Program-made: the position numbers and the translations under genes
Notes under the pieces: generated by a model
Told to the model about the DNA's origin: nothing
Seen by the model: only the letters and a program-made list of their open reading frames with translations
The model's database searches: none
Shown: in pieces, positions 1 through 64,000 of the stretch
Position numbering within the stretch: the stretch's first letter is position 1
How the letters are laid out: every line of letters starts with the position of its first letter
From: an uncultured Bacillales bacterium
GTDB lineage: Bacteria > Bacillota_I > Bacilli_A > RF39 > UBA660
Direction of reading: 5' to 3'
Length of the DNA: 64,000 nt
Assembly: GCA_946628005.1 (NCBI GenBank)
Contig: CAMOWA010000003.1
Span: 28 to 64,027 of the forward strand

Positions 1-1055
1 TAGATATTAATTCTAATATAACAATAGGTAAAGTTAAACCAAATCCATGTACATATGATGGAGAGTTAGTACAAGGTGCAGAATATGTAAACGGACAATA
101 TACTTATAGGTATATGCAAGAGGGAGGTTGGAATAATATTGATGAAGAAGGATGGGGGGTAATACTTACAGATAAAGATTCAACTGATGAAGTGACAACA
201 AAGTTATGTACTTCTATAAATGATAAGCCTATAGTTTCAACTTCTTTTATGTTTGCAGATTCCAAAGCATCAAATTTTGATGTATCAAGTTTTGATACTA
301 GTAATGTTACTAATATGAATTATATGTTTACGAATTCTGGAGACATTGCAAAGTCATTTATAATACAAGGATTAGATAATTTTGATACATCAAAAGTTGA
401 AAATATGTCTTGTATGTTTTCTGGTGCAGCAGAAAATGCAACAACATTTAATATTGGAGATTTAAGTAATTGGGATACATCAAAAGTAACTGATATGAAT
501 TATATGTTTTCGGCGGCGGGATATAGTTCAACAATATTTGATTTAGATTTAAGTAATTGGGATACATCAAATGTTACAACTATGATTTTTATGTTCAATG
601 CTTCAGGATATAGTGCAACAACATGGGAAATAGGAGACTTAAGTAATTGGGATACATCAAATGTGACCAATATGATGCTTATGTTTAGTGGTGCAGCGGC
701 AAATGCAACAGCATTTAATATTGGAGATTTAAGTAATTGGGATACATCTAAGGTAACAAGTATGGATGCAATGTTTGCTGGTGCTGGGAATAATGCATCA
801 ACATGGAATAGTATAGGAACTTTAAAAATATATGCAAGTGATATTAGTAGTATGTTTCAAAGTTCTCCTAATGTTAAAGCTACATTAAATATTTACAATA
901 ATCCTACTAATTATGGTTATATGTTTTCTGGTTCTGCTACTAAGAATGAAAGTAAAATAATAGTTAATTATAAGAGCAATGTTACTAATATTGATAGTAT
1001 TATTAATACTAAAAGTAGCGATTCAAATGTTATCAAAGGAATCATTATTAATTAA
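1..1055 (+). CDS. DUF285/BspA-like leucine-rich-repeat surface protein, 5' end cut by window edge
   Basis: Frame 3 is open from base 3 (..YVNGQYTYRYMQEGGW..), so the ATG at 114 is internal. Six clear tandem units carry the signature (L/F)(S/D)N(W/F)DTSxVTxMxxMF. Confidence 0.75.
   Translation, partial: DINSNITIGKVKPNPCTYDGELVQGAEYVNGQYTYRYMQEGGWNNIDEEGWGVILTDKDSTDEVTTKLCTSINDKPIVSTSFMFADSKASNFDVSSFDTSNVTNMNYMFTNSGDIAKSFIIQGLDNFDTSKVENMSCMFSGAAENATTFNIGDLSNWDTSKVTDMNYMFSAAGYSSTIFDLDLSNWDTSNVTTMIFMFNASGYSATTWEIGDLSNWDTSNVTNMMLMFSGAAANATAFNIGDLSNWDTSKVTSMDAMFAGAGNNASTWNSIGTLKIYASDISSMFQSSPNVKATLNIYNNPTNYGYMFSGSATKNESKIIVNYKSNVTNIDSIINTKSSDSNVIKGIIIN
246..800 (+). repeat. In-frame tandem ~78-nt (26-aa) DUF285 repeat units inside the surface-protein gene
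   Basis: The string gatttaagtaattgggatacatcaaa recurs at about 461, 547, 637 and 725. Confidence 0.7.
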
Positions 1056-1087
1056 AATATTAAAAATCTTATTATATTAGTTAATAA
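1054..1087 (+). terminator. Rho-independent terminator
   Basis: Perfect 11-bp stem AAATCTTATTA/TAATAAGATTT, 7-nt loop, followed by a T-run. Confidence 0.75.
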
Positions 1088-1233
1088 GATTTTTTTGTAT
1101 TATAAATGTGTTTAATTAATTACTTAATCTATAGTTAATGTTTATGTTTGTAGTGAGAATAGTATTAAGATCAGTTTTATAGAACTAAATGATTATGTCG
1201 ATTATGTGCAAGTATTATTAAGTTTTTAAATTT

Positions 1234-1350
1234 ATGTTATGTACTGATTTTGGAGAAATGGTTGGATTAAGTGAAGAAGATTTAGCTTATATTGATGAAG
1301 GTACAATTACAATTAGTAATAATAAATTTATAATGTCATTTAATCAATAA
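1234..1350 (+). pseudogene. Remnant of the C-terminal module of the surface-protein family at 1439-4449
   Basis: The 38-aa ORF MLCTDFGEMVGLSEEDLAYIDEGTITISNNKFIMSFNQ aligns to LRTDSGEEVEFNEEDLTYNDDGTVTISKNKFIMPFEN of both downstream paralogs. It lacks a signal peptide and sorting signal. It is followed by the same TTGTACAAAAA(A)TGTAA intergenic motif seen at 2953. Confidence 0.65.
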
Positions 1351-1438
1351 TCTTTTGTACAAAAATTGTAATTATCAAAAAAAATCAATTTTAATTGCAT
1401 GAGGTCTAATATATTGTTATAATAAAATTAAGGTAGGT

Positions 1439-2932
1439 ATGATTATGGTAAATAGAAAAATGTTTTTAGTTTTAATTGCTTATTTGTTGTTGCCATTTAT
1501 GGTAGATGCGAAAGAGTATTGTAAGGTTGTAAGTGGTAATGGAAAAGACATTGGAAGTGAGATTGCCTGTGGTACGGAGCATTTTTATATAGTTGATTCA
1601 AATAAAGATGAAGTTAAAATGCTTGCAAAAAATAATTTGTATGCTGGTTTAATAACTTATAAAGAAGAAATTGATATGACAAATGAGACAAGAACTATTC
1701 AAGAAGTTTATCAAGATCTTATTTCTGAAAAAAAAGCTGCTACTCCTAATCCATTAATTTTAACTCCTTTTCCTGTGGGGTGTATTGAAACGGATAGGGA
1801 GAATATTTATGAATGTTATTATAATCATTTATTATATATTACTCCAACTGGTGAACTGCCTGAAGAGGTTCGAAGTAATCCTTATGGATTTCTTCCAATC
1901 AAAGAAGTAACACAAAAAGAAGAATCTAAAAGTGCTCATAGTGATTCTAACAATAAAGATGTTTTAGGATTCCCACAAGTTGGTGATGTTTATATTATTC
2001 TAAATCAAATGGAATTAATTTCTGACAATGAAGAGGAATATGGAGATAGTTTTAGAGACTTTACTTTTATTAACTCTTATAATCCTAATAATAGCGCTGC
2101 TTTTTCTGTTAATGGTAGTGGACCTTTAACTGATGTTCCTATAATTATGGGCTTATATCGTAAATATCTTGAAGATAATAGCTATAGTGTAAACAATATT
2201 GATTTATTGTCTTTATCTGATGTTAATAATATTATTAAGAAAACTAATAATAAATCATTACCGATAAGAGAGTGGACTACTGATCCAACTCAAACAAGTA
2301 TATTTGGTGGGTTGGAGTATGACTCTTTGACAGATTATTTAAAGGCTAGTGAATCATGGTTATATGATGGAACTTATTGGTTAAAAACAGCTGTCGTTGA
2401 TAATAATTTAACACCACCAATTCAAGGAGCATTATTTATTGATTCTTTTGGGGCTATATGTGGTTCTGGAAAAAAAAGCATTCCATGTACTCAGTATTAT
2501 CAAACAGGTCTTCCTGCAGGCGTTAGGCCAACTATTACAATTTCTGCTAAGGAACTTCAATATTTAATTAAGACAGAAGCAGGTAATGGTGGAAGTATAT
2601 CTGTAGTTGATAATTCTTTAGGAGGAGAGACTATTACTTTTGATGTTTCTACTAATAAAGGATTTAAATTAAAAGGTTTAATTTTACGAACTGATTCTGG
2701 AGAAGAAGTAGAATTTAATGAAGAGGATTTAACTTATAATGATGATGGTACTGTTACAATTAGTAAAAATAAATTTATAATGCCATTTGAAAATGTAACA
2801 ATAGAAGCTAAATGGAAATTTGAGTCATTACTTGTAAATCCTGAAACTGGAAGAAATATAGTATTAATATTTGCGCCTTTGATTGTTTTAATAATGGGAA
2901 CTAATATTTATAGAAAGAGAAGAGTTATATAA
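1439..2932 (+). CDS. Secreted cell-wall-anchored surface protein, paralog A (NPETG sorting signal)
   Basis: Signal peptide LLPFMVDA/KEY. The C-terminus LVNPETG is followed by a hydrophobic stretch and an RKRR tail. The ends are near-identical to paralog B. Confidence 0.65.
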   Translation: MIMVNRKMFLVLIAYLLLPFMVDAKEYCKVVSGNGKDIGSEIACGTEHFYIVDSNKDEVKMLAKNNLYAGLITYKEEIDMTNETRTIQEVYQDLISEKKAATPNPLILTPFPVGCIETDRENIYECYYNHLLYITPTGELPEEVRSNPYGFLPIKEVTQKEESKSAHSDSNNKDVLGFPQVGDVYIILNQMELISDNEEEYGDSFRDFTFINSYNPNNSAAFSVNGSGPLTDVPIIMGLYRKYLEDNSYSVNNIDLLSLSDVNNIIKKTNNKSLPIREWTTDPTQTSIFGGLEYDSLTDYLKASESWLYDGTYWLKTAVVDNNLTPPIQGALFIDSFGAICGSGKKSIPCTQYYQTGLPAGVRPTITISAKELQYLIKTEAGNGGSISVVDNSLGGETITFDVSTNKGFKLKGLILRTDSGEEVEFNEEDLTYNDDGTVTISKNKFIMPFENVTIEAKWKFESLLVNPETGRNIVLIFAPLIVLIMGTNIYRKRRVI

Positions 2933-3048
2933 CTTTTTTCTTTTTTTAATTATTTGTACAAAAAATGTAAATGTATTAATTGTTTTTTTTGTTTTTATTG
3001 TTTGAAGTTGAGTTTATTGTTAAAATAATTTTAAGGTTGGTGTGTTTT

Positions 3049-4449
3049 ATGAAAAATAAGGAGTTGTTTTTAGTTTTAATAGCTTTTTTGTTACTACCAT
3101 TTATGGTTAATGCGAAAGAGTATTGTAAAGTAGTTAGTGGAAATGGAAAAGATATTGGTAGTGAAATTGCTTGTGGAACTGAACATTTTTATATTGTAGA
3201 TTCTAATGAAGATGAAATAAAATTATTTGCGAAATATAACTTGTATACTGGAACTATTATATATAGAGAAAAAATTGAAAAAGAAGAAGGTGATACAAGA
3301 GATGATTATGTGTATTGTTATGATTTAGCACAGTCAAAAGGTGGGCAACTGAAGAATGACCCTTTTTATAGTACCTCAACAGGTTATTGCTATTACTCAA
3401 AAAGTATAGATGAAAATATAGTTAAACAAAATGAAAATGCAAAGTCTGCTCATCAAGATGATGCGATGAATTATCTGTATCCTCAAGTTGGTGATGTTTA
3501 CATGTCTGCTGACAACCCAGCTATTGTTTTTGAGTCGTATAATGGTTATACTGGTCCATTTTTAAGGCCAGTTGGTAATTATTATGATTTTTCTATTGAT
3601 ATTAACTATGATGATTCCAGTATGATTAATAATGGATTTGATTTTTCTATTTCTTCGAAATTGTTTAGGTACAAACTTTTTTTAGAAGATTCTAATTATG
3701 AAATAAGAAATATTGGTTTATTATCTTTAACTGATTTAAATAAAATAGTAGAAAAAACATCAAAGAAGAGTATTCCTTATGAAGAATGGGGTGAAAAAAT
3801 TGTTGAAGCACAAACTGAATCTATTTTTGATTGGGCTCCTGAATTTGGTGATATTAAGCCATATATTTTGAAAGAACATTCATGGCTTTATTCTACAACT
3901 TATTGGAATTCTACTATTTTTAGGCTTACAGAAGAATATTCACAAGGTTCCTATTTTATGTTTACAACTGAAAAAGGTAAAATATGTGGAGCAGGATTTA
4001 ATGCCTGTGTTCCATCTACTAAATTAGGATGTGGTGTTCGTCCTGTAATTACAATACCTAATGAACTTCAATATTTAATTAAGACAGAGGTAAGTGATGG
4101 TGGGAGTATTTCTGTAGTTGATAATTCTTTAGGTGGAGAGACTATTACTTTTGATGTTTCTACAAATAAAGGATTTAAATTAAAAAGTTTATTTTTAAGA
4201 ACTGACTCTGGAGAAGAAGTTGAATTTAATGAAGAGGATTTAACTTATAATGATGATGGTACTGTTACAATTAGTAAAAATAAATTTATAATGCCATTTG
4301 AAAATGTAACTATTGAAGCTAAATGGGAGGCTGAGTCATTACTTGTAAATCCTAAAACTGGAAGAAGAATATTTATTTTCTTAGGATTATTATTGGGAGT
4401 TGTTTTTGTAGTGAAAAATGTTGTATTAATAAAAAAAGAAAACGTTTAA
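3049..4449 (+). CDS. Secreted cell-wall-anchored surface protein, paralog B (NPKTG sorting signal)
   Basis: Start moved to the ATG at 3049 (MKNKELFLVLIAF), preceded by aaggttgg as in paralog A. The C-terminus LVNPKTG is followed by a hydrophobic stretch and a KK tail. Confidence 0.65.
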   Translation: MKNKELFLVLIAFLLLPFMVNAKEYCKVVSGNGKDIGSEIACGTEHFYIVDSNEDEIKLFAKYNLYTGTIIYREKIEKEEGDTRDDYVYCYDLAQSKGGQLKNDPFYSTSTGYCYYSKSIDENIVKQNENAKSAHQDDAMNYLYPQVGDVYMSADNPAIVFESYNGYTGPFLRPVGNYYDFSIDINYDDSSMINNGFDFSISSKLFRYKLFLEDSNYEIRNIGLLSLTDLNKIVEKTSKKSIPYEEWGEKIVEAQTESIFDWAPEFGDIKPYILKEHSWLYSTTYWNSTIFRLTEEYSQGSYFMFTTEKGKICGAGFNACVPSTKLGCGVRPVITIPNELQYLIKTEVSDGGSISVVDNSLGGETITFDVSTNKGFKLKSLFLRTDSGEEVEFNEEDLTYNDDGTVTISKNKFIMPFENVTIEAKWEAESLLVNPKTGRRIFIFLGLLLGVVFVVKNVVLIKKENV

Positions 4450-4471
4450 TACGTTTTTTTTGGAGTATGTT

Positions 4472-5632
4472 ATGAAGAAAGTTTTATTTTTAATAATTTT
4501 TTTATTTCCTTTATCTGTTTTTGGATTAGATTTACATTCTGAAAAGTATGTTATTTATAATTTAGATGATGATGAAATTATACTTGAAAAAGGCATTTCT
4601 GATGATGTTATGATAGCTTCTCTTACTAAGATTCTTTCTGCAATGGTTATTATTGAAGGATGTGATGATTTAGATAAGAAAGTTGTTTATAATAGAGAAA
4701 TGAGAGATTCTATTCCACCTCATGCTTATGTAATTCATTTAAAAGAGGGAGTGGAGTATACTTATTCTGATTTACTTTATGCAACTATTCTTCCATCTGC
4801 TGCAGATGCTGTTACTGCTTTAGCAATCAATTATTCTTCTAGTGTTTCAGATTTTGTTTCTGAAATGAACAAAAAAGCTAAAGAGATTGGTCTTCAACAT
4901 TCTAATTTTACTAATCCTATTGGAATGGACGATATTAATAATCATTCTACTTTAGAAGATGTTTTAATATTACTTCGTTATGCTTTAAAAAATGATACTT
5001 TTAAAAAAATATATATGACAAAGGAATATACTTTGTCTGATGGGATGGTTATTTATTCTTCTATTATGATGTATTCTGAAAAGCTTAATATTGATACTTC
5101 TAGAATTCTTGGAGCAAAAACTGGGGCCACAGGAGGGGCAGGATATGCTCTTTCTCAAGTATTTGAATCAGGTGGACATAATTTGTTATCTATTAGTGTT
5201 TTAGCTCCTCAAACTAAGGATTCTTTTCATATTATAGATGGACTTAATATTATTCATTATATGGATGATAATTATTCGGATAAAACTCTTCTTAAAGAAA
5301 ATAGATTATTAAAGACTATTCCTGTATATCATTCTAATATAAAAGAATATAATGTTTATTCTGATAAAGAATTAATTAAATATTTAAATAATGATTTTAA
5401 AGAAGAAGATTTTCATATTAAATATAAATTACCTAAATATTTAGATTATCATTCTAAAGATAAAATAGGAAAAGTTTATTACTATTATCAAGACCAATTA
5501 TTATATACTCAGAATATTATTTTAGATAAGAATATAAGACCTAGTTTATTTGAATATATAAAAAAATTTATTTTTATAATTCCTATTATTTTATTAATAT
5601 TATTTATTATAAGAAGAACAAAAAAAGTATAG
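4472..5632 (+). CDS. Serine-type D-Ala-D-Ala carboxypeptidase (S11, low-MW PBP) with C-terminal membrane anchor
   Basis: SxxK motif (ASLTK) and KTG motif (KTGAT). Signal peptide present. GGAG lies 7 nt upstream of the ATG at 4472. C-terminal TM segment. Confidence 0.75.
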   Translation: MKKVLFLIIFLFPLSVFGLDLHSEKYVIYNLDDDEIILEKGISDDVMIASLTKILSAMVIIEGCDDLDKKVVYNREMRDSIPPHAYVIHLKEGVEYTYSDLLYATILPSAADAVTALAINYSSSVSDFVSEMNKKAKEIGLQHSNFTNPIGMDDINNHSTLEDVLILLRYALKNDTFKKIYMTKEYTLSDGMVIYSSIMMYSEKLNIDTSRILGAKTGATGGAGYALSQVFESGGHNLLSISVLAPQTKDSFHIIDGLNIIHYMDDNYSDKTLLKENRLLKTIPVYHSNIKEYNVYSDKELIKYLNNDFKEEDFHIKYKLPKYLDYHSKDKIGKVYYYYQDQLLYTQNIILDKNIRPSLFEYIKKFIFIIPIILLILFIIRRTKKV

Positions 5633-5741
5633 TTTTTTGTTCTTTTAATTTTATTTTAATGTTCATTTTTTATATTTTATATTGTCAAGGGAAAAAGAGG
5701 TGATATTTAATAATATAAATATGTTATACTAATAGTAATAA

Positions 5742-6458
5742 ATGTTAGGAGTGAATGTTATTATAAAATATAGAAATGAATGGAAATATATTCTTACTAA
5801 TCAAGAGTTTAGTTTATTAAATTCTAGATTATCTCAGGTTTTAGATTTAGATTCTCATACTCCTAAAGATGGTCGTTATATTATTCATTCTTTGTATTTT
5901 GATGATTATAAGAATTTATCTATTTCTACTACGGAAGCAGGTTTATCTAATCGTTTTAAATGGAGAATTCGATATTATGGAGATGATTTAGATTATATTG
6001 TGCTTGAAAAGAAAATCAAAAAAGAAGGAAGATGCTATAAGAAAAGTTGTAGATTAACTATAGATGAGTATCATATTATAATTAATGGTGATATTTGTGA
6101 TATTCTTTATGATACTGATAAAGATTTAATTAAAGAGCTTGGAAAAGATATTTTAATGTACCATTATCAACCTAAGATTATTATTGAATATGAGAGAGTT
6201 GCTTATGTTGAAGAGATTTCTAATGTAAGAATAACTTTTGATTTAAAGATATCATCTTCTTATGAAATAGAACATTTTTTAGAAGGAGATTATTTAAAAC
6301 ATTATCTTTTACCAAGTAATGAAAATATTTTAGAAGTAAAATTTGATGATATTCTACCATCTTATATTCGTAGGATTGTTGAGTCTTTTGGATTTATACA
6401 GACATCTTTTTCAAAATATTATTATGGTAGAAAGATTATAGATTCATATTATGGATAG
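5742..6458 (+). CDS. VTC (polyphosphate polymerase-like) domain protein
   Basis: N-terminal YRNEWKY and C-terminal LEVKF pattern typical of bacterial VTC-domain proteins. A DUF4956 gene lies next to it. Confidence 0.55.
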   Translation: MLGVNVIIKYRNEWKYILTNQEFSLLNSRLSQVLDLDSHTPKDGRYIIHSLYFDDYKNLSISTTEAGLSNRFKWRIRYYGDDLDYIVLEKKIKKEGRCYKKSCRLTIDEYHIIINGDICDILYDTDKDLIKELGKDILMYHYQPKIIIEYERVAYVEEISNVRITFDLKISSSYEIEHFLEGDYLKHYLLPSNENILEVKFDDILPSYIRRIVESFGFIQTSFSKYYYGRKIIDSYYG

Positions 6459-6467
6459 GAGAAGTTT

Positions 6468-7130
6468 ATGATAGAAGTTTTTGAAAATATTATTAATTTA
6501 TATTCTAATGAAAGTATAACTACTACAACAATAATAGCTGTTTTATTGATGGTGTTATTTTTAGGAGTTTATGAGTTTTTTGTATATCGATTTATATCAC
6601 ATCGTTCATTTTATAATAAGTCATTTAATATTACGATAAGTGTTTTACCATTTTTTATTTCAACAATTATACTATGTTTACAATCAAATATTATTATTAC
6701 ATTAGGTACAATTGGAGCTTTAGCTATTATACGTTTTCGTACAGCTATAAAAGATCCTGTTGATATGCTTTATTTATTATGGAGTGTTTATATAGGTATT
6801 ATATGTGGTTGTCAATTATATGAAGTAGGAGTGTTAACATCTATTTTAGTTACTATTGTTTTAGTTCTTTTGGAACATATTAATTTTGGTAGAAGACCTT
6901 TTGTTTTAATATTACATAGTAATTCTGATATAGAAAAAGATGTGGTAGAATCTTTTAAAAATGATAAAATTTCTTATAAATTTAAATCAAGAAATTATAC
7001 GAATAAGGGATATGATTATGCTATTGAATTAACTATTAAGGATATTGAGGGATTAAAAAAAGAATTATCTGATAATAAGAAAGTTACAAAGTATTCTATA
7101 ATTGAGTATGATGCCGATGATATCGTTTAG
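6468..7130 (+). CDS. DUF4956 membrane protein
   Basis: Four TM segments with the IIRFRTAIKDPVDMLYLLWSVYIGIICG signature. Confidence 0.6.
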   Translation: MIEVFENIINLYSNESITTTTIIAVLLMVLFLGVYEFFVYRFISHRSFYNKSFNITISVLPFFISTIILCLQSNIIITLGTIGALAIIRFRTAIKDPVDMLYLLWSVYIGIICGCQLYEVGVLTSILVTIVLVLLEHINFGRRPFVLILHSNSDIEKDVVESFKNDKISYKFKSRNYTNKGYDYAIELTIKDIEGLKKELSDNKKVTKYSIIEYDADDIV

Positions 7131-7878
7131 TTTAAGTAGAAGAAAAATACTTATTATTATTCTTTTTACTACTGTATTTGCTTTATTATTTTTTCTATTT
7201 TTGAATTTTCATTCTAGATTTCATAATAAAGTAGTTTCTAAAGAAAAATGGAATTCTATTATTGAGAGTAGAGAAGAAAATAATAAGATAAATATTAGTA
7301 GTATTACTTTTAATGATTATCAGGCAATTATTAGTGAAGATAAAATATATTATTCCCTTGTATCCTCTAAAAATATGTATAATCCAATGATTCATTATAA
7401 AACTAGTAATAATTGTTCAGTTGTTGTTAGTGGAGATATAGATGATAATTCTACTGTTAAAATTATGGTTTATAATAAAAAGTATTATCATATTTATAGT
7501 CTTGTAGTTACAAAGTATTCTCTTTTAAGTATTGATTATGATGAGAATTATTCAGAAAAGAATATTCCAATGAAATTATCTTTATTTGATAATCATGAAG
7601 ATTCTATTAGAAGATTAGTTGAATCTGATGGGAAAATAATGATTATTAAGGATAATGTAGAATATCATTTTTCTTTAACAATGAACTCTCTTGGAAGAAA
7701 TAAAAGAGTTAATGAAATATCGTTATTTGGTATGAGTCCTTCTAATAAATATATTCTTTTAAGAGTTAAGAATGAAAAAGATGATGATTTTAATTGTGTT
7801 CAGTTGTTTATTAATAATAAATATAAAGGTTTATATGTTTTAGAACACAGAGAAAGGAGAAAAGATAATGAAAGATAA
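7102..7878 (+). CDS. Membrane-anchored protein resembling only the N-terminal part of CotH-family proteins
   Basis: N-terminal TM segment. The C-terminal CVQLFINNKYKGLYVLEHRE resembles the CotH ..NGxYxGlYxlxE.. segment. The ORF ends before any kinase-like region. Confidence 0.35.
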   Translation: MSMMPMISFSLSRRKILIIILFTTVFALLFFLFLNFHSRFHNKVVSKEKWNSIIESREENNKINISSITFNDYQAIISEDKIYYSLVSSKNMYNPMIHYKTSNNCSVVVSGDIDDNSTVKIMVYNKKYYHIYSLVVTKYSLLSIDYDENYSEKNIPMKLSLFDNHEDSIRRLVESDGKIMIIKDNVEYHFSLTMNSLGRNKRVNEISLFGMSPSNKYILLRVKNEKDDDFNCVQLFINNKYKGLYVLEHRERRKDNER

Positions 7879-9196
7879 AATAAAAGATTTAAGTTTGAAA
7901 AAAATTATAGTTATTATTCTTGTGTTATTATTTATAATTGGTGTTCTATCTGGATTTATAATTGCTTTAAATAACCATAAATCAGCTAATTTAAAGTCTA
8001 GTTCTACTTCAGCTAGTGATGTTAGTTCTAATTATAATGTTCAATTTGATTCATCTACTGATTTAGAAGGAGAATCTATTACTAGTGGAGGTAGTTATAC
8101 TCTTAGTGGAAATTATGGAGGAATTACTATTAATACAAAGGATGCGGTTGAGTTGAAGCTCGATGGTGCTTCTATAACGAATAATAATGGACCTGCTATA
8201 TATGTTGAAAGTGCTAAGAGTGTTAGTATTGTATTAATTGGAGAGAATAAAATTATTTCTACCACAACAACTGATTTAGATGGAGCAATTTATTCTAAGG
8301 ATGATTTGATTTTATCTGGAGATGGTAGTTTAGATATTGAGTCTAATTATGATGGAATTGTTTCTAAGGATACCTTAGTTATTAATAGTGGTACTTATAC
8401 AATAAAAGCAGATGATGATGGAATTCGTGGTAAAGATAATGTAGCAATTGTGTCTGGTACTTTTAAAATTGATGTTTCTGGTGATGGAATAAAAGCTACA
8501 AATGAAGAAGAAAGTGGAAAGGGATATGTTGCTATTGATGGAGGTAATTTTACTATTAATAGTATTGGAGATGGTATTTCTGCAACAACAAACCTAGTAA
8601 TTAATGATGGAACGTTTAATATTAAGACAACAGGAAACACAAATTCTAATTCTAGTAAGGGTTTAAAAGCTGGAACTTTAGTTGAGATTAATAGTGGTAC
8701 TTTTACTTTAAATAATACGGATGATAGTATTCATTCAGATGGAAATATTTTAATTAATGGAGGAAGTTTTACTATTGATACGGATGATGATGGAATTCAT
8801 GTGGATGGAATGTTAGAGGTAAATGATGGAGTATTTAGTATTAATGGACATGAAGGATTAGAAGGTACTTATATAAAAGTAAATGGAGGAACAATTACTA
8901 TTCAGGCAACAGATGACGGAATTAATGCTGGTAATAAGTCTAACAAGTATACAGCAACCATTGAAATAAATGGAGGAAGTATTACTATTGATATGGGACA
9001 GGGTGATACGGATGCTGTTGATTCTAATGGAAATATATATATTAATGGTGGTACTTTAACTATTACTGCTCAATCTGCCTTTGATTATGATGGAGAGGCT
9101 AAATATTCAGGTGGTAAAATTATTGTTAATGGAGAAGAAACTACAACTATTTCTAATCAAATGATGGGTGGAAGACCTGGAGGGATGAGAAGATAA
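7868..9196 (+). CDS. Cthe_2159-like carbohydrate-binding beta-helix protein, membrane-anchored
   Basis: N-terminal TM segment. Periodic GTF(T/K)I..(D)DGI(R/K/S/H) repeats (GTYTIKADDDGIRGKD, GTFKIDVSGDGIKAT, GNFTINSIGDGISAT, and others). Confidence 0.55.
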   Translation: MKDKIKDLSLKKIIVIILVLLFIIGVLSGFIIALNNHKSANLKSSSTSASDVSSNYNVQFDSSTDLEGESITSGGSYTLSGNYGGITINTKDAVELKLDGASITNNNGPAIYVESAKSVSIVLIGENKIISTTTTDLDGAIYSKDDLILSGDGSLDIESNYDGIVSKDTLVINSGTYTIKADDDGIRGKDNVAIVSGTFKIDVSGDGIKATNEEESGKGYVAIDGGNFTINSIGDGISATTNLVINDGTFNIKTTGNTNSNSSKGLKAGTLVEINSGTFTLNNTDDSIHSDGNILINGGSFTIDTDDDGIHVDGMLEVNDGVFSINGHEGLEGTYIKVNGGTITIQATDDGINAGNKSNKYTATIEINGGSITIDMGQGDTDAVDSNGNIYINGGTLTITAQSAFDYDGEAKYSGGKIIVNGEETTTISNQMMGGRPGGMRR

Positions 9197-9202
9197 TTTA
9201 TA

Positions 9203-9231
9203 AAAGATCATTGAAAAGAATGGTCTTTTTT
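9203..9231 (+). terminator. Rho-independent terminator
   Basis: AAAGATCATT/AATGGTCTTT stem with one G-U pair, followed by a T-run. Confidence 0.6.
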
Positions 9232-9285
9232 CTTCAGATTGTAATTTAAAAAGAGGTAGAGTATAATAATATTGGGAGGATTGAA

Positions 9286-10182
9286 ATGAAAGAATATTTA
9301 AATCAAGAAAAATTAAATCTGATGAGGAATAAAAAAGGTTTTATTGCGGCACTTGATCAAAGTGGAGGTTCTTCAGCTAAGACTCTTTTAAAATATGGTG
9401 TTGATTCTAATATGTATCATAGTGATGAGGAGATGTTTGAACTTATTCATGATATGAGAAAAAGAGTATTTACATCTCCTGCTTTTACTAATGAAAAAAT
9501 CATTGGAAGTATTTTATTTTATAAAACAATGGAATCTAAAGTAGAGGGTAAATATACTTCTGAATATTTATGGGATAATAAAAAAATATTATCTTTCTTA
9601 AAAGTAGACAAGGGTTTAATGGAGGAGATAGAACAAGTTCAGTTAATGAAAGATATTCCTGATTTAGAAGAACAACTTTCTGAAGCTAGAACGCGTGGCG
9701 TATTTGGAACGAAAATGCGTAGTGTTATATTAGGTGCTAATAGAGAGGGAATAAGAAAAATTGTAAAACAACAGTTTGAATTTGCTAAAATTATTTGTGA
9801 TAATGGATTAGTTCCTATAATTGAGCCTGAGGTTGATATTCATATTGAAGATAAAGTGGAAGCCGAAAAAATATTAAAAGAAGAAATAAAGACTCAACTA
9901 GATAATTGGAATGAAAGTCTTTATATCATGTTTAAATTTACTATACCAACTATTGATAATTTTTATGAAGATTTGTATGATTATTCATGTGTTGTTCGTA
10001 TCGTTGCTTTATCAGGTGGGTATGAAATGGATGATGCTTGTGAAAAGTTATCTCGTAATAATCGTATGATTGCATCATTTTCTAGAGCTTTATTAGAAAA
10101 TTTGAGATATCAACAATCTGATGAAGAATTTAATAAGGAATTAGAGACTGCTATTGATAAAATATATCAAGCTTCTATTTAA
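9286..10182 (+). CDS. fda: Class I fructose-bisphosphate aldolase
   Basis: N-terminal KKGFIAALDQSGGSSAKTLLKYGV matches the staphylococcal-type class I Fda. Length is 298 aa. Confidence 0.8.
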   Translation: MKEYLNQEKLNLMRNKKGFIAALDQSGGSSAKTLLKYGVDSNMYHSDEEMFELIHDMRKRVFTSPAFTNEKIIGSILFYKTMESKVEGKYTSEYLWDNKKILSFLKVDKGLMEEIEQVQLMKDIPDLEEQLSEARTRGVFGTKMRSVILGANREGIRKIVKQQFEFAKIICDNGLVPIIEPEVDIHIEDKVEAEKILKEEIKTQLDNWNESLYIMFKFTIPTIDNFYEDLYDYSCVVRIVALSGGYEMDDACEKLSRNNRMIASFSRALLENLRYQQSDEEFNKELETAIDKIYQASI

Positions 10183-10207
10183 AGATAGTTTTCTATCTTT
10201 TTCTTTT
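10182..10207 (+). terminator. Rho-independent terminator
   Basis: AAGATAG-tttt-CTATCTT followed by a T-run. Confidence 0.7.
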
Positions 10208-10253
10208 TGTTGACAAAGGTGTTTTTTATTTACTATAATTTACTTATAGTAAG

Positions 10254-11594
10254 GTGAGTTGGATGGAAAAAAAATCTATTATTAAACTTCTTATTGGAAT
10301 TATTTTAGGTGCATTAGTTTTTTTAGGTACAGGATTTTATTTTGATAGTTTATCTAAATCTAAACATATTATCTTTCTTGGTATTAAAGATTTAAATGGA
10401 ATATATTCTCGGTATTTATCTATTCCATATTTTAAAAAAATAGGGGGTAATTTTACTATGGATTCTTCTATTGATTTTGATTTAGATAGTGAATATTACT
10501 CAAAACAGACAGATTTAGAATCTATAAAAAGATATAATCTTATTCGTAATTTAAATAATATGAATACATCTTTTCATTTTGTTCATGATCAGAGTAATAA
10601 ATCATTACTATTTGAATTGAATGAGAATATAGGAAATATAGATATTTTACATTCTAAAGCATATATTAATAATTCTACTTTGTATTATAAAGTATTTGGA
10701 ATTGATAGTCATTATGTTAATAATGGTACCTCTAATTATTTTGAGTCATTAAGAGGAAAAGATGCTTTAGATGATAATTATAATTATTTGTTTCATTTTT
10801 TATTAGACTCTTCTTTAAATAATATAGATAAAAAGAATATTAGTGAAGAAAATGTTTCTTTAAAAATAGCTAATCATGATAGAAAAGTTCATAAAGTTTC
10901 TATAGATATTAATAATAAAGATTTTATTATCTTTTTAAATAATATATTGAAAGATTTAAAAAAAGATAAAGAAGCTAATTATATTATTAAAAATGTATAT
11001 CCTGATTTATTAAAGAAGAAGTTTAAAAATAAAGATATTATTATAAAAGATCAGTATATTTTAAATATTTATACAACTAAGTTTTTTTATAAACCTTTAA
11101 AATATGAGATTATTAATAAAAATAGTTTAGATGGTTATTCTTTTGAAAAGAATTCTAATGGTGGAATAGTAAAATATTTTAATAATGATAAAGTTATTTA
11201 TAAAATAAATTGTGTTATGGATAAAAATATTATTAAGGCACCTATTTGTGATAAAAATGATAAAAAGATAGGGCAATTTCAATATGAGAGAGAAGGGTTA
11301 AATATAACTATTAATTATAATTTAGATGATTCTATAAATAAGTATGATTTAATTTATACTTCTAAGTTTAATAGTAAAAGTATTGATAAAAAGTGTTCTT
11401 TTAAAATTGTTAAGAATAAAGTTAGTAAGCTAAATGGTTCTATTTCTTTTTTTACTAATTATACTAAAAATACTAAGATTGATGAGGAAATTAAAGATTC
11501 TGTTTTATATTCTACGTTAAAAGAACAAGAAAAAGATTCTTTGAATCGTTTAAAAGATATTGTTAGGGAAAGGTTGGAAAAAAACTATGGATAA
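10254..11594 (+). CDS. Hypothetical N-terminally membrane-anchored protein
   Basis: Long ORF with a GTG start and one N-terminal TM segment. No recognisable motif. Confidence 0.5.
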   Translation: MSWMEKKSIIKLLIGIILGALVFLGTGFYFDSLSKSKHIIFLGIKDLNGIYSRYLSIPYFKKIGGNFTMDSSIDFDLDSEYYSKQTDLESIKRYNLIRNLNNMNTSFHFVHDQSNKSLLFELNENIGNIDILHSKAYINNSTLYYKVFGIDSHYVNNGTSNYFESLRGKDALDDNYNYLFHFLLDSSLNNIDKKNISEENVSLKIANHDRKVHKVSIDINNKDFIIFLNNILKDLKKDKEANYIIKNVYPDLLKKKFKNKDIIIKDQYILNIYTTKFFYKPLKYEIINKNSLDGYSFEKNSNGGIVKYFNNDKVIYKINCVMDKNIIKAPICDKNDKKIGQFQYEREGLNITINYNLDDSINKYDLIYTSKFNSKSIDKKCSFKIVKNKVSKLNGSISFFTNYTKNTKIDEEIKDSVLYSTLKEQEKDSLNRLKDIVRERLEKNYG

Positions 11595-12039
11595 ATATAT
11601 AGATGAAATTGTTATGGAAGCAAATAATGGGGTTTTAAATCAAGAAGGTGGCCCATTTGGAGCTGTTGTTGTTGATAGGAATGGAAAGATAATTGGAAAG
11701 GGTCACAATACTGTTTTAAAAGATCATGATCCAACATGTCATGCAGAGGTAAATGCAATAAGAGATGCTTGTAAGAATATAGGTTCTCATAAATTAAATG
11801 ATTGTATTATTGTAACTGTATGTGAGCCTTGTCCAATGTGTTTATCTACTATTATTTGGTCAAATATTAAAAAAGTTTATTATGCTTCTACACGAAGAGA
11901 TGCTGCCCGTATTGGTTTTCGTGATGAAGCAATATATGATTATTTAGGTGGGAAAGATGATAATTTATTAACACTAGAAAAATTTTCATCTGATTCTTGT
12001 CGTAAATTATTTGATGATTATAAAGGAGAGATTTATTAA
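11587..12039 (+). CDS. Guanine/nucleoside deaminase (CDA-fold zinc deaminase)
   Basis: HAEVNAI and CEPCPMC zinc motifs. Colinear with GuaD-type 155-aa proteins. Start moved to the ATG at 11587 (MDKYIDEI). Confidence 0.8.
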   Translation: MDKYIDEIVMEANNGVLNQEGGPFGAVVVDRNGKIIGKGHNTVLKDHDPTCHAEVNAIRDACKNIGSHKLNDCIIVTVCEPCPMCLSTIIWSNIKKVYYASTRRDAARIGFRDEAIYDYLGGKDDNLLTLEKFSSDSCRKLFDDYKGEIY

Positions 12040-12689
12040 TGGCTGAAGGTGAAAAAAAAAGAACAAATACGAAGGGCAGTACTCGTTCAAGTAATAAAAA
12101 AGAGACTATAAAGAATAGTAGATCAAAGGAACTAAATAAAAAGAGTTCTAATAAAAAAAATATAGAAAAGAAAATAGAACATAAAGTAAGTACTAATACT
12201 AAAAATAATAATAATAATAATAACAATAAGGCTTCTACTCTTCAGTTAATTATTTTCGTTATGTTATTAATTGTAGTTTTTGTTTTAGGTATTTTAATTT
12301 TTCAAAAGTCTAAGAATGAAAATAATAATGAATCTGCTAATATTAGCATACCAATTATAGAAAAAGATTCTAGATTTGCTTTTAATGTAAATGCTCTAAA
12401 TTTATCTCAAACGGATGAGTATGTTTTCAAGGTTGTTAATTATAGGGATGATAATATAAATACTGAGGATTTTACTTATAATATTACTATTATAAATCCT
12501 ACTAATGCTGTTATTAAAATGACAAAAGATGATGGTAAAAAAAATTATTTAAGTGGTAAAAAAGAAGAGACTATTGTAAATGAAAAATTAGGTAATTCCT
12601 TAAAAGAAGAACATTATTATCATATAAAAGTTATAAAAACGGGTAAGTTAATGGAAAAAGATTTGATTTCTGTTATTATTCAAAATTAA
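12039..12689 (+). CDS. Hypothetical protein with a Lys-rich N-terminus, poly-Asn tract, one TM segment and an extracytoplasmic domain
   Basis: ORF structure only. The ATG overlaps the upstream stop codon (taATGg). Confidence 0.5.
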   Translation: MAEGEKKRTNTKGSTRSSNKKETIKNSRSKELNKKSSNKKNIEKKIEHKVSTNTKNNNNNNNNKASTLQLIIFVMLLIVVFVLGILIFQKSKNENNNESANISIPIIEKDSRFAFNVNALNLSQTDEYVFKVVNYRDDNINTEDFTYNITIINPTNAVIKMTKDDGKKNYLSGKKEETIVNEKLGNSLKEEHYYHIKVIKTGKLMEKDLISVIIQN

Positions 12690-12759
12690 TTATTATGATA
12701 AATTGACTTTTAATATTTTCAATGATAAACTTATATAGGATAGAAAATAGGTGACTAGT

Positions 12760-13029
12760 ATGGATTTAAAAGAAGAAAAAATAGAAATGGAAAAAGATGG
12801 AAAAAAAATACTTTGTGATATTTTGTTTACATTTGATTCTGAAGAAACTTTAAAATGTTATGTTGGATATACCGATCATAGTATTGGGAAAAATGGTAGA
12901 AAAAATATTTATGTATCTAGTTATAATCCGTTATCTTTAAATGGTGAGTTGGAAGATATTACGGATGAAGATGAACTAAGAATGGTAAATGAGGTATTGA
13001 TGCGTTTGGATGAGCAAGCTAATGGATAG
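12760..13029 (+). CDS. DUF1292-like small acidic protein
   Basis: Pattern KKILCDILFTFDSEE..YVGYTD resembles DUF1292. Confidence 0.4.
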   Translation: MDLKEEKIEMEKDGKKILCDILFTFDSEETLKCYVGYTDHSIGKNGRKNIYVSSYNPLSLNGELEDITDEDELRMVNEVLMRLDEQANG

Positions 13030-13040
13030 GAGGATATGAT

Positions 13041-14807
13041 ATGATTCAAGGAGATATTATATATTCTGGTACAATTCAGATTGATAATCATAATTTATTT
13101 GAAGATGAAATTAGAAATCTTGTTATAGAGGAACTTAAAAAAAATAATATTGTTTTGGAGACTGGTTTTCAAATTGTTTATGATGTTTTAGATTCAGAAA
13201 TATCTTTTTCTGTTTTTTATAAAAACTATAAAGATAGGAAAACTTGTCCTGGAGATGAGGTTGTTAAGAAAATTTCTAAATTAAAAGAAGAGTTTTATTC
13301 ATGTGATAACGATGATTTTGCAAGAAGAGAAGTTCTTTTATTAGAAATGGAAAACATATTAGATAATTATTATCGTTCTCATGATATAAAGTCTAATGAT
13401 GTTATTATGAATCCTTCTGAAGATATTATTTCTGTTTCAGAGTTAAAAAGTAGACTGGCTCAAAATATTCATAGATATAATGATATTGATGTTGAGATAT
13501 CTATTATAAAAAACGACTTATCTCAAAAATTAGATTCGGATCGTGGAGTTTTAAGTGAAGAGGATATCATAAGTTTAGAATCTGATTATTTAAAAAGAAT
13601 ATCAAATTTAAATAGTGAATCTGTTCAATGTTTAATGCATATAGATATGATTGAAAATGTACTTGATAATATTAATAAAAAGGAAATTAAAAATGAAACT
13701 GAAAAAGAAAGTGTAGATTATTCCGTTTTAGATAATATTCAGATGATTGTTTATCCAAAATCTGTTCATGAGGGAGATAGTAAGAAGATGCCTCTTATGA
13801 TTAAACAGTTAATAGAATTGCGTTTAAAATCAAAAGTTCACCCTCAATTAATTCCAAATACTAGTAATCTTCATGAAAGAAAAAGTACGGATGAGAAAGT
13901 TCCTGATATGTTAGTTAATTTTACTATATCTTTTGATCCTATAGATGATTCTTCCAAAGAAATAATATATGTTTTAGAAGATAATGAAGATTATTATGTT
14001 TCTTTAGATGTTTTAAAGAGATTTAATATTTCTTCAAGTATTGAGTTAATTTATAATGATAGACTTTATTATAGAATTTCTAATAGTGATTTTCTAAAAA
14101 TTAGTTCTAATAAAGATAATGATTATTCTCCATATGAAATTATTATAGAGTCTTTATCTTTGAATAATAATATTTTTGATGATCCAATTTCTGAAGTTAT
14201 TATACCTGAAGCTGTTGAGAAAAAGGAATTAGATCTTTATCAGAGTGATGAATCTGATGATTTCTATATTTTAAAAAGTGTTTGTGAAAGTAGTAATATT
14301 CCTTTTACTAATGTTGTAGTTGTAGATGATTTAGAATATGTATTAATTAATTCTGAAAATATAGATGAGTTTAGGAATCGTTTTTCAGATTATGAATTTA
14401 TATATCATACTATTGATGTTCCATCTCATATCGAGGATGCATTGAATAATGTTGATAGTACTAATGAAATAGTTTCTCGTGATGATGTTATTCGTAAATT
14501 GTATGATAATTTAACTACTCCTTTAACGAATCCTAATCCTTGTGATGTAAAAGTTACACGAACTTTTATTAATGATTTACAGGCTGCTGGAGATGGATTT
14601 AATATTATTTGTTCATTAGGAGATATTGATAGATCTGGTTCAAAAGATTTATATGCTTTTTTGACTAATAATTTAATGAGTACTCCTAGGGGACAAGAGG
14701 TATATGAAAGGTTTATGGAGCGTGTTAATTCCTTATCCGATGATGAATTAGCTGTTTTAACTGCAGGTGATTATGAAAGTACAGGAGTATTTGGGTTAAA
14801 AAAATAA
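13041..14807 (+). CDS. Hypothetical 588-aa cytoplasmic protein
   Basis: Long ORF with aggagg upstream. No recognisable motif. Confidence 0.5.
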   Translation: MIQGDIIYSGTIQIDNHNLFEDEIRNLVIEELKKNNIVLETGFQIVYDVLDSEISFSVFYKNYKDRKTCPGDEVVKKISKLKEEFYSCDNDDFARREVLLLEMENILDNYYRSHDIKSNDVIMNPSEDIISVSELKSRLAQNIHRYNDIDVEISIIKNDLSQKLDSDRGVLSEEDIISLESDYLKRISNLNSESVQCLMHIDMIENVLDNINKKEIKNETEKESVDYSVLDNIQMIVYPKSVHEGDSKKMPLMIKQLIELRLKSKVHPQLIPNTSNLHERKSTDEKVPDMLVNFTISFDPIDDSSKEIIYVLEDNEDYYVSLDVLKRFNISSSIELIYNDRLYYRISNSDFLKISSNKDNDYSPYEIIIESLSLNNNIFDDPISEVIIPEAVEKKELDLYQSDESDDFYILKSVCESSNIPFTNVVVVDDLEYVLINSENIDEFRNRFSDYEFIYHTIDVPSHIEDALNNVDSTNEIVSRDDVIRKLYDNLTTPLTNPNPCDVKVTRTFINDLQAAGDGFNIICSLGDIDRSGSKDLYAFLTNNLMSTPRGQEVYERFMERVNSLSDDELAVLTAGDYESTGVFGLKK

Positions 14808-14808
14808 A

Positions 14809-14836
14809 AAAGGTAATTATTTATTGCCTTTTTTTC
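14809..14836 (+). terminator. Rho-independent terminator
   Basis: AAAGGTAA/TTGCCTTT stem with one G-U pair, followed by a T-run. Confidence 0.55.
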
Positions 14837-14873
14837 TTTTTCATACTATTATGGTGTTAGAAAGGAATTATTT

Positions 14874-15209
14874 ATGAAAATTGTAAGGGAAGATAATGGA
14901 AATATTTTATTAGTTTTAAAGGAATGTGTTCCTGTTATGCAAATTAAGTCAAATGATATTGATGCTTCATTTGAAAAACATGTTCCTCAAATGAAAAAAA
15001 TTGATAATCATGTTGAAGTTTTTGTTAATCATGTTATGGAAGAAGATCATTATATTGAATGGATTTTAGTTGATTATGGTTCTAGACAGGTGATTGAGCA
15101 TTTTTTACCAGGAGATGTTCCTCGAATTGTTGTAGAGTACCAAGATGGTATGAAGGCTTATAGTTATTGCAATAAACATAGTTTATGGGTTAGTGGTGAT
15201 GTTTTCTAA
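14874..15209 (+). CDS. Superoxide reductase (neelaredoxin/desulfoferrodoxin centre II type)
   Basis: EKHVPQM, NHVMEEDHYIEWI and CNKHSLW supply the 4 His + 1 Cys iron ligand pattern. Confidence 0.7.
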   Translation: MKIVREDNGNILLVLKECVPVMQIKSNDIDASFEKHVPQMKKIDNHVEVFVNHVMEEDHYIEWILVDYGSRQVIEHFLPGDVPRIVVEYQDGMKAYSYCNKHSLWVSGDVF

Positions 15210-15431
15210 ATGAATAAAATTATTGGATGTGTTTTATCTGGAGGATTTGTACTTTTATATTATATTTTTTTATTTAGTGTTATTTTGTTTTTTTATAATG
15301 AAATGCCAATTAGTATGTTTTTATTATTTATTATCTTATTTTTGGTTCCTATAATTGGTATTGTTTGTGTTTTATTTATGAGAATTTATGAAATTCGTTC
15401 TGGGGAAGAGGAAGAAGCAAAAAAGTATTAG
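15210..15431 (+). CDS. Small two-TM membrane protein
   Basis: ORF abuts the stop codon of the SOR gene. Two hydrophobic helices. Confidence 0.45.
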   Translation: MNKIIGCVLSGGFVLLYYIFLFSVILFFYNEMPISMFLLFIILFLVPIIGIVCVLFMRIYEIRSGEEEEAKKY

Positions 15432-15441
15432 GAGGATTTTT

Positions 15442-15756
15442 ATGATTATTGTTACAACAGATAAAATTGATGGGAAAGATATTAAGGAGTCATTAGGTAT
15501 TGTTAAAGGAGAAATTGTTCAGTCTAAAAATTTTGGAAGGGATTTTATGGCAGGAATGAAAACTATTGTTGGTGGAGAAATTAAAGGTTATACTGAAATG
15601 ATTCGTGAAGCGAGACAAATTGCTACTAAGAGAATGGTGGATGAAGCAGAAAAGCTTGATGCTGATGCGATTGTTGGAGTTCGGTATGGTTCTTCAGCTG
15701 TTATGCAAGGAGCAGCAGAGATAATTGTCTATGGGACAGCTGTAAAGTTAAAATAA
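15442..15756 (+). CDS. YbjQ/UPF0145 family protein
   Basis: The sequence MIIVTTDKIDG..GIVKGEIV..MAGMKTIVGGEIKGYTEM..DADAIVGVRY is typical of the family. AGGAGG lies 7 nt upstream of the ATG at 15442. Confidence 0.75.
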   Translation: MIIVTTDKIDGKDIKESLGIVKGEIVQSKNFGRDFMAGMKTIVGGEIKGYTEMIREARQIATKRMVDEAEKLDADAIVGVRYGSSAVMQGAAEIIVYGTAVKLK

Positions 15757-15757
15757 T

Positions 15758-15782
15758 AGCAAGTTTTTCTTGCTTTTTTTTG
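15758..15782 (+). terminator. Rho-independent terminator
   Basis: AGCAAG-ttttt-CTTGCT followed by T9. Confidence 0.75.
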
Positions 15783-15889
15783 TATGTTATGATATCTTTA
15801 TTTTGACGTTTTTGCAATTAAGCTAGATATTTTGTGCACTGCATAGAAATATGTGGCTTTTTTGCGTTGAAAGGAGTGTGAAATAAAAA

Positions 15890-16870
15890 ATGTCATTCAT
15901 CGAGGTTGAGCAGATATCGAAAACTTTCAGAGTCGCTAAAAAGAAAAGTGGTCTCAAAGAATCTATTAAGTCTTTCTTTAAAAGAGAGTTTATAGATGTG
16001 AAAGCGGTAGAGGATATATCTTTTTCTATTGAAGAGGGAGAAATAGTAGGCTATATTGGACCAAATGGAGCTGGAAAAAGTACAACTATTAAAATACTTA
16101 GTGGTATTTTAATTCCAGATTCTGGAGAGTGCAAGATAGCTGGTATGACTCCTTGGAAAGATCGAGTTCGATATGTTAAAAAAATTGGTGTAGTCTTTGG
16201 ACAAAGAAGCCAATTATGGTGGGATATTCCTGCAGAGGATACTTTTGATCTTTTAAAGGATATTTATGAGATTCCCGAAGAAGAGTATCAAGCTACTAAG
16301 GAAGATTTAATAAATCGTCTAAATCTTCAAGATATCATAAACATTCCGGTTAGGCAATTAAGTCTAGGACAGAGAATGCGCTGTGAGATTGCGGCAAGCT
16401 TACTGCATAATCCAAAAATACTTTTTTTAGATGAACCTACAATCGGATTAGATGCAGTATCCAAGCAAATGGTAAGAGATTTTATTAAGAAACTTAATAA
16501 AGAGAAGAAGACAACCGTAATTTTAACATCCCATGATATGTCAGATATAACTACACTCGCAAAACGTATTATTTTAATTGGAAAAGGTAGGGTTTTGTAT
16601 GATGGAAGTTTAAAAAAACTTCAGAATAGGTATGAATCTGAAAAATATGTCTCTATTAAAACATGTGATAAATTATCAATTCGTAATAATGGAATTTTAT
16701 CAAAATCAAAAACAAATGATGGATATGATTTGACTATTGATACAAGAGCTATTAGTATTTCTGAGTTATTAAATATTGTATCTAAGAAAATAACTATTGA
16801 TGATATTGAGATTGATCATGAAAGTATAGATAATATTATTGTAAAACTATATAAGGATTTTAAGATTTGA
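15890..16870 (+). CDS. ABC transporter ATP-binding protein
   Basis: Walker A GPNGAGKST, signature LSLGQRM, Walker B LFLDEPT. Confidence 0.85.
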   Translation: MSFIEVEQISKTFRVAKKKSGLKESIKSFFKREFIDVKAVEDISFSIEEGEIVGYIGPNGAGKSTTIKILSGILIPDSGECKIAGMTPWKDRVRYVKKIGVVFGQRSQLWWDIPAEDTFDLLKDIYEIPEEEYQATKEDLINRLNLQDIINIPVRQLSLGQRMRCEIAASLLHNPKILFLDEPTIGLDAVSKQMVRDFIKKLNKEKKTTVILTSHDMSDITTLAKRIILIGKGRVLYDGSLKKLQNRYESEKYVSIKTCDKLSIRNNGILSKSKTNDGYDLTIDTRAISISELLNIVSKKITIDDIEIDHESIDNIIVKLYKDFKI

Positions 16871-17670
16871 AAGCATATATTACTTATTTTAAGTTAAAAT
16901 TTATTAGTATTCTTCAATATCGTAGTGCAGCTTGGGCTGGGATAGCAACCCAATTCTTCTTTGGCTTTGTATATGTTATGGTTTATATAGCATTTTACGA
17001 ATCTGGTGGAGAAAATATTCCAATGGAATTATCTCAATTAATATCTTATTTGTGGTTAAATCAAGCATTGTTAGCTTTAGTTAATCAGTTTTCTAAAGAC
17101 CAAGAGTTATTTAAATTAATTCGAGATGGAGGAGTGTCTTACGAATTAGTAAGACCAAAGAATCTATATTTTATGTGGTATTTTAAGATTTTGGCACAAA
17201 GATTAGCTAATGTAACATTGAGATTTTTTCCATTAATTTTTATAACAGCTATTCTTCCATTTCCATTTCATTTGGGTGGACCAGCATCACTACTTCATTT
17301 TTTATCATTTTTAATGTCTTTGACATTGGGAACATTATTAGTAGTAGCATTATCAGTTTTTTATCCTATTATTACGTTAATAACTATGAATGAGAAAGGA
17401 ATAGTTAATTTACTAATGACAATTGCTAGTATATTATCGGGAGTAAGTATACCAATCCCTTTCTTTCCTAAGTTCTTACAAATTATTTCTTCTTTTTTAC
17501 CATTCCAATATATAAGTGATTTGCCGTTTAGATTATATGTTGGAAATATCTCTTTAGCAGATGGAGTTTTCGGTATGTGTATCCAATTTATTTGGATAAT
17601 TATTTTTATCATCTTAGGTAATATCATTATGAAATATAATTTAAAAAAGATTATTGTGCAAGGAGGATAG
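16867..17670 (+). CDS. ABC-2 type transporter permease
   Basis: Six TM segments. TTG start overlaps the upstream stop codon. Confidence 0.65.
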   Translation: MKAYITYFKLKFISILQYRSAAWAGIATQFFFGFVYVMVYIAFYESGGENIPMELSQLISYLWLNQALLALVNQFSKDQELFKLIRDGGVSYELVRPKNLYFMWYFKILAQRLANVTLRFFPLIFITAILPFPFHLGGPASLLHFLSFLMSLTLGTLLVVALSVFYPIITLITMNEKGIVNLLMTIASILSGVSIPIPFFPKFLQIISSFLPFQYISDLPFRLYVGNISLADGVFGMCIQFIWIIIFIILGNIIMKYNLKKIIVQGG

Positions 17671-18447
17671 ATGAAAATATATTTTAAGTCACTGGCGATG
17701 CATTTAAAAGGTGAATTAGAGTATCGAGTGAATTTCATTCTATCTTTTCTGTCCCAAATATTAGTATTCTTTACATACTATTTTATAATAATAGCTTTGT
17801 TTGCAAGGTTTGATAATATTAAGGGATTTACTTTGTATGAAGTATTATTGTGTTTTAGTATTATACAATTTGGATTTGCTTTTAATGAGGTTTTTGCTAG
17901 AGGAATTGATAAATTTGATGAGTTAATTATTCAAGGAGGATTTGATAGGCTTCTTTTAAGACCAAAAAATATTATTTTGCAAGTTCTATGTTGTGATAGT
18001 GATTTTGTAAAAGCATCTCAACTTATTCAATCTATTATCGTGTTAGGAATTGCTGTTTTTCATTTAAACATTAAATGGTCTTTATTAAAAATATTTACGT
18101 TAATTTTTATGTTGTTTTCTAGTTGTATAATTTTCTTTGGAATATTTTTGGTAGCTGCAGCATATTGCTTTTTTACTGTACAAGGTTTGGAAGTTAGAAA
18201 TGTTTTTACTGATGGTGGTAAGCATATGGCACAGTATCCAATAGGGATTTTTCAAAAGGGTTTTGTCTATTTTTTTACTTTTATCATTCCTTATGCTTTT
18301 GTTAATTATTATCCTTTATTGTTCTTTTTAGGAAAAAAGGATAATGTTCTTTATGTGTTTTCTCCATTAATAGTATTGATATACTTAATACCTTGTATTT
18401 TAATATTTTATTTTGGGATGAAAAGATATACAAGTGTAGGTTCTTAA
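17671..18447 (+). CDS. ABC-2 type transporter permease (second subunit)
   Basis: Polytopic protein that abuts the previous gene. Confidence 0.65.
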   Translation: MKIYFKSLAMHLKGELEYRVNFILSFLSQILVFFTYYFIIIALFARFDNIKGFTLYEVLLCFSIIQFGFAFNEVFARGIDKFDELIIQGGFDRLLLRPKNIILQVLCCDSDFVKASQLIQSIIVLGIAVFHLNIKWSLLKIFTLIFMLFSSCIIFFGIFLVAAAYCFFTVQGLEVRNVFTDGGKHMAQYPIGIFQKGFVYFFTFIIPYAFVNYYPLLFFLGKKDNVLYVFSPLIVLIYLIPCILIFYFGMKRYTSVGS

Positions 18448-18462
18448 TCTACACTTTTTTTT
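18433..18462 (+). terminator. Rho-independent terminator
   Basis: AGTGTAG/CTACACT stem followed by T8. Confidence 0.7.
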
Positions 18463-18493
18463 AGTAATATGTTATAATTTGTTTGGTGATGAT

Positions 18494-19768
18494 ATGAAAT
18501 TAGTTCCTGCAAAATGTCCATCTTGTGGTGCAAATATTAAAGTTGATAGAAGTTTAAAATTTACTAAATGTGATTATTGTAATACTGAAATAATTGTTGA
18601 GGAAGCGGTAGATAATTTATTAAAAGTTGAACTTAAAGATTCTCCTACTTTTGATAATTATTTAAAACTTGGAAATCGTTATTTTGATAATAAAGAATTT
18701 GAGGAAGCATATAAAGCTTATTCTAAAGCAGAAGAAATCAATCCTGATAATCCGCTAGTAGTATTGCGTAGAGGATTATGTCGTACTTTGATTACGGATT
18801 ATAATGTATTAGATATTATTTCTTCTATTAATGGGATGAGGACAGCATATGATTTAATGAAAAAAATGAATTTTTCTAAAGATGAAATAAATAACTGTAT
18901 TAATGATACGGGTACTGTATTATATATTACTAAAAAGTATATTGTAGATGTTTATAATCGTAACAAATTAAATAAAGAGCAAACAAAAGGCTATATTGAG
19001 CGGTTAGAGTCTTGTTTAGATGGTTATTATTATTTGGATAGTATTGTGGATGGCGATAAAGCTTTGGAGAAAAGAATTCTTTCTAGTATTATAGAAATTA
19101 TTGATATTATTTTAGGAAATAGTAATGATGCGAAATATCATTTAAGTAGTTCTTATGTTTCTGAATTGAAAGATAAACGTAAGAATTGTGTTAATCGTTT
19201 AGGTACAGATTATAAAAAAGTTGAGACAAATGTTTCCAAGGAAAAAGTAGTTGATGTGGATGGACATTCTACTATTATTTGGACTGTTTTATGTTATGTG
19301 ATGGTTGTATTTTTGTTTATTTTATTTTTAGGCTCTATTTTTACTAGTGATGGAATTTTATCAATTGGTCTTTGGTTTTTATGTATGATTAGTTTTCTTC
19401 CTTTTATAAAGAAATATTTAGTTGGGAAGTTTGGAAGTAATGTTGGTAAAGTAGTTATTATAATACGTACTCTTTTGTTTCTTTTGGCTTTTATTCTATT
19501 TGCATCATCTCCATCTCCATTTGAAAGAACTTTTTATCTTGATGATGTTTCTATTTCTTTTCATAGCGGTTTATTTGAGTTAAAGAATGATAGTATTATA
19601 AGTGGTAAATATCATTGGGATTCTAAAGATAATGACTACTATATTTATGTTCAAACTGATGATAATCAAAACCTTGAATATCGATATCGTGAAAATGATG
19701 AAGGTGGGACTTTGTGTTTACTAGAAAATAATAAATGTATAGAGACTTATTTACCTTCTAATCCTTAA
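18494..19768 (+). CDS. Zinc-ribbon + TPR-like + multi-TM protein
   Basis: CPSCGx15CDYC zinc ribbon at the N-terminus. A TPR-like segment (YLKLGNRYFDNKEFEEAYKAYSKAEEINPDN). Three to four TM segments. Confidence 0.5.
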   Translation: MKLVPAKCPSCGANIKVDRSLKFTKCDYCNTEIIVEEAVDNLLKVELKDSPTFDNYLKLGNRYFDNKEFEEAYKAYSKAEEINPDNPLVVLRRGLCRTLITDYNVLDIISSINGMRTAYDLMKKMNFSKDEINNCINDTGTVLYITKKYIVDVYNRNKLNKEQTKGYIERLESCLDGYYYLDSIVDGDKALEKRILSSIIEIIDIILGNSNDAKYHLSSSYVSELKDKRKNCVNRLGTDYKKVETNVSKEKVVDVDGHSTIIWTVLCYVMVVFLFILFLGSIFTSDGILSIGLWFLCMISFLPFIKKYLVGKFGSNVGKVVIIIRTLLFLLAFILFASSPSPFERTFYLDDVSISFHSGLFELKNDSIISGKYHWDSKDNDYYIYVQTDDNQNLEYRYRENDEGGTLCLLENNKCIETYLPSNP

Positions 19769-19792
19769 TGTTTATAAATAGATATTATAATA

Positions 19793-19821
19793 TTTGACAT
19801 TTTTATAAGATTCCCCTATAA
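19793..19821 (+). promoter_or_regulatory. SigA-type promoter
   Basis: TTGACA, 17-nt spacer, TATAAT; 20 nt upstream of the LysR-family gene. Confidence 0.6.
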
Positions 19822-19841
19822 TATGCCTCGAGGGGATTTGA

Positions 19842-20726
19842 ATGAATATAGATTATAATTTATATAAAATATTTTTATATTTATATGAAGAAAAAAGTAT
19901 CTCTAAGACAGCTAATAAATTGTATGTTTCTCAACCTGCTATTAGTTATAGTTTAAAAGAATTAGAGCAACAATTAGGGTATACATTGTTTTATCGTAAT
20001 TCTAAGGGGATTGAACCAACTATTGAAGCAAAAGAACTCTATGGCTATTTATCTTGTGCTTTTAATATTATAAAAAATGCAGAGGAGCATATTACTAATT
20101 TAAATCATTTAACGAAAGGAACAATTCATGTTGGAGTTCGATCTTATCTTCTTGTTTCTTTTTTAGAGGAGTTTATTCATAATTTTTTAATTAAGTATCC
20201 AAATATTCATTTTAAGATTACTTCATTATATGATGAGGATTGTTCTAAGTTATTAGAGAATGGTGTAATAGATTTGTTAATTGATGTTTTCCCTTTTTCT
20301 AATAATGAAATCGTAAAGAAAAAGTTAGATGTTTGGAATGGTTGCTTTTTTTATAATAAAAATTTATTTCATGTTTCTAATCTATCGTTTAATGATTTAT
20401 CTAATTTTTCTGTTATCTTACCAAATTCTTCTTCTCTAAGAGGAAAATTAGATGAAGTAATATCTTCTTCTAATGTACAATTTTCTAATATTATTGAATC
20501 TGATAATGTTGAATTTATTATTGATTTTGTTAGAAAAGAGAAATATATTGGTTTTTTGCCTTATGAAATTTTAGATAAATTAGAAGATAAAACGTTATTT
20601 GAAAAAATTTATTTTGAAGATAAAAATTTAACTTATGATATTTGTTGCTGCTACAAAGATGAATTTTTAAATCCAGCTAGTAAAAAATTTGTTGAAATGT
20701 TAGATGAAAAAGAAAGTGTTAATTAA
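19842..20726 (+). CDS. LysR-family transcriptional regulator
   Basis: N-terminal HTH SISKTANKLYVSQPAISYSLKELEQQLG. Length is 294 aa. Confidence 0.8.
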   Translation: MNIDYNLYKIFLYLYEEKSISKTANKLYVSQPAISYSLKELEQQLGYTLFYRNSKGIEPTIEAKELYGYLSCAFNIIKNAEEHITNLNHLTKGTIHVGVRSYLLVSFLEEFIHNFLIKYPNIHFKITSLYDEDCSKLLENGVIDLLIDVFPFSNNEIVKKKLDVWNGCFFYNKNLFHVSNLSFNDLSNFSVILPNSSSLRGKLDEVISSSNVQFSNIIESDNVEFIIDFVRKEKYIGFLPYEILDKLEDKTLFEKIYFEDKNLTYDICCCYKDEFLNPASKKFVEMLDEKESVN

Positions 20727-20737
20727 ACACTTTTTTT
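20714..20737 (+). terminator. Rho-independent terminator
   Basis: AAGTGTT/AACACTT stem followed by T7. It lies inside the track's extended PBP ORF, which supports the start at 20761. Confidence 0.65.
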
Positions 20738-20760
20738 CATATTGTTTAACGAGGTGGATT

Positions 20761-22004
20761 ATGTTTACTAAAAGTATTGATAAAAGAATTAAAATATTAT
20801 TTTTTGTGTTTTTGATTCCTTTTTTTCTTATTCTTATTAAGGTCTTTTATATTCAGGTTTTTGAGTATAAAAAATTAAATAAGTTAGCTAAAAATTTATG
20901 GAGTAGGGATTTGGAAATACAAGCAGAGAGAGGTAAAATATTTGATAGAAATGGTGTTGTTTTAGCGGATAATTTAACTACCACTTCTTTAGTTATTCTT
21001 CCAAATCAGGTAAAAGATAAGGAGCTTGTTACTAAGAAGTTAGCAACTATTTTGAATGTTTCTTATGATTCTATGAAAAGGCATGTTTATAAAAAAACTT
21101 CAATTGAGAGAGTTCATCCAGAGGGAAGAAGGCTTTCTTATGATGTTGCTGAAAAGATTCAGAGGCTTCATTTTGATGGTGTTTATTTAGTTAAAGAATC
21201 TAAGAGAGATTATCCTTATAAGGATTTACTTTCACATTCTTTGGGTTATGTTGGTATTGATAATCAAGGGTTATCTGGATTAGAATATCAATATGATAAA
21301 ATTTTAACTGGTGAGAATGGAGCTATTAAATATTTTAGTGATGCTCATGGTAATAAATTATCTGTTAGTGATCAATATGTTTCTCCAAAGAATGGTTTAA
21401 ATATTAATTTAACTATTGATTTAAATATTCAAAAATCTTTGGAGAGAGAATTATCTAATATTAAAGATATGTTTCAGCCGGAGATGGCTCTTGCTATTGT
21501 AGTAGATCCAAAAAATGGTGAAATACTTGGAATGAGTTCTTATCCGGATTATGATCCTAATCAATATCAAAAATTTAGTTCATCTTCTCTAAGTCGTAAT
21601 CTTCCAATTTGGGCTAGTTATGAACCTGGAAGTACTTTTAAAATTGTAACAATGGCTTCTTCTGTTGAAGAAAAAGTTATTGATATTTTTAAAGATCGTT
21701 TTTATGATTCTGGTAAAGTTAGTGTTGATGGAAGTGTACTGAAATGTTGGAAATCTGGAGGACATGGAGATCAAACTTTCTTAGAAGTGTTACAAAATTC
21801 TTGTAATCCTGGCTTTGTAAAACTTGGTCAATTGTTAGGAAAAGAAAGATTGTTTTCTTATATAAAAAATTTTGGTTTTGGTGAAAAAAGTGGGATTGAT
21901 TTAAATGGTGAGGGAACAGGAATATTATTTCCAATGGAAAAGATTGGTAATGTTGAACTTGCTACTTCGGCTTTTGGGCAAGGGATTAGTGTCACACCTA
22001 TACA
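20761..22004 (+). CDS. spoVD: SpoVD-like class B penicillin-binding protein, 5' segment (interrupted)
   Basis: gaggtgg RBS and ATG at 20761. TM segment, PBP dimerisation region, SxxK (STFK) and SxN (SCN). The frame runs ..AFGQGISVTP and then 4 codons into the insert before a stop. Confidence 0.8.
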
Positions 22005-22021
22005 CCTTATTGTCTAATAAA
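21991..22021 (+). other. attL of element E1
   Basis: Core TACA at 22001-22004. Element-side arm GTCTAATAAA at 22012-22021, 7 nt from the CA dinucleotide. Confidence 0.7.
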
Positions 22022-22157
22022 TGATACCTTTATTATTATTAGAGGAATAAATAAGTAGTAAATATACGAAAAGTATGATATTGAGTATATATATAAACAT
22101 GTAAATTAACTTACATTTTAGTGTAAGTTTTTTAGAATTATATAAAAAAAAGCAAAA

Positions 22158-22176
22158 TTCGTACAAAATGTACGAA
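22158..22176 (+). promoter_or_regulatory. Operator-like perfect palindrome upstream of the E1 ATPase gene
   Basis: TTCGTAC-aaaat-GTACGAA, 65 nt upstream of the ATG at 22241. Confidence 0.4.
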
Positions 22177-22240
22177 AATGTTAAAAAAATATGTTTTTTT
22201 TGCACGGAAAGTGCTAAAATTTGTATAGAGGTGAATTTCT

Positions 22241-23536
22241 ATGTATAGAAAAATAGAAGAAGAATTAAAAAAGTGGAAGAATGATTATAAGATGCCACTT
22301 ATGTTAGTTGGCGCAAGACAAACAGGAAAAACATATATTTTAGAAGAATTTTGTAAGGAAAATTTTGATAATTATGTTTATATAAATTTGGATAAAGAAG
22401 AAAATATAGCTGAAATATTTGAAGAAACTATCGATCCAAATACAATAATAGAAAAAATAGAAATAATTAAAAATGTAGTTATTAATCCTGAGAATACAAT
22501 AATATTTCTTGACGAAATTCAAGTAAGTGAAAGAGCTATTACATCTTTAAAATATTTTTGTGAAAGTGAAAAACAATATAAAATTGTTACTGCTGGCTCT
22601 CTACTTGGAGTTAAAATCAATAGATTTAAATCATCATTTCCAGTTGGTAAAGTAACAATTAAATATCTATATCCAATGGACTTTGAAGAATATTTAATGG
22701 CCTTGAAGGAAGATAAGTTAATTAATGAAATAAAAACTCATTATGAATCTAATGAAGCTCTAATGAATCCAATACACGAAAAAGCATTAGATTTATATAA
22801 AAAATATTTAGTACTAGGTGGAATGCCTGCTATGATAAATAATTTTATAGATAATGAATGTAATATATCGCATGTTGATTTTACTTTACAAGAACAAATA
22901 ATAACTTCATATTTAGCAGATATGAATAAATATACTGAAAATAGTGAAGGAATTAAAAATAATCAAATATATAATTCTATACCTAAAGAACTTGCTAGAG
23001 TTAATAATACTTTTAAATATAGTATAGTAGATAAGGATGCTAGAAAAGTTAGATATGAAAGTAGTTTGGATTGGTTACTTGCTAGTAATATGATATTAAA
23101 ATGTGATATGACTGAAAAAAATGAATCTCCTTTAAAAGCATTTGCTAATTCTGATAAATTTAAATTATATTTAAGTGATGTTGGATTACTTAGATCATTA
23201 TCTAATTTAGATTACAGTGAAATTCTTTTAGATAAAAATGAAATGTTTAAGGGAGTCCTTACGGAAAATTATGTGGCATGTTCCTTATATCCTAATTCTA
23301 AAGAATTATATTATTATAATTTTGATAGATATGAAATAGATTTTTTAATAAAAATAGATGGAGATATTATTCCAGTAGAAGTTAAAAGTGGTAGAAGAAC
23401 TAATAGTAAAAGTTTAAATGAATATATAAAGAAATATAATCCTAACTATAGTATTAGAATATCTTCTAAAAATTTTGGCTTTGAAAATAAAATAAAATCT
23501 GTACCACTTTATGCAGTATTTTGTATTAATAAATAA
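22241..23536 (+). CDS. AAA+ ATPase (AAA_14 + DUF4143-type architecture)
   Basis: Walker A GARQTGKT and Walker B IIFLDEIQ. The 431-aa length and C-terminal EIDFLI..PVEVKSG segment are typical of DUF4143 ATPases. Confidence 0.7.
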   Translation: MYRKIEEELKKWKNDYKMPLMLVGARQTGKTYILEEFCKENFDNYVYINLDKEENIAEIFEETIDPNTIIEKIEIIKNVVINPENTIIFLDEIQVSERAITSLKYFCESEKQYKIVTAGSLLGVKINRFKSSFPVGKVTIKYLYPMDFEEYLMALKEDKLINEIKTHYESNEALMNPIHEKALDLYKKYLVLGGMPAMINNFIDNECNISHVDFTLQEQIITSYLADMNKYTENSEGIKNNQIYNSIPKELARVNNTFKYSIVDKDARKVRYESSLDWLLASNMILKCDMTEKNESPLKAFANSDKFKLYLSDVGLLRSLSNLDYSEILLDKNEMFKGVLTENYVACSLYPNSKELYYYNFDRYEIDFLIKIDGDIIPVEVKSGRRTNSKSLNEYIKKYNPNYSIRISSKNFGFENKIKSVPLYAVFCINK

Positions 23537-23787
23537 TAAAATGTAGTAATGTTTATAATATAACATTTAAAGATATGCTATTGAAGCAGCTTTAAGAATA
23601 ATTTATATATGGAGGTAATAAATATGACAATAAAAGATGAATTACGCGAGCAATTTAATTTTTTTTAAAAGACAATCATTTGAAAATAAAAAAGAGTATA
23701 AAAGAAGAATTATATTTGCCAGAGGTTAGAGGAAAAGTTATTGATAAGAAAAAAAGACATTATAATAAATAAGATGATATATTATAT

Positions 23788-23818
23788 GAAGAAAAACTAT
23801 ATGTTCTTCTTTTTTTTT
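23788..23818 (+). terminator. Rho-independent terminator within E1
   Basis: GAAGAA/TTCTTC stem followed by T9. It follows a frameshifted small-ORF relic at 23634-23772. Confidence 0.5.
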
Positions 23819-23898
23819 GAAAAATGATAGATAAAATATAAATTTCTGAGTTCTTTTTTTGTTTAAAAAAAATATAATTTAAAGAAAGGACAAAGTAT

Positions 23899-24105
23899 AT
23901 GAAAAATGAAAGTAAAGTACCATCTAAAATAATAGAGTTAGAAACAAGTATTAAATTACTTGAATATTTAAAACAAAGAAATACTATTGATGATGGGATG
24001 TATAATTTTACTATTAATAAATTATTAAATAAAATCGAAGTGGAAAAAAGTAAAATTAATGATGATTATATAAATAATATTAATAATTATAAATTATTAA
24101 TTTAG
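23899..24105 (+). CDS. Small 68-aa protein directly upstream of the E1 recombinase (candidate directionality factor or regulator)
   Basis: aaggac RBS. Its stop lies 10 nt before the recombinase ATG. No recognisable motif. Confidence 0.4.
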   Translation: MKNESKVPSKIIELETSIKLLEYLKQRNTIDDGMYNFTINKLLNKIEVEKSKINDDYINNINNYKLLI

Positions 24106-24115
24106 GAGGTGCGTT

Positions 24116-25777
24116 ATGGACTTGTATACAGTTAGGGAAAATATTATGAAAGGTATTAATCTCCAAGAATTAAATTTAAGAGTATGTTTTTATGCAAGAG
24201 TATCAACTGATAAAGATGAACAATTACATTCTTTACAAAGTCAAATATCTTTCTTTAATGATTACATTAGTAAAGTTCCTAACTGGGAATTTATAGGTTC
24301 ATATATTGATGAAGGTATTAGTGGTACACAGGTTAAAAAACGTGAAGAATTTTTAAGAATGATACGAGATGCTAAAAGACATAAATTTGATTTAATATTA
24401 ACAAAAGAAATATCAAGATTTTCAAGAAGTACATTAGATAGTATTATGTATACACAAGAATTATTATCTAATGGTGTTGGTGTATATTTCTTAAATGATA
24501 ATATAAATACAATATTACCTGATTCTGAACTTAGACTTACAATGATGTCTTCAATTGCTCAAGATGAAGTGAGGAGACTTTCTGAAAGAGTTTCGTTTGG
24601 TATGAGGCGAAGTATTGATAATGGTGTAGTGTTAGGTTGTTCTAATATCTATGGATATGTAAAAGATAAAGGAAAATTAGTTATAGATGAAGAACAAGCA
24701 GAAATGATTAAAATAATATTTGATAGATATGCTAATACGAGTGATGGTTTATCTAAAGTATCAAGATATTTATTTAGTTTAGGATATAAAAGTAGAACTG
24801 GTAAAAAGATTGATACAACAATACTTACTAGAATTATAGAAAATCCTAAATATAAAGGATATTATTGTGGACATAAATCAAAAGTATTGGATTATCGTAC
24901 TAAACAAAAGAAAAGATTAAATGAATCTGATTGGATTGTTTATAAGGACTATGATAATGTTCCACCAATAGTATCTGAAGAACTATGGGAACGAGCTAAT
25001 GTTAAATTAAAAGAGAGACAAGATAGTTTTACAAATCGTGCAGTTAATAAGAAAGTATTTCAAAATAGATATACTTATTCAGGAAAAATATATTGTGGAT
25101 GTCATAGTCTTACTTATCATAGATCAAGTGCTGGGAAAAGGAAAAATAATCCCGTATGGGAATGCCAAATATATAGGAAAGAAAGTTTAAAAGGATGTTC
25201 TAATCCTAGAGTTTTTGAACTAGAACTTGATGAAGTTTTTAAAGATATGTTTAATAAATTATTTAAAAGAAGAAATAATATATTTGATGAAATATTAAGT
25301 GAATGTAAGAATTATTTAGAAACTAATAATAATGAATCAGATATTAAAAATTTAGAGTCTAAAATAATAGTTTTAGATAATAAAAAGGATAAATTACTAG
25401 AACTTGTTATGGAGGAATACTTATCTAAAGAAGATTACAAAAAGCAAGTAGATTTAATAAATGAAGATTTAGTTATTTACCAAAGTAAAATAAATGAATT
25501 AAAAAACAATAAGAAAGATAAAAATTATATGGAAAATAAAATTAGTGAAATAAAAAATGTTTTAGAAAAGTCTTTAGAAGATGATAAATGCTATAGTGAT
25601 ATATTTAATGAGATAATAGATAGAATAATAGTTCATAAACAAAGTGATAAAGTGATTCAATTATATATTTTTATTAAGACAGGAGAAAGTGTATATACTA
25701 CTTCTGATAATTTATGCAAAAAGTTTCATTTATTAGACCCTGTTACAACAAGTTATGGCGGTTTCTGCTGTTGTTAA
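24116..25777 (+). CDS. Large serine recombinase (resolvase domain + recombinase domain + zinc ribbon + coiled coil)
   Basis: FYARVSTDKDEQLHSLQSQ contains the catalytic Ser. Also ILTKEISRFSR, the Cys cluster CGCHx..WECQ..C and a long coiled coil. The ORF reads through attR into the spoVD 3' segment. Confidence 0.9.
   Translation: MDLYTVRENIMKGINLQELNLRVCFYARVSTDKDEQLHSLQSQISFFNDYISKVPNWEFIGSYIDEGISGTQVKKREEFLRMIRDAKRHKFDLILTKEISRFSRSTLDSIMYTQELLSNGVGVYFLNDNINTILPDSELRLTMMSSIAQDEVRRLSERVSFGMRRSIDNGVVLGCSNIYGYVKDKGKLVIDEEQAEMIKIIFDRYANTSDGLSKVSRYLFSLGYKSRTGKKIDTTILTRIIENPKYKGYYCGHKSKVLDYRTKQKKRLNESDWIVYKDYDNVPPIVSEELWERANVKLKERQDSFTNRAVNKKVFQNRYTYSGKIYCGCHSLTYHRSSAGKRKNNPVWECQIYRKESLKGCSNPRVFELELDEVFKDMFNKLFKRRNNIFDEILSECKNYLETNNNESDIKNLESKIIVLDNKKDKLLELVMEEYLSKEDYKKQVDLINEDLVIYQSKINELKNNKKDKNYMENKISEIKNVLEKSLEDDKCYSDIFNEIIDRIIVHKQSDKVIQLYIFIKTGESVYTTSDNLCKKFHLLDPVTTSYGGFCCC
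25729..25747 (+). other. attR of element E1
   Basis: Element-side arm TTTATTAGAC at 25729-25738, 7 nt from the CA of the TACA core at 25744-25747. Confidence 0.7.
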
Positions 25778-26405
25778 TGGAGGATATTTATATAAACCTT
25801 ATATTGTTAAAAGTATAAGTGATGATGTAAATACTATTGTTCAACAAAATAGTAGAGTTTTAAGAAGAAAAGTGATTAGTTCGGAAACTTCCTCTATTAT
25901 GAGAATTGCTTTAGAAAGCGTTGTTGCTAAGGGTGGAGGAAAAAGTGCATATATTGAGGGATATCGTATTGGTGGAAAGACAGGTACTGCTCAGAAACAA
26001 CAAAATGGTGTTTATTTAGTTAATAATTATATTATGAGTTTTATGTCTATTGTTCCATCTAATGATCCTCGTGCTGTTTTATATTTAGCAATTGATAATC
26101 CTAAAAATACTGCAATGTTATCTAGTTATACAACTACACCAATCGCAAGAAGAATTTTATTAGATATTATTGATGCTTTAAAAATACCTAAACAAAAGGG
26201 TGGTATGGAAAAGGACTTAGAATGGAATGATAAATTAACTTATGAAGTTCCTAATGTAGTTGGTTTAAATGTTAAAGATGCTAAAAAACAATTATTTAAT
26301 TATGATGTTAAAATTATTGGTTCTGGTGATATCGTATATGAGCAATCTCCTAAAGCAGGAGAGGTAATTGAAGAAGGTAGTAAAATAAGAATTTATATTA
26401 ATTAG
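25748..26405 (+). CDS. spoVD: SpoVD-like class B PBP, 3' segment (KTG motif + single PASTA domain)
   Basis: In-frame continuation ..(I)QQVMAVSAVVNGGYLYKPYIV. KTGTA motif. C-terminal PASTA domain (VPNVVGLNVKDAKKQL..). Confidence 0.8.
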
Positions 26406-26531
26406 TATTTTACGATTATTTACGTCTTAATTTTTTTAGTTTTACCTTTCTTTATTAGAAAATAGTTATCAAGTTATTCTAAATATGGTAAAATTATATG
26501 TAGTAATTATTACTGGGAAGGAGTATCTAAT

Positions 26532-28196
26532 ATGAATGAGACCATTGGTTCAAAAGGTGGGCATAATGATAGAAGAAGGTCTTTAATTATTTCTCGAAAG
26601 AAAAAAGAAAAATTAAAAGAAGAACAAGAGATTAAAGAATTAGAGAAATCTGTTAAAAAGAATCGAAAATATGTTTTAATTAAAACTGTTCCTTTAGTTT
26701 TAGCTGAGGGGATTATTCAATTTGTTAGTCCTTCTACAAATCTGAAAAATAAGACAGATGAATATGGTGATGAAGATTTTGTTTTTACTGATGATTCCAG
26801 TAAAAAAAGCAGTAATACTACTTCTAAAAAGTCTAGAAAAAAGATTATTTCTATTAATGGAGAGAATGTTGTTGTTTCCATACCTCCAAATAAAAATAAT
26901 AAGAAGAAAGTACATGATGAAATAGAATTATTAGAAGAGGACAAGGATGAGAAAGATAAAAAGGAATTAAAGAATAAAAAAGATACTAAGAGTGAGAAAG
27001 ACAAGAATAGTTTCAATCCTGCTCCAATTTTAATACCTATTTCAATAGGAGAAAAGATTTTTAATAATTCTTCTTCTAAATCAGTTGATAAAACTCATTC
27101 TTCTGATGAAATGAAGATTATAGATAATATCCTTTCTTCATCAATAGAGTTAGAAAAAGTTAAATCTAGAAAGATAGTTGAGGCTTATGAAAAAGAGTTA
27201 AAGGATATTCGTTATGATTTAAGATTATTAATTTATGAATATAATCACTTAGTTGATGATGAAGAAAAATTATTATTTAGTGATGAAGCTGCTGATTTAT
27301 TAGATAAGCTTACTTCAGTTATTTCAAAGTTAGAAGAACTAGAAAAAAAGATTCAGATTGATGATTTAGATAAATATGATGATGATTATATTTATTATTT
27401 AATTGAAGAGTATATGAAGGAGTTTAAAAGTCAAAAAATTGTAGATGAGTTAAAAGATTCTCCACTATATATTGAAATAGTTGAAAAAATAGAAGAGCTT
27501 CAGCAAAAAAAAGATATTTTGTCTGGGCAAGTAGAAGAGAAGAAAACAAATTTTGAAGAGAGAGAAAAGAAGTTTGATGAATTAAAAGAAAAATTTAATA
27601 AAATTGAACAAATTAATAAAGAATTATTAGATTTTCAGTATGAGCAAGATGCTTTATTACAAGAAGCACGTGAAAAGGTTAGGGATGCTTTAACTGTTGA
27701 GGAGAAAGTTAAGGTAGAGATGAAAATTTTAGATAATCAAAGTAGAAGATTATTAAGGATGATTGCCTTGCGTATGTTTTTTCCTGGTAGTTTTTCTGCA
27801 AAAGCAATTTCTTCTTCTATCGCAGCTTATCTTTTGTTTACTCGTAGGCTTATTCAACCAGAGACTATTACAAAGAAGTATAAGGTAATTAAAGTAATTG
27901 ATTATGGTGAAGATATTAAAGACAGTATTTCTTCATTAGAAGGCGCTATTGATTTACTTGGAAAAACTGGGAAACAGGTTGATAGATTAATAGATGATAT
28001 TCATGATAAGTTTAAAGACTATATTGGTGTTGTAAAAGAATGTGATTATTTACTATATGATTTGAATAAAATTAAGGATAATATAAAAGAAAAAGAGTAT
28101 GAGATGGAAAGAATTAAAAAAGAGCAAGAAAATGTGTTAAAAGAAAATAATGCTAAAGTTTTGAAAATAGGTGAATATCCTATTGAAAATGTGTAA
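26532..28196 (+). CDS. Hypothetical K/E-rich coiled-coil protein with one central hydrophobic segment
   Basis: Long ORF. Possible extended -10 promoter (TGgTAAAAT) upstream. No recognisable motif. Confidence 0.5.
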   Translation: MNETIGSKGGHNDRRRSLIISRKKKEKLKEEQEIKELEKSVKKNRKYVLIKTVPLVLAEGIIQFVSPSTNLKNKTDEYGDEDFVFTDDSSKKSSNTTSKKSRKKIISINGENVVVSIPPNKNNKKKVHDEIELLEEDKDEKDKKELKNKKDTKSEKDKNSFNPAPILIPISIGEKIFNNSSSKSVDKTHSSDEMKIIDNILSSSIELEKVKSRKIVEAYEKELKDIRYDLRLLIYEYNHLVDDEEKLLFSDEAADLLDKLTSVISKLEELEKKIQIDDLDKYDDDYIYYLIEEYMKEFKSQKIVDELKDSPLYIEIVEKIEELQQKKDILSGQVEEKKTNFEEREKKFDELKEKFNKIEQINKELLDFQYEQDALLQEAREKVRDALTVEEKVKVEMKILDNQSRRLLRMIALRMFFPGSFSAKAISSSIAAYLLFTRRLIQPETITKKYKVIKVIDYGEDIKDSISSLEGAIDLLGKTGKQVDRLIDDIHDKFKDYIGVVKECDYLLYDLNKIKDNIKEKEYEMERIKKEQENVLKENNAKVLKIGEYPIENV

Positions 28197-28274
28197 ATAT
28201 AATTGTAAAGTTTTTTTAATCTATCATATTGTTTATATGATTATGATATAATGTTTTAGGAATGGAGTGGTTAT

Positions 28275-29255
28275 ATGTTATTATTAACCAAAGCTGTTTT
28301 TGCAATTATGATTGGTTTTTTGTCTTCGGCTATACTTGGACTTGTTTTGTTACCAGTTTTAAGGCATTTAAGAGTTGGACAAAAAATTTCTATTTTTGTG
28401 CAAGAATCGCATCGTAAAAAAGAAGGGACTCCAACTATGGGAGGGTTAATTTTTATTATTCCAACTGTAGTTGCTACTTTGTTACTTATTTGTACTAACC
28501 GAATTAGTTATACTTCCAATTTAGGAATTGTTTTACTTGTTTTTATTGGATATGCCTGTATTGGTTTTTTAGATGATTTTTTATCTATAAGAAAAGCAGA
28601 TAATGAAGGGTTAACTACTTATCAAAAACTATTTATGCAAGTTGTAATTGCTATTGGATTTTTCTATATTTATATGAGAAGTGGTGGACAAACTGCATGG
28701 GTTGTTGGAACGTTACATATTGATTTAGAACTTGGATGGTTATATGGTCTTGCAATTTTATTTGTTTTGGTTGGTGCTAGTAATGCAGTTAATTTAACGG
28801 ATGGATTAGATGGTTTAGCAGGGGGGTTGTCTGCAATTGCTTTTATTGCTTTTGCTTTAATATCTTTATCTGTTGGTTTTGAAGATATTGGAATTTTTAG
28901 TTTAATATTAGTTGGTAGTTTAGTTGGCTTTTTAATTTATAATTCTCATCCTGCAAAAGTTTTTATGGGTGACACTGGTTCTTTAGCATTAGGGGCTGTT
29001 ATGGGAGCAATTGCTATTTTGACACATAGAGAATTAACTTTATTAGTTGTTGCATCTATATTTGTTATTGAAACATTAAGTGTAATTTTACAAACATTTT
29101 GGGTATTAGTTTTTCATCGAAAATTATTTTTAATGACTCCTATTCACCATCATTTTGAAAAACTTGGTTGGCAAGAGACAGATATTGTTAAATTATTTTG
29201 GGTTGTAGGATTAGTTTTATCAATGGCTGGTATTATATTTGGGGTATGGGTTTAG
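28275..29255 (+). CDS. mraY: Phospho-N-acetylmuramoyl-pentapeptide transferase
   Basis: KEGTPTMGG, NAVNLTDGLDGLA, VFMGDTGSLALG and HHHFE motifs. Confidence 0.92.
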   Translation: MLLLTKAVFAIMIGFLSSAILGLVLLPVLRHLRVGQKISIFVQESHRKKEGTPTMGGLIFIIPTVVATLLLICTNRISYTSNLGIVLLVFIGYACIGFLDDFLSIRKADNEGLTTYQKLFMQVVIAIGFFYIYMRSGGQTAWVVGTLHIDLELGWLYGLAILFVLVGASNAVNLTDGLDGLAGGLSAIAFIAFALISLSVGFEDIGIFSLILVGSLVGFLIYNSHPAKVFMGDTGSLALGAVMGAIAILTHRELTLLVVASIFVIETLSVILQTFWVLVFHRKLFLMTPIHHHFEKLGWQETDIVKLFWVVGLVLSMAGIIFGVWV

Positions 29256-29279
29256 AACTTTATAAGTTCTTTTTTTTTT
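29254..29279 (+). terminator. Rho-independent terminator between mraY and spoVE
   Basis: AGAACTT-tat-AAGTTCT followed by T10. Confidence 0.65.
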
Positions 29280-29310
29280 ACAATATTCATATTATTTTAT
29301 AGGTGATAAG

Positions 29311-30299
29311 ATGAAAAAAATGGATTACATTTTATTATTTGTAGTTTTTCTATTATCCATTTTTGGATTATTAATGGTATATTCTTCATCAAATATTTGG
29401 GCTGATTATAAATTTCATGATTCTTTTCATTATCTTAAATATCAATTTTTATTTTTTATTGTTGGAATCTTATTTGTATTTTTAATATCTAAAATTCATT
29501 ATAGGTTTTACTATACTCATGCTAATCAGATTTTGATATTTAGTTTAATTTTATTAATACTTGTTTTAATCCCTGGTATTGGTAGTATTCGAAATGGAAG
29601 TAGGAGTTGGTTTGGTATTGGTTCTTTTGGTATTCAGCCTAGTGAAGCTGCTAAAATAAGTATTTTGATTTTTACGAGTAAATATTTATCTAGAAGTGAT
29701 GGCTATATTAATAGTTTTATAAAAGGGATATTTCCTATTTTATTTATGACTTTTTTTCTTTTTGGTCTTATTATGCTTCAACCTGATTTAGGAACAGGAA
29801 CAATTTTATTTTTATCTGTTATATCTTTATTATTTATTGCTGGAGTTAATTTAAAATTCTTTTTATGTGGTGGTTTTATAGGACTCTTTGGATTAATTGG
29901 ATTGATAATAATAGCTCCTTATCGTCTTCAGAGAATTACTTCTTTTCTAGATCCTTGGAAAGATCCCTTAGGTACTGGTTTTCAAATGATACAAAGTCTT
30001 TATGCAATTGGACCTGGTGGTTTACTTGGAGAAGGATATTTAAATTCTATTCAAAAACACTTTTATTTACCAGAACCGCAGACTGATTTTATTTTTTCCA
30101 TAATTACGGAAGAGTTTGGTTTTATAGGTGCACTTGTTGTTGTTATTTTGTTTTCTATTATATTATATCGAGGTATTTTTATCGCAACACATTGTAATGA
30201 TTTGTTTGGAAAATATTTATCTTTTGGAATTGTTTTTCAATTAATATTTCAGGCTCTATTAAATTTAATGGTTGTAGTAGGGTTAATACCAGTTACAGG
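29311..30299 (+). CDS. spoVE: SpoVE/FtsW-family SEDS protein, 5' segment (interrupted)
   Basis: Ten-TM-type profile. RSWFGIGSFGIQPSE and PEPQTDFIF motifs. It ends ..GLIPVTG, with the stop codon supplied by the first bases of the insert. Confidence 0.8.
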
Positions 30300-30306
30300 G
30301 TAAGTC
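30291..30306 (+). other. attL of element E2
   Basis: AGTTACA-GG-g-TAAGTC. Crossover GG at 30298-30299. Confidence 0.65.
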
Positions 30307-30628
30307 CTACTAGGTAACTGATAATGATAAATAAAATAAACCTTTATTTTAAAAGGAATTTGAGATTTTAATATAAAATAGAAAATATTAATAATGAGAT
30401 AAAATTTATAATAATTATTAAAAAATACAAAATTTTGCGGATAAAAAAAGGGGTAATTTTACCATTACTGCAAAGTTATTGTTCTTATAAGAGGTACCCA
30501 TGAAACGAAAAATAATAAAATAAAAGACTAGATTTTCTAGACTTTTTTCGTAAAATTTACATATGTTAAATAGATTGTTTATTAAGTAATAATTAAAATA
30601 TGATAAAATTATAATAGGTGATGAGTGT

Positions 30629-31393
30629 ATGAAAAAAAATAAAAAAATAATCACACTTATATTTATAACTATTTTTATTTTATTAATTTTATCTATTATA
30701 TTTATTTTATATAATAAGAATAAAGTACATAATAATACAAAAAAAGAATATATAAAAGAAGAAATAAAAAATAAAGATGAAAATAAAGAAAAAGAAGAAA
30801 CTAAAAAGGAAGAAACTAATGTAGAAGAAGAAATAAAAGTTGAAGAAGAAACAAAAAATGAGGAATATCTTGAAAAAGAAGAGAATAATAATTCAAAAAC
30901 AAATAATAGTCAATTTAATAGTAAAAACAACAATAATCAAAACAATAATCAAAATAATAATCAAAATAGTAGTCAAAACAATAATCAAAATAATAACCAA
31001 AATAATAATCAAAATAATAATCAAAATAGTAGTCAAAATAATGATACACCTAAAGAAAGTACACCACCTCCTCCTCCAACATACACATGTCCTTCAAACT
31101 ACTCATTAAATGGTACAGAATGTATTAGTACACAAGCAGCAAATTATATTTGTACAGATGGAAGAGTGGAATATTCAAATGGAACTATAAGTGGTTGTAT
31201 TAATATGAATGAAGGTTATTATATAGAAGAAGGAGCATGCCCTGCAGGATATGGAGAATTAAAAATAATTTCTATAGGAGTACCAGATATGACAAAATGT
31301 TTGCCAGTATATTCAAAAGTACCTGTATGTACAGAAGATTATAATCTACAAGGTTCAACTTGTATAAAAATAATACCCGCAACTCAAAGTTAA
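30629..31393 (+). CDS. Signal-anchored protein with K/E-rich and (NNNQ)n low-complexity linker and a 10-Cys C-terminal domain (E2 cargo)
   Basis: N-terminal TM segment. Asn/Gln repeat and a PPPPP hinge. The motif Cx3Yx2xGxxCI occurs at both ends of the Cys-rich domain. Confidence 0.6.
   Translation: MKKNKKIITLIFITIFILLILSIIFILYNKNKVHNNTKKEYIKEEIKNKDENKEKEETKKEETNVEEEIKVEEETKNEEYLEKEENNNSKTNNSQFNSKNNNNQNNNQNNNQNSSQNNNQNNNQNNNQNNNQNSSQNNDTPKESTPPPPPTYTCPSNYSLNGTECISTQAANYICTDGRVEYSNGTISGCINMNEGYYIEEGACPAGYGELKIISIGVPDMTKCLPVYSKVPVCTEDYNLQGSTCIKIIPATQS
30925..31043 (+). repeat. Tandem 12-nt repeat (aat aat caa aay) encoding (NNNQ)n
   Basis: About 10 near-identical in-frame units, with two larger 48-nt super-repeats ending ..caaaatagtagtcaaaa. 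Confidence 0.8.
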
Positions 31394-31420
31394 AAGATTA
31401 GAGAAATCCAATCTTTTTTT
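31393..31420 (+). terminator. Rho-independent terminator within E2
   Basis: AAAGATT/AATCTTT stem with a 10-nt loop, followed by T7. Confidence 0.55.
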
Positions 31421-31726
31421 ATGTTATTGTCAAGATGAAGATATTGTTGGATTGCTATTAATTTTGGATAATTGTTGGTTAGTTTTTTTTAAAAACAAAT
31501 ATATAAGAAACAGTTGAGGCAATATCTAAACGATTAGGTAAGAGAACAATAGAAAAATAATCACTAAGTCAATCAATTAGTTTATCTAACTATAATTGTA
31601 ACAAATTAATTCTGCTTTTTAGGAAGATTTAAATATGAATGTTATATCATTATATAAATTTAAAGAGAAAATAAAAGATATTCATTATTTTCTTTTTTTG
31701 TGAATAGATTTAATAGAGGTGGCTCT

Positions 31727-31861
31727 ATGAAACGAATAGATAAAGATGGTAAACGAAGAAAACTTAACATTGAATATATTTATAAAAAAGATGGAACCAA
31801 GCTTGAGGAAATTCTAAAGGAGGGATATTTATGCTATTTAAGAAATTTAAAGGTCAAATGA
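31727..31861 (+). CDS. 44-aa basic protein (not in the ORF track), tentatively TnpW-like
   Basis: agaggtgg RBS 5 nt upstream. MKRIDKDGKRRKLNIEYIYKKDGTKLEEILKEGYL loosely resembles small proteins found with clostridial large-serine-recombinase transposons. The similarity is weak. Confidence 0.3.
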   Translation: MKRIDKDGKRRKLNIEYIYKKDGTKLEEILKEGYLCYLRNLKVK

Positions 31862-32008
31862 TTTACTTTTTTTGAATGGATGATGGTTGTTACATGGCAT
31901 CTTGAGGTAATGGTATCGCGTAATTTAGGATTGGAGGAATTTCATAATGCAATATAGATTTATCAATAACAATATTTTGGATTTACTTAGTATGGAGGAC
32001 TTTTATTA

Positions 32009-33583
32009 ATGGAATATATCTGTGGTGCTTATGACAGACTATCTGATGCCGATAGTAAAATAGATGAAAGTTCTTCTATACAAAGTCAAAAAATCATAAT
32101 TGATTCTTTTGCAAAATTTAACAATCTTAAGATATATAAACATTATGTAGATGATGGTTATTCTGGTGGTAATTTTGATAGACCTGCTTTTCAAGAGATG
32201 ATTAATGATATTGAATCTGGAATAATTAATTGTGTTATTACCAAAGACTTATCAAGACTTGGTCGTGAAATGTATAAAACAGGTAAATATATAGAAGAAT
32301 ACTTTTTAGAAAAAGGTGTTAGATATATTGCAATTAATGATTCCTATGATTCTAATATTGGTGATTCAATGCTTGGAATTAGATTAAGTGTAAATGATTT
32401 ATATTTAAGAGATGTATCGAAAAAAGTAAAGACTTCATTAAGAGCAAAACAAAATCGTGGCGACTATATTGGTTCATTTCCTTTATATGGTTATAAGAAA
32501 GATCTAAATGATAAGCATAAATTAATTATTGATGAAGAAGTAAGACATATAGTCGAATTAATTTATGACTTGGCTTTAGAGGGAAAAAGTCCTAATAAAA
32601 TAGCAGAATATTTAACCTTAAAGAAAATACCAATTCCTATTGTTCATAAACAAGAACCTAGAGCAAAAGATATCACTGAAAATGATGGATTTGGGATTTG
32701 GAAAAGACAGACAGTAAAAGGTATTTTAACAAATGAAATGTATATTGGAAATATGGTACAAAATACTCATAATAAAATTAGTTATAACTCAAAGAAATTA
32801 AGGAAAACATCAAAAGATGAATTAATTATTGTTGAGGGTACTCATGAAGGAATTGTATCTAAGGAAACTTTTGATAAAGTTCAAGATATACTTCATAAAA
32901 AAACAACTACTCGAGTTACTGACCATCAATTAGATTATTTGTTAGGAGGATTACTTTATTGCCATGAGTGTGGTCGAAATATAAGAATAAGTGAAGATAT
33001 TTTAAAATCTGGTGTAAGACATTATACTCAATGTAATTTATATACTAGAAAAGGAAAATATGGAATATGCTCATCTCATAGAATTAATTATGATTGGTTA
33101 GAAGAAGATATTTTAGAATATTTACAAGATGTATGTGAAAAATTTTGTAAACATTATGACTTTAATGAATTAGAAGATAGTTCAGAAAATATTGTTATGA
33201 AAAATTTAAAAGAAATTAATCAAAAAATTGAAAAATTAAACAATTTATTAAATTCTCAAAAATCTACCATAGATAATCTATATATGGATAAAGTAAAAGG
33301 TTTAGTAGATGAAGAAATGTATAAACGAATCTACGATAAAACAAAACAAGAAATTAATAGATTAAATATGGAATTAGAAGAATTAAATAATAAAAAACAA
33401 ATTAATGAAAAGCAGCCATCTGATAATACTAGTTTTAATAAATGTAGAAGATCTGTTTTAGATTATATGTCTTTAAAGAATCCTAGGAAAGATCAGATAA
33501 AAAGACTTGTAGATAAAATAGAAATTGATAAAGATAAAAAAGTATATGTACATTTAAGATTTCCAGAGTTAATAGAAATTTAA
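32009..33583 (+). CDS. Large serine recombinase (E2)
   Basis: YDRLSDADSKIDESSSIQSQ contains the catalytic Ser. Also VITKDLSRLGR, zinc ribbon CHECGx..C..C and a C-terminal coiled coil. It ends 88 nt before the attR core. Confidence 0.9.
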   Translation: MEYICGAYDRLSDADSKIDESSSIQSQKIIIDSFAKFNNLKIYKHYVDDGYSGGNFDRPAFQEMINDIESGIINCVITKDLSRLGREMYKTGKYIEEYFLEKGVRYIAINDSYDSNIGDSMLGIRLSVNDLYLRDVSKKVKTSLRAKQNRGDYIGSFPLYGYKKDLNDKHKLIIDEEVRHIVELIYDLALEGKSPNKIAEYLTLKKIPIPIVHKQEPRAKDITENDGFGIWKRQTVKGILTNEMYIGNMVQNTHNKISYNSKKLRKTSKDELIIVEGTHEGIVSKETFDKVQDILHKKTTTRVTDHQLDYLLGGLLYCHECGRNIRISEDILKSGVRHYTQCNLYTRKGKYGICSSHRINYDWLEEDILEYLQDVCEKFCKHYDFNELEDSSENIVMKNLKEINQKIEKLNNLLNSQKSTIDNLYMDKVKGLVDEEMYKRIYDKTKQEINRLNMELEELNNKKQINEKQPSDNTSFNKCRRSVLDYMSLKNPRKDQIKRLVDKIEIDKDKKVYVHLRFPELIEI

Positions 33584-33663
33584 AATCAGTTATTTGGAAG
33601 CATTACTGCCATTTTTCAGTTATTTTGCAAAGGCAACCTATCAAAAATTAGTTGCACTTGCAA

Positions 33664-33679
33664 GACTTAGGGTGTTACT
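33664..33679 (+). other. attR of element E2
   Basis: GACTTA-g-GG-TGTTACT. Crossover GG at 33671-33672. Confidence 0.65.
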
Positions 33680-33772
33680 CTTCCATTTTTAAGTTATGGT
33701 GGAAGCAGTTTACTAGTTAGTATGGGAAGCGTGGGAATTTTACTTAGTATTTCTAGAAACTTAACTTATTAG
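33673..33772 (+). CDS. spoVE: SpoVE/FtsW-family SEDS protein, 3' segment (33 codons)
   Basis: (G)VTLPFLSYGGSSLLVSMGSVGILLSISRNLTY* is the universally conserved SEDS C-terminal motif. It has no start codon of its own and is preceded by an in-frame TAG. Confidence 0.8.
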
Positions 33773-33785
33773 TAAATAATATTTA

Positions 33786-33814
33786 TTGACAAAAATCAAC
33801 ATTTGTGGTATAAT
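33786..33814 (+). promoter_or_regulatory. Consensus SigA promoter with extended -10
   Basis: TTGACA, 17-nt spacer, TATAAT, with TG at -15/-14. Confidence 0.65.
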
Positions 33815-33840
33815 TTGCATAGTTTTTAGGGGGGAATAGT

Positions 33841-34527
33841 ATGAATATGAATATTTCTAGTAATGAAAATTTATTTGAAATTAGATTAGATTCAATACGA
33901 GGATTAGTAAGTAAAGCTACTTTAAAACATTTAGAAGAAAAAAATATTATTATGGTAGGGGATTTATTAGAAAAGTCATGTGATGATGATTTTATAAATC
34001 ATCTTTCAAATTCTAAATTAATGGTTGATAAAGAAACTTTGGATGTTATTAAATATTTAAAATGTAAATATTTAAATGTTGATCCTCAAATTGATTTTTC
34101 AAAAGAGTATTTTTATTTTTTAGAACAATTTGGATTTACGAATAGATCTCATAAGGCTCTTTATCTAATGGGAATTGGGAACGATAATATTTTTGAATTA
34201 TTAGATCCTAATAATAAAAAAAGATACTTGAATAATTATAGGCTTATAGGTGAGACTGTATATGATGAAGTTGTATGTAAACTATCAATTATTTATAATT
34301 ATTATAAGCAAAAGTATCAACAGGATTTGATGATGGCTGAGGCTAATTCCGTTAAATATCTTTTACCGGAATTTAATTATAATTGTGATGAGATAATGAA
34401 TTTACTTTTAAGTGGAAAGTTATCTTTAGAAAGTAGTCAAGAGTTACTAGATAGAATAGAGTCTTTAAGAATGATGCTTTATGAGTATAACAATGCTCAT
34501 TTTGTGGAAAATGAAAAAAAGCTTTAA
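33841..34527 (+). CDS. Hypothetical protein with two helix-hairpin-helix-like (RNAP alpha-CTD-like) segments
   Basis: IRLDSIRGLVSKATLKHLEEKNIIMVGDLL and FGFTNRSHKALYLMGIGNDNIFELL resemble the LxLSxRxxNxLxxxGIxTxxDL pattern. Confidence 0.35.
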   Translation: MNMNISSNENLFEIRLDSIRGLVSKATLKHLEEKNIIMVGDLLEKSCDDDFINHLSNSKLMVDKETLDVIKYLKCKYLNVDPQIDFSKEYFYFLEQFGFTNRSHKALYLMGIGNDNIFELLDPNNKKRYLNNYRLIGETVYDEVVCKLSIIYNYYKQKYQQDLMMAEANSVKYLLPEFNYNCDEIMNLLLSGKLSLESSQELLDRIESLRMMLYEYNNAHFVENEKKL

Positions 34528-34535
34528 AGCTTTTT

Positions 34536-36212
34536 TTATTTTATTATACTTACAAATTCATCTAGAGTAATATCATCTAGTATAGGAAATCTTGTTATTA
34601 AGTAGTTATTTTGATTTCTATTTGCTCTTCTATTTCCTCCAATGAATGCTATTCTAAAGTTTAAGTCTTTAAGTGCTTGAAGGGACTCTTTATCATATGA
34701 ATAGAATGGGAAACAGAATGATGTATTATCACCACTTAGAATCTTTAGTGATTTTTCTAAATCTTCTTTTACTGTTTTGTAGTCTGAGCATGCTACCATT
34801 CCTCTTCCATCTGGACATCTTGCTTCATAATGTAGGTCAAATGAATGTGATTGGACATCTAGATATGGTGATTGATAATCACTTAGTTCTCCCCATGCAG
34901 TTATGAAAAATAATGTTGCATGTTGTTTATATTTTTCTAGAAGAGGTATTAATTTATTTCCATTAATTTTACTAGTACCTATTCCTCCATCATCAATTGT
35001 TAATAATACAGAGTGTTTTGGTAATTCTATAAGACCTTCTTTCCAATCTGTAAATTCATTAATTGTTAGAGCTTTATAATTATTTTCTGTTATCCATTTT
35101 AAATGTTCTTCAAATTTGCTTGCTTCTAAGCATATTGATTCATTGCATTTTTCTCCTAGGGATGAGTCAAAGAAAAAGTGATAGTTTACAACAGGAATAT
35201 CAGTTGCGATATCTTCTTTATTTGTAGGAGTTATTTCTTCTCCTTTTGCCATTTTTAAATAATCATCTATTACTGTATATTTTGTTGGTTGATAACGATT
35301 TAATTTTTTTAAGTCTTCATTTCTTTCAGATTTTTTATTCGTTGTTATAAAGGAAATGGAATCATTTTCTTTTATAACTGGAATACTTATTTTATATTGG
35401 TTTTCGATGCTTTTTACAAATTCATTTTCTTCACTTGTTGTAAGTAAAATAGCATTTTCTTTTAAATTAATGTATCCTTTTACAAATTTTATATAATCAT
35501 CTTTTGTTATAAAATAATAATTATTATTTTTTAATAGTTCGATATGTCTTTTTACACTTTCTGTTAATAGACAGTTATCATCTTGACATGTATTATTTAT
35601 TTTATCATAGTGAATAACACTTACTGAGTTATTATTATTATTATTTTTATTAATTTGTTTAATACTTTTATCTTTTTTTATTTTAAATATTTGATTTAAA
35701 AAATTAATATAGTAATAATTATCATCTATAGAGTCTAAAGACACTGTAATTCCTTTTAGAAGGGTAATTGTTTTTTTATTATTTTTTATTAGATCTACTT
35801 TTGATTTTATTTTTATTTTTGTTTGTAAAGATTCATAAATACTATTATCTTTTTTTTCTGTTTTTAAATTTGTATTATTTTTAATATCTTTATAGTTTAT
35901 ATAAAAGTCTGTGTTTTTAATTTTATAGTATTTGGCTTTCTTTTTTATAGATGAAAGCTCTAATGAGATAGAATCTTTTGTTGTTGCAATTTCTTTCTTA
36001 TTACTATCGTATATTTTAGAATTTTTTTTGGTTTTAATGGTTGTTTTTAAATTATTATGAATAGATTCTATCATTTTATTTTGATATATTGTATAAGCAA
36101 TATATCCACTTCCAGTTAATGTCAATAGAAGAATAATTAATAATACTAAAGTTAATTTTTTATTTTTTAACTTTATTTTTTTTATTTCCTTTTTATCCAT
36201 TTCCATCACCAA
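34536..36212 (-). CDS. Membrane-anchored polysaccharide deacetylase (NodB homology domain at C-terminus)
   Basis: LLTIDDGG (TFDDG-type motif) and HSFDLH motifs. N-terminal TM segment. Confidence 0.7.
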   Translation of the reverse strand: MVMEMDKKEIKKIKLKNKKLTLVLLIILLLTLTGSGYIAYTIYQNKMIESIHNNLKTTIKTKKNSKIYDSNKKEIATTKDSISLELSSIKKKAKYYKIKNTDFYINYKDIKNNTNLKTEKKDNSIYESLQTKIKIKSKVDLIKNNKKTITLLKGITVSLDSIDDNYYYINFLNQIFKIKKDKSIKQINKNNNNNNSVSVIHYDKINNTCQDDNCLLTESVKRHIELLKNNNYYFITKDDYIKFVKGYINLKENAILLTTSEENEFVKSIENQYKISIPVIKENDSISFITTNKKSERNEDLKKLNRYQPTKYTVIDDYLKMAKGEEITPTNKEDIATDIPVVNYHFFFDSSLGEKCNESICLEASKFEEHLKWITENNYKALTINEFTDWKEGLIELPKHSVLLTIDDGGIGTSKINGNKLIPLLEKYKQHATLFFITAWGELSDYQSPYLDVQSHSFDLHYEARCPDGRGMVACSDYKTVKEDLEKSLKILSGDNTSFCFPFYSYDKESLQALKDLNFRIAFIGGNRRANRNQNNYLITRFPILDDITLDEFVSIIK

Positions 36213-36300
36213 TATTAGTATAACCTATAAATATATTTTTAACAATCTTTATAGTAGTAAAAGATTATAATTTTTGATATAATTACTTTGAATTTGAGGG

Positions 36301-37536
36301 ATGTATATGGAAAAAGTTATTATTGTTGGTGGAGGAGCAAGTGGTATTGTTTGTGGTATACTTGCTAAAAGAATTAATAATGAAGTAATTATTTTAGAGA
36401 GAAATTCTACTTGTCTTAAGAAATTATTATTAACTGGTAATGGGCGCTGTAATTATATGAATGAAAATTATAGTATTCGTAATTATCATAGTGAGAATAT
36501 TGATATTGTTGATAGGATTATTTCTAGTAATAATATTGATATGGTTTTGAATTTCTTTAAAGATATTGGACTAATTTATAAAATTAAAAATAGTTGCTAT
36601 TACCCATATTCTAATCAAGCTAAGATGGTTCAAAAAATATTAATTGATGAAGCTATTCGTCGTGGTGTTCAAATTAAATGTAATTCTTTAGTTACTGATA
36701 TAATAAAAAAGAATGATACTTTTTTAGTTACTTGTGGTAATGATATATTAAAATGTCAAAAACTTGTTATTGCAACTGGTTCATTTGCCTATCCAAAAAC
36801 TGGTAGTGATGGTATGGGATATGAATTTTTAAAGAAATTTCATCATACAATAGTGGATGTTGTTCCTGCACTTGTACCGCTTGTTAGTAAAAAAAGTTAT
36901 AAGGAATGGGATGGAGTTAGGTGTGATGTTGAACTAAAGTTATTTGAAGATGATGTTTATCAAAAAAGTGAAGAGGGGGAAGTTCAATTAACTTCTTATG
37001 GCTTAAGTGGTATCTGTACATTTAATTTAAGTCATTATGTTTCTAGAGGTCTACATGATGGAAAAAGAGAAGTTATTAAAATTAATTTTGTTCCTTTTAT
37101 TAAGACTCTTATTACTCCTTGGATGCATCATTATTGTTTAAAATTTCCTACTAGAAACTTAGAAGAAATATTAGAAGGATTTTTAAATTATAAGATTATT
37201 CCTGTAATTTTAAAGCATGCTAAGTTATCTAAAAATATATATTATAAAGATTTATCAAATGAAGAAAAACTTCGTTTATGCAAAGCTTTAAGTAGTTTTC
37301 CAGTTGAGATTATTTCTACTAAATCATATGATATGAGTCAGGTTTGTAATGGAGGAGTTTTATTAGATGAAGTTAATTATCAGACGATGGAGTCTTTAAA
37401 AGAGAAAAACTTGTTTATTACGGGAGAGCTTTTAGATATGAATGGGGATTGTGGTGGATATAATTTAACTACTTGTTGGATTAGTGGTATTTTAGCTGGT
37501 AAATGTATAGGGGAGTATTATGATCAGAGTAAGTGA
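36301..37536 (+). CDS. HI0933/BaiN-like NAD(P)/FAD-dependent oxidoreductase
   Basis: VIIVGGGASGIVCG dinucleotide fold and LTGNGRCN signature. Confidence 0.7.
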   Translation: MYMEKVIIVGGGASGIVCGILAKRINNEVIILERNSTCLKKLLLTGNGRCNYMNENYSIRNYHSENIDIVDRIISSNNIDMVLNFFKDIGLIYKIKNSCYYPYSNQAKMVQKILIDEAIRRGVQIKCNSLVTDIIKKNDTFLVTCGNDILKCQKLVIATGSFAYPKTGSDGMGYEFLKKFHHTIVDVVPALVPLVSKKSYKEWDGVRCDVELKLFEDDVYQKSEEGEVQLTSYGLSGICTFNLSHYVSRGLHDGKREVIKINFVPFIKTLITPWMHHYCLKFPTRNLEEILEGFLNYKIIPVILKHAKLSKNIYYKDLSNEEKLRLCKALSSFPVEIISTKSYDMSQVCNGGVLLDEVNYQTMESLKEKNLFITGELLDMNGDCGGYNLTTCWISGILAGKCIGEYYDQSK

Positions 37537-39109
37537 AATAAAAATTCCAATCGAAAAGGATAGTCAAGAAGAGTTAGAAAGAAAAATTTTTCATCTTTAT
37601 CCACTTTTAAAAAATAATTCTTATCAAATTGTAAAAAAATCTATTGATGCTAGAGATAAGAGCAATATTTTTTATGTATACCAAGTTGATTTTAATTGTT
37701 TAAATGAAGAAAACATTTTAAGAAAATATAAAAAACTTTCTAAATCTAATGTAATATCTTATCATTATGTAGGTAAGGGAGAAAAAAAATTAGATAATCC
37801 TGTTATTGTTGTTGGAAGTGGACCATGTGGATTATTTTGTGCCTATAAGCTTGCTAAAGATGGATATCATCCAATTGTTTTAGAAAGAGGAGAAGAAATG
37901 GAAAAAAGAATTCAGTCTGTTGAGAATTTTTTTCAAACGAATAAGTTAAATTCTTCTTCTAATATACAGTTTGGAGAAGGTGGAGCAGGTACTTTTTCGG
38001 ATGGTAAATTAAATACGTTAGTTAAAGATAAAAGTGGAAGAATGCGTGAAGTGTTTCGTATATTTGTAGAAAATGGGGCTCCAGAAGATATTTTATATTT
38101 ACAAAATCCACATATAGGGACGGATTTATTAAGAAAAGTAATTGTAAATATTCGAAATAAAATAATTGAGTGGGGAGGAGAGTTTCATTATTCTAGTTTT
38201 ATGAGTGATATTATTATTGAAAATAATAAAGTAAAGGCAGTTGAAGTTAACTATCAAGATATTATTCCTTGTAGTTGTTTGGTTCTTGCTATAGGACATT
38301 CTGCTAGAGATACTTTTTCTTTACTTGCTGAAAAGAATATAAAAATGGTTCCTAAAAACTTTGCTGTAGGAGTACGGATTATGCATCCTCAGAAAATGAT
38401 TAGTGAAAGTCAATATGGAAGTAAGTATAATTTGCTTCCTCCAGCTAGTTATAAATTGGTTTATCATGCAACAAATGGTAGAGGAGTATATTCTTTTTGT
38501 ATGTGTCCTGGTGGATATGTAGTTAATGCTAGTTCAGAGGATGGACTTTTAGCAATTAATGGAATGAGTAATTATAAAAGGGATGCGGAAAATGCTAATA
38601 GTGCAATTGTTGTTACAGTTTCAGAAAAAGATTTTTCTGATGGTTTAATGGGTGGAGTTGCTTTTCAGAGAATGCTCGAAGAAAAAGCTTATGAGATTGG
38701 TAATGGTGTGATTCCTATTCAGTTATTAGAAGACTTTTTGAATGATAGGGTAAGTACTCATTTTAAGAGCGTTTTTCCTGTTACAAAAGGGAAAGTTTCT
38801 TTTGCTAATTTAAATGAATTATTTTCTAAAGATATTTGTGATGCACTTAAAGAGGCAATTCCATATTTTGGAAAGAAAATTAAAGGTTTTGATCGAGGAG
38901 ATGCTTTGCTTCTTGGAGTGGAATCTCGTACTAGTTCTCCTATTCGTATTTTAAGAGATGAAGGGTTTGAGGCAAATATCAAAGGACTTTATCCTGGCGG
39001 AGAAGGTGCTGGTTATGCGGGTGGTATAACTACATCTGCTATGGATGGAATAAAAATTGCTGAAAAAATAGAAGATATCTATCAGAGAGTGGGTGATAAT
39101 TATGAGTAA
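37520..39109 (+). CDS. FAD-dependent oxidoreductase (COG2509-like)
   Basis: VVGSGPCGLFCAYKLAKDGYHPIVLERG and FGEGGAGTFSDGKL motifs. Confidence 0.65.
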   Translation: MIRVSEIKIPIEKDSQEELERKIFHLYPLLKNNSYQIVKKSIDARDKSNIFYVYQVDFNCLNEENILRKYKKLSKSNVISYHYVGKGEKKLDNPVIVVGSGPCGLFCAYKLAKDGYHPIVLERGEEMEKRIQSVENFFQTNKLNSSSNIQFGEGGAGTFSDGKLNTLVKDKSGRMREVFRIFVENGAPEDILYLQNPHIGTDLLRKVIVNIRNKIIEWGGEFHYSSFMSDIIIENNKVKAVEVNYQDIIPCSCLVLAIGHSARDTFSLLAEKNIKMVPKNFAVGVRIMHPQKMISESQYGSKYNLLPPASYKLVYHATNGRGVYSFCMCPGGYVVNASSEDGLLAINGMSNYKRDAENANSAIVVTVSEKDFSDGLMGGVAFQRMLEEKAYEIGNGVIPIQLLEDFLNDRVSTHFKSVFPVTKGKVSFANLNELFSKDICDALKEAIPYFGKKIKGFDRGDALLLGVESRTSSPIRILRDEGFEANIKGLYPGGEGAGYAGGITTSAMDGIKIAEKIEDIYQRVGDNYE

Positions 39110-40910
39110 AATTCATGTGATGGATGAAGTGCTTGCTAATAAGATTGCTGCAGGTGAAGTAGTCGAAAAATGTATGAATGTTGTTAAGGAATTAGTAGAG
39201 AATTCTATTGATGCAGAGGCTAGTGAAATTACTATTCGATTAATTGATTCTGGAGTAAAAGAAATAGAAGTTAGTGATAATGGAATTGGAATGGATGAGG
39301 ATGATGCTAAACTAGCTTTTCAAAGACATGCTACTTCAAAATTACGTAATTTAGATGATTTATTTTATATTGAATCTCTTGGTTTTCGTGGAGAAGCTTT
39401 GCCTTCTATTGCGAGTGTTTCTAATGTTCGACTAAAGACTTCTAATGGTGAAGTCGGGACTCTTCTTACTTTATCAGGAGGAAAAGATTTAAAAGTAGAA
39501 AGAACTGATTTACAAAAAGGAACAACAATTACTGTATCTGATTTATTTTATAATACTCCTGTAAGATTAAAATATTTAAAAAATTTGTATGTTGAACTTG
39601 CTCATATAGTGGAATATCTTAATAAAATGGCTTTATCTTATCCAAGTATTAAGTTTACGTTAATTAATAACGATAAAGTATTATTAAAAACAGATGGTAA
39701 TGGAGATTTATTAAAAGTCATTTATGAAATATATGGGGTAGATATTACTAAGAAAATGATTCCTATTTCTGGAGACAATGATGATTATTCTATTAATGGG
39801 TATATTTCTTTTCCAGAGGTTACTAAGGGTAATCGTAATTCTATTACGACTTTAGTAAATGGACGTGTTATTAAAAATAATGAATTAAATAAATGTATTG
39901 TAGATTGCTATCATACTTATATTCATAAAGATCGTTATCCAGTTATTGTTTTAAATATTGATGTAGATCCAATTTTAGTAGATATTAATATTCATCCTAC
40001 TAAGATGGATATTAAGTTTTCTAAAATGGATACATTAAAAGAATTATTGGTAGAATTAATTACAAAGAGGTTAGAAGAATTAACATTAATTCCAGAAGTT
40101 AGTGTTCGAGATAGTTATTCCGTTAGTGAGGTTAGACGGCAAATTATTTCTAATGATAAGAGTGATGATTTTGATGAGGTAAAAGCTAATAGTTCTAAAG
40201 AGAAATATGAAGAGTTGCAGTTGGATTTTGAGGTACAAGAAGAAAAAAAAGAATTTGAAAAACAGGAAAAGCAAGAGTTAGAAGAGGCACTTCCTTTTGA
40301 AGTTGATATGGAAGAAAAAGTGGAACCACGTATTAAAAAAATGATTCCTCGTGGTGTAGTTTTAATGACTTATATTGTTGCTGAAAATGAAGATGGTATG
40401 TATTTAATTGATCAACATGCTGCTGCTGAAAGAATTAATTATGAAAAAATATTAAAACAAATGAAGGAAAAACCAATTATTATTGATTTATTAGTTCCTA
40501 TTAAAATTGAACTTCGAAGTGATGAATTTATTTTAGTAAAAGAAAGATTTTCTTTATTAGAAAGTTATGGATTTCAAGTTGAAGAGTTTGGTGAAAACAC
40601 CTTAATTGTTCGTACTCATCCTAGTTGGATAGTAGAAGAACGTTCGGAAGAAATGATTCGAAAAATTGTTGATATTATGATTGAAAAGGGGCAATTTGAT
40701 TTTGATCAATTTATTTGGCGTATAGCGGCAACTACGGCTTGTCGTATGTCTGTTATGGCAAATACTTATATATCTTCAGAAGATCAGGAATGGATATTAG
40801 AAAATATTCGTTATTGTGAAAATCCTTTTACTTGTCCTCATGGAAGGCCAACTATTATTACTTATACTCGTTATGAGTTAGAGAGACTTTTCAAAAGACA
40901 GTTAGATTGA
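39102..40910 (+). CDS. mutL: DNA mismatch repair endonuclease MutL
   Basis: ANKIAAGEVVE and ELVENSIDA in the N-terminal ATPase. DQHAAAERINYE, ACRMS and CPHGRP in the C-terminal endonuclease domain. Confidence 0.92.
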   Translation: MSKIHVMDEVLANKIAAGEVVEKCMNVVKELVENSIDAEASEITIRLIDSGVKEIEVSDNGIGMDEDDAKLAFQRHATSKLRNLDDLFYIESLGFRGEALPSIASVSNVRLKTSNGEVGTLLTLSGGKDLKVERTDLQKGTTITVSDLFYNTPVRLKYLKNLYVELAHIVEYLNKMALSYPSIKFTLINNDKVLLKTDGNGDLLKVIYEIYGVDITKKMIPISGDNDDYSINGYISFPEVTKGNRNSITTLVNGRVIKNNELNKCIVDCYHTYIHKDRYPVIVLNIDVDPILVDINIHPTKMDIKFSKMDTLKELLVELITKRLEELTLIPEVSVRDSYSVSEVRRQIISNDKSDDFDEVKANSSKEKYEELQLDFEVQEEKKEFEKQEKQELEEALPFEVDMEEKVEPRIKKMIPRGVVLMTYIVAENEDGMYLIDQHAAAERINYEKILKQMKEKPIIIDLLVPIKIELRSDEFILVKERFSLLESYGFQVEEFGENTLIVRTHPSWIVEERSEEMIRKIVDIMIEKGQFDFDQFIWRIAATTACRMSVMANTYISSEDQEWILENIRYCENPFTCPHGRPTIITYTRYELERLFKRQLD

Positions 40911-40933
40911 TTATTTAGTTGAGGTGATTTTTC

Positions 40934-41821
40934 ATGAAAAATATTATAGTAATTGTTGGCCCCACTGGAGTTGGAAAGACAAAATTAAGTATTGAACTTG
41001 CCAAAAGGTTGGATGCTGAAATCATTAATGGGGATAGCGTTTCTATATATAAAGATTTAAATATTGGTAGTGCAAAGCCTTCTATAGAGGAGAGGGAGGG
41101 TATTCCTCACCACTTAATGGATTTTATTGATGTAGAGTGTGATTATTCTGTATTTGATTATCAGAGGGATTGTAGAGAGAAAATACAAGATATTTCTTCT
41201 CGTGGAAAAAGAATAATAATTGTTGGAGGAACTGGACTTTATATAAAAGCTGCTTTATATGATTATCGATTTACAGAGGGAACTTCTAATAATACTTATG
41301 ATAATCTATCAAATGAAGAAATACTTGAAAAAATAAAAGCGTATTCTGTTTCTAATTTAGTTGATGTTGGTAATCGAAAAAGATTAGTTCGTTTATTAAA
41401 TAAATTAGAAAATAATGAAGAAATAACTAATTATAAAGATAATTTATTATATCCTATCAAAGTAATTGGCTTAACTACTGATAGAAGTATTTTATATGAT
41501 AGAATTAATAATAGAGTAGATAATATGTTAGGTAATGGTTTATTAAAGGAAGTAGAGTCTTTAAAGGATAAATATTCATCTTCTAGAATTTTAAATAGTG
41601 GAATAGGTTATAAAGAGTTTTATGATTATTTTTATCACTCTAAAAAAATAGATGACGTAGTAGAAGAGATAAAAAAAGACTCTAGAAGATTTGCTAAAAG
41701 ACAATATACTTTTTTTAATCATCAGTTTAATACAAAGTGGTTTGATGTAGATTTTCTTAATTTTAATCATACTATTGATCAAGTATATCATTATATTATG
41801 GAGAATGAGAATGAAGTATAA
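40934..41821 (+). CDS. miaA: tRNA dimethylallyltransferase
   Basis: GPTGVGKT P-loop and INGDSVSIYKDLNIGSAKP. Confidence 0.9.
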   Translation: MKNIIVIVGPTGVGKTKLSIELAKRLDAEIINGDSVSIYKDLNIGSAKPSIEEREGIPHHLMDFIDVECDYSVFDYQRDCREKIQDISSRGKRIIIVGGTGLYIKAALYDYRFTEGTSNNTYDNLSNEEILEKIKAYSVSNLVDVGNRKRLVRLLNKLENNEEITNYKDNLLYPIKVIGLTTDRSILYDRINNRVDNMLGNGLLKEVESLKDKYSSSRILNSGIGYKEFYDYFYHSKKIDDVVEEIKKDSRRFAKRQYTFFNHQFNTKWFDVDFLNFNHTIDQVYHYIMENENEV

Positions 41822-42044
41822 GGATGTTTTAATACTATTAAAAGATAATGGAGATTTTAATTATATAGATAATTTATCGGAAAAGAACTTGGTGAAATAT
41901 TAGATTTTGAAGCTGTTTATAAAAAAATATTAAATCCTGATAATAACTCTAATCTTGATTGTTTAATTACTTTAATTTTTACTGTTTTAATTAGAATATA
42001 TTTAGATTATAAAGAGGAGATTTCTTTTTATTTTTTCTAATAAA

Positions 42045-42929
42045 GTGAAGTATTCTAATTATTTTATTCAACCAGTTAATGGAAAATATTCTTTATTTGA
42101 TTTTTTAATTAATGTATTAATTGAAAATATTCAGGTTATTAGTTGTTCTAATTATGTACATAATAGTTATAATTTTTCTCATAGAGAATTAAGTTTGAAA
42201 GCAAATCGATATGAAGAAGTTAATTTATCTCCTCTTAATAAGGCTCATCTTTATTATAAATCTATTAATCATGAAGTAGGTCATGCTATGCATAGTGTTG
42301 TTTCAAATAAAAATGATAATGTTATTCTTCGTTTATATAATCCATTTGTTTGTAGCAGAAAAGAAGCTTATAATGCAGAAGTTTTTGATTTTTATAAAAG
42401 ATTTCATCTATATCGTAGTCTTTCTTCTAAGTATAATATTTTAGAAGAAAAATCTTTTCATTTTGAGTTTTGTGCTAATCATCCTCTAATTAGTGGTTTT
42501 CATGACCCTTTTTTAGAAGAGGCTTTTACTGAAATGAAGGCAGAGGATTATATGGGAGTTGATTCGGATACTTATATTAGAGGGTTAGGCAGATATTTTT
42601 TTGCTTCACATACTATAAACAATGGTTATTCTTTAATGTCTAATTATTTACGAACTATTTCTATTTCTAAAAAGAATGAGTTTAATGTTGCTTATTTAGG
42701 ATATCCTGGAGAAGAAATTTTTAAAGATTATGATAATTTAATTCATAGTTTAACATTACTTCATCCTAATTATGATACATCAGATGAGGAAAAGTATAAT
42801 GTTTTTAAGAAGCGTTATTTAGATGATTCTAATCCTAATCTATTAAATTATCCTTTTTTAATTGAAGGGGATGATTATATTTTTATGAATGAACTTTTAC
42901 TTCGAGAAAAAAGTTCTCATCGTGCTTGA
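42045..42929 (+). CDS. Hypothetical HExxH-motif protein (possible metallopeptidase); start uncertain
   Basis: NHEVGHAMH motif. The GTG at 42045 lies 26 nt from the agaggag RBS, and the frame is open from 42006. Confidence 0.4.
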   Translation: MKYSNYFIQPVNGKYSLFDFLINVLIENIQVISCSNYVHNSYNFSHRELSLKANRYEEVNLSPLNKAHLYYKSINHEVGHAMHSVVSNKNDNVILRLYNPFVCSRKEAYNAEVFDFYKRFHLYRSLSSKYNILEEKSFHFEFCANHPLISGFHDPFLEEAFTEMKAEDYMGVDSDTYIRGLGRYFFASHTINNGYSLMSNYLRTISISKKNEFNVAYLGYPGEEIFKDYDNLIHSLTLLHPNYDTSDEEKYNVFKKRYLDDSNPNLLNYPFLIEGDDYIFMNELLLREKSSHRA

Positions 42930-42939
42930 TGAGAGCTTT

Positions 42940-43869
42940 TTAATTAGCAAATTCTTTATATATTTCTTTATTAAAAGTATGTTGTTCTATTTCTAAACTT
43001 AGTAATTTATTTGTATCAATTAAGAAATAATTATGTTCTAGGTAATCTTTTCCATTGCTTGCTACAGGATCATCCCATGTTAAGTCTAAGTGATACCATT
43101 TATTGTTTATGTATACTGCGTTCCATACGTGGTTTTCTGAAGATATTTTAAAGCTTTTAATATTCATTTTTTCTAAAAACAATTCCATTAAATCTGTATA
43201 TCCTCCGCATATTGCGTATCCTTCAAATAAAGGGCCATATGCTATATCAGAATGATAAGTAGTAATATTATTATTACTTCTTTGGGAATCATATTTTGTA
43301 TTATTTATAATATAGTCATGAATAGATAAAATGTTTTCTTCTATTGATTTATTTTCATTTACTAGTTGAGGATATAGTTCATTTACTTTTTCTTCTATCG
43401 CGTTAATTTCTTCTGTTGTATAACTTTTAATTAGATTAATATTTATTCTTCTTAAACTATCATAGTCTGTTTCAATATGAGAAAATCCATTAAATGGATG
43501 AACATAATTATTTATATCAGATAGGAGATACTGATTATTAGCTATTGTTTCTATATCTTTAATACAATTACTATATTCTTTTGGACAATAAAAAGTAAAT
43601 GAGGTATTTCCTGAATTAATTACTGTATAAAATATATTTAATAAGTCTTGATAATTATTAGGTTTAAAATTATTTGTATTTTGTACTAATAAAAAGTCAT
43701 AATCTCTATAATATTTATTTTTCTTTTCGAGTGTTATTTTATTATTTGGAGTAATATAAGTATTAACAATACTTTTAATATCATTCTCTCTTATTATGAT
43801 TAATCCAAGTAATATCATAAATAACCCACATGTAAAAATCATTTTTATTAGGACAATTGTTTTTTTCAT
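42940..43869 (-). CDS. Transglutaminase-like cysteine protease-fold protein, membrane-anchored
   Basis: Cys-His-Asp pattern: ICGGYTD, ENHVWNAVY and HLDLTWDD. Confidence 0.7.
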   Translation of the reverse strand: MKKTIVLIKMIFTCGLFMILLGLIIIRENDIKSIVNTYITPNNKITLEKKNKYYRDYDFLLVQNTNNFKPNNYQDLLNIFYTVINSGNTSFTFYCPKEYSNCIKDIETIANNQYLLSDINNYVHPFNGFSHIETDYDSLRRININLIKSYTTEEINAIEEKVNELYPQLVNENKSIEENILSIHDYIINNTKYDSQRSNNNITTYHSDIAYGPLFEGYAICGGYTDLMELFLEKMNIKSFKISSENHVWNAVYINNKWYHLDLTWDDPVASNGKDYLEHNYFLIDTNKLLSLEIEQHTFNKEIYKEFAN

Positions 43870-43920
43870 AGAATCTCCTTAACTATAAATATTTTACTAA
43901 AAAATAAATCTAAAGTAAAC

Positions 43921-43943
43921 AAAAACCAATTATTTCTAATTGG
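43921..43943 (-). terminator. rpsT terminator
   Basis: CCAATTA/TAATTGG stem. A T-run follows on the - strand. Confidence 0.65.
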
Positions 43944-44207
43944 TTACTCCATATTATTTAATAATTTCATTAATCTTGATTTAAGTCTAGCAGATTTATT
44001 CTTATGTATTTTTCCACTTGATGTTGCTTTATCAATTCTTTGCATAGCTATATTTAATTTATTACTAGCTTCTTCTTTATTATTTTCTTTTACTACTTTT
44101 TCAAATTTTTTTATAGCGGTTTTCATACTAGAAATGATTAATGAATTTACTTCTGCTTTCTTTGCATTTGAACGCATACGTTTTTTAGCGCTTTTAATAT
44201 TTGGCAT
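43944..44207 (-). CDS. rpsT: 30S ribosomal protein S20
   Basis: MPNIKSAKKR... N-terminus. Basic 87-aa protein. Confidence 0.92.
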   Translation of the reverse strand: MPNIKSAKKRMRSNAKKAEVNSLIISSMKTAIKKFEKVVKENNKEEASNKLNIAMQRIDKATSSGKIHKNKSARLKSRLMKLLNNME

Positions 44208-44307
44208 TTTTTCACCTCACTTTTTGTAAACAAGTTCATTTTATCAAATTATTTAAAAAAAAGCAAATAAAAAACAATAATTTGTAAAGATTAATAATGG
44301 TGATTGT

Positions 44308-45099
44308 ATGAATAATAATAAAATTAAATCTATTTATACGGATTTAATAGTTGAATCTAATTCAAATAAGGAGAATGGTAGAGTTATTTATCAAGATGAT
44401 TCTATTCTTGTTAAAGAGTCTTCTTTTAATAAATGTCATTATACTACTATTTTTTTTGATGATATAACTGATTCTTTGAAATTTAAAAAAGTTCAAGATA
44501 TTTTTATTCATGAATTAAAGAAATATTTAAATCTTAAGAAAAAAGAAAAAATATTAGTAATTGGTTTAGGTAATGAAAAATCAACTCCTGATTCGTTGGG
44601 GCCTTCTACAGTAAAAAATATCTTAATAACTCGTTATTTGTTTTTACTTGGTGATGTAGAAGATGGATATCAAAATGTTTCTGCATTTGCTCCTGATGTT
44701 ATGGGAAATACTGGTATTGAAACTAGTCATATTGTAAGAAAAATAGTAGATGAAGTAAATCCTACTAAAGTTATTGTAATTGATTCTTTAAAGAGTGATC
44801 ATATAGAAAGAATTAATCGTACTATTCAAATTACAGATAAGGGTATTCATCCTGGATCTGGTATTGGAAATGTCCGTAAAGAAATAAGTTTTAAAACTAT
44901 TGGTGTAGATGTTATTGCGATTGGAGTTCCTACTGTTGTAAATTTATGTAGTCTTATTAAAAAATCTAAAAAGAATATTTTTTTAGGAGAAAACTTAATT
45001 GTAACACCTACTAATATTGATTTTATGATTGAAAAGTTATCTATTCTTATTGGTAATGGTATTAATATTTCTCTTCATGATAATTTTATTCGACAATAA
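44308..45099 (+). CDS. gpr: Spore germination protease GPR
   Basis: VIGLGNEKSTPDSLGP, VIVIDSL and IGVPTVV motifs. Located next to spoIIP and rpsT as in Bacillus. Confidence 0.8.
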   Translation: MNNNKIKSIYTDLIVESNSNKENGRVIYQDDSILVKESSFNKCHYTTIFFDDITDSLKFKKVQDIFIHELKKYLNLKKKEKILVIGLGNEKSTPDSLGPSTVKNILITRYLFLLGDVEDGYQNVSAFAPDVMGNTGIETSHIVRKIVDEVNPTKVIVIDSLKSDHIERINRTIQITDKGIHPGSGIGNVRKEISFKTIGVDVIAIGVPTVVNLCSLIKKSKKNIFLGENLIVTPTNIDFMIEKLSILIGNGINISLHDNFIRQ

Positions 45100-45137
45100 T
45101 ATTGATTTATTCTTACTAAAATATTATTGGTGATATT

Positions 45138-46040
45138 ATGAAAAAAAAATTTATTTCTAAAAAGAAAAGAAAAAAAAGAAATAGAATATTTTTTTTAATT
45201 TTTATTTTAATTGGAGTGTTTTTAAGTTATAAGAAACTTGAAGTTAGTAAGATTAAAATTAAAGATAAAGATTTTATTCATTTAATTGTGTCTAATACTT
45301 TTTCATATGAAGAAAAGAATTTTATAGAAACTTTTATTGATAAAACTATTGAAGTAAGTAATCCTGTTTATTGGTTAAGAAATGATTATCAAAATAATAT
45401 TTCAACTATTAAGGAGAATAAAGTTGTAGATAAAAAACCTTTAGTTTATTTATATAATTCTCATCAAGGAGAGGAGTATGCTTTTTCGGATTATGTTGAA
45501 TTTAGTGTTCATCCTACAGTAATGATGAATAATTATATTTTAGAAGATTTTTTTAATAAGAATAATTGTTTTTCGTTTGTTGAAGAAAAGTCTATTAAAG
45601 ATATTTTAAGTCAAAATAATTGGAAATATAGTGAGAGTTATCGAGCTAGTAGATTATTATTGGAAGATGTTATTATAAATTATCCATCTTTGAAATATTT
45701 TATTGATATTCATAGAGATAGTTTAGATAAGAGTCATACTACTATTACTATTGGAGATAAAGATTATGCTTCTTTATTGTTTATTGTTGGTTTAGAAAAT
45801 CCTAATTATCAAGAGAATCTTTCGTTTACAGAAAAAATTAATTCTATTATTCAAGAAAGATATCCTGGACTTAGTAAAGGAATATATAAAAAAAGTGGTC
45901 CTGGAGTAAATGGGGTTTATAATCAGGATTTTTCACCTAATACTATTTTAATTGAGATAGGAGGATATCAAAATACAACTTCTGAAGTTTTAAATTCTAC
46001 TTTAGCATTTGGTAATTGCTTTTTGGAGGCTATTTCATGA
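45138..46040 (+). CDS. spoIIP: Stage II sporulation protein P
   Basis: YLYNSHQGEEY and FIDIHRDS motifs. N-terminal TM segment. Confidence 0.75.
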   Translation: MKKKFISKKKRKKRNRIFFLIFILIGVFLSYKKLEVSKIKIKDKDFIHLIVSNTFSYEEKNFIETFIDKTIEVSNPVYWLRNDYQNNISTIKENKVVDKKPLVYLYNSHQGEEYAFSDYVEFSVHPTVMMNNYILEDFFNKNNCFSFVEEKSIKDILSQNNWKYSESYRASRLLLEDVIINYPSLKYFIDIHRDSLDKSHTTITIGDKDYASLLFIVGLENPNYQENLSFTEKINSIIQERYPGLSKGIYKKSGPGVNGVYNQDFSPNTILIEIGGYQNTTSEVLNSTLAFGNCFLEAIS

Positions 46041-46333
46041 ACAAAATATTTAAAATTATTTTTGTTTTTCTTTTCATTTTTTTTCTTGCTTTATATTTTA
46101 GTAAATATAATTCTACTTTATTTGAAAATGAGGTAGAATTAACAAATCAGGCTATTCTTCAATATGAAAAAGATTTAAAATCTGGAAAAACAATTGATTC
46201 TAAAAACTATCTACCTCCTAAAAAAAATTATAGTAATCGGGCTTCTAGACTAGGTACAAAAGCTTCAAATTTAGTAGATTTATTATTTCATAAGTTTTTA
46301 TCTTCTTTTAAGCAATTTATTTCTAAATATTAA
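46037..46333 (+). CDS. Small membrane-anchored protein
   Basis: ggagg RBS. The ATG at 46037 overlaps the spoIIP stop codon. Confidence 0.45.
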   Translation: MNKIFKIIFVFLFIFFLALYFSKYNSTLFENEVELTNQAILQYEKDLKSGKTIDSKNYLPPKKNYSNRASRLGTKASNLVDLLFHKFLSSFKQFISKY

Positions 46334-46354
46334 AAAAAATAGGTAGTACCTATT
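46332..46354. terminator. Hairpin between convergent genes (acts at least for the - strand gene)
   Basis: AATAGGTA-g-TACCTATT, flanked by A8 on the + strand (U8 on the - strand). Confidence 0.6.
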
Positions 46355-47214
46355 TATTGATATAATTCTTTTTTAATTAATTCTAAGTTATCTCTCATAA
46401 TTGTTAGATAGTCTTCTTTTTCGCTTCTTTCATTATCCGTAATATTGTCTAATCGATGTAGTTCTACTGTTTTTATTTCTGAATATTTTTCTAATATTTT
46501 TTCTGTGTTTTCATTCTTTTCTGCTCCTTTAAATAAATATATATAATTAATAGTATTATTTTTAATTAGATTTTCTGCATCACTTAATACTTTTTGTTGA
46601 GCATCACTATCTATACATATGACTTCTAGTCCAAATTTCTCAAGATATTTTAGTGCACTGTCTGCGACAACAATTGTTTTATTATTAGTACTATCAACAG
46701 CAACTCTATAATCGGCATCTATTTCACTTAGATTTATTTTTAATTCCTCATATTTTTCATCTATTTCTTTTTTTAGGTATGAATTTGTAATATATTCATT
46801 TAAGCTTAATCTAACATTTTGACTCATCATTAGAAGAGAAGATGGATTTAACCATAATTCTTCTGGAGAGTAATCTGTTTCTAGGACGTATGCTGTATCA
46901 ATTATTTTTAATTCAGGATTGATTGAGAGTAAATCTAAGGCTAAGTCTCTTTCTTTTTCAATTAATCCATTATAGACAAATAAGTCTTTTCTTGCATATT
47001 CATTTTTTTGTTTTTTATTTACTTTATAGTTTTTTGTATCTACTCCATCTGGATATATTGAACTTATTTTAGCATGTTCTCCATATAAGCTTTTTACAAT
47101 ATATTCGTTTGGATAATTAGTTACAATTATTTCGATATTATCCATAGTATCATTTGTACATCCTGTTAGTAGTAGGATAGGTAATAATATAATTAAAAAT
47201 AATAATTTTTTCAT
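46354..47214 (-). CDS. ZnuA/TroA-like metal-binding lipoprotein (orphan solute-binding protein)
   Basis: Lipobox LLLTGC. Overall layout matches cluster-9 SBPs. No ABC partner genes are adjacent. Confidence 0.5.
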   Translation of the reverse strand: MKKLLFLIILLPILLLTGCTNDTMDNIEIIVTNYPNEYIVKSLYGEHAKISSIYPDGVDTKNYKVNKKQKNEYARKDLFVYNGLIEKERDLALDLLSINPELKIIDTAYVLETDYSPEELWLNPSSLLMMSQNVRLSLNEYITNSYLKKEIDEKYEELKINLSEIDADYRVAVDSTNNKTIVVADSALKYLEKFGLEVICIDSDAQQKVLSDAENLIKNNTINYIYLFKGAEKNENTEKILEKYSEIKTVELHRLDNITDNERSEKEDYLTIMRDNLELIKKELYQ

Positions 47215-47432
47215 CTTTTTCTCCTTTTTGGTACTGGGTCAACTATATTTTTTTGAAGGGGGTTGCATTTTATAATTCTTTTTATTCCTAAATAAAGACC
47301 TTTTATTGAGCCATATTCCATTATTGCTTCTTCTGTATATCTACTACAAGTTGGTATCATTCTACATTGTTTATGTGATTGAAATGGAATTTTTTGATAT
47401 AAATGAATTAATGATATTAATAACCACTTCAT
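47211..47432 (-). CDS. yidD: Membrane protein insertion efficiency factor YidD
   Basis: CRMIPTCSRYTEEAI..GIKRIIKCNP. Confidence 0.85.
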   Translation of the reverse strand: MKWLLISLIHLYQKIPFQSHKQCRMIPTCSRYTEEAIMEYGSIKGLYLGIKRIIKCNPLQKNIVDPVPKRRKR

Positions 47433-47532
47433 ACCCTCACCATTTTCATTTTACTATGCTTCTTTTTTTTTTTCAACTGAAAAGTATTTGCGATTTTAAA
47501 AATTAATATTATAATAGGTTAAGGTGAGTTGT

Positions 47533-48192
47533 ATGGAAGAATTATTTAAAAAAATAAAAATAAAACCTAAAGATATGAGATTATATCGTATGGCTTTTCA
47601 ACATAGCTCTTATACTAATGAACATAAAGAGAAAGCTAATTATGAGAGATTAGAGTTTCTTGGAGATGCTGTTTTGGATCTTGTTGTTGCTGATTATTTA
47701 TATAGTAATTTTAAAGATAGAGAAGGGGAGATGACAAAAGTAAGAGCAAGTTACGTTTGCGAAAATGCAAATTATGCTTATGCTATGTCTTTAGGACTTC
47801 CTAATTATATGCTTCTAGGTCATGGTGAAGAAAAAGATGGAATAAAGAAAGCAATTGTTGCTGATATTTTTGAAGCTTTTGTAGGCGCGATTTATTTAGA
47901 TTTAGGGTATGCTACTGTAAGAAATGTATTATTAAATATTATAGTTCCTTTTATTGAAAATCCTAATATTAGTTTTTTTCATGATTATAAAAGTGCTTTA
48001 CAAGAGTATGTTCAAACAAGGCAGCGGTCTGTTGTTTATCAGCTAATTAAAGAAGAGGGACCTGCTCATGAAAAGAAATTTACTATGGAAGTTTTAGTTG
48101 ATAATATTTGCTATGGAGTAGGTGTTGGTTCTAGTAAAAAGGATGCCGAACAAGAGGCGGCTAAGGTTGCATTAGATAAGTTAGCTATTTAG
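47533..48192 (+). CDS. rnc: Ribonuclease III
   Basis: ERLEFLGDAVL signature and a C-terminal dsRBD (GPAHEKKF..GSSKKDAEQEAA). Confidence 0.92.
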   Translation: MEELFKKIKIKPKDMRLYRMAFQHSSYTNEHKEKANYERLEFLGDAVLDLVVADYLYSNFKDREGEMTKVRASYVCENANYAYAMSLGLPNYMLLGHGEEKDGIKKAIVADIFEAFVGAIYLDLGYATVRNVLLNIIVPFIENPNISFFHDYKSALQEYVQTRQRSVVYQLIKEEGPAHEKKFTMEVLVDNICYGVGVGSSKKDAEQEAAKVALDKLAI

Positions 48193-48567
48193 AAGTATGT
48201 TATGGAAACAATAAATTATGGATATTGATAAATATCTTTTTATAAATAGTAATTATAGTTGTTTGTACTATGTAAAAGATAAAAAAATATATTCTATTTT
48301 GTATAAAAATAAAATTTTAGATAAGAATAAATATAGAATTCTATATAATGATATAGAACAATTGTTATGTTCATAATATGAAATAAGTTATAAGGATGGA
48401 TTTAAAAAATCTATTAAAATTGATAAAAATAATTATAAATAAAGACGTTTCTATGCAAAGAAATAGTGGAGTATTATACTTTTACTAATTAAGATTTATT
48501 GAAATTTTTTCTTTAGATTCTTAATTTACGTTTTTTTTGTCAAGATATAAAAATAAATGAAAAGATG

Positions 48568-48597
48568 TTGATTTCTTTATTTTATTTTGGTTATAAT
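48568..48597 (+). promoter_or_regulatory. SigA-type promoter for the sipW locus
   Basis: TTGATT, 18-nt spacer, TATAAT. Confidence 0.45.
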
Positions 48598-48660
48598 ATA
48601 ATTACAAAATATGGTACCGAAGTAGACATGGTATTAGTTTTGAAATAAGAGGAAAGAGGT

Positions 48661-49170
48661 ATGGAAGATATGAAAAGAAGAACAGGAATTTTAGGTGTGT
48701 TAATTGCTATATTAGCCATTGGTATTGGTTATGCTGTAGTTTCTGCTATTCCTTTAGAAATTAAAGGTACTGGTACGGTTGCTTCTAATCCAGATGGGTT
48801 TGTGGTTAAATTTAAAGAAGTTGCTTCTAAAACTGGAGCTGGAACTCTTAATGCTGGTATAACTGATGATACTCATGCAACAATCTCTGTTTCTGGTTTG
48901 ACGGAGAGTGGACAAAAAGCTACTTTTGTGTATACTGTTTTAAATGCTAGTGAAGAAATGAATTATGCAGCTAATTTAACAACTCCAACTGTTGAAGTTG
49001 AAAAGAGTGAATATTTTGATGTTACTGCTATTGTTGACAATCCAACTACAATTAAACAAAATGAAACAACTACAGTTACTGTTGTTGTTACAGCTAAAAA
49101 AACACCTGTTGGTGATGATGTTACATCAAATATTACTGTTACATTAAATGCTGAAGCTGTAGAAGCATAA
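48661..49170 (+). CDS. Small secreted Thr/Val-rich beta-type protein, candidate SipW substrate
   Basis: N-terminal RR + hydrophobic + AVVSA signal. It lies directly upstream of the SipW-type peptidase, as tasA-like genes do. Confidence 0.45.
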   Translation: MEDMKRRTGILGVLIAILAIGIGYAVVSAIPLEIKGTGTVASNPDGFVVKFKEVASKTGAGTLNAGITDDTHATISVSGLTESGQKATFVYTVLNASEEMNYAANLTTPTVEVEKSEYFDVTAIVDNPTTIKQNETTTVTVVVTAKKTPVGDDVTSNITVTLNAEAVEA

Positions 49171-49194
49171 AAGATTTAAAAAGGGGAAGAGTAC

Positions 49195-50310
49195 ATGAAA
49201 AAGTATATAACGGAACAGCTGTTATTTGAAATTATTTTAACTTTATTTTTCCTTATATGTACTCTTTTTCATCTTATTGAAAATAAGTATTTTACTGCGG
49301 TTATTATTTTTATAATTGCAGCTTTTCTTTCTGTTAAGTATAAGGTAAAAAGAACTATTAAACCAAACTATAAAAATGTTTTTTATGTATTATTAATATT
49401 TGCCATAATAAATGTTGCTTTCTTTTATATGTTTGGTTTATATTCTGGATTTGTTAAAAGTTCAAATTTTTTCATTTTACAGAATTTTGTTAAATATATT
49501 ATTCCAATTTCTATTATTATTTTATCCTTAGAAGTCGTAAGAGATAGATTATTATTATCAAACTCGAAATTAAGTTTTTATTTTATTGTTTTTATTACTA
49601 GTTTAGTTGATTTTGCTGTTTACGATAATATTTATAATTTGTCTAATATTAATGGATTTTTATCTTTTATTGGTTTAATTGTTTTAACTTCTTTTGCTAA
49701 TAATATTTTTTATACGTATATTAGTAAGAATTATGGTATGAAGCCTGTTATTATTTATAAAATGATTACTATTTTATTTATTTATATTATTCCTTATAGT
49801 GTAAATATATATTCTTTTTTTAGAATCTTTTTAAATTTAATTTATCCTTTATTTATGTATTTGTATATTGATAAGTATTATGATTTAGATAATTACCGAA
49901 AATCTAATAAGATTGAAAGAGGGGATGCTATAGAGTTATGTTTTTTTTCAGTCTTAGTTATTTGTTTTATAGCTTTAATTTCTTGTCAATTTTATTATGG
50001 AATCTTAGTAATAGGTTCAGAATCTATGAAGGGGACAATTGAAAAAGGAGATGCAATTTTATATAAGAATATAAAGAAAGGTATTAAAGAAGGGGATGTT
50101 ATTGTTTTTAAACGTGATGATATTCGAATTGTTCATCGAGTTATTTCTATAAAAAATGTTAATCATCAAGTTCGATTTTATACTAAGGGGGATAATAATC
50201 CTTTGATGGATGATGGGTATGTTACTGAAGATACTCTTATTGGTAAAGTATTATTTAAAATAAAATATATTGGGTTACCTTCATTGTGGTTTAGAAAAAA
50301 ATTTGTGTAA
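49195..50310 (+). CDS. sipW: SipW-type (ER/archaeal-type) signal peptidase I fused to a ~250-aa polytopic N-terminal domain
   Basis: The C-terminal 115 aa contain GSESMKGTIEKGD (Ser), IVHRV (His) and TKGDNN. The N-terminus has about 8 hydrophobic helices. Confidence 0.7.
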   Translation: MKKYITEQLLFEIILTLFFLICTLFHLIENKYFTAVIIFIIAAFLSVKYKVKRTIKPNYKNVFYVLLIFAIINVAFFYMFGLYSGFVKSSNFFILQNFVKYIIPISIIILSLEVVRDRLLLSNSKLSFYFIVFITSLVDFAVYDNIYNLSNINGFLSFIGLIVLTSFANNIFYTYISKNYGMKPVIIYKMITILFIYIIPYSVNIYSFFRIFLNLIYPLFMYLYIDKYYDLDNYRKSNKIERGDAIELCFFSVLVICFIALISCQFYYGILVIGSESMKGTIEKGDAILYKNIKKGIKEGDVIVFKRDDIRIVHRVISIKNVNHQVRFYTKGDNNPLMDDGYVTEDTLIGKVLFKIKYIGLPSLWFRKKFV

Positions 50311-50316
50311 AGAGGG

Positions 50317-51732
50317 ATGTATATGGATAAAGATTATAATTTTCGATTAAGAGAAATACGTGGAATTGTTTTAATGGTTATTTTAACTTTAGTTATTGGG
50401 TTATCCTCATTATTTTTCTATTTTTATAGATTAAGTAATCAATATATTCATTATGATGAAAAAAGTGATATTGATTATAAGGTTTTATTAAAGGATAATG
50501 AATTTTATAAAGATAATTATTTAGAAAAGGATAAAGGATATGTTTCATCTTTAATAGATAATATTGAGACACAATTTAAATATGACTTAAATTTTGATCA
50601 GAAAATTAAATATAAATATTCTTACAAAATTGTTGCTGAAGTTGATGTTTCTGATTCTCAGTCGAAACATAATATTTATCATTATTCTGAAGATTTAAAG
50701 ACTCGTGATTTGGAATCTCATGTTGGAAATTTAAATGTTTCTGAAACTCTATCTATCAATTATCAACAGTATAATGATATAATTAATAGATTTAAAGATG
50801 TTTATGATTTATCTAATACAGATGCTGTATTAAATGTTTATTTATATGTTAATGTACAAAATATTGAACAAAGTAATAGTTCTAGTTTGATGAATAAGAA
50901 AGTGTCTGGATTATCTATACCATTAACTTTAAATACTGTAACTATTGATATTGGTAATGATATTATTTCTAATTCAAACAATCATTTAGTTTTAAGTAGA
51001 TATAATAAGTATAGTTGGGTTTTAGTTTTAAGTATTATTTATATTTTATTATCTGTTTTATATATTATATATTTAGTTTTATTTATGATGAAAACTAGAA
51101 CTGCTCAAATGATTTATGATAAAGAAATTAAAAGTATTATGAATAATTATGATAGTTATATTCAGCGTATTTCTGGTTCATATGATATTGGAACTTCACA
51201 AGTTATAAAAATTGAGTCTTTTAGTGATATGTTAGAAATTCGTGATACTTTGAAACAACCTATTTTAATGCTTGAAAATGAGGAGAAAAATGGTACTTTC
51301 TTTATTATTCCTGCTACTAATAGTATTATATATACTTATGCATTAAGAGTTGTTGATATTAAAGCTAAAATGGATGGAAATGAAGTTCCTACTTATGATA
51401 TTACTGAAATTCCTCATGGTGAATTTGTAAAAAATAAGAAGTATACTGATGAATATATTAAAGAACAAATCACTATGACTAGTGCGTTGCCAACTGTTGA
51501 TGAGAAAAATGTTATTAAGGGAAATAAAGATAAAGATAATAGTTTATATGATCAGTTAGAAAAGACTAGTAGTTTTGATATTAAAGAAATTAAGAGAGCA
51601 GAAAAGGAATTGAAAAGAAAAAATAAAACTTCTAAGAATATAAGGTCTAAATCAAAAAATAAATCTTCCTCTAATTCAAAAAAAAAGTCTACTAAAAAAA
51701 GGGCTAGTACAAAATCATCTACTAAGAAATAA
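50317..51732 (+). CDS. Two-TM protein with a Lys/Ser-rich tail (possibly DUF5305-like SipW-locus partner)
   Basis: ORF structure and position after sipW. Family assignment rests on memory only. Confidence 0.35.
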   Translation: MYMDKDYNFRLREIRGIVLMVILTLVIGLSSLFFYFYRLSNQYIHYDEKSDIDYKVLLKDNEFYKDNYLEKDKGYVSSLIDNIETQFKYDLNFDQKIKYKYSYKIVAEVDVSDSQSKHNIYHYSEDLKTRDLESHVGNLNVSETLSINYQQYNDIINRFKDVYDLSNTDAVLNVYLYVNVQNIEQSNSSSLMNKKVSGLSIPLTLNTVTIDIGNDIISNSNNHLVLSRYNKYSWVLVLSIIYILLSVLYIIYLVLFMMKTRTAQMIYDKEIKSIMNNYDSYIQRISGSYDIGTSQVIKIESFSDMLEIRDTLKQPILMLENEEKNGTFFIIPATNSIIYTYALRVVDIKAKMDGNEVPTYDITEIPHGEFVKNKKYTDEYIKEQITMTSALPTVDEKNVIKGNKDKDNSLYDQLEKTSSFDIKEIKRAEKELKRKNKTSKNIRSKSKNKSSSNSKKKSTKKRASTKSSTKK

Positions 51733-51757
51733 GAAAATCTTATTTCTTTTTTTTTTA
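51724..51757 (+). terminator. Rho-independent terminator
   Basis: AAGAAAT/ATTTCTT stem followed by T10. Confidence 0.6.
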
Positions 51758-51860
51758 TAATGTTTATCGTCAATTAAACATAGAGGAAGATTTGAAAAAA
51801 ATGTGAATGCAACATTAATTTGATTTGCTACTCTTTTCTTAAACTTATTGTCTTTAGTAA

Positions 51861-51889
51861 TAAAAAAATGACACTCATTTAAGAGTGTC
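51861..51889 (-). terminator. Rho-independent terminator of the 52019-52855 gene
   Basis: GACACTC/GAGTGTC stem. A U-run follows on the - strand. Confidence 0.6.
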
Positions 51890-52018
51890 TTAACAAATTT
51901 AATTTTGGTAGACATTTTATATATCAAAACTGAATGTTCCCTTTTTATTTTATTTGTCAAAATGCTAAACGCTTAATAAAGATATTGATTCTATTTTCTT
52001 TCCTATTTAAAATTATTG

Positions 52019-52855
52019 TTAATTTGTTTTGCTCGTATAGTATTTATCAAGTAAAGTAAGTATTTTTTCTTTTCCTCTTTCATAATCTTCTACTACTTTT
52101 TTTATTGTTTTTGTTGGATTATTTGCTAATTCGCTTTCTGGGGAATAAGTACCATTTTTTAGTATTTGTTCTATTGAATTTATGATTTCGTATTTTGTAA
52201 AGTTACTTTCTAATTTTGGGGATAGTTCAAAGCTATAATAGTCATTACTATTTAAGATAAACTCAATATTTTCTTTGCTATTTACTTTGCCTGTTTTTCT
52301 CATGTTAGATATTAATGAAATAATAGAGTTTCTATCAATTCTTTGATATCCATTAAAGTATGTTAAACACATTATAAGTTTTTTCCATTCGTCTGCAACT
52401 CCAAAACCTCCACCATATACTCTTCTATCTACTCTTTCTATTGTTTTTTCAATATTTTTTTTATTTTGCGAAAAACTATTTTCTTTCATAAGCTTTATAA
52501 TATTATTATCGCATATTAAACGAATACTATACATATTTTGTAGTTTGTCACTATTAAATATTAATTTTTTAATAGTTGAATAATTATTGTTATCTCTTAA
52601 ATCTTTACAAGATATTTGAAGACCTTTTTCTTGTAATATTACTTTATTTAATAATTCCCTTATTCTTTTTATTGCGAAGTATTTATGATGATCTAGAGAA
52701 TTTGATATATAAATATAATTATCTTTTGCTGTATCTATAAATTTTGATGTTTTTATATTAAAATATTCAAAGCTATTTGCTCCTTGAAATCTATAAAGTT
52801 CTTTAATTATATTTTCTTTTTTTATTTCTATTATTACTTCATCATATAAATTCAT
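52019..52855 (-). CDS. Hypothetical 278-aa protein
   Basis: Long ORF with ggagtg RBS. No recognisable motif. Confidence 0.45.
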   Translation of the reverse strand: MNLYDEVIIEIKKENIIKELYRFQGANSFEYFNIKTSKFIDTAKDNYIYISNSLDHHKYFAIKRIRELLNKVILQEKGLQISCKDLRDNNNYSTIKKLIFNSDKLQNMYSIRLICDNNIIKLMKENSFSQNKKNIEKTIERVDRRVYGGGFGVADEWKKLIMCLTYFNGYQRIDRNSIISLISNMRKTGKVNSKENIEFILNSNDYYSFELSPKLESNFTKYEIINSIEQILKNGTYSPESELANNPTKTIKKVVEDYERGKEKILTLLDKYYTSKTN

Positions 52856-53056
52856 AGTAGTTCACTCCTTTTTAACGAGCTATATTTTATCATATTAATT
52901 TTTAATTATCAATTAATTTTTATTTTTATTTTTATTTTTGTGTTAATAAGATGATGTTTTTTTGATAATTTATTGGTATTTCTTTCTTATAAAGTTATCT
53001 TTTGTTATAGATTATTTATAAGTATTCTAGTTGTATTTGAATATAGTTTTTTCATT

Positions 53057-53087
53057 AAAAAAAACTATATGATTTGAACATATAGTT
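53057..53087 (-). terminator. tRNA-Arg terminator
   Basis: On the - strand: AACUAUAU-guucaaauc-AUAUAGUU followed by U8. Confidence 0.7.
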
Positions 53088-53096
53088 AAATTTCAA

Positions 53097-53173
53097 TGGT
53101 GTCCCTGGGCAGATTCGAACTGCCGACACCCACCTTAGGAGGGTGGTGCTCTATCCTGCTGAGCTACAGAGAC
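53097..53173 (-). tRNA. tRNA-Arg (anticodon CCU), CCA encoded
   Basis: The reverse complement GUCUCUGUAGCUCAGCAGGAUAGAGCACCACCCUCCUAAGGUGGGUGUCGGCAGUUCGAAUCUGCCCAGGGACACCA folds into a 77-nt cloverleaf with anticodon loop CU-CCU-AA. Confidence 0.9.
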
Positions 53174-53235
53174 ATTTGCTCATTTTTCAATGAGCTATAT
53201 TTATTTTATCATGTTTTTTATTTATTGAAAATAGT

Positions 53236-54888
53236 TTATACTTCTTGAATTACTGTAATGATCATTGGCTTTGATTCTGTCTCTTTATAAAAGAATTTTC
53301 CTAAAGTTTCTCTTATATCATTTTTTATCTTTGTATAGTCAACTTTTTTACTGTTATAATCTATACTTTCTTCGATTACTTCTTTAGATAATTCTTTTGT
53401 TTGTATTAGTAAGTCTTGACTTTCTTTTACATATATGAATCCTCTTGTTAATATTTCTGGACCTCCTAATATTTCTTTTGTTTTTTTATCTAGAGTACAG
53501 CTTATTATTACTATACCGTTTTCACCTAACATTTCTCTATCTTTTAATACTAGGTTTCCTATATCTCCGCCATTATTTCCATCTATTAATATTTCATCTG
53601 TTTCTATTCGCTCAGTAGTATTTGTGTTTTCTCCATCTTTCATTTCAAATACATCGCCATTTAGTTTTAATATTATATTTTCTTTAGGTATTCCTAGTTG
53701 TTCTGCTATTTCTGCATTTGCATATTGATTTCTATATTCTCCTTTTACTGGCATAAAGTATTTTGGATTCATTAAATTAATCATTAACATTAAATCCTCT
53801 CTTGATGCATGATGAAGTAGGTGCTTTTTATTTGATAAGCATATGGCATCAGCACCTAGCATTGCTATTTCATCCATTATAACGGCAAGTCTTTTTTCAA
53901 TTCCTGGATAAGATGGTTCTGTTATAAAGATTGTATCTGTATCTTTTATTGAAATATACTTATCAAATCCTTTGATAATTCTTTCTAAGTTGGCAAATGG
54001 TTTTTCTTTTTCATCTGAAATTAATATAATAGAATTCTTACTTTCTAAGTCTGATAAAGTTCCAATCTTATCTTGATCTATTGTTAAGTACTCATCTTTT
54101 ATTGCGCTATTTATTGATTCTTGTAAACTTTTGCCCATAATTACTATTTTTCTATGAGTTTGTGATACTTCGTTAAATATTTCTTGTATTCTATAAAAAT
54201 GTGCTGGAAATATAGTAGCAATAATTCGATTTTCGGATTTATTTAATACTTCCTTTATAAAGTCTGATACTCTATTTTGTGGAGATGTGTGACCAGCTTT
54301 ATCAGCATAAAATGATTCACACATCAAACATAATACTCCTTGTTTTCCTACATATGCTAGTTTTCCTATATCAGTTTTATAACGTCCAAGCATTGTGGAA
54401 TCAAATGTAAAATCTCCTGTATATACGATTGCTCCATCTGGTGTATATAAGACATAACAAACGGCATCTGGAATAGAGTGGGTTACTCCAATTGAAAAAA
54501 TCATATTTTTTCCAAATTTTATTTTGCTATGAACTTTTATTTCATTTAATTTTGCTATATTTAGCATCTTTTTATCTAAATCTTTTTTTAATATATCTAA
54601 TGTTAATTTTGTTCCGTAAATTGGAACTTCAGGTATTTTATCTAGAATATCTGGCATGGCTCCCATATTCCCATCATGTCCATGTGTTAAAAAGATACCT
54701 TTTATTTTTTTTCTATTCTTTATTAGATAATCAAAGTTTGGTATGATGTAGTCTATTCCTAAATTAATATCATTATCATATTTTAATCCAGCATCGAATA
54801 CAAATATTTCATTATCTACATTTACTACATACATGTTTTTTCCATTTTCGTTTAAGCCACCTAAGGCAAATATTTTAATTTTACTCAT
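53236..54888 (-). CDS. rnj: Ribonuclease J (beta-CASP metallo-beta-lactamase), J2-like with degenerate motif II
   Basis: IKIFALGGLNENGKNMY N-terminus, beta-CASP architecture and 550-aa length. Motif II reads THGHDGNMG rather than HGHEDHIG. Confidence 0.8.
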   Translation of the reverse strand: MSKIKIFALGGLNENGKNMYVVNVDNEIFVFDAGLKYDNDINLGIDYIIPNFDYLIKNRKKIKGIFLTHGHDGNMGAMPDILDKIPEVPIYGTKLTLDILKKDLDKKMLNIAKLNEIKVHSKIKFGKNMIFSIGVTHSIPDAVCYVLYTPDGAIVYTGDFTFDSTMLGRYKTDIGKLAYVGKQGVLCLMCESFYADKAGHTSPQNRVSDFIKEVLNKSENRIIATIFPAHFYRIQEIFNEVSQTHRKIVIMGKSLQESINSAIKDEYLTIDQDKIGTLSDLESKNSIILISDEKEKPFANLERIIKGFDKYISIKDTDTIFITEPSYPGIEKRLAVIMDEIAMLGADAICLSNKKHLLHHASREDLMLMINLMNPKYFMPVKGEYRNQYANAEIAEQLGIPKENIILKLNGDVFEMKDGENTNTTERIETDEILIDGNNGGDIGNLVLKDREMLGENGIVIISCTLDKKTKEILGGPEILTRGFIYVKESQDLLIQTKELSKEVIEESIDYNSKKVDYTKIKNDIRETLGKFFYKETESKPMIITVIQEV

Positions 54889-54973
54889 TTTAACTCCTTT
54901 CTTTTCTTTGAACGAACAAACAGCATATATATTATATCATTATTTTTTCTAGATTAAAACAAAAAAATAAGAG

Positions 54974-55168
54974 TTAGTCAATTCTCTTATATTTTTTCTT
55001 TAAATCATAACCTGCTAATTGTAGTTGAACAATAATTTTATTTATTTCATCATTTGATAATCCAAAATCTTTTAAGTTTCCGCGACTTAAATCTTTTAAT
55101 TTTTTTATGTCAGTTATTTGATGTTCTTCTAGTATATTTAGTATATTTTTTGGTAAATCTAATTTCAT
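54974..55168 (-). CDS. Free-standing RNAP alpha-CTD-like helix-hairpin-helix protein (64 aa)
   Basis: LDLPKNILNILEEHQITDIKKLKDLSRGNLKDFGLSNDEINKIIVQLQLAGYDL aligns by pattern to alpha-CTD (LELSVRSANCLKRAGINTVGDL..L..I.NFGKKSLEEI..KL..LG..L). Its start overlaps the CarD stop codon. Confidence 0.45.
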   Translation of the reverse strand: MKLDLPKNILNILEEHQITDIKKLKDLSRGNLKDFGLSNDEINKIIVQLQLAGYDLKKKYKRID

Positions 55169-55662
55169 CCTTCAATCAGTCCTTTCATTTTTGATATTAT
55201 ATAATTTTTTGTTTCATCAAATGATAAGTCTAAAGCAATTGATAATTCATTATATAAGTATTTTTCAGCAAGTTCAAAATAATGAGTATCTTTTTCACTA
55301 AGTTTCTTTTTATTTGTTATTCTTTTTTGATTTCTTAAATAAGCAGTTTTAATAACTTTTATAAAATCTTCATATGTTCCTGCTTGGATATAAGATTTAT
55401 ATTCATTTTCTATATATTTTTCATCTTGTATTTCAAATGGAGTGATATCAGGAATTTTATTTATAATTTTTTCTGCATCTTTTTTTGATATAATACATCT
55501 TATATAATCATTTGCGTTTTCAGTAGGTATTTCTATTTTTAGTGAATTATCATCTATAGGTACTAAAAGGTAACTTTCTTTTCCGTTTTTTGTATTATGT
55601 TTTATATCTTTTACTATACATACATTTTTTTTGTATACAACATAATCATTTTTTTGAAACAT
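55165..55662 (-). CDS. CarD/CdnL-family RNAP-binding transcription factor
   Basis: N-terminal Tudor-like segment MFQKNDYVVYKKNVCIVKDI. Length is 165 aa. Confidence 0.55.
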   Translation of the reverse strand: MFQKNDYVVYKKNVCIVKDIKHNTKNGKESYLLVPIDDNSLKIEIPTENANDYIRCIISKKDAEKIINKIPDITPFEIQDEKYIENEYKSYIQAGTYEDFIKVIKTAYLRNQKRITNKKKLSEKDTHYFELAEKYLYNELSIALDLSFDETKNYIISKMKGLIEG

Positions 55663-55772
55663 AAAACCCTCCTTGTTTAATTAATTTACCATTATTATAC
55701 TAAAAAAATCAAAAAATCGTAAGAATTATTTTTTAAAATTTATTTTTTATATCGTGCCTGATTTTTTTTTAG

Positions 55773-56174
55773 GTGTTTACGATGACTATAATAAATATAA
55801 ATTTATATATTATTATGGAGGGTGATAATATTGAAAAAGTAATACTTACATTTTATGGATTGGGAAAATGTTCTAATTATCAAGCTCATGTTAATATTTT
55901 TAATTCATGTGGGGATCTTATTTTTTCTTCTATGACAAAAGATGGAAAAACTATTCTTAGTCTTCCTATTAATAAGGCATATACTGTTTTAGCTATTTTT
56001 CAAAATCAAATTATTGTTTCTAGTTTTTATGTTGATTGTATCTATAATAAATTTGTGTTTTTTTTCCAAAGTAGTATTATTCACTTAAATAAGGTTACCT
56101 TCTATCTTAGTGATTTTTATTATAATAATTTAAAAATTGAGAAAGGAGAAATATTACTATGGCCAAAAATATAA
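55773..56174 (+). CDS. Hypothetical small beta-rich protein; start uncertain
   Basis: ORF only. The ATG at 55815 is a more likely start than the GTG at 55773. Confidence 0.35.
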   Translation: MFTMTIININLYIIMEGDNIEKVILTFYGLGKCSNYQAHVNIFNSCGDLIFSSMTKDGKTILSLPINKAYTVLAIFQNQIIVSSFYVDCIYNKFVFFFQSSIIHLNKVTFYLSDFYYNNLKIEKGEILLWPKI

Positions 56175-56695
56175 TTATTACGAATGGTGTTGGAGAAGAG
56201 GAGATTATTAATGGTTCATTTGATGTAGCTGCGGTGGTTACTGGATATGATAATTCTACAATTTCCCCAGCTTCTATTTCTGTAGTTGAAGGGACAAATA
56301 CTTATAATTTTACTATTTCTGCTACTGGAGTTTTAACGTTACATGTTACTGAAGATGGTACTTCATCAGGTACTCCTATTGTTGGAGCTACTTTTGTAAG
56401 AGTTGATTCAGAAGGAAATACTTATTCATCTTTAATCACTACTGATTCTAATGGTGATGCGGTATTTGAACATGTTCCTTTTGCAGAGAGTGGAGCACCT
56501 GTTGTATACTTTAGGCAAACAGCGTCTGATGGAGAACATGAATTTGATAATAGTATTCAGAATGTTACTTTAACTACTTCAAGTGAAGTTATACAAATAG
56601 AAAATGCAGTTGGAGCTTTACGTACTATTACTTTAACTGATGCTAATTATAATAATTTACCAATTAGTGGTGAATTAATATTAACGAATGAATAG
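56159..56695 (+). CDS. Hypothetical protein with a Cna-B/carboxypeptidase-regulatory-like Ig-fold segment, no signal peptide
   Basis: LHVTEDGTSSGTPIVGATFVRVDSEGNTYSSLITTDSNGDAVFEHVPF pattern. Confidence 0.4.
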   Translation: MAKNIIITNGVGEEEIINGSFDVAAVVTGYDNSTISPASISVVEGTNTYNFTISATGVLTLHVTEDGTSSGTPIVGATFVRVDSEGNTYSSLITTDSNGDAVFEHVPFAESGAPVVYFRQTASDGEHEFDNSIQNVTLTTSSEVIQIENAVGALRTITLTDANYNNLPISGELILTNE

Positions 56696-56715
56696 ATCTT
56701 TTTGATCTATTTTTC
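56692..56715 (+). terminator. Rho-independent terminator
   Basis: ATAGATC-ttttt-GATCTAT followed by a T-run. Confidence 0.6.
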
Positions 56716-56744
56716 TTGACAAATTTATTTGTTATTAATAAAAT
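56716..56744 (+). promoter_or_regulatory. SigA-type promoter of the NAD cluster
   Basis: TTGACA, 17-nt spacer, TAAAAT. Confidence 0.55.
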
Positions 56745-56827
56745 GATAAAAAGAAAGGAATTTAGTCTTGCTTATATTCAACTTGAAAAAAATATGTTAT
56801 ATTGAAAAATAGGGAAGGGAGATTACT

Positions 56828-58264
56828 ATGAATAAAACATTAATGACTGATTTTTATGAACTTACTATGGCTCAAACTTATTATAAGGAAGGAAAAAAAG
56901 ATGAAATTTTGTTTTTTGATATTTTCTTTCGTGAAAATCCTTTTCATGGTGGTTATACGTTGAGTGGGGGTTTAGAAGAGATTATTGAATATATTAAAAA
57001 TTTTAAATTTGATGATGAGGATATTAAATATTTATCTAGTTTAAATACTTTTGACTCTGATTTTTTAAATTACTTGAAAACACTTCGTTTTAGAGGTGAT
57101 ATATATGCTATTCCAGATGGTACAATTATTTTTCCTAATGAGCCTATTATTACTGTTAAAGCGGATTCTATTACTGCTCAATTATTAGAAACTGCTTTGT
57201 TAGCTTCTTTTAATCATGGAAGTCTAGTTGCTACTGCGGCTAAAAGAATAACTAGTGAAGCTAAAAATAAACCTGTTATGGAGTTTGGAGCAAGACGTGC
57301 AAGAGGAATTGATTCGGCAATTGAGGCTAGTAAGTATGCTTTTATTGGTGGATGTAGTGGTACTAGTAATACTTTTGCTGGAAAGAAATATCATATCCCT
57401 GTACTTGGAACGATGGCACATTCTTTAGTTACGGAAAGTGATAATGAATATGATGCATTTTTAGGCTATGCTAAGGCTAATCCATATAATACAGTTTTTT
57501 TAGTAGATACTTATGATACTTTAAGAAGTGGTATTCCTAATGCAATAAAAGTTGCTAAAGATTATTTAGTTCCAAATGGTTTTCCTTTTAAAGGAGTTCG
57601 TATTGATAGTGGGGACTTAGCATATCTTTCTAAAGAGGTTAGGAAAATGCTTGATAAAGCAGGTTTTTTGGATACTACTATTTGTTTAAGTAATGGATTG
57701 GATGAATATACTATTCGTGATTTATTAGAGCAAGGTGCTTGTTTTGATTCCCTTGGTATAGGAGATAATATTGCTGCTTCTAAGGAAAGAATTGGTGGGG
57801 TATATAAATTAGTTGCTGTGATGAAAGATAATGAAATAATTCCAAAATTAAAAGTTAGTGGTGATACAATTAAAACCACTACTCCTGGCTTTAAAAGAGT
57901 TTATCGATTTTATGATAAAGACTCTGGCTATGCTTTAGGTGATGTAGTTGCTCTTTCTCATGAGAAAATATCAGAGGAGTCTTATACTCTGGTTCATCCA
58001 CAAGATAATTGGAAGAGAAAAACGATAAGTAATTATATTGTTAGAGAATTACAAGTACCAGTATTTATAGATGGTAAATTGGTTTATTCGAAGAGAAATT
58101 TAAATGAAATTCAAGAGTATGCTAGTCTTGAGTATCAATCTATGTATCCTGAAGTTACTCGAATTAAAAATCCACATATTTATCCAGTTGATTTAAGTAT
58201 TGAACTTAGAGATTTAAAAAATAATTTAATTCATTCTTTTGAGGAGGAAAAATCAAATGATTGA
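56828..58264 (+). CDS. pncB: Nicotinate phosphoribosyltransferase
   Basis: TDFYELTMAQ N-terminus, EFGARRA and GTMAHS motifs. Confidence 0.88.
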   Translation: MNKTLMTDFYELTMAQTYYKEGKKDEILFFDIFFRENPFHGGYTLSGGLEEIIEYIKNFKFDDEDIKYLSSLNTFDSDFLNYLKTLRFRGDIYAIPDGTIIFPNEPIITVKADSITAQLLETALLASFNHGSLVATAAKRITSEAKNKPVMEFGARRARGIDSAIEASKYAFIGGCSGTSNTFAGKKYHIPVLGTMAHSLVTESDNEYDAFLGYAKANPYNTVFLVDTYDTLRSGIPNAIKVAKDYLVPNGFPFKGVRIDSGDLAYLSKEVRKMLDKAGFLDTTICLSNGLDEYTIRDLLEQGACFDSLGIGDNIAASKERIGGVYKLVAVMKDNEIIPKLKVSGDTIKTTTPGFKRVYRFYDKDSGYALGDVVALSHEKISEESYTLVHPQDNWKRKTISNYIVRELQVPVFIDGKLVYSKRNLNEIQEYASLEYQSMYPEVTRIKNPHIYPVDLSIELRDLKNNLIHSFEEEKSND

Positions 58265-59015
58265 TAGAAAAAAAGAAGTTCAGCGTATTATATATTTTAT
58301 TCAAGATTATTTTAAAAAAAATAATTTAGGTGGGGTTATAGTTGGTATTAGTAGTGGAAAGGATTCTGGAGTTGTTGCTGGATTATTTTCTATTGCTCTT
58401 GGAGGAGAAAATGTTATTGGTGTTAGTATGCCATGTCATAGTAATGATGAAGATTATTTGGATGCAAAATTAGTTGCTGGAAAGTTTGGTATTTCTCTTA
58501 TCAATTTTGATTTGAGTTCAGTTTATGACTCTTTTCAAAAACAAGCTCAATTATTAGAAGATTATGTTATTAGTTTAGATAGTGAAATCAATTTGAAACC
58601 AAGACTAAGGATGAGTACGCTATATTATCTTGCTCAAATGTATTCTAAAAAGAATAATAAGACTTATATAGTAGCTGGTACTGGAAATAAATGTGAAGAG
58701 TATGTTGGATACTTTACTAAGGGGGGAGATTCCGTTTCTGATATAAAAATTTTATCTAGTTTTACTGTAGATGAAGTTATACAATTAGGTGAGGAGATAG
58801 GTGTTCCTGAAAAAGTACTTTACAAAGTGCCTAATGATGGATTAAGTGGAGTTTCAGATGAAGAAAAACTAGGTGTTTCTTATTCGGATATAGCTAAGGT
58901 TATTAGTGGAGAAGTGATTAATAAAAAAGCTTTTGATAAAATTAATTATTTACATGAAAAAAATACTCATAAGTTTTTTACAGCAACTTATTGTCAAGAT
59001 AAGTCAAAAGAATAG
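58257..59015 (+). CDS. nadE: NH3-dependent NAD+ synthetase
   Basis: PP-loop GISSGKDSGV. Length is about 250 aa. The ATG at 58257 overlaps the end of pncB. Confidence 0.8.
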   Translation: MIDRKKEVQRIIYFIQDYFKKNNLGGVIVGISSGKDSGVVAGLFSIALGGENVIGVSMPCHSNDEDYLDAKLVAGKFGISLINFDLSSVYDSFQKQAQLLEDYVISLDSEINLKPRLRMSTLYYLAQMYSKKNNKTYIVAGTGNKCEEYVGYFTKGGDSVSDIKILSSFTVDEVIQLGEEIGVPEKVLYKVPNDGLSGVSDEEKLGVSYSDIAKVISGEVINKKAFDKINYLHEKNTHKFFTATYCQDKSKE

Positions 59016-59058
59016 AATAAGTATAAAAAAAGTGTTATATTAGTAGAGGAGTGTTAGA

Positions 59059-60144
59059 ATGGAAAAAAGAAAGTTAAAGCTTCTTGTTATGCCAAATTGT
59101 TTGGAACTTGGAAAAAAAGTTGATAAGGAATTGAAAAAAATATTTAAAAGTGAAGATAGTTTTTTATTACGTTATGATAATTCTAGGTTTAGTAATGGAG
59201 AAGGAAAGGTTATTATTGAAGAGAACATTAACAATATAGATTTATTTATAATGAGTGATGTTGGAAATTATAATACAACTTATTCTTATCATGGAAAAGA
59301 ACATATTATGTCTCCTGATGAACATTTTCAAGATATTAAAAGAAGCATTGCTGCTACTAGTGGTCATACTTCTAAAATTAATGTTGTTATGCCACTTTTA
59401 TATCAATCAAGACAGGATAAAAGAAAAGGAAATGAGTCCCTAGATTGTGCTATAGCTTTGCAGGATCTTGAAAACATGGGAGTTCAAACTATTATTACGT
59501 TTGATGCTCATAATCCTAGTGTTTGTAATGCTATCCCAAGATTACCATTTGAGAATTTTTATCCTACTCATAGAATATTAGAGGAAATTATTGATAATGA
59601 AGAAATTAAAGATATTTTTGTTGTCTCTCCTGATATGGGAGCGATGGAGAGAGCTAGATATTATGCTGATATGTTAGGTTGTGATGTTGGAGTTTTTTAT
59701 AAAAGAAGAGATTTATCTAAAGTTGTAAATGGTAAAAATCCGATAATTGAGCATATGTATTTAGGTGCTGATCCAAAAGGCAGAGATATTATGGTTGTTG
59801 ATGACATGATTGCTAGTGGTGGTTCTATTTTGGAAGTAAGTGAAAATCTTCGTAAGAGAGGAGCAGATAAAATATTTTTAATTACTACGTTTTCTTTATT
59901 TACAGAAGGTGTTGAAAGTTTTATTAAAGCTTACGAAGATGGTTTGTTTGATAAGCTATATACTACAAATTTATCTTATGTTCCAGATGAAATTAAAGAA
60001 AAACCTTGGTTTCAAGAAGTTGATTGTTCAAAATATTTAGCAACTATTATTAAAACTTATCATAATCAAGAAGAGACTGAAAATTTGTGGAATGGAAAGA
60101 AAAATATTATTAATAAAATAGAAAAGAAAAAAGAAGAAGAGTAA
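59059..60144 (+). CDS. prs: Ribose-phosphate pyrophosphokinase
   Basis: FDAHNP, VVSPDMGAMERA and the PRPP loop VVDDMIASGGS. Confidence 0.85.
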   Translation: MEKRKLKLLVMPNCLELGKKVDKELKKIFKSEDSFLLRYDNSRFSNGEGKVIIEENINNIDLFIMSDVGNYNTTYSYHGKEHIMSPDEHFQDIKRSIAATSGHTSKINVVMPLLYQSRQDKRKGNESLDCAIALQDLENMGVQTIITFDAHNPSVCNAIPRLPFENFYPTHRILEEIIDNEEIKDIFVVSPDMGAMERARYYADMLGCDVGVFYKRRDLSKVVNGKNPIIEHMYLGADPKGRDIMVVDDMIASGGSILEVSENLRKRGADKIFLITTFSLFTEGVESFIKAYEDGLFDKLYTTNLSYVPDEIKEKPWFQEVDCSKYLATIIKTYHNQEETENLWNGKKNIINKIEKKKEEE

Positions 60145-60173
60145 TTATAAATAATAATAGGGAGGGGATAAGT

Positions 60174-60770
60174 ATGAAAATTGGAATATATGGAGGAAGT
60201 TTTAATCCTCCACATAAAATGCATGAGAAAATTGCAAAAAAATTGATTGATGAGAAATATGTTGATCAGGTAATATTTGTACCTACTAGTACAGAATATG
60301 AATACAAGATGAATTTACTTCAAAATGAGTTAAGAAAAGAATTACTAGAACCTATTGTTGAGAAAGATAAAAGATTTATGCTTAGTACTTATGAATTTCA
60401 AGATAGGACTGTTCATACTTATGAAACATTAAAACATTTTGAAAATGTTTTTCCTAATGATAAAATATATTTTATATGTGGAGCAGACAATTTTAGTTAT
60501 ATTGATAAATGGGAAAAAGGTGATTATATATTAAGTCATTATAAAATAATTGTTATTTCTAGAAATACGGATAATTTAGATGAATTATTACGTAAGTATA
60601 AAAAATATGAAGATAATATAATTGTTGCGGATATTCAACCTTTTAATATTTCTTCTACTCAAATTCGCAAACTTATTCATGATAAGAAGTATTATGAGTG
60701 TAGAAATTATTTGGATGCTGATGTGTTAAGGATAATTGAAAGAAAAAATTTATATTTGAAAGGAAGTTAA
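60174..60770 (+). CDS. nadD: Nicotinate-nucleotide adenylyltransferase
   Basis: GGSFNPPHKMH and ISSTQIR motifs. Confidence 0.88.
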   Translation: MKIGIYGGSFNPPHKMHEKIAKKLIDEKYVDQVIFVPTSTEYEYKMNLLQNELRKELLEPIVEKDKRFMLSTYEFQDRTVHTYETLKHFENVFPNDKIYFICGADNFSYIDKWEKGDYILSHYKIIVISRNTDNLDELLRKYKKYEDNIIVADIQPFNISSTQIRKLIHDKKYYECRNYLDADVLRIIERKNLYLKGS

Positions 60771-60774
60771 AAGT

Positions 60775-61602
60775 ATGAGTTTAGAAAAGGAAGAATTAGA
60801 GTTCTTAAAAAATTATGATAAGAATGCATTTGAAAGATGTTCGATTACTGCTGATATTTTAATTGTTAGTATTTCAAATGAAGAAAGTGATAATTATCGA
60901 AAAAATGAAAAAAAAAGAATGAGTATTTTACTTGTTAAGCGTACTGATTTTCCTTATAAAGGGAAATGGTGTTTGCCTGGTGGTTTTTTAGATGTTACGA
61001 AAGAAACTTTAGAAGAATGTGCAAAAAGAGTTTTAAAAGATGAAACAAATTTACAGGATATATTTTTAGAACAATTATATACTTTTGATGGGGTTGATAG
61101 AGATCCTAGAATGAGAGTTGTTTCTACTGCTTTTGTTGCTTTAGTAGATAAGGCTTTATTAAAAGAAAAAGTTGAAAATGCTTCTTGGTTTGATGTTATG
61201 GAGTGGAAAGATACTAAGAATAGATTTGAATTATTATTACAAAATAATAATGAGACTATCTTATTGGATTTTGATAAGAAATTAAAAAATCCTACTAGTT
61301 CTAATTATGATTATATTAGTAAAAAGGAAAATAATTTAGCTTTTGATCATGATATAGTTATTGCTCAAGGTCTTACTCGTTTAAGAGGAAAAGTTAGTTA
61401 TACGGATATTGTATTTAATATGATGCCTAAATATTTTACTTTAAAAGAATTGCAACAAGTTTATGAAATAATTCTTAATAAAAAATTACTTGATCCAGCA
61501 TTTCGTAGAATTATTGCTAATAAAGTAGTTAAAACGAAAAAAATGAAAACAGGAGAGGGACATCGTCCATCGTATTTGTTCCAGTATAGAGGAAATGAAT
61601 AA
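60775..61602 (+). CDS. nrtR: NrtR-like Nudix-related transcriptional regulator of NAD metabolism
   Basis: Nudix fold with a degenerate box (GGFLDVTKETLEECAKRVLKDETNL). The C-terminal winged-helix segment LAFDHDIVIAQGLTRLRGKVSYTDIVFNMMPKYFTLKELQQVYE is typical of NrtR. Confidence 0.7.
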   Translation: MSLEKEELEFLKNYDKNAFERCSITADILIVSISNEESDNYRKNEKKRMSILLVKRTDFPYKGKWCLPGGFLDVTKETLEECAKRVLKDETNLQDIFLEQLYTFDGVDRDPRMRVVSTAFVALVDKALLKEKVENASWFDVMEWKDTKNRFELLLQNNNETILLDFDKKLKNPTSSNYDYISKKENNLAFDHDIVIAQGLTRLRGKVSYTDIVFNMMPKYFTLKELQQVYEIILNKKLLDPAFRRIIANKVVKTKKMKTGEGHRPSYLFQYRGNE

Positions 61603-62392
61603 TATAAAGAAAATTAAAATATTTGTAAATGATAATGAAAAATCTAAAAATATTTATAAAAAATTAGTTGATAAACTTCTTCAAAATGGTTTTTTGCTTG
61701 ATGATAATTCTTTTGATTTAGCAATTGCAGTAGGTGGAGATGGGACATTTTTAAGAATGGTAAAAGAATGTCATTTTAATAGTGAGATATACTATGTAGG
61801 AGTTCATACTGGGACTCTTGGATTTGCTCAAGATATTAATATTTTAGAAATAGATTCTTTTATTGATTCTTTAAAGAAAAATTCTATTAATTTTGAAGAG
61901 ATTGGTATTGGAGAGGTAAATTTTTATAATGGAGGAGAATTAATTCATTATAATTTTTTAAATGAGATTGTTTTAAGGGATAAAGAATTAAATACTTTAA
62001 AATTAGATACATATGTTGATAATTCTTTATTAGAAAATTATGTTGGAGATGGGATTTTGGTAGCAACTTCATTTGGTTCTACTGCTTATAATTTGAGCTT
62101 TGGTGGAAGTATTATTTATCATAATTTTCATACTTTACAAATTACACCTATTGCTCCATTAAATAACAAAAGTTATCGTTCTTTAATGAATTCAGTGGTT
62201 ATTCCATCAAGTAAATGTATTACTTTTTTTCCTATTCAAGATTCTAAAAACTTGTTGTTATCTATAGATGGAGATAATTATTGTTATAATGATATTGAAA
62301 AAATAAATGTTTTCATTCATAATAATATAAAAGTTATCCGAAAAATGGATTATAACTTTATAAGTAAAATTAATGATAAATTTTTAAAATAA
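61595..62392 (+). CDS. nadK: NAD kinase
   Basis: GGDGTFLR, NE(I/V)V and ATSFGSTAYNLS motifs. Confidence 0.88.
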   Translation: MNNIKKIKIFVNDNEKSKNIYKKLVDKLLQNGFLLDDNSFDLAIAVGGDGTFLRMVKECHFNSEIYYVGVHTGTLGFAQDINILEIDSFIDSLKKNSINFEEIGIGEVNFYNGGELIHYNFLNEIVLRDKELNTLKLDTYVDNSLLENYVGDGILVATSFGSTAYNLSFGGSIIYHNFHTLQITPIAPLNNKSYRSLMNSVVIPSSKCITFFPIQDSKNLLLSIDGDNYCYNDIEKINVFIHNNIKVIRKMDYNFISKINDKFLK

Positions 62393-62405
62393 GGAGTAGA
62401 TTATA

Positions 62406-62951
62406 ATGGTAGAAAGAGGATACAAGACATTTCAAATTAATGAAAAAAAACAAAAATTGTTATTATTAAAGTATATACTTTTAAATAATATATTTCGTAA
62501 TGATACTTTTAAAGATGAATTTTTCCATCCTACAAGTGTCCTTTTAAGTAATAATAAAAGTGATATTCGTTATGCTGAGAATTTAGAAGATTCTTTTCAT
62601 AATACTAATTCGATGAAAGAAAATGTATTGGTTGCTGAAGTGGAATCTATAAATAAAAATGATTTAATAACATATCATAGAGATTATGCTACAGGTAATT
62701 TATATTTAACTGATTCTTTAGTTATATTACGCTTTTTGAGTAGAAAAAAAATTATTGATACTTTTTTAAATATGGATAGTACTGTAAGAGTTAAGAACTT
62801 TGTATCATCTTATAAGCTTACACCTTTTGAAATAGCGTTGTTTAAAAATCAGTTCTTTAATAATCCTGAAATAATAGATGCTATTCTTTACTATCAAGAA
62901 AATGATAAAGATGTTTATAAAAGAAATTATGCTAAGGTAAATAGGCTGTAA
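62406..62951 (+). CDS. Hypothetical protein
   Basis: ORF with aaggag RBS. No recognisable motif. Confidence 0.45.
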   Translation: MVERGYKTFQINEKKQKLLLLKYILLNNIFRNDTFKDEFFHPTSVLLSNNKSDIRYAENLEDSFHNTNSMKENVLVAEVESINKNDLITYHRDYATGNLYLTDSLVILRFLSRKKIIDTFLNMDSTVRVKNFVSSYKLTPFEIALFKNQFFNNPEIIDAILYYQENDKDVYKRNYAKVNRL

Positions 62952-62955
62952 ATAT

Positions 62956-63474
62956 ATGATTGGAATTATTTCTTCGTCTTTAAAAAGCTTTATCATAATG
63001 GATAAAATACGTAAAAAATATAATAGTATTGATATTTATGTTTATAATAATGATTTAAATATCGAAGATAAAGTTTATAATTTAGTAAATATTGGATGTA
63101 AAATAATAATAGTTGATAGCATTAATAAAAATAAATGGGATTATTCAGATGTTTTCTTTATAGATTTTTCAGAAGTTCAAATAGATATTGATAATCCGTA
63201 TTCATTTTGTGAAAATGATATTATTAAATGGATAGAACAAGGAAATCAGAAAATGATAGTAGATTATTTAAGTAGTATTAAAATAGATGATAATAAGACT
63301 ATTATTCTTAAAGATATACGTATGATTTTTATTAAAAATGAAATACTTAAGTTTTTTAGTAATAAAATTGTTGATTCTTTGGATGGTATCATGATGAAGA
63401 TTGATGAATATATTAAGATAAATCAGATAAATTGTATTAATAATGGTATAAGTAGGTATTTGATAGATGAGTAG
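62956..63474 (+). CDS. Hypothetical protein
   Basis: ORF only. Confidence 0.4.
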   Translation: MIGIISSSLKSFIIMDKIRKKYNSIDIYVYNNDLNIEDKVYNLVNIGCKIIIVDSINKNKWDYSDVFFIDFSEVQIDIDNPYSFCENDIIKWIEQGNQKMIVDYLSSIKIDDNKTIILKDIRMIFIKNEILKFFSNKIVDSLDGIMMKIDEYIKINQINCINNGISRYLIDE

Positions 63475-64000
63475 TGATATTATTGCTAAAGATACTAGGT
63501 TTTATAAAATTGTAAGACCTTTTGTTTCTTTTATTTTTCGATTTTTATTTCATCCTACTGTTATTGGTCTTGAAAATATTAGTCAAGATGGAAGAGTTCT
63601 TTTGGCAGGAAATCATACTGAATGGTTAGATCCTGTTATGATAGTAAGTGTTCAAAAAAGGTGTGTACATTTTTTAGCAAAAGAAGAATTATTTCGTGGA
63701 GTATTAAAAGGTGTTGTTCGAGGAATGGGATGTATTCCTGTTAACCGAAAAATTCATGATAAAAATGCTTTAAATGGTGCGATTAATTATTTAAATAATG
63801 ATTTATGTATTGGGATTTTTCCTGAGGGTACTATTAATCGTACTGAGGATGTTATTTTACCTTTTAAAATTGGGGCAGTTAAAGCTTGTTTTGATACTAA
63901 TACGAAACTAGTACCTTTTGTTATAACTGGAAAATATAATATATTTGGTAAAGGTGTTAAAATTGAGTTTTTAAAGCCTATGTCTATTTCTAAAAATTTG
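63467..64000 (+). CDS. plsC: 1-acyl-sn-glycerol-3-phosphate acyltransferase, 3' end cut by window edge (not in the ORF track)
   Basis: Frame is open from the ATG at 63467 to the window end. NHTEWLD (HX4D) and FPEGT motifs. Confidence 0.75.
   Translation, partial: MSSDIIAKDTRFYKIVRPFVSFIFRFLFHPTVIGLENISQDGRVLLAGNHTEWLDPVMIVSVQKRCVHFLAKEELFRGVLKGVVRGMGCIPVNRKIHDKNALNGAINYLNNDLCIGIFPEGTINRTEDVILPFKIGAVKACFDTNTKLVPFVITGKYNIFGKGVKIEFLKPMSISKNL

Follow-up and report, generated by a model that had tools for sequence, protein, structure and literature searches.

The sporulation genes known so far to be split are sigK, spsM, spoVFB, spoVR, gerE, kamA and yabG. In cyanobacteria, heterocyst elements are located in nifD, fdxN and hupL and encode the recombinases XisA, XisF and XisC, XisF being a large serine recombinase (LSR). 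Among the sporulation elements, skin, which interrupts sigK, carries its recombinase beside the 3' fragment of the gene, whereas its other content varies between species (bioRxiv 10.1101/2022.02.25.481979). The gin element found in gerE of B. cereus is not a prophage and carries GirC and GirX (PMC5595907). SPbeta in spsM and phi3T in kamA carry site-specific recombination units made of SprA and SprB (PMC4191935, PMC5499854, PMC6957869).

The element described here, E1, was analysed in a 64-kb stretch of DNA, called the window below, from an uncultured rumen bacterium, in which it interrupts a class B PBP gene of spoVD type. Like these intervening elements, E1 lies inside a mother-cell sporulation gene, encodes its own recombinase at one edge and restores the ORF when excised in silico. 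The closest likeness is with skin (recombinases SpoIVCA in B. subtilis and CD1231 in C. difficile, with recombination directionality factors, RDFs), which also has its LSR immediately upstream of the 3' fragment of a mother-cell gene and restores the ORF precisely. However, the two differ in target, in size (14–48 kb for skin, 3.1 to >10.7 kb for the E1 family) and in the absence of phage-like genes from E1; their recombinases are distantly related, and developmental excision is known for skin but only proposed for E1. Like gin, E1 associates a serine recombinase and a putative small accessory factor with defence-type cargo (restriction-modification in gin), but gin is 28.6 kb long, encodes three recombinases and is restricted to few Bacillus strains, whereas the E1 family relies on one LSR and a small protein, orf68, in at least 124 species. 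The order attL ... rdf-int-attR (the rdf being a candidate in E1) and the exchange of modules among cargo backbones are shared with SPbeta and phi3T; these, however, are active prophages, and DNA damage induces them as well, whereas E1 carries no phage genes and has no relative above 40% identity in the phage collection.

More distant systems also share features with E1. The heterocyst elements are recombinase-bearing, reside in genes for a terminally differentiated cell and can be several per genome or gene, and XisF is among the weak matches of the E1 LSR, but phylum, cell type and target genes are different. The SCCmec-type Ccr islands are likewise LSR-driven and site-specific, and their defence or resistance cargo varies, as it does in the E1 family (PDC-S01, AbiE and APH/AadA-like genes); however, rlmH remains active after SCC has inserted at its 3' end, whereas E1 lies in the middle of a catalytic domain. 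None of the papers searched names spoVD or spoVE as the target of an element; the first-pass annotation of this DNA likewise did not regard spoVD as a described target. The E1 family appears as a new, large family within the known class of sporulation-gene intervening elements to which skin, SPbeta, vfbin, vrin, gin and yin belong; it would add to their short list spoVD and, through a second element, spoVE, whose products form the cognate transpeptidase/SEDS pair for cortex synthesis.

Anatomy of E1 and reconstitution of the split gene

The spoVD-type gene is interrupted at 22004|25748 by the 3,743 bp of E1, all the genes of which are co-oriented with spoVD. The features of the locus (positions in the window) are:

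20738–20745, + strand: CATATTGT box resembling a -10 element for the mother-cell sigma factors (sigma-E/sigma-K), separated by 5 nt from the downstream ribosome-binding site of spoVD
20761–22004, + strand: spoVD 5' part, codons 1–414 plus the CA of codon 415, with TM segment, PBP dimerisation domain, N-half of the transpeptidase, STFK and SCN
21981–22031, + strand: attL, with host arm, CA core (22003–22004) and element arm CCTTATTGTCTAATAAATGATACC
22005–25747, + strand: element E1, limits from alignment to the empty sites L001, L002 and L003
22012–22024, + strand: left arm of the terminal inverted repeat, 13 bp, perfect, GTCTAATAAATGA
22108–22133, + strand: AT-rich hairpin AACTTACA-TTTTAG-TGTAAGTT followed by TTTT, read from the sequence
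22241–23536, + strand: cargo gene, 431-aa ATPase with AAA_14 and DUF4143 domains (Pfam), PDC-S01 (PADLOC)
23899–24105, + strand: orf68, conserved 68-aa protein, candidate RDF
24116–25777, + strand: LSR, 553 aa, with Resolvase, Recombinase and Zn-ribbon domains and catalytic YARVSTD
25719–25771, + strand: attR, with element arm AAAAGTTTCATTTATTAGAC + CCTGTTA, CA core (25746–25747) and host arm ACAAGTTATGG
25726–25738, + strand: right arm of the terminal inverted repeat, 13 bp, perfect, TCATTTATTAGAC
25748–26405, + strand: spoVD 3' part, C-half of the transpeptidase with KTGTA, then one PASTA domain

The 5' ORF (20761–22017, 418 aa) ends with ..AFGQGISVTPIHLIV* and matches, in profile searches, PBP_dimer and positions 2–168 of Transpeptidase; the 3' piece (ORF 25755–26405) covers Transpeptidase positions 170–298 and one PASTA domain. 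The exact junctions are given by L001, a 96%-identical contig devoid of E1, whose uninterrupted allele is 98% identical to the spoVD 5' part. Its alignment to the window is broken at 22004 and 25744, and the two alignment blocks overlap by 4 bp, TACA, present at 22001–22004 and 25744–25747. Joining 20761–22004 to 25748–26405 gives a 1,902-nt ORF encoding 633 aa without any internal stop. The joined protein aligns gap-free over the junction with C. difficile SpoVD (PDB 7rcz, E 2e-107), ..FGQGISVTPIQQVMAVSAVVNGG.. facing ..FGQSISVTPIQLITAISSIANGG.., and natural uninterrupted alleles, also of 633 aa and 98% identical to the joined ORF, are found in near-identical contigs. Precise in-silico excision of E1 thus restores an ORF that exists uninterrupted in nature. 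The first-pass annotation had already described the split gene with its motifs on either side, both TACA copies and the in-frame ORF obtained by joining at CA; all its coordinates hold, and the colinearity with SpoVD and the uninterrupted allele that it proposed to look for were both found.

The LSR matches PF00239, PF07508 and PF13408, each above cut-off, and its N-terminal domain matches PDB 3g13 (E 7e-39); its best NCBIfam matches (CcrB, CcrC and XisF) are all far under cut-offs. Its gene abuts attR at the edge of E1, and the ORF spans the CA core, the final 10 codons and the stop being host spoVD DNA, as also seen for LSRs of other family members. The stop of orf68 lies 8–13 nt ahead of the recombinase start. 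This gene is present in 22 of 24 complete elements, encodes 68 aa in 58 of 61 loci and displays a pN/pS of ~0.39, i.e. purifying selection. Profile searches gave neither a family match nor homology to known RDFs for its product, which position and size nevertheless make a candidate RDF.

The element ends had been annotated as a 10-bp inverted repeat (GTCTAATAAA at 22012–22021, TTTATTAGAC at 25729–25738), each arm 7 nt from CA. The repeat is indeed present, its true perfect length is 13 bp, and it reaches 20 nt at 90% complementarity. Within the window, the 13-mer occurs only at the two ends of E1, in opposite orientation. The attL element arm is kept in 27 other loci with an invariant CA preceded by variable host bases, and 80 loci share the attR element arm together with the ..CA|ACAA junction. 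CA, the sole dinucleotide common to every attL and attR, is, on this comparative evidence, the crossover core, which upholds the earlier view of E1 as a bounded LSR element with such a core. Since 80 independent loci show the same ends and the same core, chance is excluded. The domain order of the recombinase and the att sites, with 13-bp arms 7 nt from a non-palindromic CA, are as predicted for an LSR system, in which att sites of about 40–50 bp show imperfect dyad symmetry about a 2-bp crossover. Furthermore, attP-like junctions of the predicted structure were found within tandem arrays; exact-pattern scans of JGI metagenomes and IMG/VR, run without positive control, gave no match to a free attP.

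The cargo ATPase matches PADLOC PDC-S01 (PDLC04786) with an E of 4.7e-152 (residues 1–430 on profile positions 3–433 of 439), and a copy with 88% identity occupies the equivalent position in another family member (L084). It is a candidate anti-phage defence gene, the PADLOC family being itself of unproven defence role. The hairpin upstream of it is a possible terminator for the truncated spoVD 5' transcript; it is absent from the output of a consensus terminator scan, which demands at least three G-C pairs. Neither E1 nor any of 24 complete family members showed a phage structural, lysis or replication domain, the best LSR match in the phage collection (40% identity) belongs to an unrelated record of 50% G+C, and attR gave no match in IMG/VR. 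A prophage or prophage remnant was rejected because of the lack of phage domains and the distance of this nearest LSR; by its gene content, E1 is a small, non-phage integrative element.

The E1 family in RF39: site specificity, constraint and turnover

Relatives of the E1 LSR, which define the family, occur among uncultured Bacilli of the gut and rumen that belong to the order RF39, in at least 124 GTDB species. In all the 80 loci retrieved, the spoVD 3' half immediately follows the LSR and the insertion falls at the same codon, even though the host SpoVD proteins share only 40–94% identity. The family is thus site-specific and, as these alignments indicate, occupies a single stretch of conserved spoVD codons (..GxSVTP-IQQ..); in ten other species, joining at CA also gives in-frame ORFs of 633–636 aa. 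The conserved content is limited to the LSR and orf68, the variable cargo including elsewhere AbiE and resistance-like (APH/AadA-like) genes. Among the matches listed, at least 25 distinct 216-aa fragments (≥91% identity) stand against 7 full-length alleles (≥92%), the two lists being not strictly comparable. In RF39, a major uncultured order of the gut and rumen whose genomes are reduced, the splitting of sporulation genes is common and no isolated case, and pipelines annotating MAGs or censuses of sporulation genes will score spoVD or spoVE as missing or as pseudogenes unless such elements are recognized. The family also offers dozens of natural compact LSR orthologues with predicted attP, attB and CA core and a candidate RDF, which could be useful for integrase engineering.

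The spoVD 3' half is an intact ORF of 218–221 aa in 78 of 78 complete loci. Between interrupted lineages, omega is 0.08–0.15 (~0.1) for both halves, equal to the values obtained against uninterrupted alleles. Judging from these rates, the split spoVD is kept functional under strong constraint in the interrupted lineages. To our knowledge, sporulation has never been seen in RF39, an uncultured order; such constraint on a gene that is usually split is evidence that these hosts still sporulate. RF39 has been predicted to include sporulators, with repeated loss of sporulation (PMC10868615).

The elements are younger than their hosts, since the pS of the LSR (0.27–0.48) is below that of host genes (0.5–0.7). 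Near-identical hosts harbour different LSR subfamilies (L088/L046 and L057/L075), the host of L095 is that of the window yet its LSR pS is 0.125, and L001, the closest relative of the window (pS ~0.05), has an empty site. This horizontal spread and turnover indicate that the E1 family behaves as an active mobile element, besides being a possible developmental switch, and imply that the intact halves could partly reflect recent insertion. Defence and aminoglycoside-resistance-like cargo is carried between genera on a chassis of 3–11 kb.

Other elements target the same gene pair. The SxxK and SxN codons of spoVD are the insertion points of at least three further LSR lineages, and up to two elements occur in a single spoVD (L039). 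Another lineage splits the neighbouring spoVE, also in the window, where its element is E2. At least four unrelated LSR lineages converge on the spoVD/spoVE cortex synthase pair. It is conceivable, though we propose it only tentatively, that the SpoVD-SpoVE pair of RF39 is gated by independent recombinase 'locks' that need several coordinated mother-cell excisions and act as exchangeable defence or resistance islands crossing genera. This would amount to an order-wide multi-element developmental rearrangement, comparable to heterocyst nif, in endospore formers with genomes of 1.3–1.5 Mb. The motifs each occupied by a different lineage would be SxxK, SxN and GxSVTPIQ in SpoVD and PVTGVTLPF in SpoVE, and two elements can divide one spoVD into three pieces.

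Proposed excision in the mother cell versus possible insertion in a safe harbour

The mother cell is a dead end, and spoVD, which encodes its cortex transpeptidase, is dispensable for growth; an insertion in this gene would be tolerated for these reasons. We consider it fairly probable that E1 is carried in the germ line and excised in the mother cell to restore spoVD, as for skin, SPbeta and gin. The LSR would join attP, with 13-bp inverted repeats 7 nt on each side of CA, to attB (CCTATA-CA-ACAAGT) at the CA dinucleotide, thereby splitting spoVD. The reverse attL x attR reaction, which probably needs the orf68 protein as directionality factor, would restore the 633-aa ORF to the base. E1 would be silent in vegetative cells and spores, and its excision in the mother cell would let the cortex be made, while the host may benefit from defence, toxin-antitoxin or resistance cargo. 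Excision is probably sporulation-timed and mother-cell-specific, a view that the constraint on the split gene and the convergent targeting of spoVD/spoVE support indirectly. Retention of E1 in the spore genome is consistent with the same integrated arrangement being found in several independent samples, i.e. in 6 further contigs from sheep rumen in which it is identical.

Alternatively, E1 may be an ordinary site-specific element that uses spoVD as a safe harbour without developmental control, the cortex being blocked until chance excision and the intact halves resulting from recent, often reversed insertions. We regard this as rather unlikely, although the low synonymous divergence of the LSR, the exchange of subfamilies between near-identical hosts, the LSR of L095 and the empty site of L001 all agree with it, as does the selfish or defence type of the cargo. 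Moreover, no sigma-E or sigma-K promoter was recognized before orf68 and the LSR, where a conserved proximal box resembles TATAAT/TATACT; scans for sigma-70-type promoters are uninformative in this DNA of 25% G+C. However, chance excision fits poorly with the high prevalence of split genes suggested by the fragment and allele counts, lists that are not strictly comparable, and with an omega of ~0.1 in interrupted lineages. Furthermore, none of 78 halves is decayed despite up to two elements in one spoVD and the splitting of both spoVD and spoVE in the window, and the convergence of at least four unrelated LSR lineages on the cortex pair is the pattern of developmentally excised elements (PMC6957869).

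Identity of the target and sporulation context

The joined protein scores 684.5 bits against TIGR02214 (SpoVD), over profile positions 4–634 of 636, i.e. 3.5 bits short of the trusted cut-off of 688, and the next-best model reaches 338 bits, about half. Its best PDB match is C. difficile SpoVD, relatives at 76–78% identity carry the NCBI name SpoVD, and the gene order spoVD-x-mraY-spoVE corresponds to that of the B. subtilis dcw cluster. The encoded class B PBP has a single PASTA domain, its gene lies near mraY and spoVE, and it is distinct from the division PBP. Indeed, L031 carries an intact PBP2X-like division PBP upstream of spoVD, following mraZ-rsmH, and L067 has a paralogue. On these homology and context data, the target of E1 is a spoVD-type paralogue, so the SpoVD-like identity first given to it stands.

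Mother-cell expression of the split gene is suggested by orthology and by the CATATTGT box, a predicted mother-cell promoter element that precedes the ribosome-binding site GAGGTGG (20751–20757) and fits the B. subtilis consensus, CATACA-T / CATA---TA. Of 16 spoVD upstream regions taken from diverged species, between which the intergenic DNA cannot otherwise be aligned, at least 13 show a CATA(t/a)nnT box 5–15 nt before the ribosome-binding site. It is very improbable that the split PBP is vegetative or dual-use and that E1 acts as a reversible ON/OFF switch of wall synthesis resembling phase variation. The TIGR02214 score slightly under cut-off, the reduced PBP repertoire of RF39 (PMC10868615) and the absence of a second class B PBP from the 64-kb window would fit such a switch, but the separate division PBP of L031 and the paralogue of L067, a spoVD model score twice that of any other model and the CATA-type box argue against it; furthermore, a growth-essential gene could not be split across so many species.

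Least probable of all is that E1 is an immobile relic in a spoVD pseudogene of a lineage losing sporulation: the window E1 lacks the structured leader and small ORFs that most family members have, and sporulation was repeatedly lost in RF39, but E1 has kept an intact LSR, orf68 and pair of att sites, all of them conserved, both spoVD halves are intact and constrained, and the same element is unchanged in several samples. The window also carries gpr and spoIIP, both intact, with scores above cut-offs.

The interrupted spoVD gene and its junctions

The first-pass annotation described a gene for a SpoVD-like class B PBP split by E1, an element encoding a large serine recombinase (LSR), with the STFK and SCN motifs in the 5' ORF and PASTA in the 3' piece, a description that the ORFs and Pfam domains match. 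The features concerned are:

From 20761: spoVD 5' ORF, with the RBS GAGGTGG; membrane anchor, PBP dimerisation domain and N-half of the transpeptidase (STFK, SCN), covering Pfam Transpeptidase positions 2-168
22001-22004 and 25744-25747: TACA, present at both junctions
22005-25747: E1, 3,743 bp
22012-22024 and 25726-25738: terminal inverted repeat of E1
25755-26405: ORF covering Transpeptidase positions 170-298, with one PASTA domain

The 5' ORF reads ..AFGQGISVTP, then IHLIV and a stop codon inside foreign DNA, and the Transpeptidase positions found on each piece identify them as the two halves of one domain. Joining these halves at CA gives, as proposed, 1,902 nt encoding 633 aa without any stop. 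The joined protein is colinear with the crystal-structure sequence of Clostridioides difficile SpoVD (7rcz, E 2e-107), with no gap at the junction, and matches the NCBIfam model TIGR02214 (SpoVD) end to end with 684.5 bits, twice the score of the next model, the trusted cut-off being 3.5 bits higher. Furthermore, the uninterrupted allele expected in relatives does exist: a public protein collection includes 633-aa proteins (P0001-P0007) that are 92-98% identical to the joined product, and the related contig L001, devoid of the element, is 96% identical in DNA to the window along 9.2 kb on the left side of E1 and 2.6 kb on its right side, its two alignments overlapping by exactly TACA.

The terminal inverted repeat, claimed to be 10 bp long, is in fact a perfect 13-bp repeat, each arm of which lies 7 nt away from CA; its 13-mer has no further copy in the window. 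The element arms are kept across the family, attL (left junction) reading ..CA followed by CCTTACTGTCTAATAAATGATAC, and attR (right junction) AAAAAGTTTCATTTATTAGAC-N7-CA followed by ACAA. Since CA is preceded by variable host bases in attL and by variable element bases in attR, it is the sole dinucleotide common to all sites, and the comparison argues for the CA crossover suggested by the first-pass annotation. Recombination would join the host halves into an empty site, attB, predicted to read ..GTCACACCTATACAACAAGTTATGGCGG.., and leave ..TTTATTAGACCCTGTTACACCTTATTGTCTAATAAA.. as attP on the E1 circle. Four loci (L046, 5098-5142; L056, 6761-6805; L076, 6764-6808; L098, 4174-13157) contain tandem arrays in which two elements meet at an internal junction of just the form predicted for attP (right arm, N7, CA, left arm); such arrays may stem from recombination of attL with attR across sister chromosomes.

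Globally, it is practically certain that E1 is a bounded LSR element whose junctions are exact and reversible. The sequence description of the first-pass annotation is confirmed, and its interpretation is supported wherever sequence alone can be informative, the timing of excision lying outside that range.

Content, distribution and turnover of the E1 family

E1 carries a 431-aa AAA_14/DUF4143 ATPase (full-length match to the PADLOC defence candidate PDC-S01, E 5e-152), a 68-aa ORF that matches no family (orf68) and, starting 11 nt after orf68, a 553-aa LSR with all three hallmark domains; phage, conjugation and replication genes are all absent from it. MT837325.1, the best match of the LSR in a phage collection (40% identical), was rejected as a relative, having 50% G+C and no spoVD sequence. 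A perfect palindrome with 8-bp stems, TTCGTACA-AAA-TGTACGAA (22158-22176), lies 65 nt 5' of the ATPase gene and could serve as an operator or as a terminator for the minus strand.

The LSR ORF spans the crossover, its last 10 codons and stop being spoVD DNA (25748-25777). In an excised or tandem form, the LSR would read into the left end of the element and have a different, longer tail. Such tails are found in two related proteins, P0125 and P0140, whose interpretation as excised circles was rejected, their contigs being tandem or complex arrays.

Relatives of the E1 LSR at 88-93% identity number thousands in metagenome assemblies, and at least 124 of the GTDB species representatives have a relative. 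In all 80 fetched loci with a readable 3' flank, the spoVD 3' half directly follows the LSR and begins at the same codon, the host SpoVD being 40-94% identical to that of the window. The complete elements are 3.1-10.8 kb long and have nothing in common except the LSR (24/24) and orf68 (22/24). An AbiEi/AbiEii pair is the most frequent cargo, present in 14 of the 24 complete elements. In the window's own genus, an E1-type backbone at the same spoVD site carries clustered genes for an aminoglycoside phosphotransferase (APH), an AadA-like nucleotidyltransferase, several GNAT acetyltransferases and a zeta toxin (L103, 305-10023; L106, 1999-10023; L107). In L106 the PDC-S01 ATPase persists as a 52-aa remnant.

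Large serine integrases require a directionality factor for excision. The obvious candidate is orf68, which keeps its 68-aa length in 58 of 61 loci, precedes the LSR start by 8-13 nt and has a pN/pS of about 0.39.

Various data indicate that these elements move. The LSR has a lower pS (0.27-0.48) than the adjacent host genes (0.5-0.7), and in L084 the element is 92% (LSR) and 88% (ATPase) identical to E1 with a host SpoVD just 67% identical. Different LSR subfamilies are found in near-identical hosts. The host flanks of L095 are essentially identical to those of the window (pS <=0.007) but its E1 LSR differs (pS 0.125), which suggests recombination or replacement among elements in one strain background. 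In L001, the closest relative of the window, the site is empty. Together with the tandem arrays, these observations show that germ-line integration and precise loss both occur over evolutionary time, and they weaken the arguments for long residence. Within the genus, element and host have diverged about equally (pS 0.32 for the LSR, 0.25-0.31 for the host), which fits long residence, but given the turnover in L095 and L001 this co-divergence is no decisive proof of it.

The host and the probable use of the split gene

The relatives fall in RF39, an uncultured order of Bacilli (Gilroy et al., PMC8035907) with complete MAG chromosomes of 1.3-1.5 Mb, in which both sporulating and non-sporulating species are predicted (PMC10868615). 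The exact 418-aa spoVD fragment and an identical arrangement occur in contigs of several sheep-rumen samples (SAMN02144230, SAMN02144231, SRR873596); an exact look-up of the window's LSR sequence gave no record. The window encodes the GPR endopeptidase and SpoIIP, both above the NCBIfam cut-offs, which is evidence that the host keeps sporulation genes. Their genes, gpr (spore germination protease, 44308-45099) and spoIIP (45138-46040), are adjacent, as in B. subtilis.

The order spoVD-x-mraY-spoVE in the window is also found in the dcw cluster of B. subtilis. In L031, the interrupted gene comes after mraZ, rsmH and a PBP2X-like division PBP that is intact and 706 aa long, and is therefore a second, spoVD-type paralogue. 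Shortly 5' of the spoVD RBS, a CATA(t/a)nnT box is kept even in species whose intergenic DNA cannot be aligned elsewhere; if the B. subtilis consensus applies, this box is similar to the -10 element of mother-cell sigma factors.

The split gene does not look like a decaying one. Each of the 78 complete 3' halves remains open for 218-221 codons from the junction, and CA-joining gives ORFs of 633-636 aa in ten further species in which both halves are visible. When the window is compared with three more interrupted lineages from its genus, omega is 0.08-0.15 for both halves (pS 0.25-0.30), matching the comparison with the uninterrupted allele of L002. Distinct 216-aa-type fragments (>=91% identity) number at least 25 and full-length alleles (>=92%) 7, two lists that are not strictly comparable. 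A gene so often split, yet intact and constrained, must be reassembled somewhere.

Two observations concern the surroundings. Mycoplasma-type surface lipoproteins, a PARCEL-repeat protein (114-1055) and a MAG6410-family transglutaminase-related lipoprotein (42940-43869), coexist with peptidoglycan and sporulation genes, which fits a position of RF39 between walled Bacilli and Mollicutes. In L002 and L003, an extra 400-aa gene (L002, 16658-17863) separates a 226-aa gene from a polysaccharide deacetylase gene; the window (34514-34519) does not have it.

Convergence on cortex synthase genes and the question of developmental excision

The window contains a second element, E2, unrelated to E1, that splits the adjacent SEDS gene spoVE/ftsW:

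29311-30300: spoVE 5' part
About 30301-33673: E2, 3.37 kb; attL, ACAGGG followed by TAAGTCC; attR, CTTAGGG followed by TGTTACT
30629-31393: E2 membrane protein, 254 aa
32009-33583: E2 LSR, 524 aa
From 33674: spoVE 3' part

The rejoined spoVE corresponds to a 362-aa allele found in L002 (..GLIPVTGVTLPFLSYGG..), and E2-type LSRs (76-82% identity) adjoin spoVE in L021, L028 and L083. Other LSR lineages, 28-44% identical to that of E1, split spoVD at the SxxK codons (L032 and L078, about aa 290-307) and at the SxN codons (L018, L034 and L076, about aa 346-349), and L039 carries spoVD in three pieces (3347-12287). The protein collection also includes many C-terminal SpoVD fragments, 336-345 aa or 288-291 aa long, that fit these SxxK and SxN sites. 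All insertion sites lie within the most conserved motifs, which would offer an element the widest host range.

Independent LSR lineages have thus repeatedly chosen spoVD and spoVE, two genes acting only in the mother cell, a terminal cell, and such convergence is what has been described for developmentally excised elements (PMC6957869). Excision of E1 in the mother cell during sporulation, the central claim of the first-pass annotation, is the reading that we favour, as probable though well short of certain. That E1 is instead a plain mobile element in a safe harbour, under no developmental control, we consider rather unlikely: the weakened case for long residence leaves it room, and the constraint on the split gene and the convergent targeting speak against it. 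All remaining readings are, even jointly, very improbable.

Full-text searches retrieved sigK, spsM, spoVFB, spoVR, gerE, kamA, yabG, spoIVFB and spoVK as reported split targets. They gave no report of spoVD or spoVE as a target, the only co-occurrence of spoVD with attB concerning secondary ICEBs1 sites; coverage of searchable full texts is incomplete and any claim of novelty is limited accordingly. The E1 family is a large new family within a known kind of sporulation-gene intervening elements.

Searches for a free attP gave no match in JGI metagenome contigs (strict and relaxed patterns) or IMG/VR, nor did the attR pattern in IMG/VR; these scans lacked a positive control, and their negative results are hence uninformative on excision. 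No sporulation-type promoter was found 5' of orf68 and the LSR, nor any CATA-type box before orf68, and a scan for sigma-70-type promoters was uninformative (46 sites, 47 expected). Read-through from the spoVD promoter into E1, which would couple excision to sporulation, is unlikely because E1 contains, about 100 nt in, an AT-rich hairpin and T-run (22108-22133) and a terminator-like hairpin precedes orf68 in most family members. Neither the structured orf68 leader nor any part of 20000-35000 matched an Rfam family. This leader is absent from the window's E1 (equivalent region 23770-23898) and from L030; in most family members it is strongly structured (z -4.2 to -4.9; L012 and L036, at 9660-9790 in each), combining a GTCCTTT anti-Shine-Dalgarno pairing with the terminator-like hairpin GAACTTAA/TTAAGTTC and its T-run.

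Follow-up and report, generated by a model that had tools for sequence, protein, structure and literature searches.

The DNA analysed here, a stretch of 64,000 nucleotides (the window) from an uncultured rumen Bacilli species of order RF39, was found to carry a spoVD-like bPBP gene and a spoVE-like SEDS gene that are each divided in two by an inserted element, designated E1 and E2 respectively. Between positions 20761 and 33772 the order is spoVD-like 5' part, E1, spoVD-like 3' part, orf554, mraY, spoVE-like 5' part, E2 and spoVE-like 3' part. Gene order and coordinates agree with an earlier note on this DNA, as does the position of mraY between E1 and E2. The features are as follows.

20761..22004, + strand: 5' part of the spoVD-like bPBP gene, with a TM segment, PBP_dimer and a transpeptidase domain with STFK and SCN motifs; it breaks inside GQGISVTPI/Q
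21985..22045, + strand: attL1, ...CACCTATA-CA-CCTTATTGTCTAATAAATG, with the CA core at 22003-22004
22005..25747, + strand: E1, 3,743 bp
22241..23536, + strand: E1 cargo, an AAA_14/DUF4143 ATPase (Pfam)
23899..24105, + strand: orf68, a small protein of helical type, lying 11 nt before LSR1
24116..25777, + strand: recombinase LSR1, 553 aa, the ORF extending 30 nt across attR1
25707..25767, + strand: attR1, ...CATTTATTAGACCCTGTTA-CA-ACAAGTTATGG, with the CA core at 25746-25747
25748..26405, + strand: 3' part of the spoVD-like gene, with the KTG motif and PASTA
26532..28196, + strand: orf554, a coiled-coil protein, which close relatives also have between spoVD and mraY and which belongs to neither element
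28275..29255, + strand: intact mraY (TIGR00445, 299.6 bits)
29254..29279, + strand: weak hairpin AGAACTT-TAT-AAGTTCT followed by T10
29311..30299, + strand: 5' part of the spoVE-like SEDS gene, 330 aa, ending ...LIPVTG and followed by a stop codon within E2
30300..33672, + strand: E2, 3,373 bp, with the GG cores of attL2 at 30298-30299 and attR2 at 33671-33672
30629..31393, + strand: E2 cargo, a secreted or membrane protein of 254 aa, low-complexity and Cys-rich
31727..31861, + strand: orf44, a small protein upstream of LSR2
32009..33583, + strand: recombinase LSR2, 524 aa (Pfam)
33586..33625, + strand: two direct repeats TCAGTTATTT in the right arm of E2, with an inverted copy, TAACTGA, at its left end (about 30316)
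33673..33772, + strand: 3' part of the spoVE-like gene, VTLPFLSYGGSSLLVSMGSVGILLSISRNLTY and stop

The break in the spoVD-like gene cuts the Pfam Transpeptidase profile at 168/170, positions 2-168 of 299 being matched in the ORF at 20704-22017 and positions 170-298 in that at 25755-26405. The rebuilt protein has 633 aa and matches TIGR02214 spoVD_pbp over 4-634 of 636 positions with 684.3 bits (cutoff 688), the second-best NCBIfam model being pbp2_mrdA with 337 bits. Uninterrupted 633-aa spoVD alleles are known at 98% identity, and MAG proteins 77-78% identical to the SpoVD-like protein are named 'stage V sporulation protein D' by NCBI. In the spoVE-like gene, Pfam FTSW_RODA_SPOVE is matched over 4-324 of 356 positions in the ORF at 29311-30303, and the remaining tail, VTLPFLSYGGSS..., was found at 33673-33772. 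For the rebuilt protein of 362 aa the best-scoring model is TIGR02615 spoVE (431.4 bits, cutoff 448.8), while ftsW gave 396.2 bits, passing its cutoff of 337.5, and rodA 317.8 bits. That neither protein reaches its own spoVD or spoVE cutoff, and that the SEDS protein passes that of ftsW, counts against the skin/gin reading preferred below.

In the relatives L022 and L042 the genes follow the Bacillus-like order mraZ-rsmH-pbpB-...-spoVD-mraY-spoVE, with pbpB at about 30% identity, and a separate pbpB (PBP2B-like) gene is widespread across RF39-clade relatives. Judged by the gene order of these relatives, the spoVD-like gene is the second bPBP gene of its dcw cluster and not the division gene for PBP2B. 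Neither the window nor the relatives' loci examined showed a second, paralogous SEDS gene, which also counts against the skin/gin reading. The orthology to spoVD and spoVE asserted by the earlier note is upheld by the best NCBIfam model of each protein, just below its cutoff, and by the Bacillus-like synteny of the relatives. Both genes are sigmaE-controlled mother-cell cortex genes in B. subtilis (PMC517825). The host has kept dedicated sporulation genes, namely gpr (GPR 242 bits, cutoff 120) and spoIIP (SpoIIP 147 bits, cutoff 123).

Between the two split genes, mraY is preceded by what reads as a plausible extended -10 of its own (TGATATAAT, 28244-28252). The terminator formerly placed at 29254-29279 calls for a correction; the palindrome, which is unique within the window, would form a weak, AT-rich hairpin of 7 bp (-4.7 kcal/mol, z = -2.3) followed by U10, and it was not called by the terminator scan.

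E1 and E2 have a common layout, as had been noticed before and as seen in the ORF and Pfam calls, with cargo on the left and a recombinase at the right edge in the orientation of the host gene. Resolvase, Recombinase and Zn_ribbon_recom domains (PF00239, PF07508 and PF13408) are present in LSR1 and LSR2 alike, both match the NCBIfam XisF model (E about 1e-26) and the integrase family phrog_95 (2.7e-111 for LSR1, 3e-99 for LSR2), and the motifs YARVSTDKDEQ and YDRLSDADS were found in the two proteins. By their domains they are large serine recombinases, with predicted att sites comprising a non-palindromic central dinucleotide and imperfect inverted half-sites. Their identity to any phage or known LSR is at most 40%, and to one another 24-31%; with the differing cores CA and GG, they represent two orthogonal systems and not a duplication, as proposed earlier. 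PDB matches of LSR2 were the catalytic domain of TnpX (2MHC, 5e-27) and SPbeta SprA/YokA (9DXH, 4e-17), the latter aligned over its full length.

The ATPase carried by E1 matches PADLOC PDC-S01 over its full length (E=4.7e-152) and is a candidate anti-phage defence gene. ORFs of 44-82 aa occupy the position of orf68 before seven other full-length LSR1-type recombinases, though no such ORF was found before that of L046, and counterparts of orf44 with 37-82% identity lie upstream of the LSR2-type recombinases of L178, L179 and L180. Neither small protein matches a Pfam, PHROG or PADLOC family; from their position, orf68 is regarded as a candidate recombination directionality factor (RDF) for LSR1 and orf44 as a candidate accessory factor or RDF for LSR2. 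An identification of E1 and E2 as prophages was rejected, as they have no structural, replication or lysis genes and only the LSRs match a phage-function PHROG (integrase). No close relative of either element was present in IMG/VR or among GenBank phages.

Excision in silico restores both genes exactly, and the products correspond to natural alleles. Removal of E1 leaves a 78-mer identical (78/78 nt) to the intact allele at L093:10325, and removal of E2 one that matches the intact alleles of L003, L004 and L010 at 77/78 nt. The CA core of E1 lies within a 4-nt identity, TACA, common to both ends, and the attP1 deduced from them would contain a perfect 12-bp inverted repeat with a 16-bp spacer centred on CA; the P-arm of attR1, TTTCATTTAWTAGAC, is kept in L001, L003, L016, L017, L031 and L181-L184. 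For E2, GG is the only register that gives back the reading frame, leading to a predicted attP2 of GACTTAG-GG-GTAAGTC and an attB2 of ACA-GG-TGT. No attP-junction contig was found in IMG/VR for either element, which counts against the excision reading.

Among 38 related species, all ten LSR genes located within about 10 kb of mraY adjoin a 3' fragment of spoVD (9) or of spoVE (1). About 40% of the spoVD genes (9/22) are split, at three catalytic-motif sites, while an LSR or a split gene occurs in 0/80 PBP2B loci, though PBP2B has the same catalytic motifs (Fisher p = 2e-7); an LSR was likewise found in none of 42 Bacillaceae dcw loci. Split genotypes make up the majority in rumen assemblies drawn from five or more separate studies or sources, and the spoVD- and spoVE-like genes therefore appear dispensable for growth. 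The split genes are not decaying, since dN/dS is low (0.06-0.13 between split and intact alleles) and the 3' fragments in four species with the same site are all open (dN/dS 0.11-0.37). Between two alleles that bear E2 the differences amount to 7 synonymous codons and 1 non-synonymous codon, and the recombinases are also under purifying selection (LSR1 dN/dS 0.12-0.31).

It seems reasonably likely that E1 and E2 belong with skin and gin among the intervening elements and are removed in the mother cell. This assignment is favoured by the position of each LSR at the right edge, where it immediately precedes the 3' fragment and shares its orientation, by the coincidence of the in silico products with natural alleles and the symmetry of attP around non-palindromic CA or GG, and by the spoVD_pbp and spoVE models, the synteny of the relatives and the retention of gpr and spoIIP. 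It is further supported by the split majority genotype, by purifying selection on the split genes and recombinases, by the confinement of insertions to spoVD or spoVE as opposed to PBP2B, and by the full-length alignment of LSR2 with SprA, the integrase through which SPbeta restores spsM in sporulation (PMC5499854).

In the mechanism proposed, E1 and E2 would be independent, non-prophage, minimal site-specific integrative elements that combine variable cargo with a small accessory ORF and an LSR at the right edge, inserted in SpoVD at GQGISVTPI/Q and in SpoVE at PVTG/VTLPF. In vegetative cells and in the forespore they would remain integrated and both genes would give truncated, inactive proteins, a state presumably tolerated since only the mother cell requires the pair. 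In sporulation, attL would recombine with attR in the mother-cell chromosome through LSR1 at CA and LSR2 at GG, probably with the assistance of orf68 and orf44 respectively, releasing circles of 3.7 and 3.4 kb and rebuilding spoVD (633 aa) and spoVE (362 aa), so that cortex could be made, while the uncut genome would pass to the spore. Mother-cell-only use of the two genes is suggested by their B. subtilis orthology, the synteny and the split majority genotype; the mother-cell timing of excision and the role of the pair in the RF39 cortex are putative.

Arrangements of this kind are known, and what is new are the targets, spoVD and spoVE, and the host lineage, RF39. The skin element (sigK, SpoIVCA) of Bacillus, Clostridioides and other Firmicutes likewise interrupts a mother-cell sporulation gene, is variable in size and has unrelated cargo; skin elements of 2.6-48 kb with the recombinase-edge layout have been reported, the minimal one, of 2.6 kb, having 2 genes (bioRxiv 10.1101/2022.02.25.481979). 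E1 and E2 differ from it in their target genes, in their distant LSRs (at most 40% identity), in the uncultured host and in that their excision is predicted. The gin element in gerE of B. cereus (GirC and GirX, PMC5595907) is also a non-prophage element that has a serine recombinase and a small accessory factor and is devoid of phage genes, but it is 28.6 kb long with three recombinases and a 9-bp overlap, as against 3.4-3.7 kb, one LSR each and 2-nt cores here, and the function of GirX is proven whereas those of orf68 and orf44 are surmised. SPbeta in spsM (SprA and SprB; PMC4191935, PMC5499854) offers an LSR that restores a mother-cell gene and with which LSR2 aligns throughout, although SPbeta, unlike E1 and E2, is an active phage of 134 kb. 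In B. subtilis 168, skin and SPbeta already coexist as intervening elements of a single genome, but sigK and spsM are neither a cognate enzyme pair nor adjacent. In heterocysts, the nifD, fdxN and hupL elements (XisA, XisF and XisC) are several independent elements in partner genes serving a single terminal-differentiation function, and all of them must go, and XisF is an LSR whose model LSR1 and LSR2 match; that case differs in phylum and cell type, in its mixed recombinase families and in its experimentally shown excision, E1 and E2 being known from sequence. Tn4451-type elements (TnpX) and LSR-bearing ICEs are also related, LSR2 having its nearest catalytic domain in TnpX and an ICE-like relative in L180 at the same spoVE site, yet E1 and E2 have no mobilisation or conjugation genes and appear strictly specific to one codon position in a sporulation gene.

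A less likely alternative is that E1 and E2 are plain relatives of IMEs or ICEs with an attB that falls by chance in conserved coding sequence of spoVD and spoVE, so that the genes are inactivated, the carriers are cortex-defective or asporogenous variants within a lineage in which sporulation is being relaxed, and any excision serves transfer and not development. E1 and E2 do belong to large families that spread horizontally. LSR1 is 89-91% identical between hosts that share only 51-60% identity in MraY, protein clusters 88-93% identical to it number more than 120 and come from hosts with host proteins only about 50% identical, evidence of very recent spread, and within the window species the dS of LSR1 (0.43) against that of the host (0.05) indicates that the E1-type element was acquired repeatedly. 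Because both families are so mobile, the insertions could be young, which weakens the argument from purifying selection. Within the LSR2 family, L180 holds a recombinase 61% identical to LSR2 in an ICE-like element with a TraG/VirD4-type T4SS coupling protein, and in L178 the element supplies a surrogate 3' end by which the SEDS gene stays whole, suggesting that disruption is costly and that excision is not always the solution. Defence-type cargo such as PDC-S01 is typical of selfish islands, no sporulation-type promoter was recognisable upstream of orf68, LSR1, orf44 or LSR2, and RF39 includes lineages losing sporulation, with sporulation genes partly lost (PMC10868615). Against plain inactivation stand the split halves, which in several species are open and subject to purifying selection. 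A split spoVD in about 40% of related species and the dominance of split alleles across studies and hosts also make a dead end unlikely in a gut organism with gpr and spoIIP; the avoidance of PBP2B despite its identical motifs fits selection for a mother-cell-only gene.

Still less probable is a stochastic or stress-induced excision in pre-divisional or vegetative cells, acting as a heritable bet-hedging switch with a low joint probability of completing sporulation. The population does contain, besides genomes with both elements, some with E1 only (L003, L004 and L010) and one with intact spoVD whose spoVE is off the contig (L093), and the sister species (L094 and L095) has neither; E1 and E2 assort independently. 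The affinity of the LSR2 catalytic domain to TnpX would also suit a switch, as TnpX carries out excision as well as insertion with no need of a directionality factor. However, occupied and empty alleles are separated by a dS of about 0.07, pointing to separate lineages and not to recent products of switching, a non-replicating circle of 3.4-3.7 kb would be lost on division, making the change one-way only, and identical element boundaries persist across strains. Finally, chimeric assembly or binning, conceivable where the source is metagenomic and every relative is a MAG or metagenome contig, can be set aside with near certainty, as independent assemblies (L001, L002, L005, L006 and L009) show this arrangement too, the element/gene junctions are identical in these and in L007 across differing projects and assemblers, the frames are restored to the nucleotide and other species have orthologous insertions.

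Under mother-cell excision, two recombination events would indeed be needed in this strain, as the 'AND gate' of the earlier note supposed, but the E1-only haplotypes, the sister species with neither element and the horizontal families indicate that the gate probably arose as a side effect of two selfish elements sharing one safe harbour and not as evolved logic. The supposed uniqueness of the double gating is weakened as well: within the clade, both genes are interrupted in L017 and spoVE is broken into three in L036, and outside it the heterocyst nif genes, with fragmented nifBHDK in Calothrix NIES-4101, are a precedent for partner genes hit by several elements (PMC11249958). In the full-text literature searched by gene name, no report of a natural interruption of spoVD or spoVE was found.

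As a more tentative proposal, for which the chances are somewhat below even, cortex synthesis across RF39 might be routinely licensed by programmed DNA deletion, through a radiation of serine recombinases onto catalytic-motif codons of the SEDS-bPBP pair (STFK, SxN and GQG..TPIQ in SpoVD; GPGG and PVTG in SpoVE), with as many as three or four orthogonal excisions required in one pathway. Spread of the elements would take place horizontally between very distant hosts, possibly as circles freed at mother-cell lysis.

The idea of a safe harbour is supported by the hits in spoVD in about 40% of related species and never in the paralogous PBP2B. As split genes can be scored absent, and spoVD is given as reduced or absent in RF39 by Field et al. 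2024 (PMC10868615), MAG-based predictions of sporulation and cell-wall phenotypes may be biased. The many diverged sets of LSR, att site and small ORF constitute a resource of orthogonal recombinases. If excision in the mother cell is true, spoVD and spoVE would join sigK, spsM, spoVFB, spoVR, gerE and yabG as sporulation genes subject to DNA rearrangement, and would be the first SEDS-bPBP synthase with both partners affected and the first case in the uncultured, reduced-genome RF39. Should the RF39-wide reading also be true, no bacterial morphogenetic enzyme pair would be known with a denser developmental genome rearrangement, and the elements would be a source of natural orthogonal LSR/att/RDF triplets.

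The split spoVD-mraY-spoVE region was read from its ORFs and Pfam domains, and the gene order described in the earlier note was the same. Loci and contigs compared with the window carry L-numbers.

Genes of the region, in order
LysR-type regulator gene, first gene of the region, then the spoVD 5' part
20704/20761-22004, +, 5' part of the spoVD-like class B PBP (bPBP) gene
22241-23536, +, E1 cargo, AAA_14/DUF4143 ATPase
23899-24105, +, orf68, 68-aa ORF in E1
24116-25777, +, LSR1, 553-aa large serine recombinase (LSR) in E1
25748-26405, +, 3' part of the spoVD-like bPBP gene
26532-28196, +, orf554, 554-aa coiled-coil ORF, between E1 and E2
28275-29255, +, mraY, between E1 and E2
29311-30299, +, 5' part of the spoVE-like SEDS gene
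in E2, cargo, 254-aa secreted protein
31727-31861, +, orf44, 44-aa ORF in E2
32009-33583, +, LSR2, 524-aa recombinase in E2
33673-33772, +, 3' part of the SEDS gene, its last 32 codons

The bPBP gene is broken at position 168/170 of the transpeptidase profile, and the SEDS profile match in the 5' part ends at 324/356 (Pfam). LSR1 and LSR2 both have the Resolvase, Recombinase and Zn-ribbon architecture of large serine recombinases (Pfam) and match the PHROG integrase family phrog_95; at 24-31% identity to each other they are as divergent as had been claimed. The LSR1 ORF extends 30 nt beyond the E1 crossover, so that excision would alter its C-terminus. Between the elements, orf554 had no family match but is kept between spoVD and mraY, at 29-44% identity, in the seven closest relatives (L011-L017). 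In Bacillus this place is occupied by murE. In PADLOC the E1 cargo ATPase gave a full-length match to PDC-S01, a candidate defence system (E = 4.7e-152), and a 92% identical copy lies beside an ABC-F gene in L012, with neither spoVD nor an LSR nearby.

Joining position 22004 to 25748 gives a restored spoVD reading ...GQGISVTPIQQVMAVSAVVNGG..., and joining 30299 to 33673 a restored spoVE reading ...LIPVTGVTLPFLSYGGSS.... The predicted junctions contain CCTATACAACAAGTT (attB1), CCTGTTACACCTTATT (attP1), GTTACAGGTGTTACT (attB2) and ACTTAGGGGTAAGTCC (attP2). TACA is common to attL and attR of E1, and its inferred attP is a 12-bp perfect inverted repeat (CATTTATTAGAC/GTCTAATAAATG) with a 16-bp spacer centred on CA. 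For E2 the sole register restoring the frame is ACA[GG]GTAAG / TTAG[GG]TGTT, with GACTTAG-GG-GTAAGTC as inferred attP and ACA-GG-TGT as attB; a register on the 5-nt identity AGGGT was ruled out by a frameshift and a mismatch with the natural attB. These sites bear out the differing cores, CA and GG, of the earlier note, and both cores are non-palindromic, as LSR chemistry demands.

Natural uninterrupted alleles were found for both genes. L093 encodes an intact 633-aa bPBP, 98% identical and with the same upstream synteny; L003, L004 and L010 encode an intact 362-aa SEDS protein on contigs whose MraY is identical to that of the window, and both genes are intact in L094 and L095, from a sister species at 93% identity. 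The predicted attB 78-mers agreed with the natural intact alleles at 78/78 nt (attB1) and 77/78 nt (attB2). An assembly artefact was excluded, as contigs from independent projects (L001, L002, L005, L006, L007 and L009) carry the identical split arrangement.

The attR arm adjoining the E1 core reads CCCCTATA in L001/L002 and CCCTGTTA in the window, and LSR1 differs by 44-59 nt between strains (window versus L001, L002 and L006) while flanking host genes differ by 0-3 nt; this disparity suggests recombination or replacement among E1 copies. In E2, direct repeats TCAGTTATTT, spaced 30 nt, occupy 33586-33625 between the LSR2 stop and attR2, with an inverted TAACTGA at the left end (about 30316); analogous direct repeats follow the LSR stop in L179 and L180. 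Those of the E2 right arm may be binding sites for an accessory factor.

The rebuilt bPBP matched TIGR02214 (spoVD_pbp) over its full length with 684.3 bits (cutoff 688), the next model scoring 337, and the rebuilt SEDS protein scored 431.4 against spoVE (cutoff 448.8), 396.2 against ftsW (cutoff 337.5) and 317.8 against rodA. In more distant relatives the dcw order still resembles that of Bacillus, being mraZ-rsmH-pbpB(709 aa)-493-aa ORF-spoVD-mraY-spoVE in L022 and likewise in L042; by this order the interrupted bPBP gene is the second one, in the spoVD position. Both spoVD and spoVE of B. subtilis are mother-cell genes under sigmaE control and are required for cortex (PMC517825), and in C. 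difficile the pair encoded in the dcw cluster is specialised for sporulation (PMC10693644). The clade widely carries a PBP2B-like paralogue with 28-33% identity to SpoVD. The earlier note had expected separate division genes: no PBP2B gene was located for this species among the DNA examined, PBP2B sequences from the same rumen samples being mutually 43-76% identical and none assignable to it, and no second SEDS gene was found within the window or any fetched clade locus. In several rumen samples the majority genotype that assembled is the split one, with coverage up to 63x by contig names, and this is the strongest indirect argument that the SEDS-bPBP pair is dispensable for growth.

A clostridial affinity, hinted at by the 26% GC, was ruled out by MraY, which is closest to uncultured Bacilli of order RF39 (family CAG-611). 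The nearest were uncultured gut and rumen Bacilli MAGs (84-89%), Ca. Faecimonas intestinavium standing at 85% and Bacillaceae next at about 47%. Ca. Faecimonas is GTDB genus CAG-877 of family CAG-611, order RF39, with genomes of ~1.4 Mb and 28% GC (PMC8035907). As the window encodes the GPR spore protease (242 bits, cutoff 120) and SpoIIP (147 bits, cutoff 123), the organism retains dedicated sporulation genes; RF39 was predicted to be spore-forming by Field et al. 2024 (PMC10868615).

Proteins were mapped on 38 species-representative clade loci; 42 Bacillaceae dcw loci and 80 PBP2B loci were also covered. All ten LSR genes on the clade loci lay directly upstream of a 3' fragment, nine of spoVD and one of spoVE, and none occurred in the 42 dcw or the 80 PBP2B loci (9/22 spoVD genes versus 0/80 PBP2B loci, Fisher p = 2e-7).

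Interruption sites
spoVD, STFK motif, about aa 312: L042; L041 and L043 probably
spoVD, SxN motif, about aa 367: L028, L030, L037, L040, L046, L152
spoVD, GQGxSVTPI|Q, aa 431: window, L016, L017, L031, L181-L184
spoVE, about aa 236: L036
spoVE, aa 330: window, L036, L178-L180
spoVE, aa 333: L017

The recombinases fall into one LSR1 subfamily at the SxN site and another at the GQG site, with 50-83% identity inside a subfamily and 38-44% across; for the STFK site, the single recombinase sequence (L042) lies at about the same distance. Since spoVD and spoVE are both interrupted in L017 and spoVE is in three pieces in L036, double or multiple interruption recurs in the clade. In L017 (1089-3598 and 18673-19740), spoVD contains an E1-type element with an 83% identical LSR; the spoVE break follows PVTGVTL and is due to another element, which has an XRE-like HTH ORF. 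In L036 (11013-14927) the break at about aa 236 has an LSR 34% identical to LSR2, and the second spoVE break, at aa 332, is at the same ACAGG| as E2.

LSR1 matched more than 120 database clusters at 88-93% identity. The orf68-LSR1-attR module of the human-gut contigs L181-L184 is 89-91% identical to the window, the adjoining spoVD 3' fragment just 44-50% and MraY 51-60%; TACA|ACAAGT is again the crossover, and the P-arm TTTCATTTAWTAGAC is kept. Upstream of orf68-LSR1 in these contigs (1-9700) and in L008 (1-5600), no spoVD 5' fragment was seen within 5.6-10 kb, the DNA there carrying aminoacyl-tRNA-synthetase-like, S66 peptidase, radical SAM or AbiEii genes; either the elements are much larger or the 5' fragment was lost or relocated. 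Two E1 types exist in the window species, and an LSR1 dS of 0.43 against 0.05 for flanking spoVD indicates that E1 was acquired repeatedly.

LSR2 homologues form an unbroken series from 99% down to 53% identity, and in three sampled contexts (55%, 61% and 75%) a spoVE 3' fragment directly follows the recombinase, with the same GG. The LSR2-type element of L178 (GCA_942493215.1, OW818670.1, 3996-8730; 55% identity), inserted into the SEDS gene at the same GG, supplies a surrogate 3' end. The upstream SEDS gene is thereby kept whole at 368 aa, and the native 3' end now directly follows the recombinase; here the same integration takes a form that does not disrupt the gene. The element of L180 is ICE-like, with a TraG/VirD4-type protein. 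Among the cargo found elsewhere are Fic proteins, AbiEii and giant surface proteins. Among phages, the LSRs had relatives of only 30-40% identity, and no close relative was found in IMG/VR; the best phage hit, MT837325, was rejected as an unrelated, 50%-GC contig. The E1+E2+ strain is present in samples such as ERZ12302819, ERZ12302814 and SAMN02144230. As for the co-occurrence of E1 and E2 raised in the earlier note, E1+E2+ contigs exist, but so do E1+E2- and E1- (E2 unknown) haplotypes and sister species without either, and the two elements therefore assort independently.

Each LSR occupies the right edge of its element, reads in the same direction as the host gene and immediately precedes its 3' fragment, a layout reported by Galperin et al. 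for 15 skin elements of 2.6-48 kb (10.1101/2022.02.25.481979). Known intervening elements pair an LSR with a small directionality factor: SprA/SprB, CD1231/CD1234, GirC/GirX and SpoIVCA/Skr (PMC5595907, PMC10747680). Of nine full-length LSR1-type genes, eight have a small ORF at the corresponding upstream position (none was found before that of L046), and an ORF of ~44 aa, 37-82% identical, precedes LSR2-type genes; orf68 and orf44 had no family match in Pfam, PHROGs or PADLOC, and by position these ORFs are candidate recombination directionality factors. Given this layout and these candidates, it seems on balance probable that both elements would be excised in the mother cell, the spore keeping both in the germ line. 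Regex scans gave no convincing sigmaE- or sigmaK-type motif upstream of orf68, LSR1, orf44 or LSR2, and no attP junction contigs or excision products were found in IMG/VR, so that the timing is one we infer. A sigma-70 scan did no better than shuffles.

The octamer CATATTRT stands exactly 23 nt upstream of the ATG of spoVD (20738-20745), spoVE (29288-29295) and ORF 6468-7130 (6445-6452), a DUF4956 gene beside a VTC-domain gene, and 50 nt upstream of mraY (28225-28232); CATAYWNT occurs within 80 nt upstream of these 4/57 genes only. None was found upstream of orf68, LSR1, orf44 or LSR2. In sequence the octamer resembles a sigmaE-type -10, though the leader would be very short. The mraY gene has a plausible extended -10 of its own, TGATATAAT (28244-28252). 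At its 3' end, where a terminator had been proposed, a hairpin with T10 is present; its 7-bp AT-rich stem is weak (-4.7 kcal/mol) and was not called by the scan, but a terminator is plausible in a 26%-GC genome. The palindrome GAACTT-N(3-8)-AAGTTC with a T-run occurs once in the window (29255-29269, in the mraY/spoVE gap; 0.04 expected by chance) and again in a second type of E1, type B, ~45 nt before the orf68 homologue (L003/L004 1709-1728, L008 5531-5550, L017 1023-1042), only its 3' half being left in E1 of the window itself (about 23855). The recurrence may reflect a common operator, or no more than terminators that look alike.

Split versus intact alleles gave dN/dS of 0.06-0.13. At the aa-431 site the 3' fragments of four species are all open, with dN/dS of 0.11-0.37 at dS >= 0.9; E2-bearing alleles have few differences, mostly synonymous (e.g. 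7 versus 1), and the LSRs gave 0.12-0.31. These values appear to favour continued use, supportively rather than conclusively, because the insertions may be young.

If the excision model holds, cortex synthesis in this strain is, formally, under an AND gate, as the earlier note had it. An evolved logic device is not what the data point to: the elements assort independently, spread horizontally and belong to wider families, all of which indicates a pair of selfish elements in one safe harbour. Multi-element gating has precedent in B. subtilis 168, which holds both skin and SPbeta. It also has precedent in the heterocyst nif genes, which in Calothrix are in 13 parts (PMC11249958). No report of a natural interruption of spoVD or spoVE was found in the full-text literature searched, where a 2023 paper lists sigK, spsM, spoVFB and gerE as interrupted sporulation genes and adds yabG (PMC10747680), and spoVR is given elsewhere (PMC4191935). 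The claim to uniqueness is weakened by the double hit of L017, the triple split of L036 and the heterocyst precedent. The mechanism class is well known, and the targets, spoVD and spoVE, and the host lineage, RF39, are new.

Of greater interest than the single double hit is the clade pattern: spoVD is hit at three catalytic-motif sites and spoVE at several; about 40% of the species are affected, and pbpB is never hit. Field et al. 2024 list spoVD for RF39 under 'reduced presence or complete absence' (PMC10868615), and a term search of the supplement gave no SEDS or PBP counts for RF39. An LSR-split spoVD, present in ~40% of related species, might be scored absent by KO-based annotation and could contribute to the reported reduction or absence of spoVD in RF39.

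Follow-up and report, generated by a model that had tools for sequence, protein, structure and literature searches.

The closest described systems to the locus analyzed here are gin, which lies in gerE of Bacillus cereus ATCC 10987 and encodes the large serine recombinase (LSR) GirC and the recombination directionality factor (RDF) GirX (PMC5595907); skin, which lies in sigK (SpoIVCA and Skr in B. subtilis; CD1231 and CD1234 in C. difficile; PMC5025042, PMC6957869); and SPbeta, which lies in spsM (SprA and SprB; PMC4191935, PMC5499854). An attL-rdf-int-attR unit has been described for sporulation-gene-intervening elements (PMC6957869, PMC5595907, PMC5025042), and the architecture of the element that we describe, E2, matches it. 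E2 lies in a spoVE-like SEDS gene of an uncultured, low-GC gut lineage of the Bacilli, within a 64-kb stretch of DNA (the window). We think it probable that E2 is a skin/gin-type element in a new target gene, spoVE, and that it is most likely excised during sporulation. The interrupted gene and its junctions are:

29311..30299, + strand: 5' part of the split SEDS gene (spoVE-like), codons 1-329 and the first two bases (GG) of Gly330
30273..30324, + strand: attL, with host half ..CCAGTTACA, core GG (30298-30299) and element half GTAAGTCCTACTAGGTAACTG..
30300..33672, + strand: element E2, 3373 bp with one copy of the GG core counted
33646..33697, + strand: attR, with element half ..TTGCAAGACTTAG, core GG (33671-33672) and host half TGTTACTCTTCC..
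33673..33772, + strand: 3' tail of the split SEDS gene, from the third base of Gly330 to the TAG stop, encoding (G)VTLPFLSYGGSS..NLTY*

This LSR-encoding insert interrupts the gene at 30299/33673, after codon 330 of 362. As it stands, the 5' ORF (29311-30303, 330 aa) ends with ..LIPVTG, and its TAA stop codon (30301-30303) is supplied by E2. The 3' tail, counted with the core (GVTLPFLSYGGSSLLVSMGSVGILLSISRNLTY*, 33671-33772), has no start codon and is preceded by an in-frame TAG. spoVE is dead while E2 is integrated, because the stop comes right after Gly330 and the last helix and the invariant LPF.SYGGSS motif are 3.4 kb away. If 30299 is joined to 33673 in silico, then the result is a 362-aa ORF that matches positions 4-354 of the 356 in Pfam's FTSW_RODA_SPOVE (PF01098, E = 4e-112), which is a full-length match to the SEDS family and includes the C-terminal motif. 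Orthologues of 362 aa are 70-99% identical to the joined protein. The first-pass annotation had already described the split by an LSR element, the stop created by the insert, the startless tail behind a TAG and the size of the insert. All of these hold, and the split itself is now corroborated by natural empty-site alleles and by 25 related insertions at the same dinucleotide.

The best model for the joined protein is SpoVE (TIGR02615), with a score of 431.4 bits that is just under the NCBIfam cut-off of 448.8, and the FtsW model scores 396.2 bits, over its cut-off of 337.5. The earlier assignment to SpoVE therefore survives as the best match, but not as a match above the cut-off, and FtsW passes its own. 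Because of these two scores, a sporulation-specific role for the split gene is something that we infer. The gene's neighborhood is spoVD-like PBP ... mraY-SEDS, followed by murG in L016. The host is an endospore former, as two markers are found within the window:

44308-45099, + strand: gpr (germination protease), an endospore-former marker
45138-46040, + strand: spoIIP, an endospore-former marker

Going by these markers and by the best model, E2 interrupts a sporulation gene in an endospore former. SpoVE is the SEDS glycosyltransferase for spore cortex synthesis. In many metagenomes, the gene was assembled in its split form, so it is presumably dispensable for growth; this and the biology of spoVE in B. 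subtilis suggest that the target may be expressed only in the mother cell.

The predicted attB (CCAGTTACAGGTGTTACTCTTCC) is present in nature, in four independent uninterrupted lineages. It occurs on two contigs from the same species (L004 and L005), whose 362-aa product is 99% identical to the join. When these and the other two empty-site lineages (L006 and L207) were compared to the window with blastn, the alignments broke at 30299 and 33671, and in all four the blocks overlapped by exactly 2 nt, GG. The in silico join equals the natural empty-site alleles exactly. These are the uninterrupted alleles that the first-pass annotation had suggested looking for, and they bear out its in-frame GG crossover. 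It had warned that an AGGGT register of the junctions would shift the frame and that only GG restores it; the 2-nt overlap rules AGGGT out. The same junction is present in independent assemblies (L001-L003 and L212-L219), so it is not an assembly artefact. At the level of sequence, these comparisons establish both the insertion and its exact crossover.

The symmetry that had been noticed at both sites is also real. When the element ends are joined, attP is ..GACTTAG-GG-GTAAGTC.., with perfect 6-bp arms; 12-16 of 25 positions in the arms are symmetric, versus about 8 expected. In attB (AGTTACA-GG-TGTTACT), 6 of 7 positions are symmetric, and the inner 6-7 bp are symmetric. Together, the codons GTT-ACA-GG-T-GTT-ACT make a natural near-palindrome of a kind that suits a recombinase dimer. 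A 2-bp non-palindromic core with imperfect inverted repeats on either side is typical of LSR crossovers, and the sites of E2 fit this pattern. We did not find the attP junction in viral contigs, nor did we find an excised circle (attP) or an attB from the same strain; the empty and occupied alleles are from different samples and different strains. These results count against our explanation. From the comparative evidence, we infer that excision of E2 occurs.

E2 seems to be a miniature integrative element, little more than a bare site-specific-recombination unit that consists of attL, cargo, a small ORF, the LSR and attR. Its GC content is 24.3%, versus 25.7% for the window. Its contents are:

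30629..31393, + strand: cargo ORF of 254 aa, with an N-terminal membrane helix, a K/E- and N/Q-rich low-complexity stretch and a Cys-rich C-terminus
31675..31726, + strand: conserved non-coding block 5' of the small ORF, ..TTCATTATTT..GAATA..TTTATAGAGGTG, including a ribosome-binding site
31727..31861, + strand: conserved basic 44-aa ORF (MKRIDKDGKRRKLNIEYIYKKDGTKLEEILKEGYLCYLRNLKVK), just upstream of the LSR
31948..32010, + strand: upstream ORF of 20 codons, with its own GGAGG; its stop overlaps the LSR start (TAATG)
32009..33583, + strand: LSR of 524 aa (Resolvase, Recombinase and Zn_ribbon_recom)

E2 contains no phage genes and none of the transfer functions (coupling protein, relaxase or oriT) that would mark an integrative conjugative or mobilizable element. 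The cargo ORF has 12-nt tandem repeats in its low-complexity stretch, has no family match and is limited to this variant of E2. The 20-codon ORF is kept in the clade of closest relatives.

The LSR has the domains of its class, with a Resolvase catalytic domain and its Arg/Ser motif, a Recombinase domain, and a zinc ribbon with a coiled-coil insert (PF00239, PF07508 and PF13408, all over the Pfam cut-offs). R10 and S12 of the catalytic motif are invariant in the family alignment. The protein matches the PHROG 95 integrase (E = 3e-99) and is detectably similar to SprA (PDB 9dxh, E = 4e-17), and no close relatives were found in viral contigs, where the best hits were 34-37% identical. It reads toward attR and its stop is 87 nt short of the core; a recombinase at the element's edge is a feature of sporulation-gene-intervening elements.

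The closest solved catalytic domain is from TnpX (2mhc, E = 5e-27). TnpX is a recombinase that does not need a directionality factor, and this likeness counts against the RDF part of our explanation. TnpX and TndX are found on mobilizable or conjugative Firmicutes elements (clostridial Tn4451 and Tn5397) and excise circles at a 2-bp core, as we propose for E2, but they have relaxed target choice. The multi-targeting clade that includes TndX-like enzymes usually has DUF4368 (PMC10083194). E2's LSR has no match to DUF4368 and is highly site-specific, with 25 of 27 relatives at one site, so we rejected a TndX/TnpX-like multi-targeting serine transposase.

We consider the 44-aa protein to be a candidate RDF. 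All close relatives have the ORF, and distant clades have recognizable homologues of 39-82 aa. The family comprises 68 database clusters, all without annotation, and has no family match; modelled alone, the protein gave a poor structure (pLDDT of 62.7), a further point against our explanation. Selection acts on this ORF, whose pN/pS is 0.25, versus out-of-frame values of 0.63 and 0.85. The small ORF and the LSR are the only constant module, and the cargo varies among relatives.

E2 belongs to a widespread, undescribed family. An LSR at least 50% identical is found at 27 loci, and at 25 of these a spoVE tail follows 71-116 nt beyond the LSR stop, in the same register; two relatives are at secondary sites outside spoVE. 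A more distant LSR (39% identity; L016, from the cultured Erysipelatoclostridium sp. AM42-17) abuts the same GG of the spoVE Gly codon, and insertions at this GG are spread over many host species. In the window, L098, L110 and L016, the left junction follows PVTG, and the elements are 3373, 4450, 7298 and 3610 bp, respectively. Sequence comparison thus indicates clearly that the family's LSR integrates specifically at the Gly-codon GG of the conserved ..P-V-T-G-V-T-L-P.. motif. L098, L110 and L016 have intact 5' parts. The orphan 3' tails are intact in 17 of the 20 examined, with stops at 28-36 codons, and the other three contigs end first. The tails are under selection: their pN/pS is 0.33, and the other two frames give 1.07 and 4.6.

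Like gin, E2 is small, is not a phage, lies inside a sporulation gene, and has an LSR at its edge with a small accessory protein; in gin, excision rebuilds the ORF, as we predict for E2. However, gin's target is a transcription factor instead of a membrane cortex synthase, and gin has three recombinases instead of one. Their LSR families are unrelated, with E2's having ICE/IME-like relatives, and gin's host is B. cereus, whereas E2's predicted excision would take place in an uncultured, low-GC gut lineage. E2 resembles skin in having an edge recombinase beside the 3' fragment, in that conservation is confined to the recombination unit and the cargo differs by species, and in being present or absent between strains. 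Skin is prophage-derived and 14-48 kb, whereas E2 is 3.4 kb with conjugative-looking larger relatives; skin's target is sigK and not spoVE; and control of skin's RDF or recombinase by sigma-E/SpoIIID has been demonstrated, whereas any such control of E2 is hypothetical. SPbeta shares the attL-rdf-int-attR architecture and the SprA-like LSR, and its spore-envelope gene is reconstituted in the mother cell, which is what we propose for spoVE, but SPbeta is an active 134-kb phage.

By analogy, we suggest recombination between attL and attR at the 2-bp GG core, carried out by the LSR with the probable help of the 44-aa protein as the RDF. This would release a 3373-bp circle and leave the in-frame 362-aa gene. 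Excision would be specific to sporulation and would most likely occur in the terminally differentiated mother cell, and the spore (the germ line) would retain E2, like skin, SPbeta and gin in their respective target genes.

The window contains a second, unrelated LSR element (E1), which splits the spoVD-like gene:

20761..26405, + strand: split spoVD-like class B PBP gene, with 5' part 20761-22002 and 3' part 25746-26405
22241-23536, + strand: DUF4143 ATPase of E1, inside the spoVD-like gene
23901-24107, + strand: 68-aa ORF of E1, inside the spoVD-like gene
24116-25777, + strand: LSR of E1, inside the spoVD-like gene

Both here and in a second, common species, it is a different LSR element that interrupts spoVD.

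It is possible, although unlikely, that E2 is nothing more than an integrative mobilizable element, or what is left of a conjugative one, for which the conserved palindromic spot in spoVE serves as a safe landing site. Excision would then be stochastic or coupled to horizontal transfer, and carriers would be poor sporulators or would sporulate only once E2 had been lost by chance. Larger relatives (L090, L094 and L105) do have transfer functions, with a type IV coupling protein, a DNA methylase and DUF7659 beside the same small ORF and LSR, and they look conjugative or mobilizable (ICE/IME-like). Close relatives of E2 also evidently move between species: an LSR that is 94% identical is found in a host with a divergent spoVE tail and different downstream genes. 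Transfer, and not development, could thus be what excision is for. The two relatives at secondary sites fit this explanation, as does the polymorphic occupancy within one species (both 330-aa and 362-aa alleles are among 15 members listed of 35 in one 90% cluster). Upstream of the small ORF, we found no convincing sporulation-sigma promoter: the conserved block has no match to a sigma-70-type promoter and only a weak likeness to the sigma-E consensus (12/15), two features that may faintly hint at timing to sporulation. The lack of a convincing promoter also weighs against our preferred explanation. However, mini-elements of 3.4-4.5 kb without transfer genes have kept the LSR and the small ORF intact in at least three lineages, the orphan tail is under coding constraint across about 18 lineages, and the functionally coupled spoVD is split by a second, unrelated LSR element in the same genomes. 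That spoVD is also split fits a rule that mother-cell-only genes tolerate insertions.

The two alleles, both of them common in one species, could instead mean that E2 is a reversible on/off switch of sporulation capacity, akin to active lysogeny or phase variation, with vegetative switching giving sporulating and non-sporulating subpopulations. A TnpX-like catalytic domain would permit both excision and integration without a directionality factor, and in culture the yin element in yabG is found partly integrated and partly excised (PMC10747680). We consider this quite improbable, as the alleles differ by further substitutions and come from different samples, so they look like strain differences. 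Also, a 3.4-kb circle without a replication function would be lost from growing cells after excision, so the switch would be one-way. It is even harder to believe that E2 is a dead-end insertion, with spoVE permanently inactive, its fragments decaying, and either another SEDS protein or no cortex synthase in its place. spoVE is truncated as it stands, and our view of SEDS genes covers the 64-kb window. But both halves are intact in every occupied locus that is long enough to judge, the orphan tails are under purifying selection, and the LSR and small ORF are intact and conserved. In one lineage (L202), a spare tail was evolved or acquired and spoVE is not disrupted, so spoVE matters; that this relative escapes disruption altogether also counts against our preferred explanation.

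Finally, we raise the tentative idea that an entire clade of low-GC gut Bacilli keeps the genes for both cortex-synthase partners, SpoVE and the class B PBP SpoVD, split in the germ line by unrelated serine-recombinase elements of conjugative descent, which would form a two-key gate. If so, the mother cell would have to undergo two independent excisions before cortex could be made, and this doomed cell would be a cost-free place for elements to excise and possibly to transfer from.

The SEDS gene of the window (25.7% GC) is interrupted by E2, an element that encodes a large serine recombinase (LSR). As the first-pass annotation had proposed, the 5' ORF reads ..LIPVTG and then runs directly into a TAA stop codon that is made by the insert, and the orphan tail, GVTLPFLSYGGSSLLVSMGSVGILLSISRNLTY*, has no start codon and is preceded by an in-frame TAG. 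If 30299 is joined to 33673, so that the two halves meet in the GG register, the result is an intact ORF of 362 amino acids, whose product matches the Pfam family FTSW_RODA_SPOVE across positions 4-354 of the 356 in the profile (E = 4e-112). The parts are:

29311-30303: 5' part of the SEDS gene, 330 aa
Between the halves: cargo ORF, 254 aa
31727-31861: small ORF, 44 aa
Just downstream of the small ORF: LSR, 524 aa (Resolvase, Recombinase, and Zn_ribbon_recom domains)
33671-33772: orphan tail (3' part of the SEDS gene)

The uninterrupted gene exists in relatives. Two contigs (L004 and L005) read ..ATACCAGTTACAGGTGTTACTCTTCC.. across the site, as predicted, and a protein search found full-length 362-aa proteins that are 99%, 94%, and 87% identical to the joined sequence (the 99% one is encoded on these two contigs). 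We compared four empty-site lineages to the window with blastn; the nucleotide identity is about 97-99% for L004 and L005 and about 88-89% for L006 and L207. In each case the alignment stops at 30299 and restarts at 33671, and the two blocks share exactly two query bases, GG, so the insert is 3373 bp. GG is also all that the junctions have in common in the correct register, which is the pattern that a serine integrase should give. The AGGGT register, which had already been judged to be wrong, is excluded by the breakpoints and the GG overlap. The empty host site (attB) is AGTTACA-GG-TGTTACT (strings ..CCAGTTACAGGTGTCACTTTACC.. and CCAGTTACAGGTGTTACTC), and the attP site rebuilt from the ends of E2 is ..CAAGACTTAG-GG-GTAAGTCCTAC.. 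(junction string GACTTAGGGGTAAGTCC). The occupied junction was found again in many independent assemblies (L001-L003 and L212-L219), so it is not an artefact. Carrier samples include SRR33718327, SRR33718318, JGI 3300002641, and ERZ12302819.

Relatives of the E2 LSR form over 100 database clusters, at 52-99% identity, and we took relatives with their flanks from genomes, metagenomes, and viral contigs. There are 27 loci whose LSR is at least 50% identical and whose sequence continues for 160 nt or more downstream; of these, 25 have a spoVE tail 71-116 nt past the stop codon of the LSR, and at these 25 the element always ends at the GG of the Gly codon. The same position is used by a 39%-identical LSR from a cultured isolate, Erysipelatoclostridium sp. 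AM42-17 (L016), where murG follows the gene. The left junctions come after the same ..PVTG in L098, L110, and L016, with elements of 4450, 7298, and 3610 bp. Because the hosts vary at synonymous sites and in synteny, many host species are involved. The reason for the choice of site would be that the invariant V-T-G-V-T codons form a near-palindrome around the invariant GG.

The two exceptions among the 27 (L094 and L105) adjoin unrelated DNA whose first bases are like the right half of attB. At about 9690 in each contig, the LSR relative ends in GG+TTAAACA (L094) or GG+GTATACA (L105), and neither is spoVE DNA. We considered that these right ends might be attP or circle junctions but rejected this, as the DNA beyond them holds host genes (in L105, relA/spoT and cysS, along with an IS110 transposase). 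These look like secondary-site insertions.

Both fragments of spoVE are preserved. We examined the tail at 20 loci; three contigs end before it can be judged, and in the other 17, all occupied, it is an intact ORF with a stop at 28-36 codons. GVTLPF.SYGGSS is nearly invariant across the orphan tails, and their pooled pN/pS is 0.33 in frame versus 1.07 and 4.6 in the two alternative frames. Wherever the 5' part is visible, it too is intact. Since a start-less fragment of 32 codons, 3-8 kb or more from its promoter, stays constrained, the tail is probably rejoined to the gene regularly. One 1.49-Mb contig (L202; GCA_942493215.1, OW818670.1) has an element at the same insertion site, yet its spoVE is whole (368 aa), as the element brings along another copy of the tail at its left end, one that has diverged at synonymous sites:

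L202, 6996-8102: whole spoVE
L202, 11638-11730: original tail, orphaned after the LSR

This spare tail again shows that spoVE matters.

The host is an endospore former, as the window encodes gpr and spoIIP, which adjoin each other. The relatives are titled uncultured Bacilli, "Tenericutes", or Erysipelotrichaceae, and their sources are the guts of rabbits, ruminants, and humans. SpoVE is the best label for the SEDS gene rather than a proven identity: of all models, SpoVE gives the joined protein its highest score, just below the SpoVE cut-off (431.4 vs. 448.8 bits), and the protein passes the cut-off of the FtsW model (396.2 vs. 337.5). The class B PBP (bPBP) upstream scores 684.5 against a cut-off of 688 for spoVD_pbp, far ahead of the next model, at 338. 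This spoVD-like gene (20761-26405) is itself split, between ..TPIQ and QV.., by a separate element, E1, whose LSR is 25% identical to that of E2. Besides its LSR, E1 encodes a DUF4143 ATPase and, immediately before the LSR, an ORF of 68 aa. The joined spoVD-like product matches the intact orthologue from L202, and E1 is present without E2 in L004 and L006. In a second, very common species (L203-L206; LSR P0264, 138 blocks of the collection), spoVD and spoVE are both split, and in L204-L206 a third LSR (576 aa) lies at the catalytic SxxK motif of spoVD, with a fragment that begins ..TFKIITTAAS. Because the split state is dominant in metagenome assemblies, spoVE and spoVD appear to be dispensable for growth, which fits a SEDS-bPBP pair that acts only in sporulation.

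Two other observations concern this region. In a sister species, the E1-type element in spoVD (L006/L007, 1-3109) carries acetyltransferase, nucleotidyltransferase (AadA_C), APH, and zeta-toxin genes, and it looks like an aminoglycoside-resistance cluster inside a sporulation-gene insert. Between spoVD and mraY in the window lies a 554-aa K/E-rich, coiled-coil-like ORF (26532-28196) that has no family match; it is also conserved in L006, from the sister species, at 557 aa. In Bacillus, murE occupies this place.

The LSR and the small ORF just upstream of it are kept in all members of the family. The small ORF is 59-100% identical within the close clade, and the distant clades (53% and 39%) have recognisable homologues of 39-82 aa with the common pattern xLxIxFIYxxxGxKLxxILxxxY..YLRN. 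Its pN/pS is 0.25 in frame versus 0.63 and 0.85 for the two remaining frames. It belongs to 68 protein clusters, all unannotated; we found no family match in Pfam or PHROG, and the AlphaFold model is a hairpin plus a helix at low confidence (pLDDT of 62.7). Gene-intervening elements have been described with the layout attL-rdf-int-attR (PMC6957869), and E2 has this layout, so the 44-aa protein is a candidate directionality factor. Verified directionality factors are small and structurally diverse, and the zinc-ribbon domain often gains a strand from them (PMC12286644). In the E2 LSR, the zinc-ribbon/coiled-coil region covers about residues 300-470. A 20-codon upstream ORF (31948-32010) has its own GGAGG, and its stop codon overlaps the start of the LSR (TAATG). 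It is conserved in the clade with at least 82% identity and is absent from the 77% clade. The recombinase may be translationally coupled to this ORF or controlled through it.

Neither the small ORF nor the LSR is preceded by a sigma-70-type site. When we compared sigma-E/K/G/F consensus sequences by eye, the one hit was weak and sigma-E-like, in a conserved block ahead of the small ORF. We rejected a shared 8-mer, ATATTCAT, as a signal because it is expected by chance in AT-rich DNA. A perfect extended sigma-70 promoter (TTGACA-17-TATAAT, with TG) is found at 33786-33814, just past the spoVE stop codon, and precedes an unannotated 228-aa ORF (33841-34527).

The cargo varies across the family. 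The 254-aa ORF is present only in the window's variant of E2; its N terminus has a membrane helix, its C-terminal domain is Cys-rich and without a family match, and it contains nine tandem 12-nt repeats (30905-31052) that encode N/Q-rich NNNQ units. The only repeats in E2 are low-complexity coding repeats, and an Rfam scan of E2 found nothing. Elsewhere the cargo includes a kinase-like protein and a queuosine-salvage protein (L098 and L203); Fur, rubrerythrin, and a glutamate-synthase-like protein (L110); or a GGDEF-type protein (L016). Three larger relatives encode a type IV coupling protein (L090 also encodes a DNA methylase and DUF7659). This protein is TraG/VirD4-like, and its gene immediately precedes the small ORF and the LSR:

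L090, 5644-7671: coupling protein
L094, 5726-7666: coupling protein
L105, 5673-7700: coupling protein

From this comparison of cargo, the larger relatives look conjugative or mobilizable (ICE/IME-like) and not phage-derived, and E2 looks like a stripped-down derivative of such elements. We rejected a phage origin for E2, as the best LSR relative from a viral contig is 34-37% identical and the integrase is the sole match to PHROG.

Most likely, the LSR acts on attL and attR, with the crossover at the GG core, which would yield a 3373-bp circle and a restored 362-aa spoVE, and the 44-aa protein would set the direction of recombination. By analogy to skin, SPbeta, and gin, which have this precedent (PMC5025042, PMC4191935, PMC5595907), excision would take place in the mother cell, which does not pass on its genome, so that the spore would keep the element. 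The attP junction TGCAAGACTTAGGGGTAAGTCCTACT had no matches in the viral contigs that we searched.

E2 could instead be a plain insertion of a mobilizable element, with excision serving transfer, as the ICE-like relatives and the signs of horizontal spread would suggest; or it could be a dead-end inactivation of spoVE. However, mini-elements without transfer genes still keep the LSR and the small ORF, the orphan tails stay constrained, and the partner gene spoVD is split in parallel, all of which argue against both of these explanations. A reversible on/off switch of sporulation is weakened because what separates the empty from the occupied alleles looks like variation between strains. In the 90% cluster for the window's species (35 members), the 330-aa and 362-aa alleles are both common among the 15 listed, and among the samples that we compared, none had both empty and occupied alleles. 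Excision that restores spoVE during sporulation remains our preferred explanation.

The closest analogue to E2 is gin, which is also small and not a phage, with an LSR and a small directionality factor (a candidate in E2). The nearest solved catalytic domain to that of the E2 LSR is from TnpX, followed by the SPbeta integrase; unlike the TnpX/TndX-type enzymes, the E2 LSR lacks DUF4368 and is site-specific. In the literature, developmentally excised elements, most of them in Bacillus and Clostridium, target sigK, spsM, spoVFB, spoVR, gerE, kamA, and yabG. In the literature that we searched, we found no description of spoVE or spoVD with an intervening or serine-recombinase element. E2 adds spoVE as a new target among sporulation-gene-intervening elements, and the LSR with its 44-aa partner defines a new family of elements (over 60 protein clusters each, none annotated). 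The LSR also provides a well-defined natural attB/attP pair.

Because Erysipelatoclostridium sp. AM42-17 is a cultured carrier, these ideas can be tested directly. Annotation pipelines will label genomes like this one as defective in spoVE or spoVD, which may lead to wrong predictions of sporulation for many gut MAGs. SpoVE belongs to the very synthase that makes cortex peptidoglycan, and with E1, the genes for both members of the SEDS-bPBP pair are interrupted in one genome, as they are in the second common species. Of all aspects of the finding, we regard this parallel splitting of the two cortex synthase partners as the most interesting.
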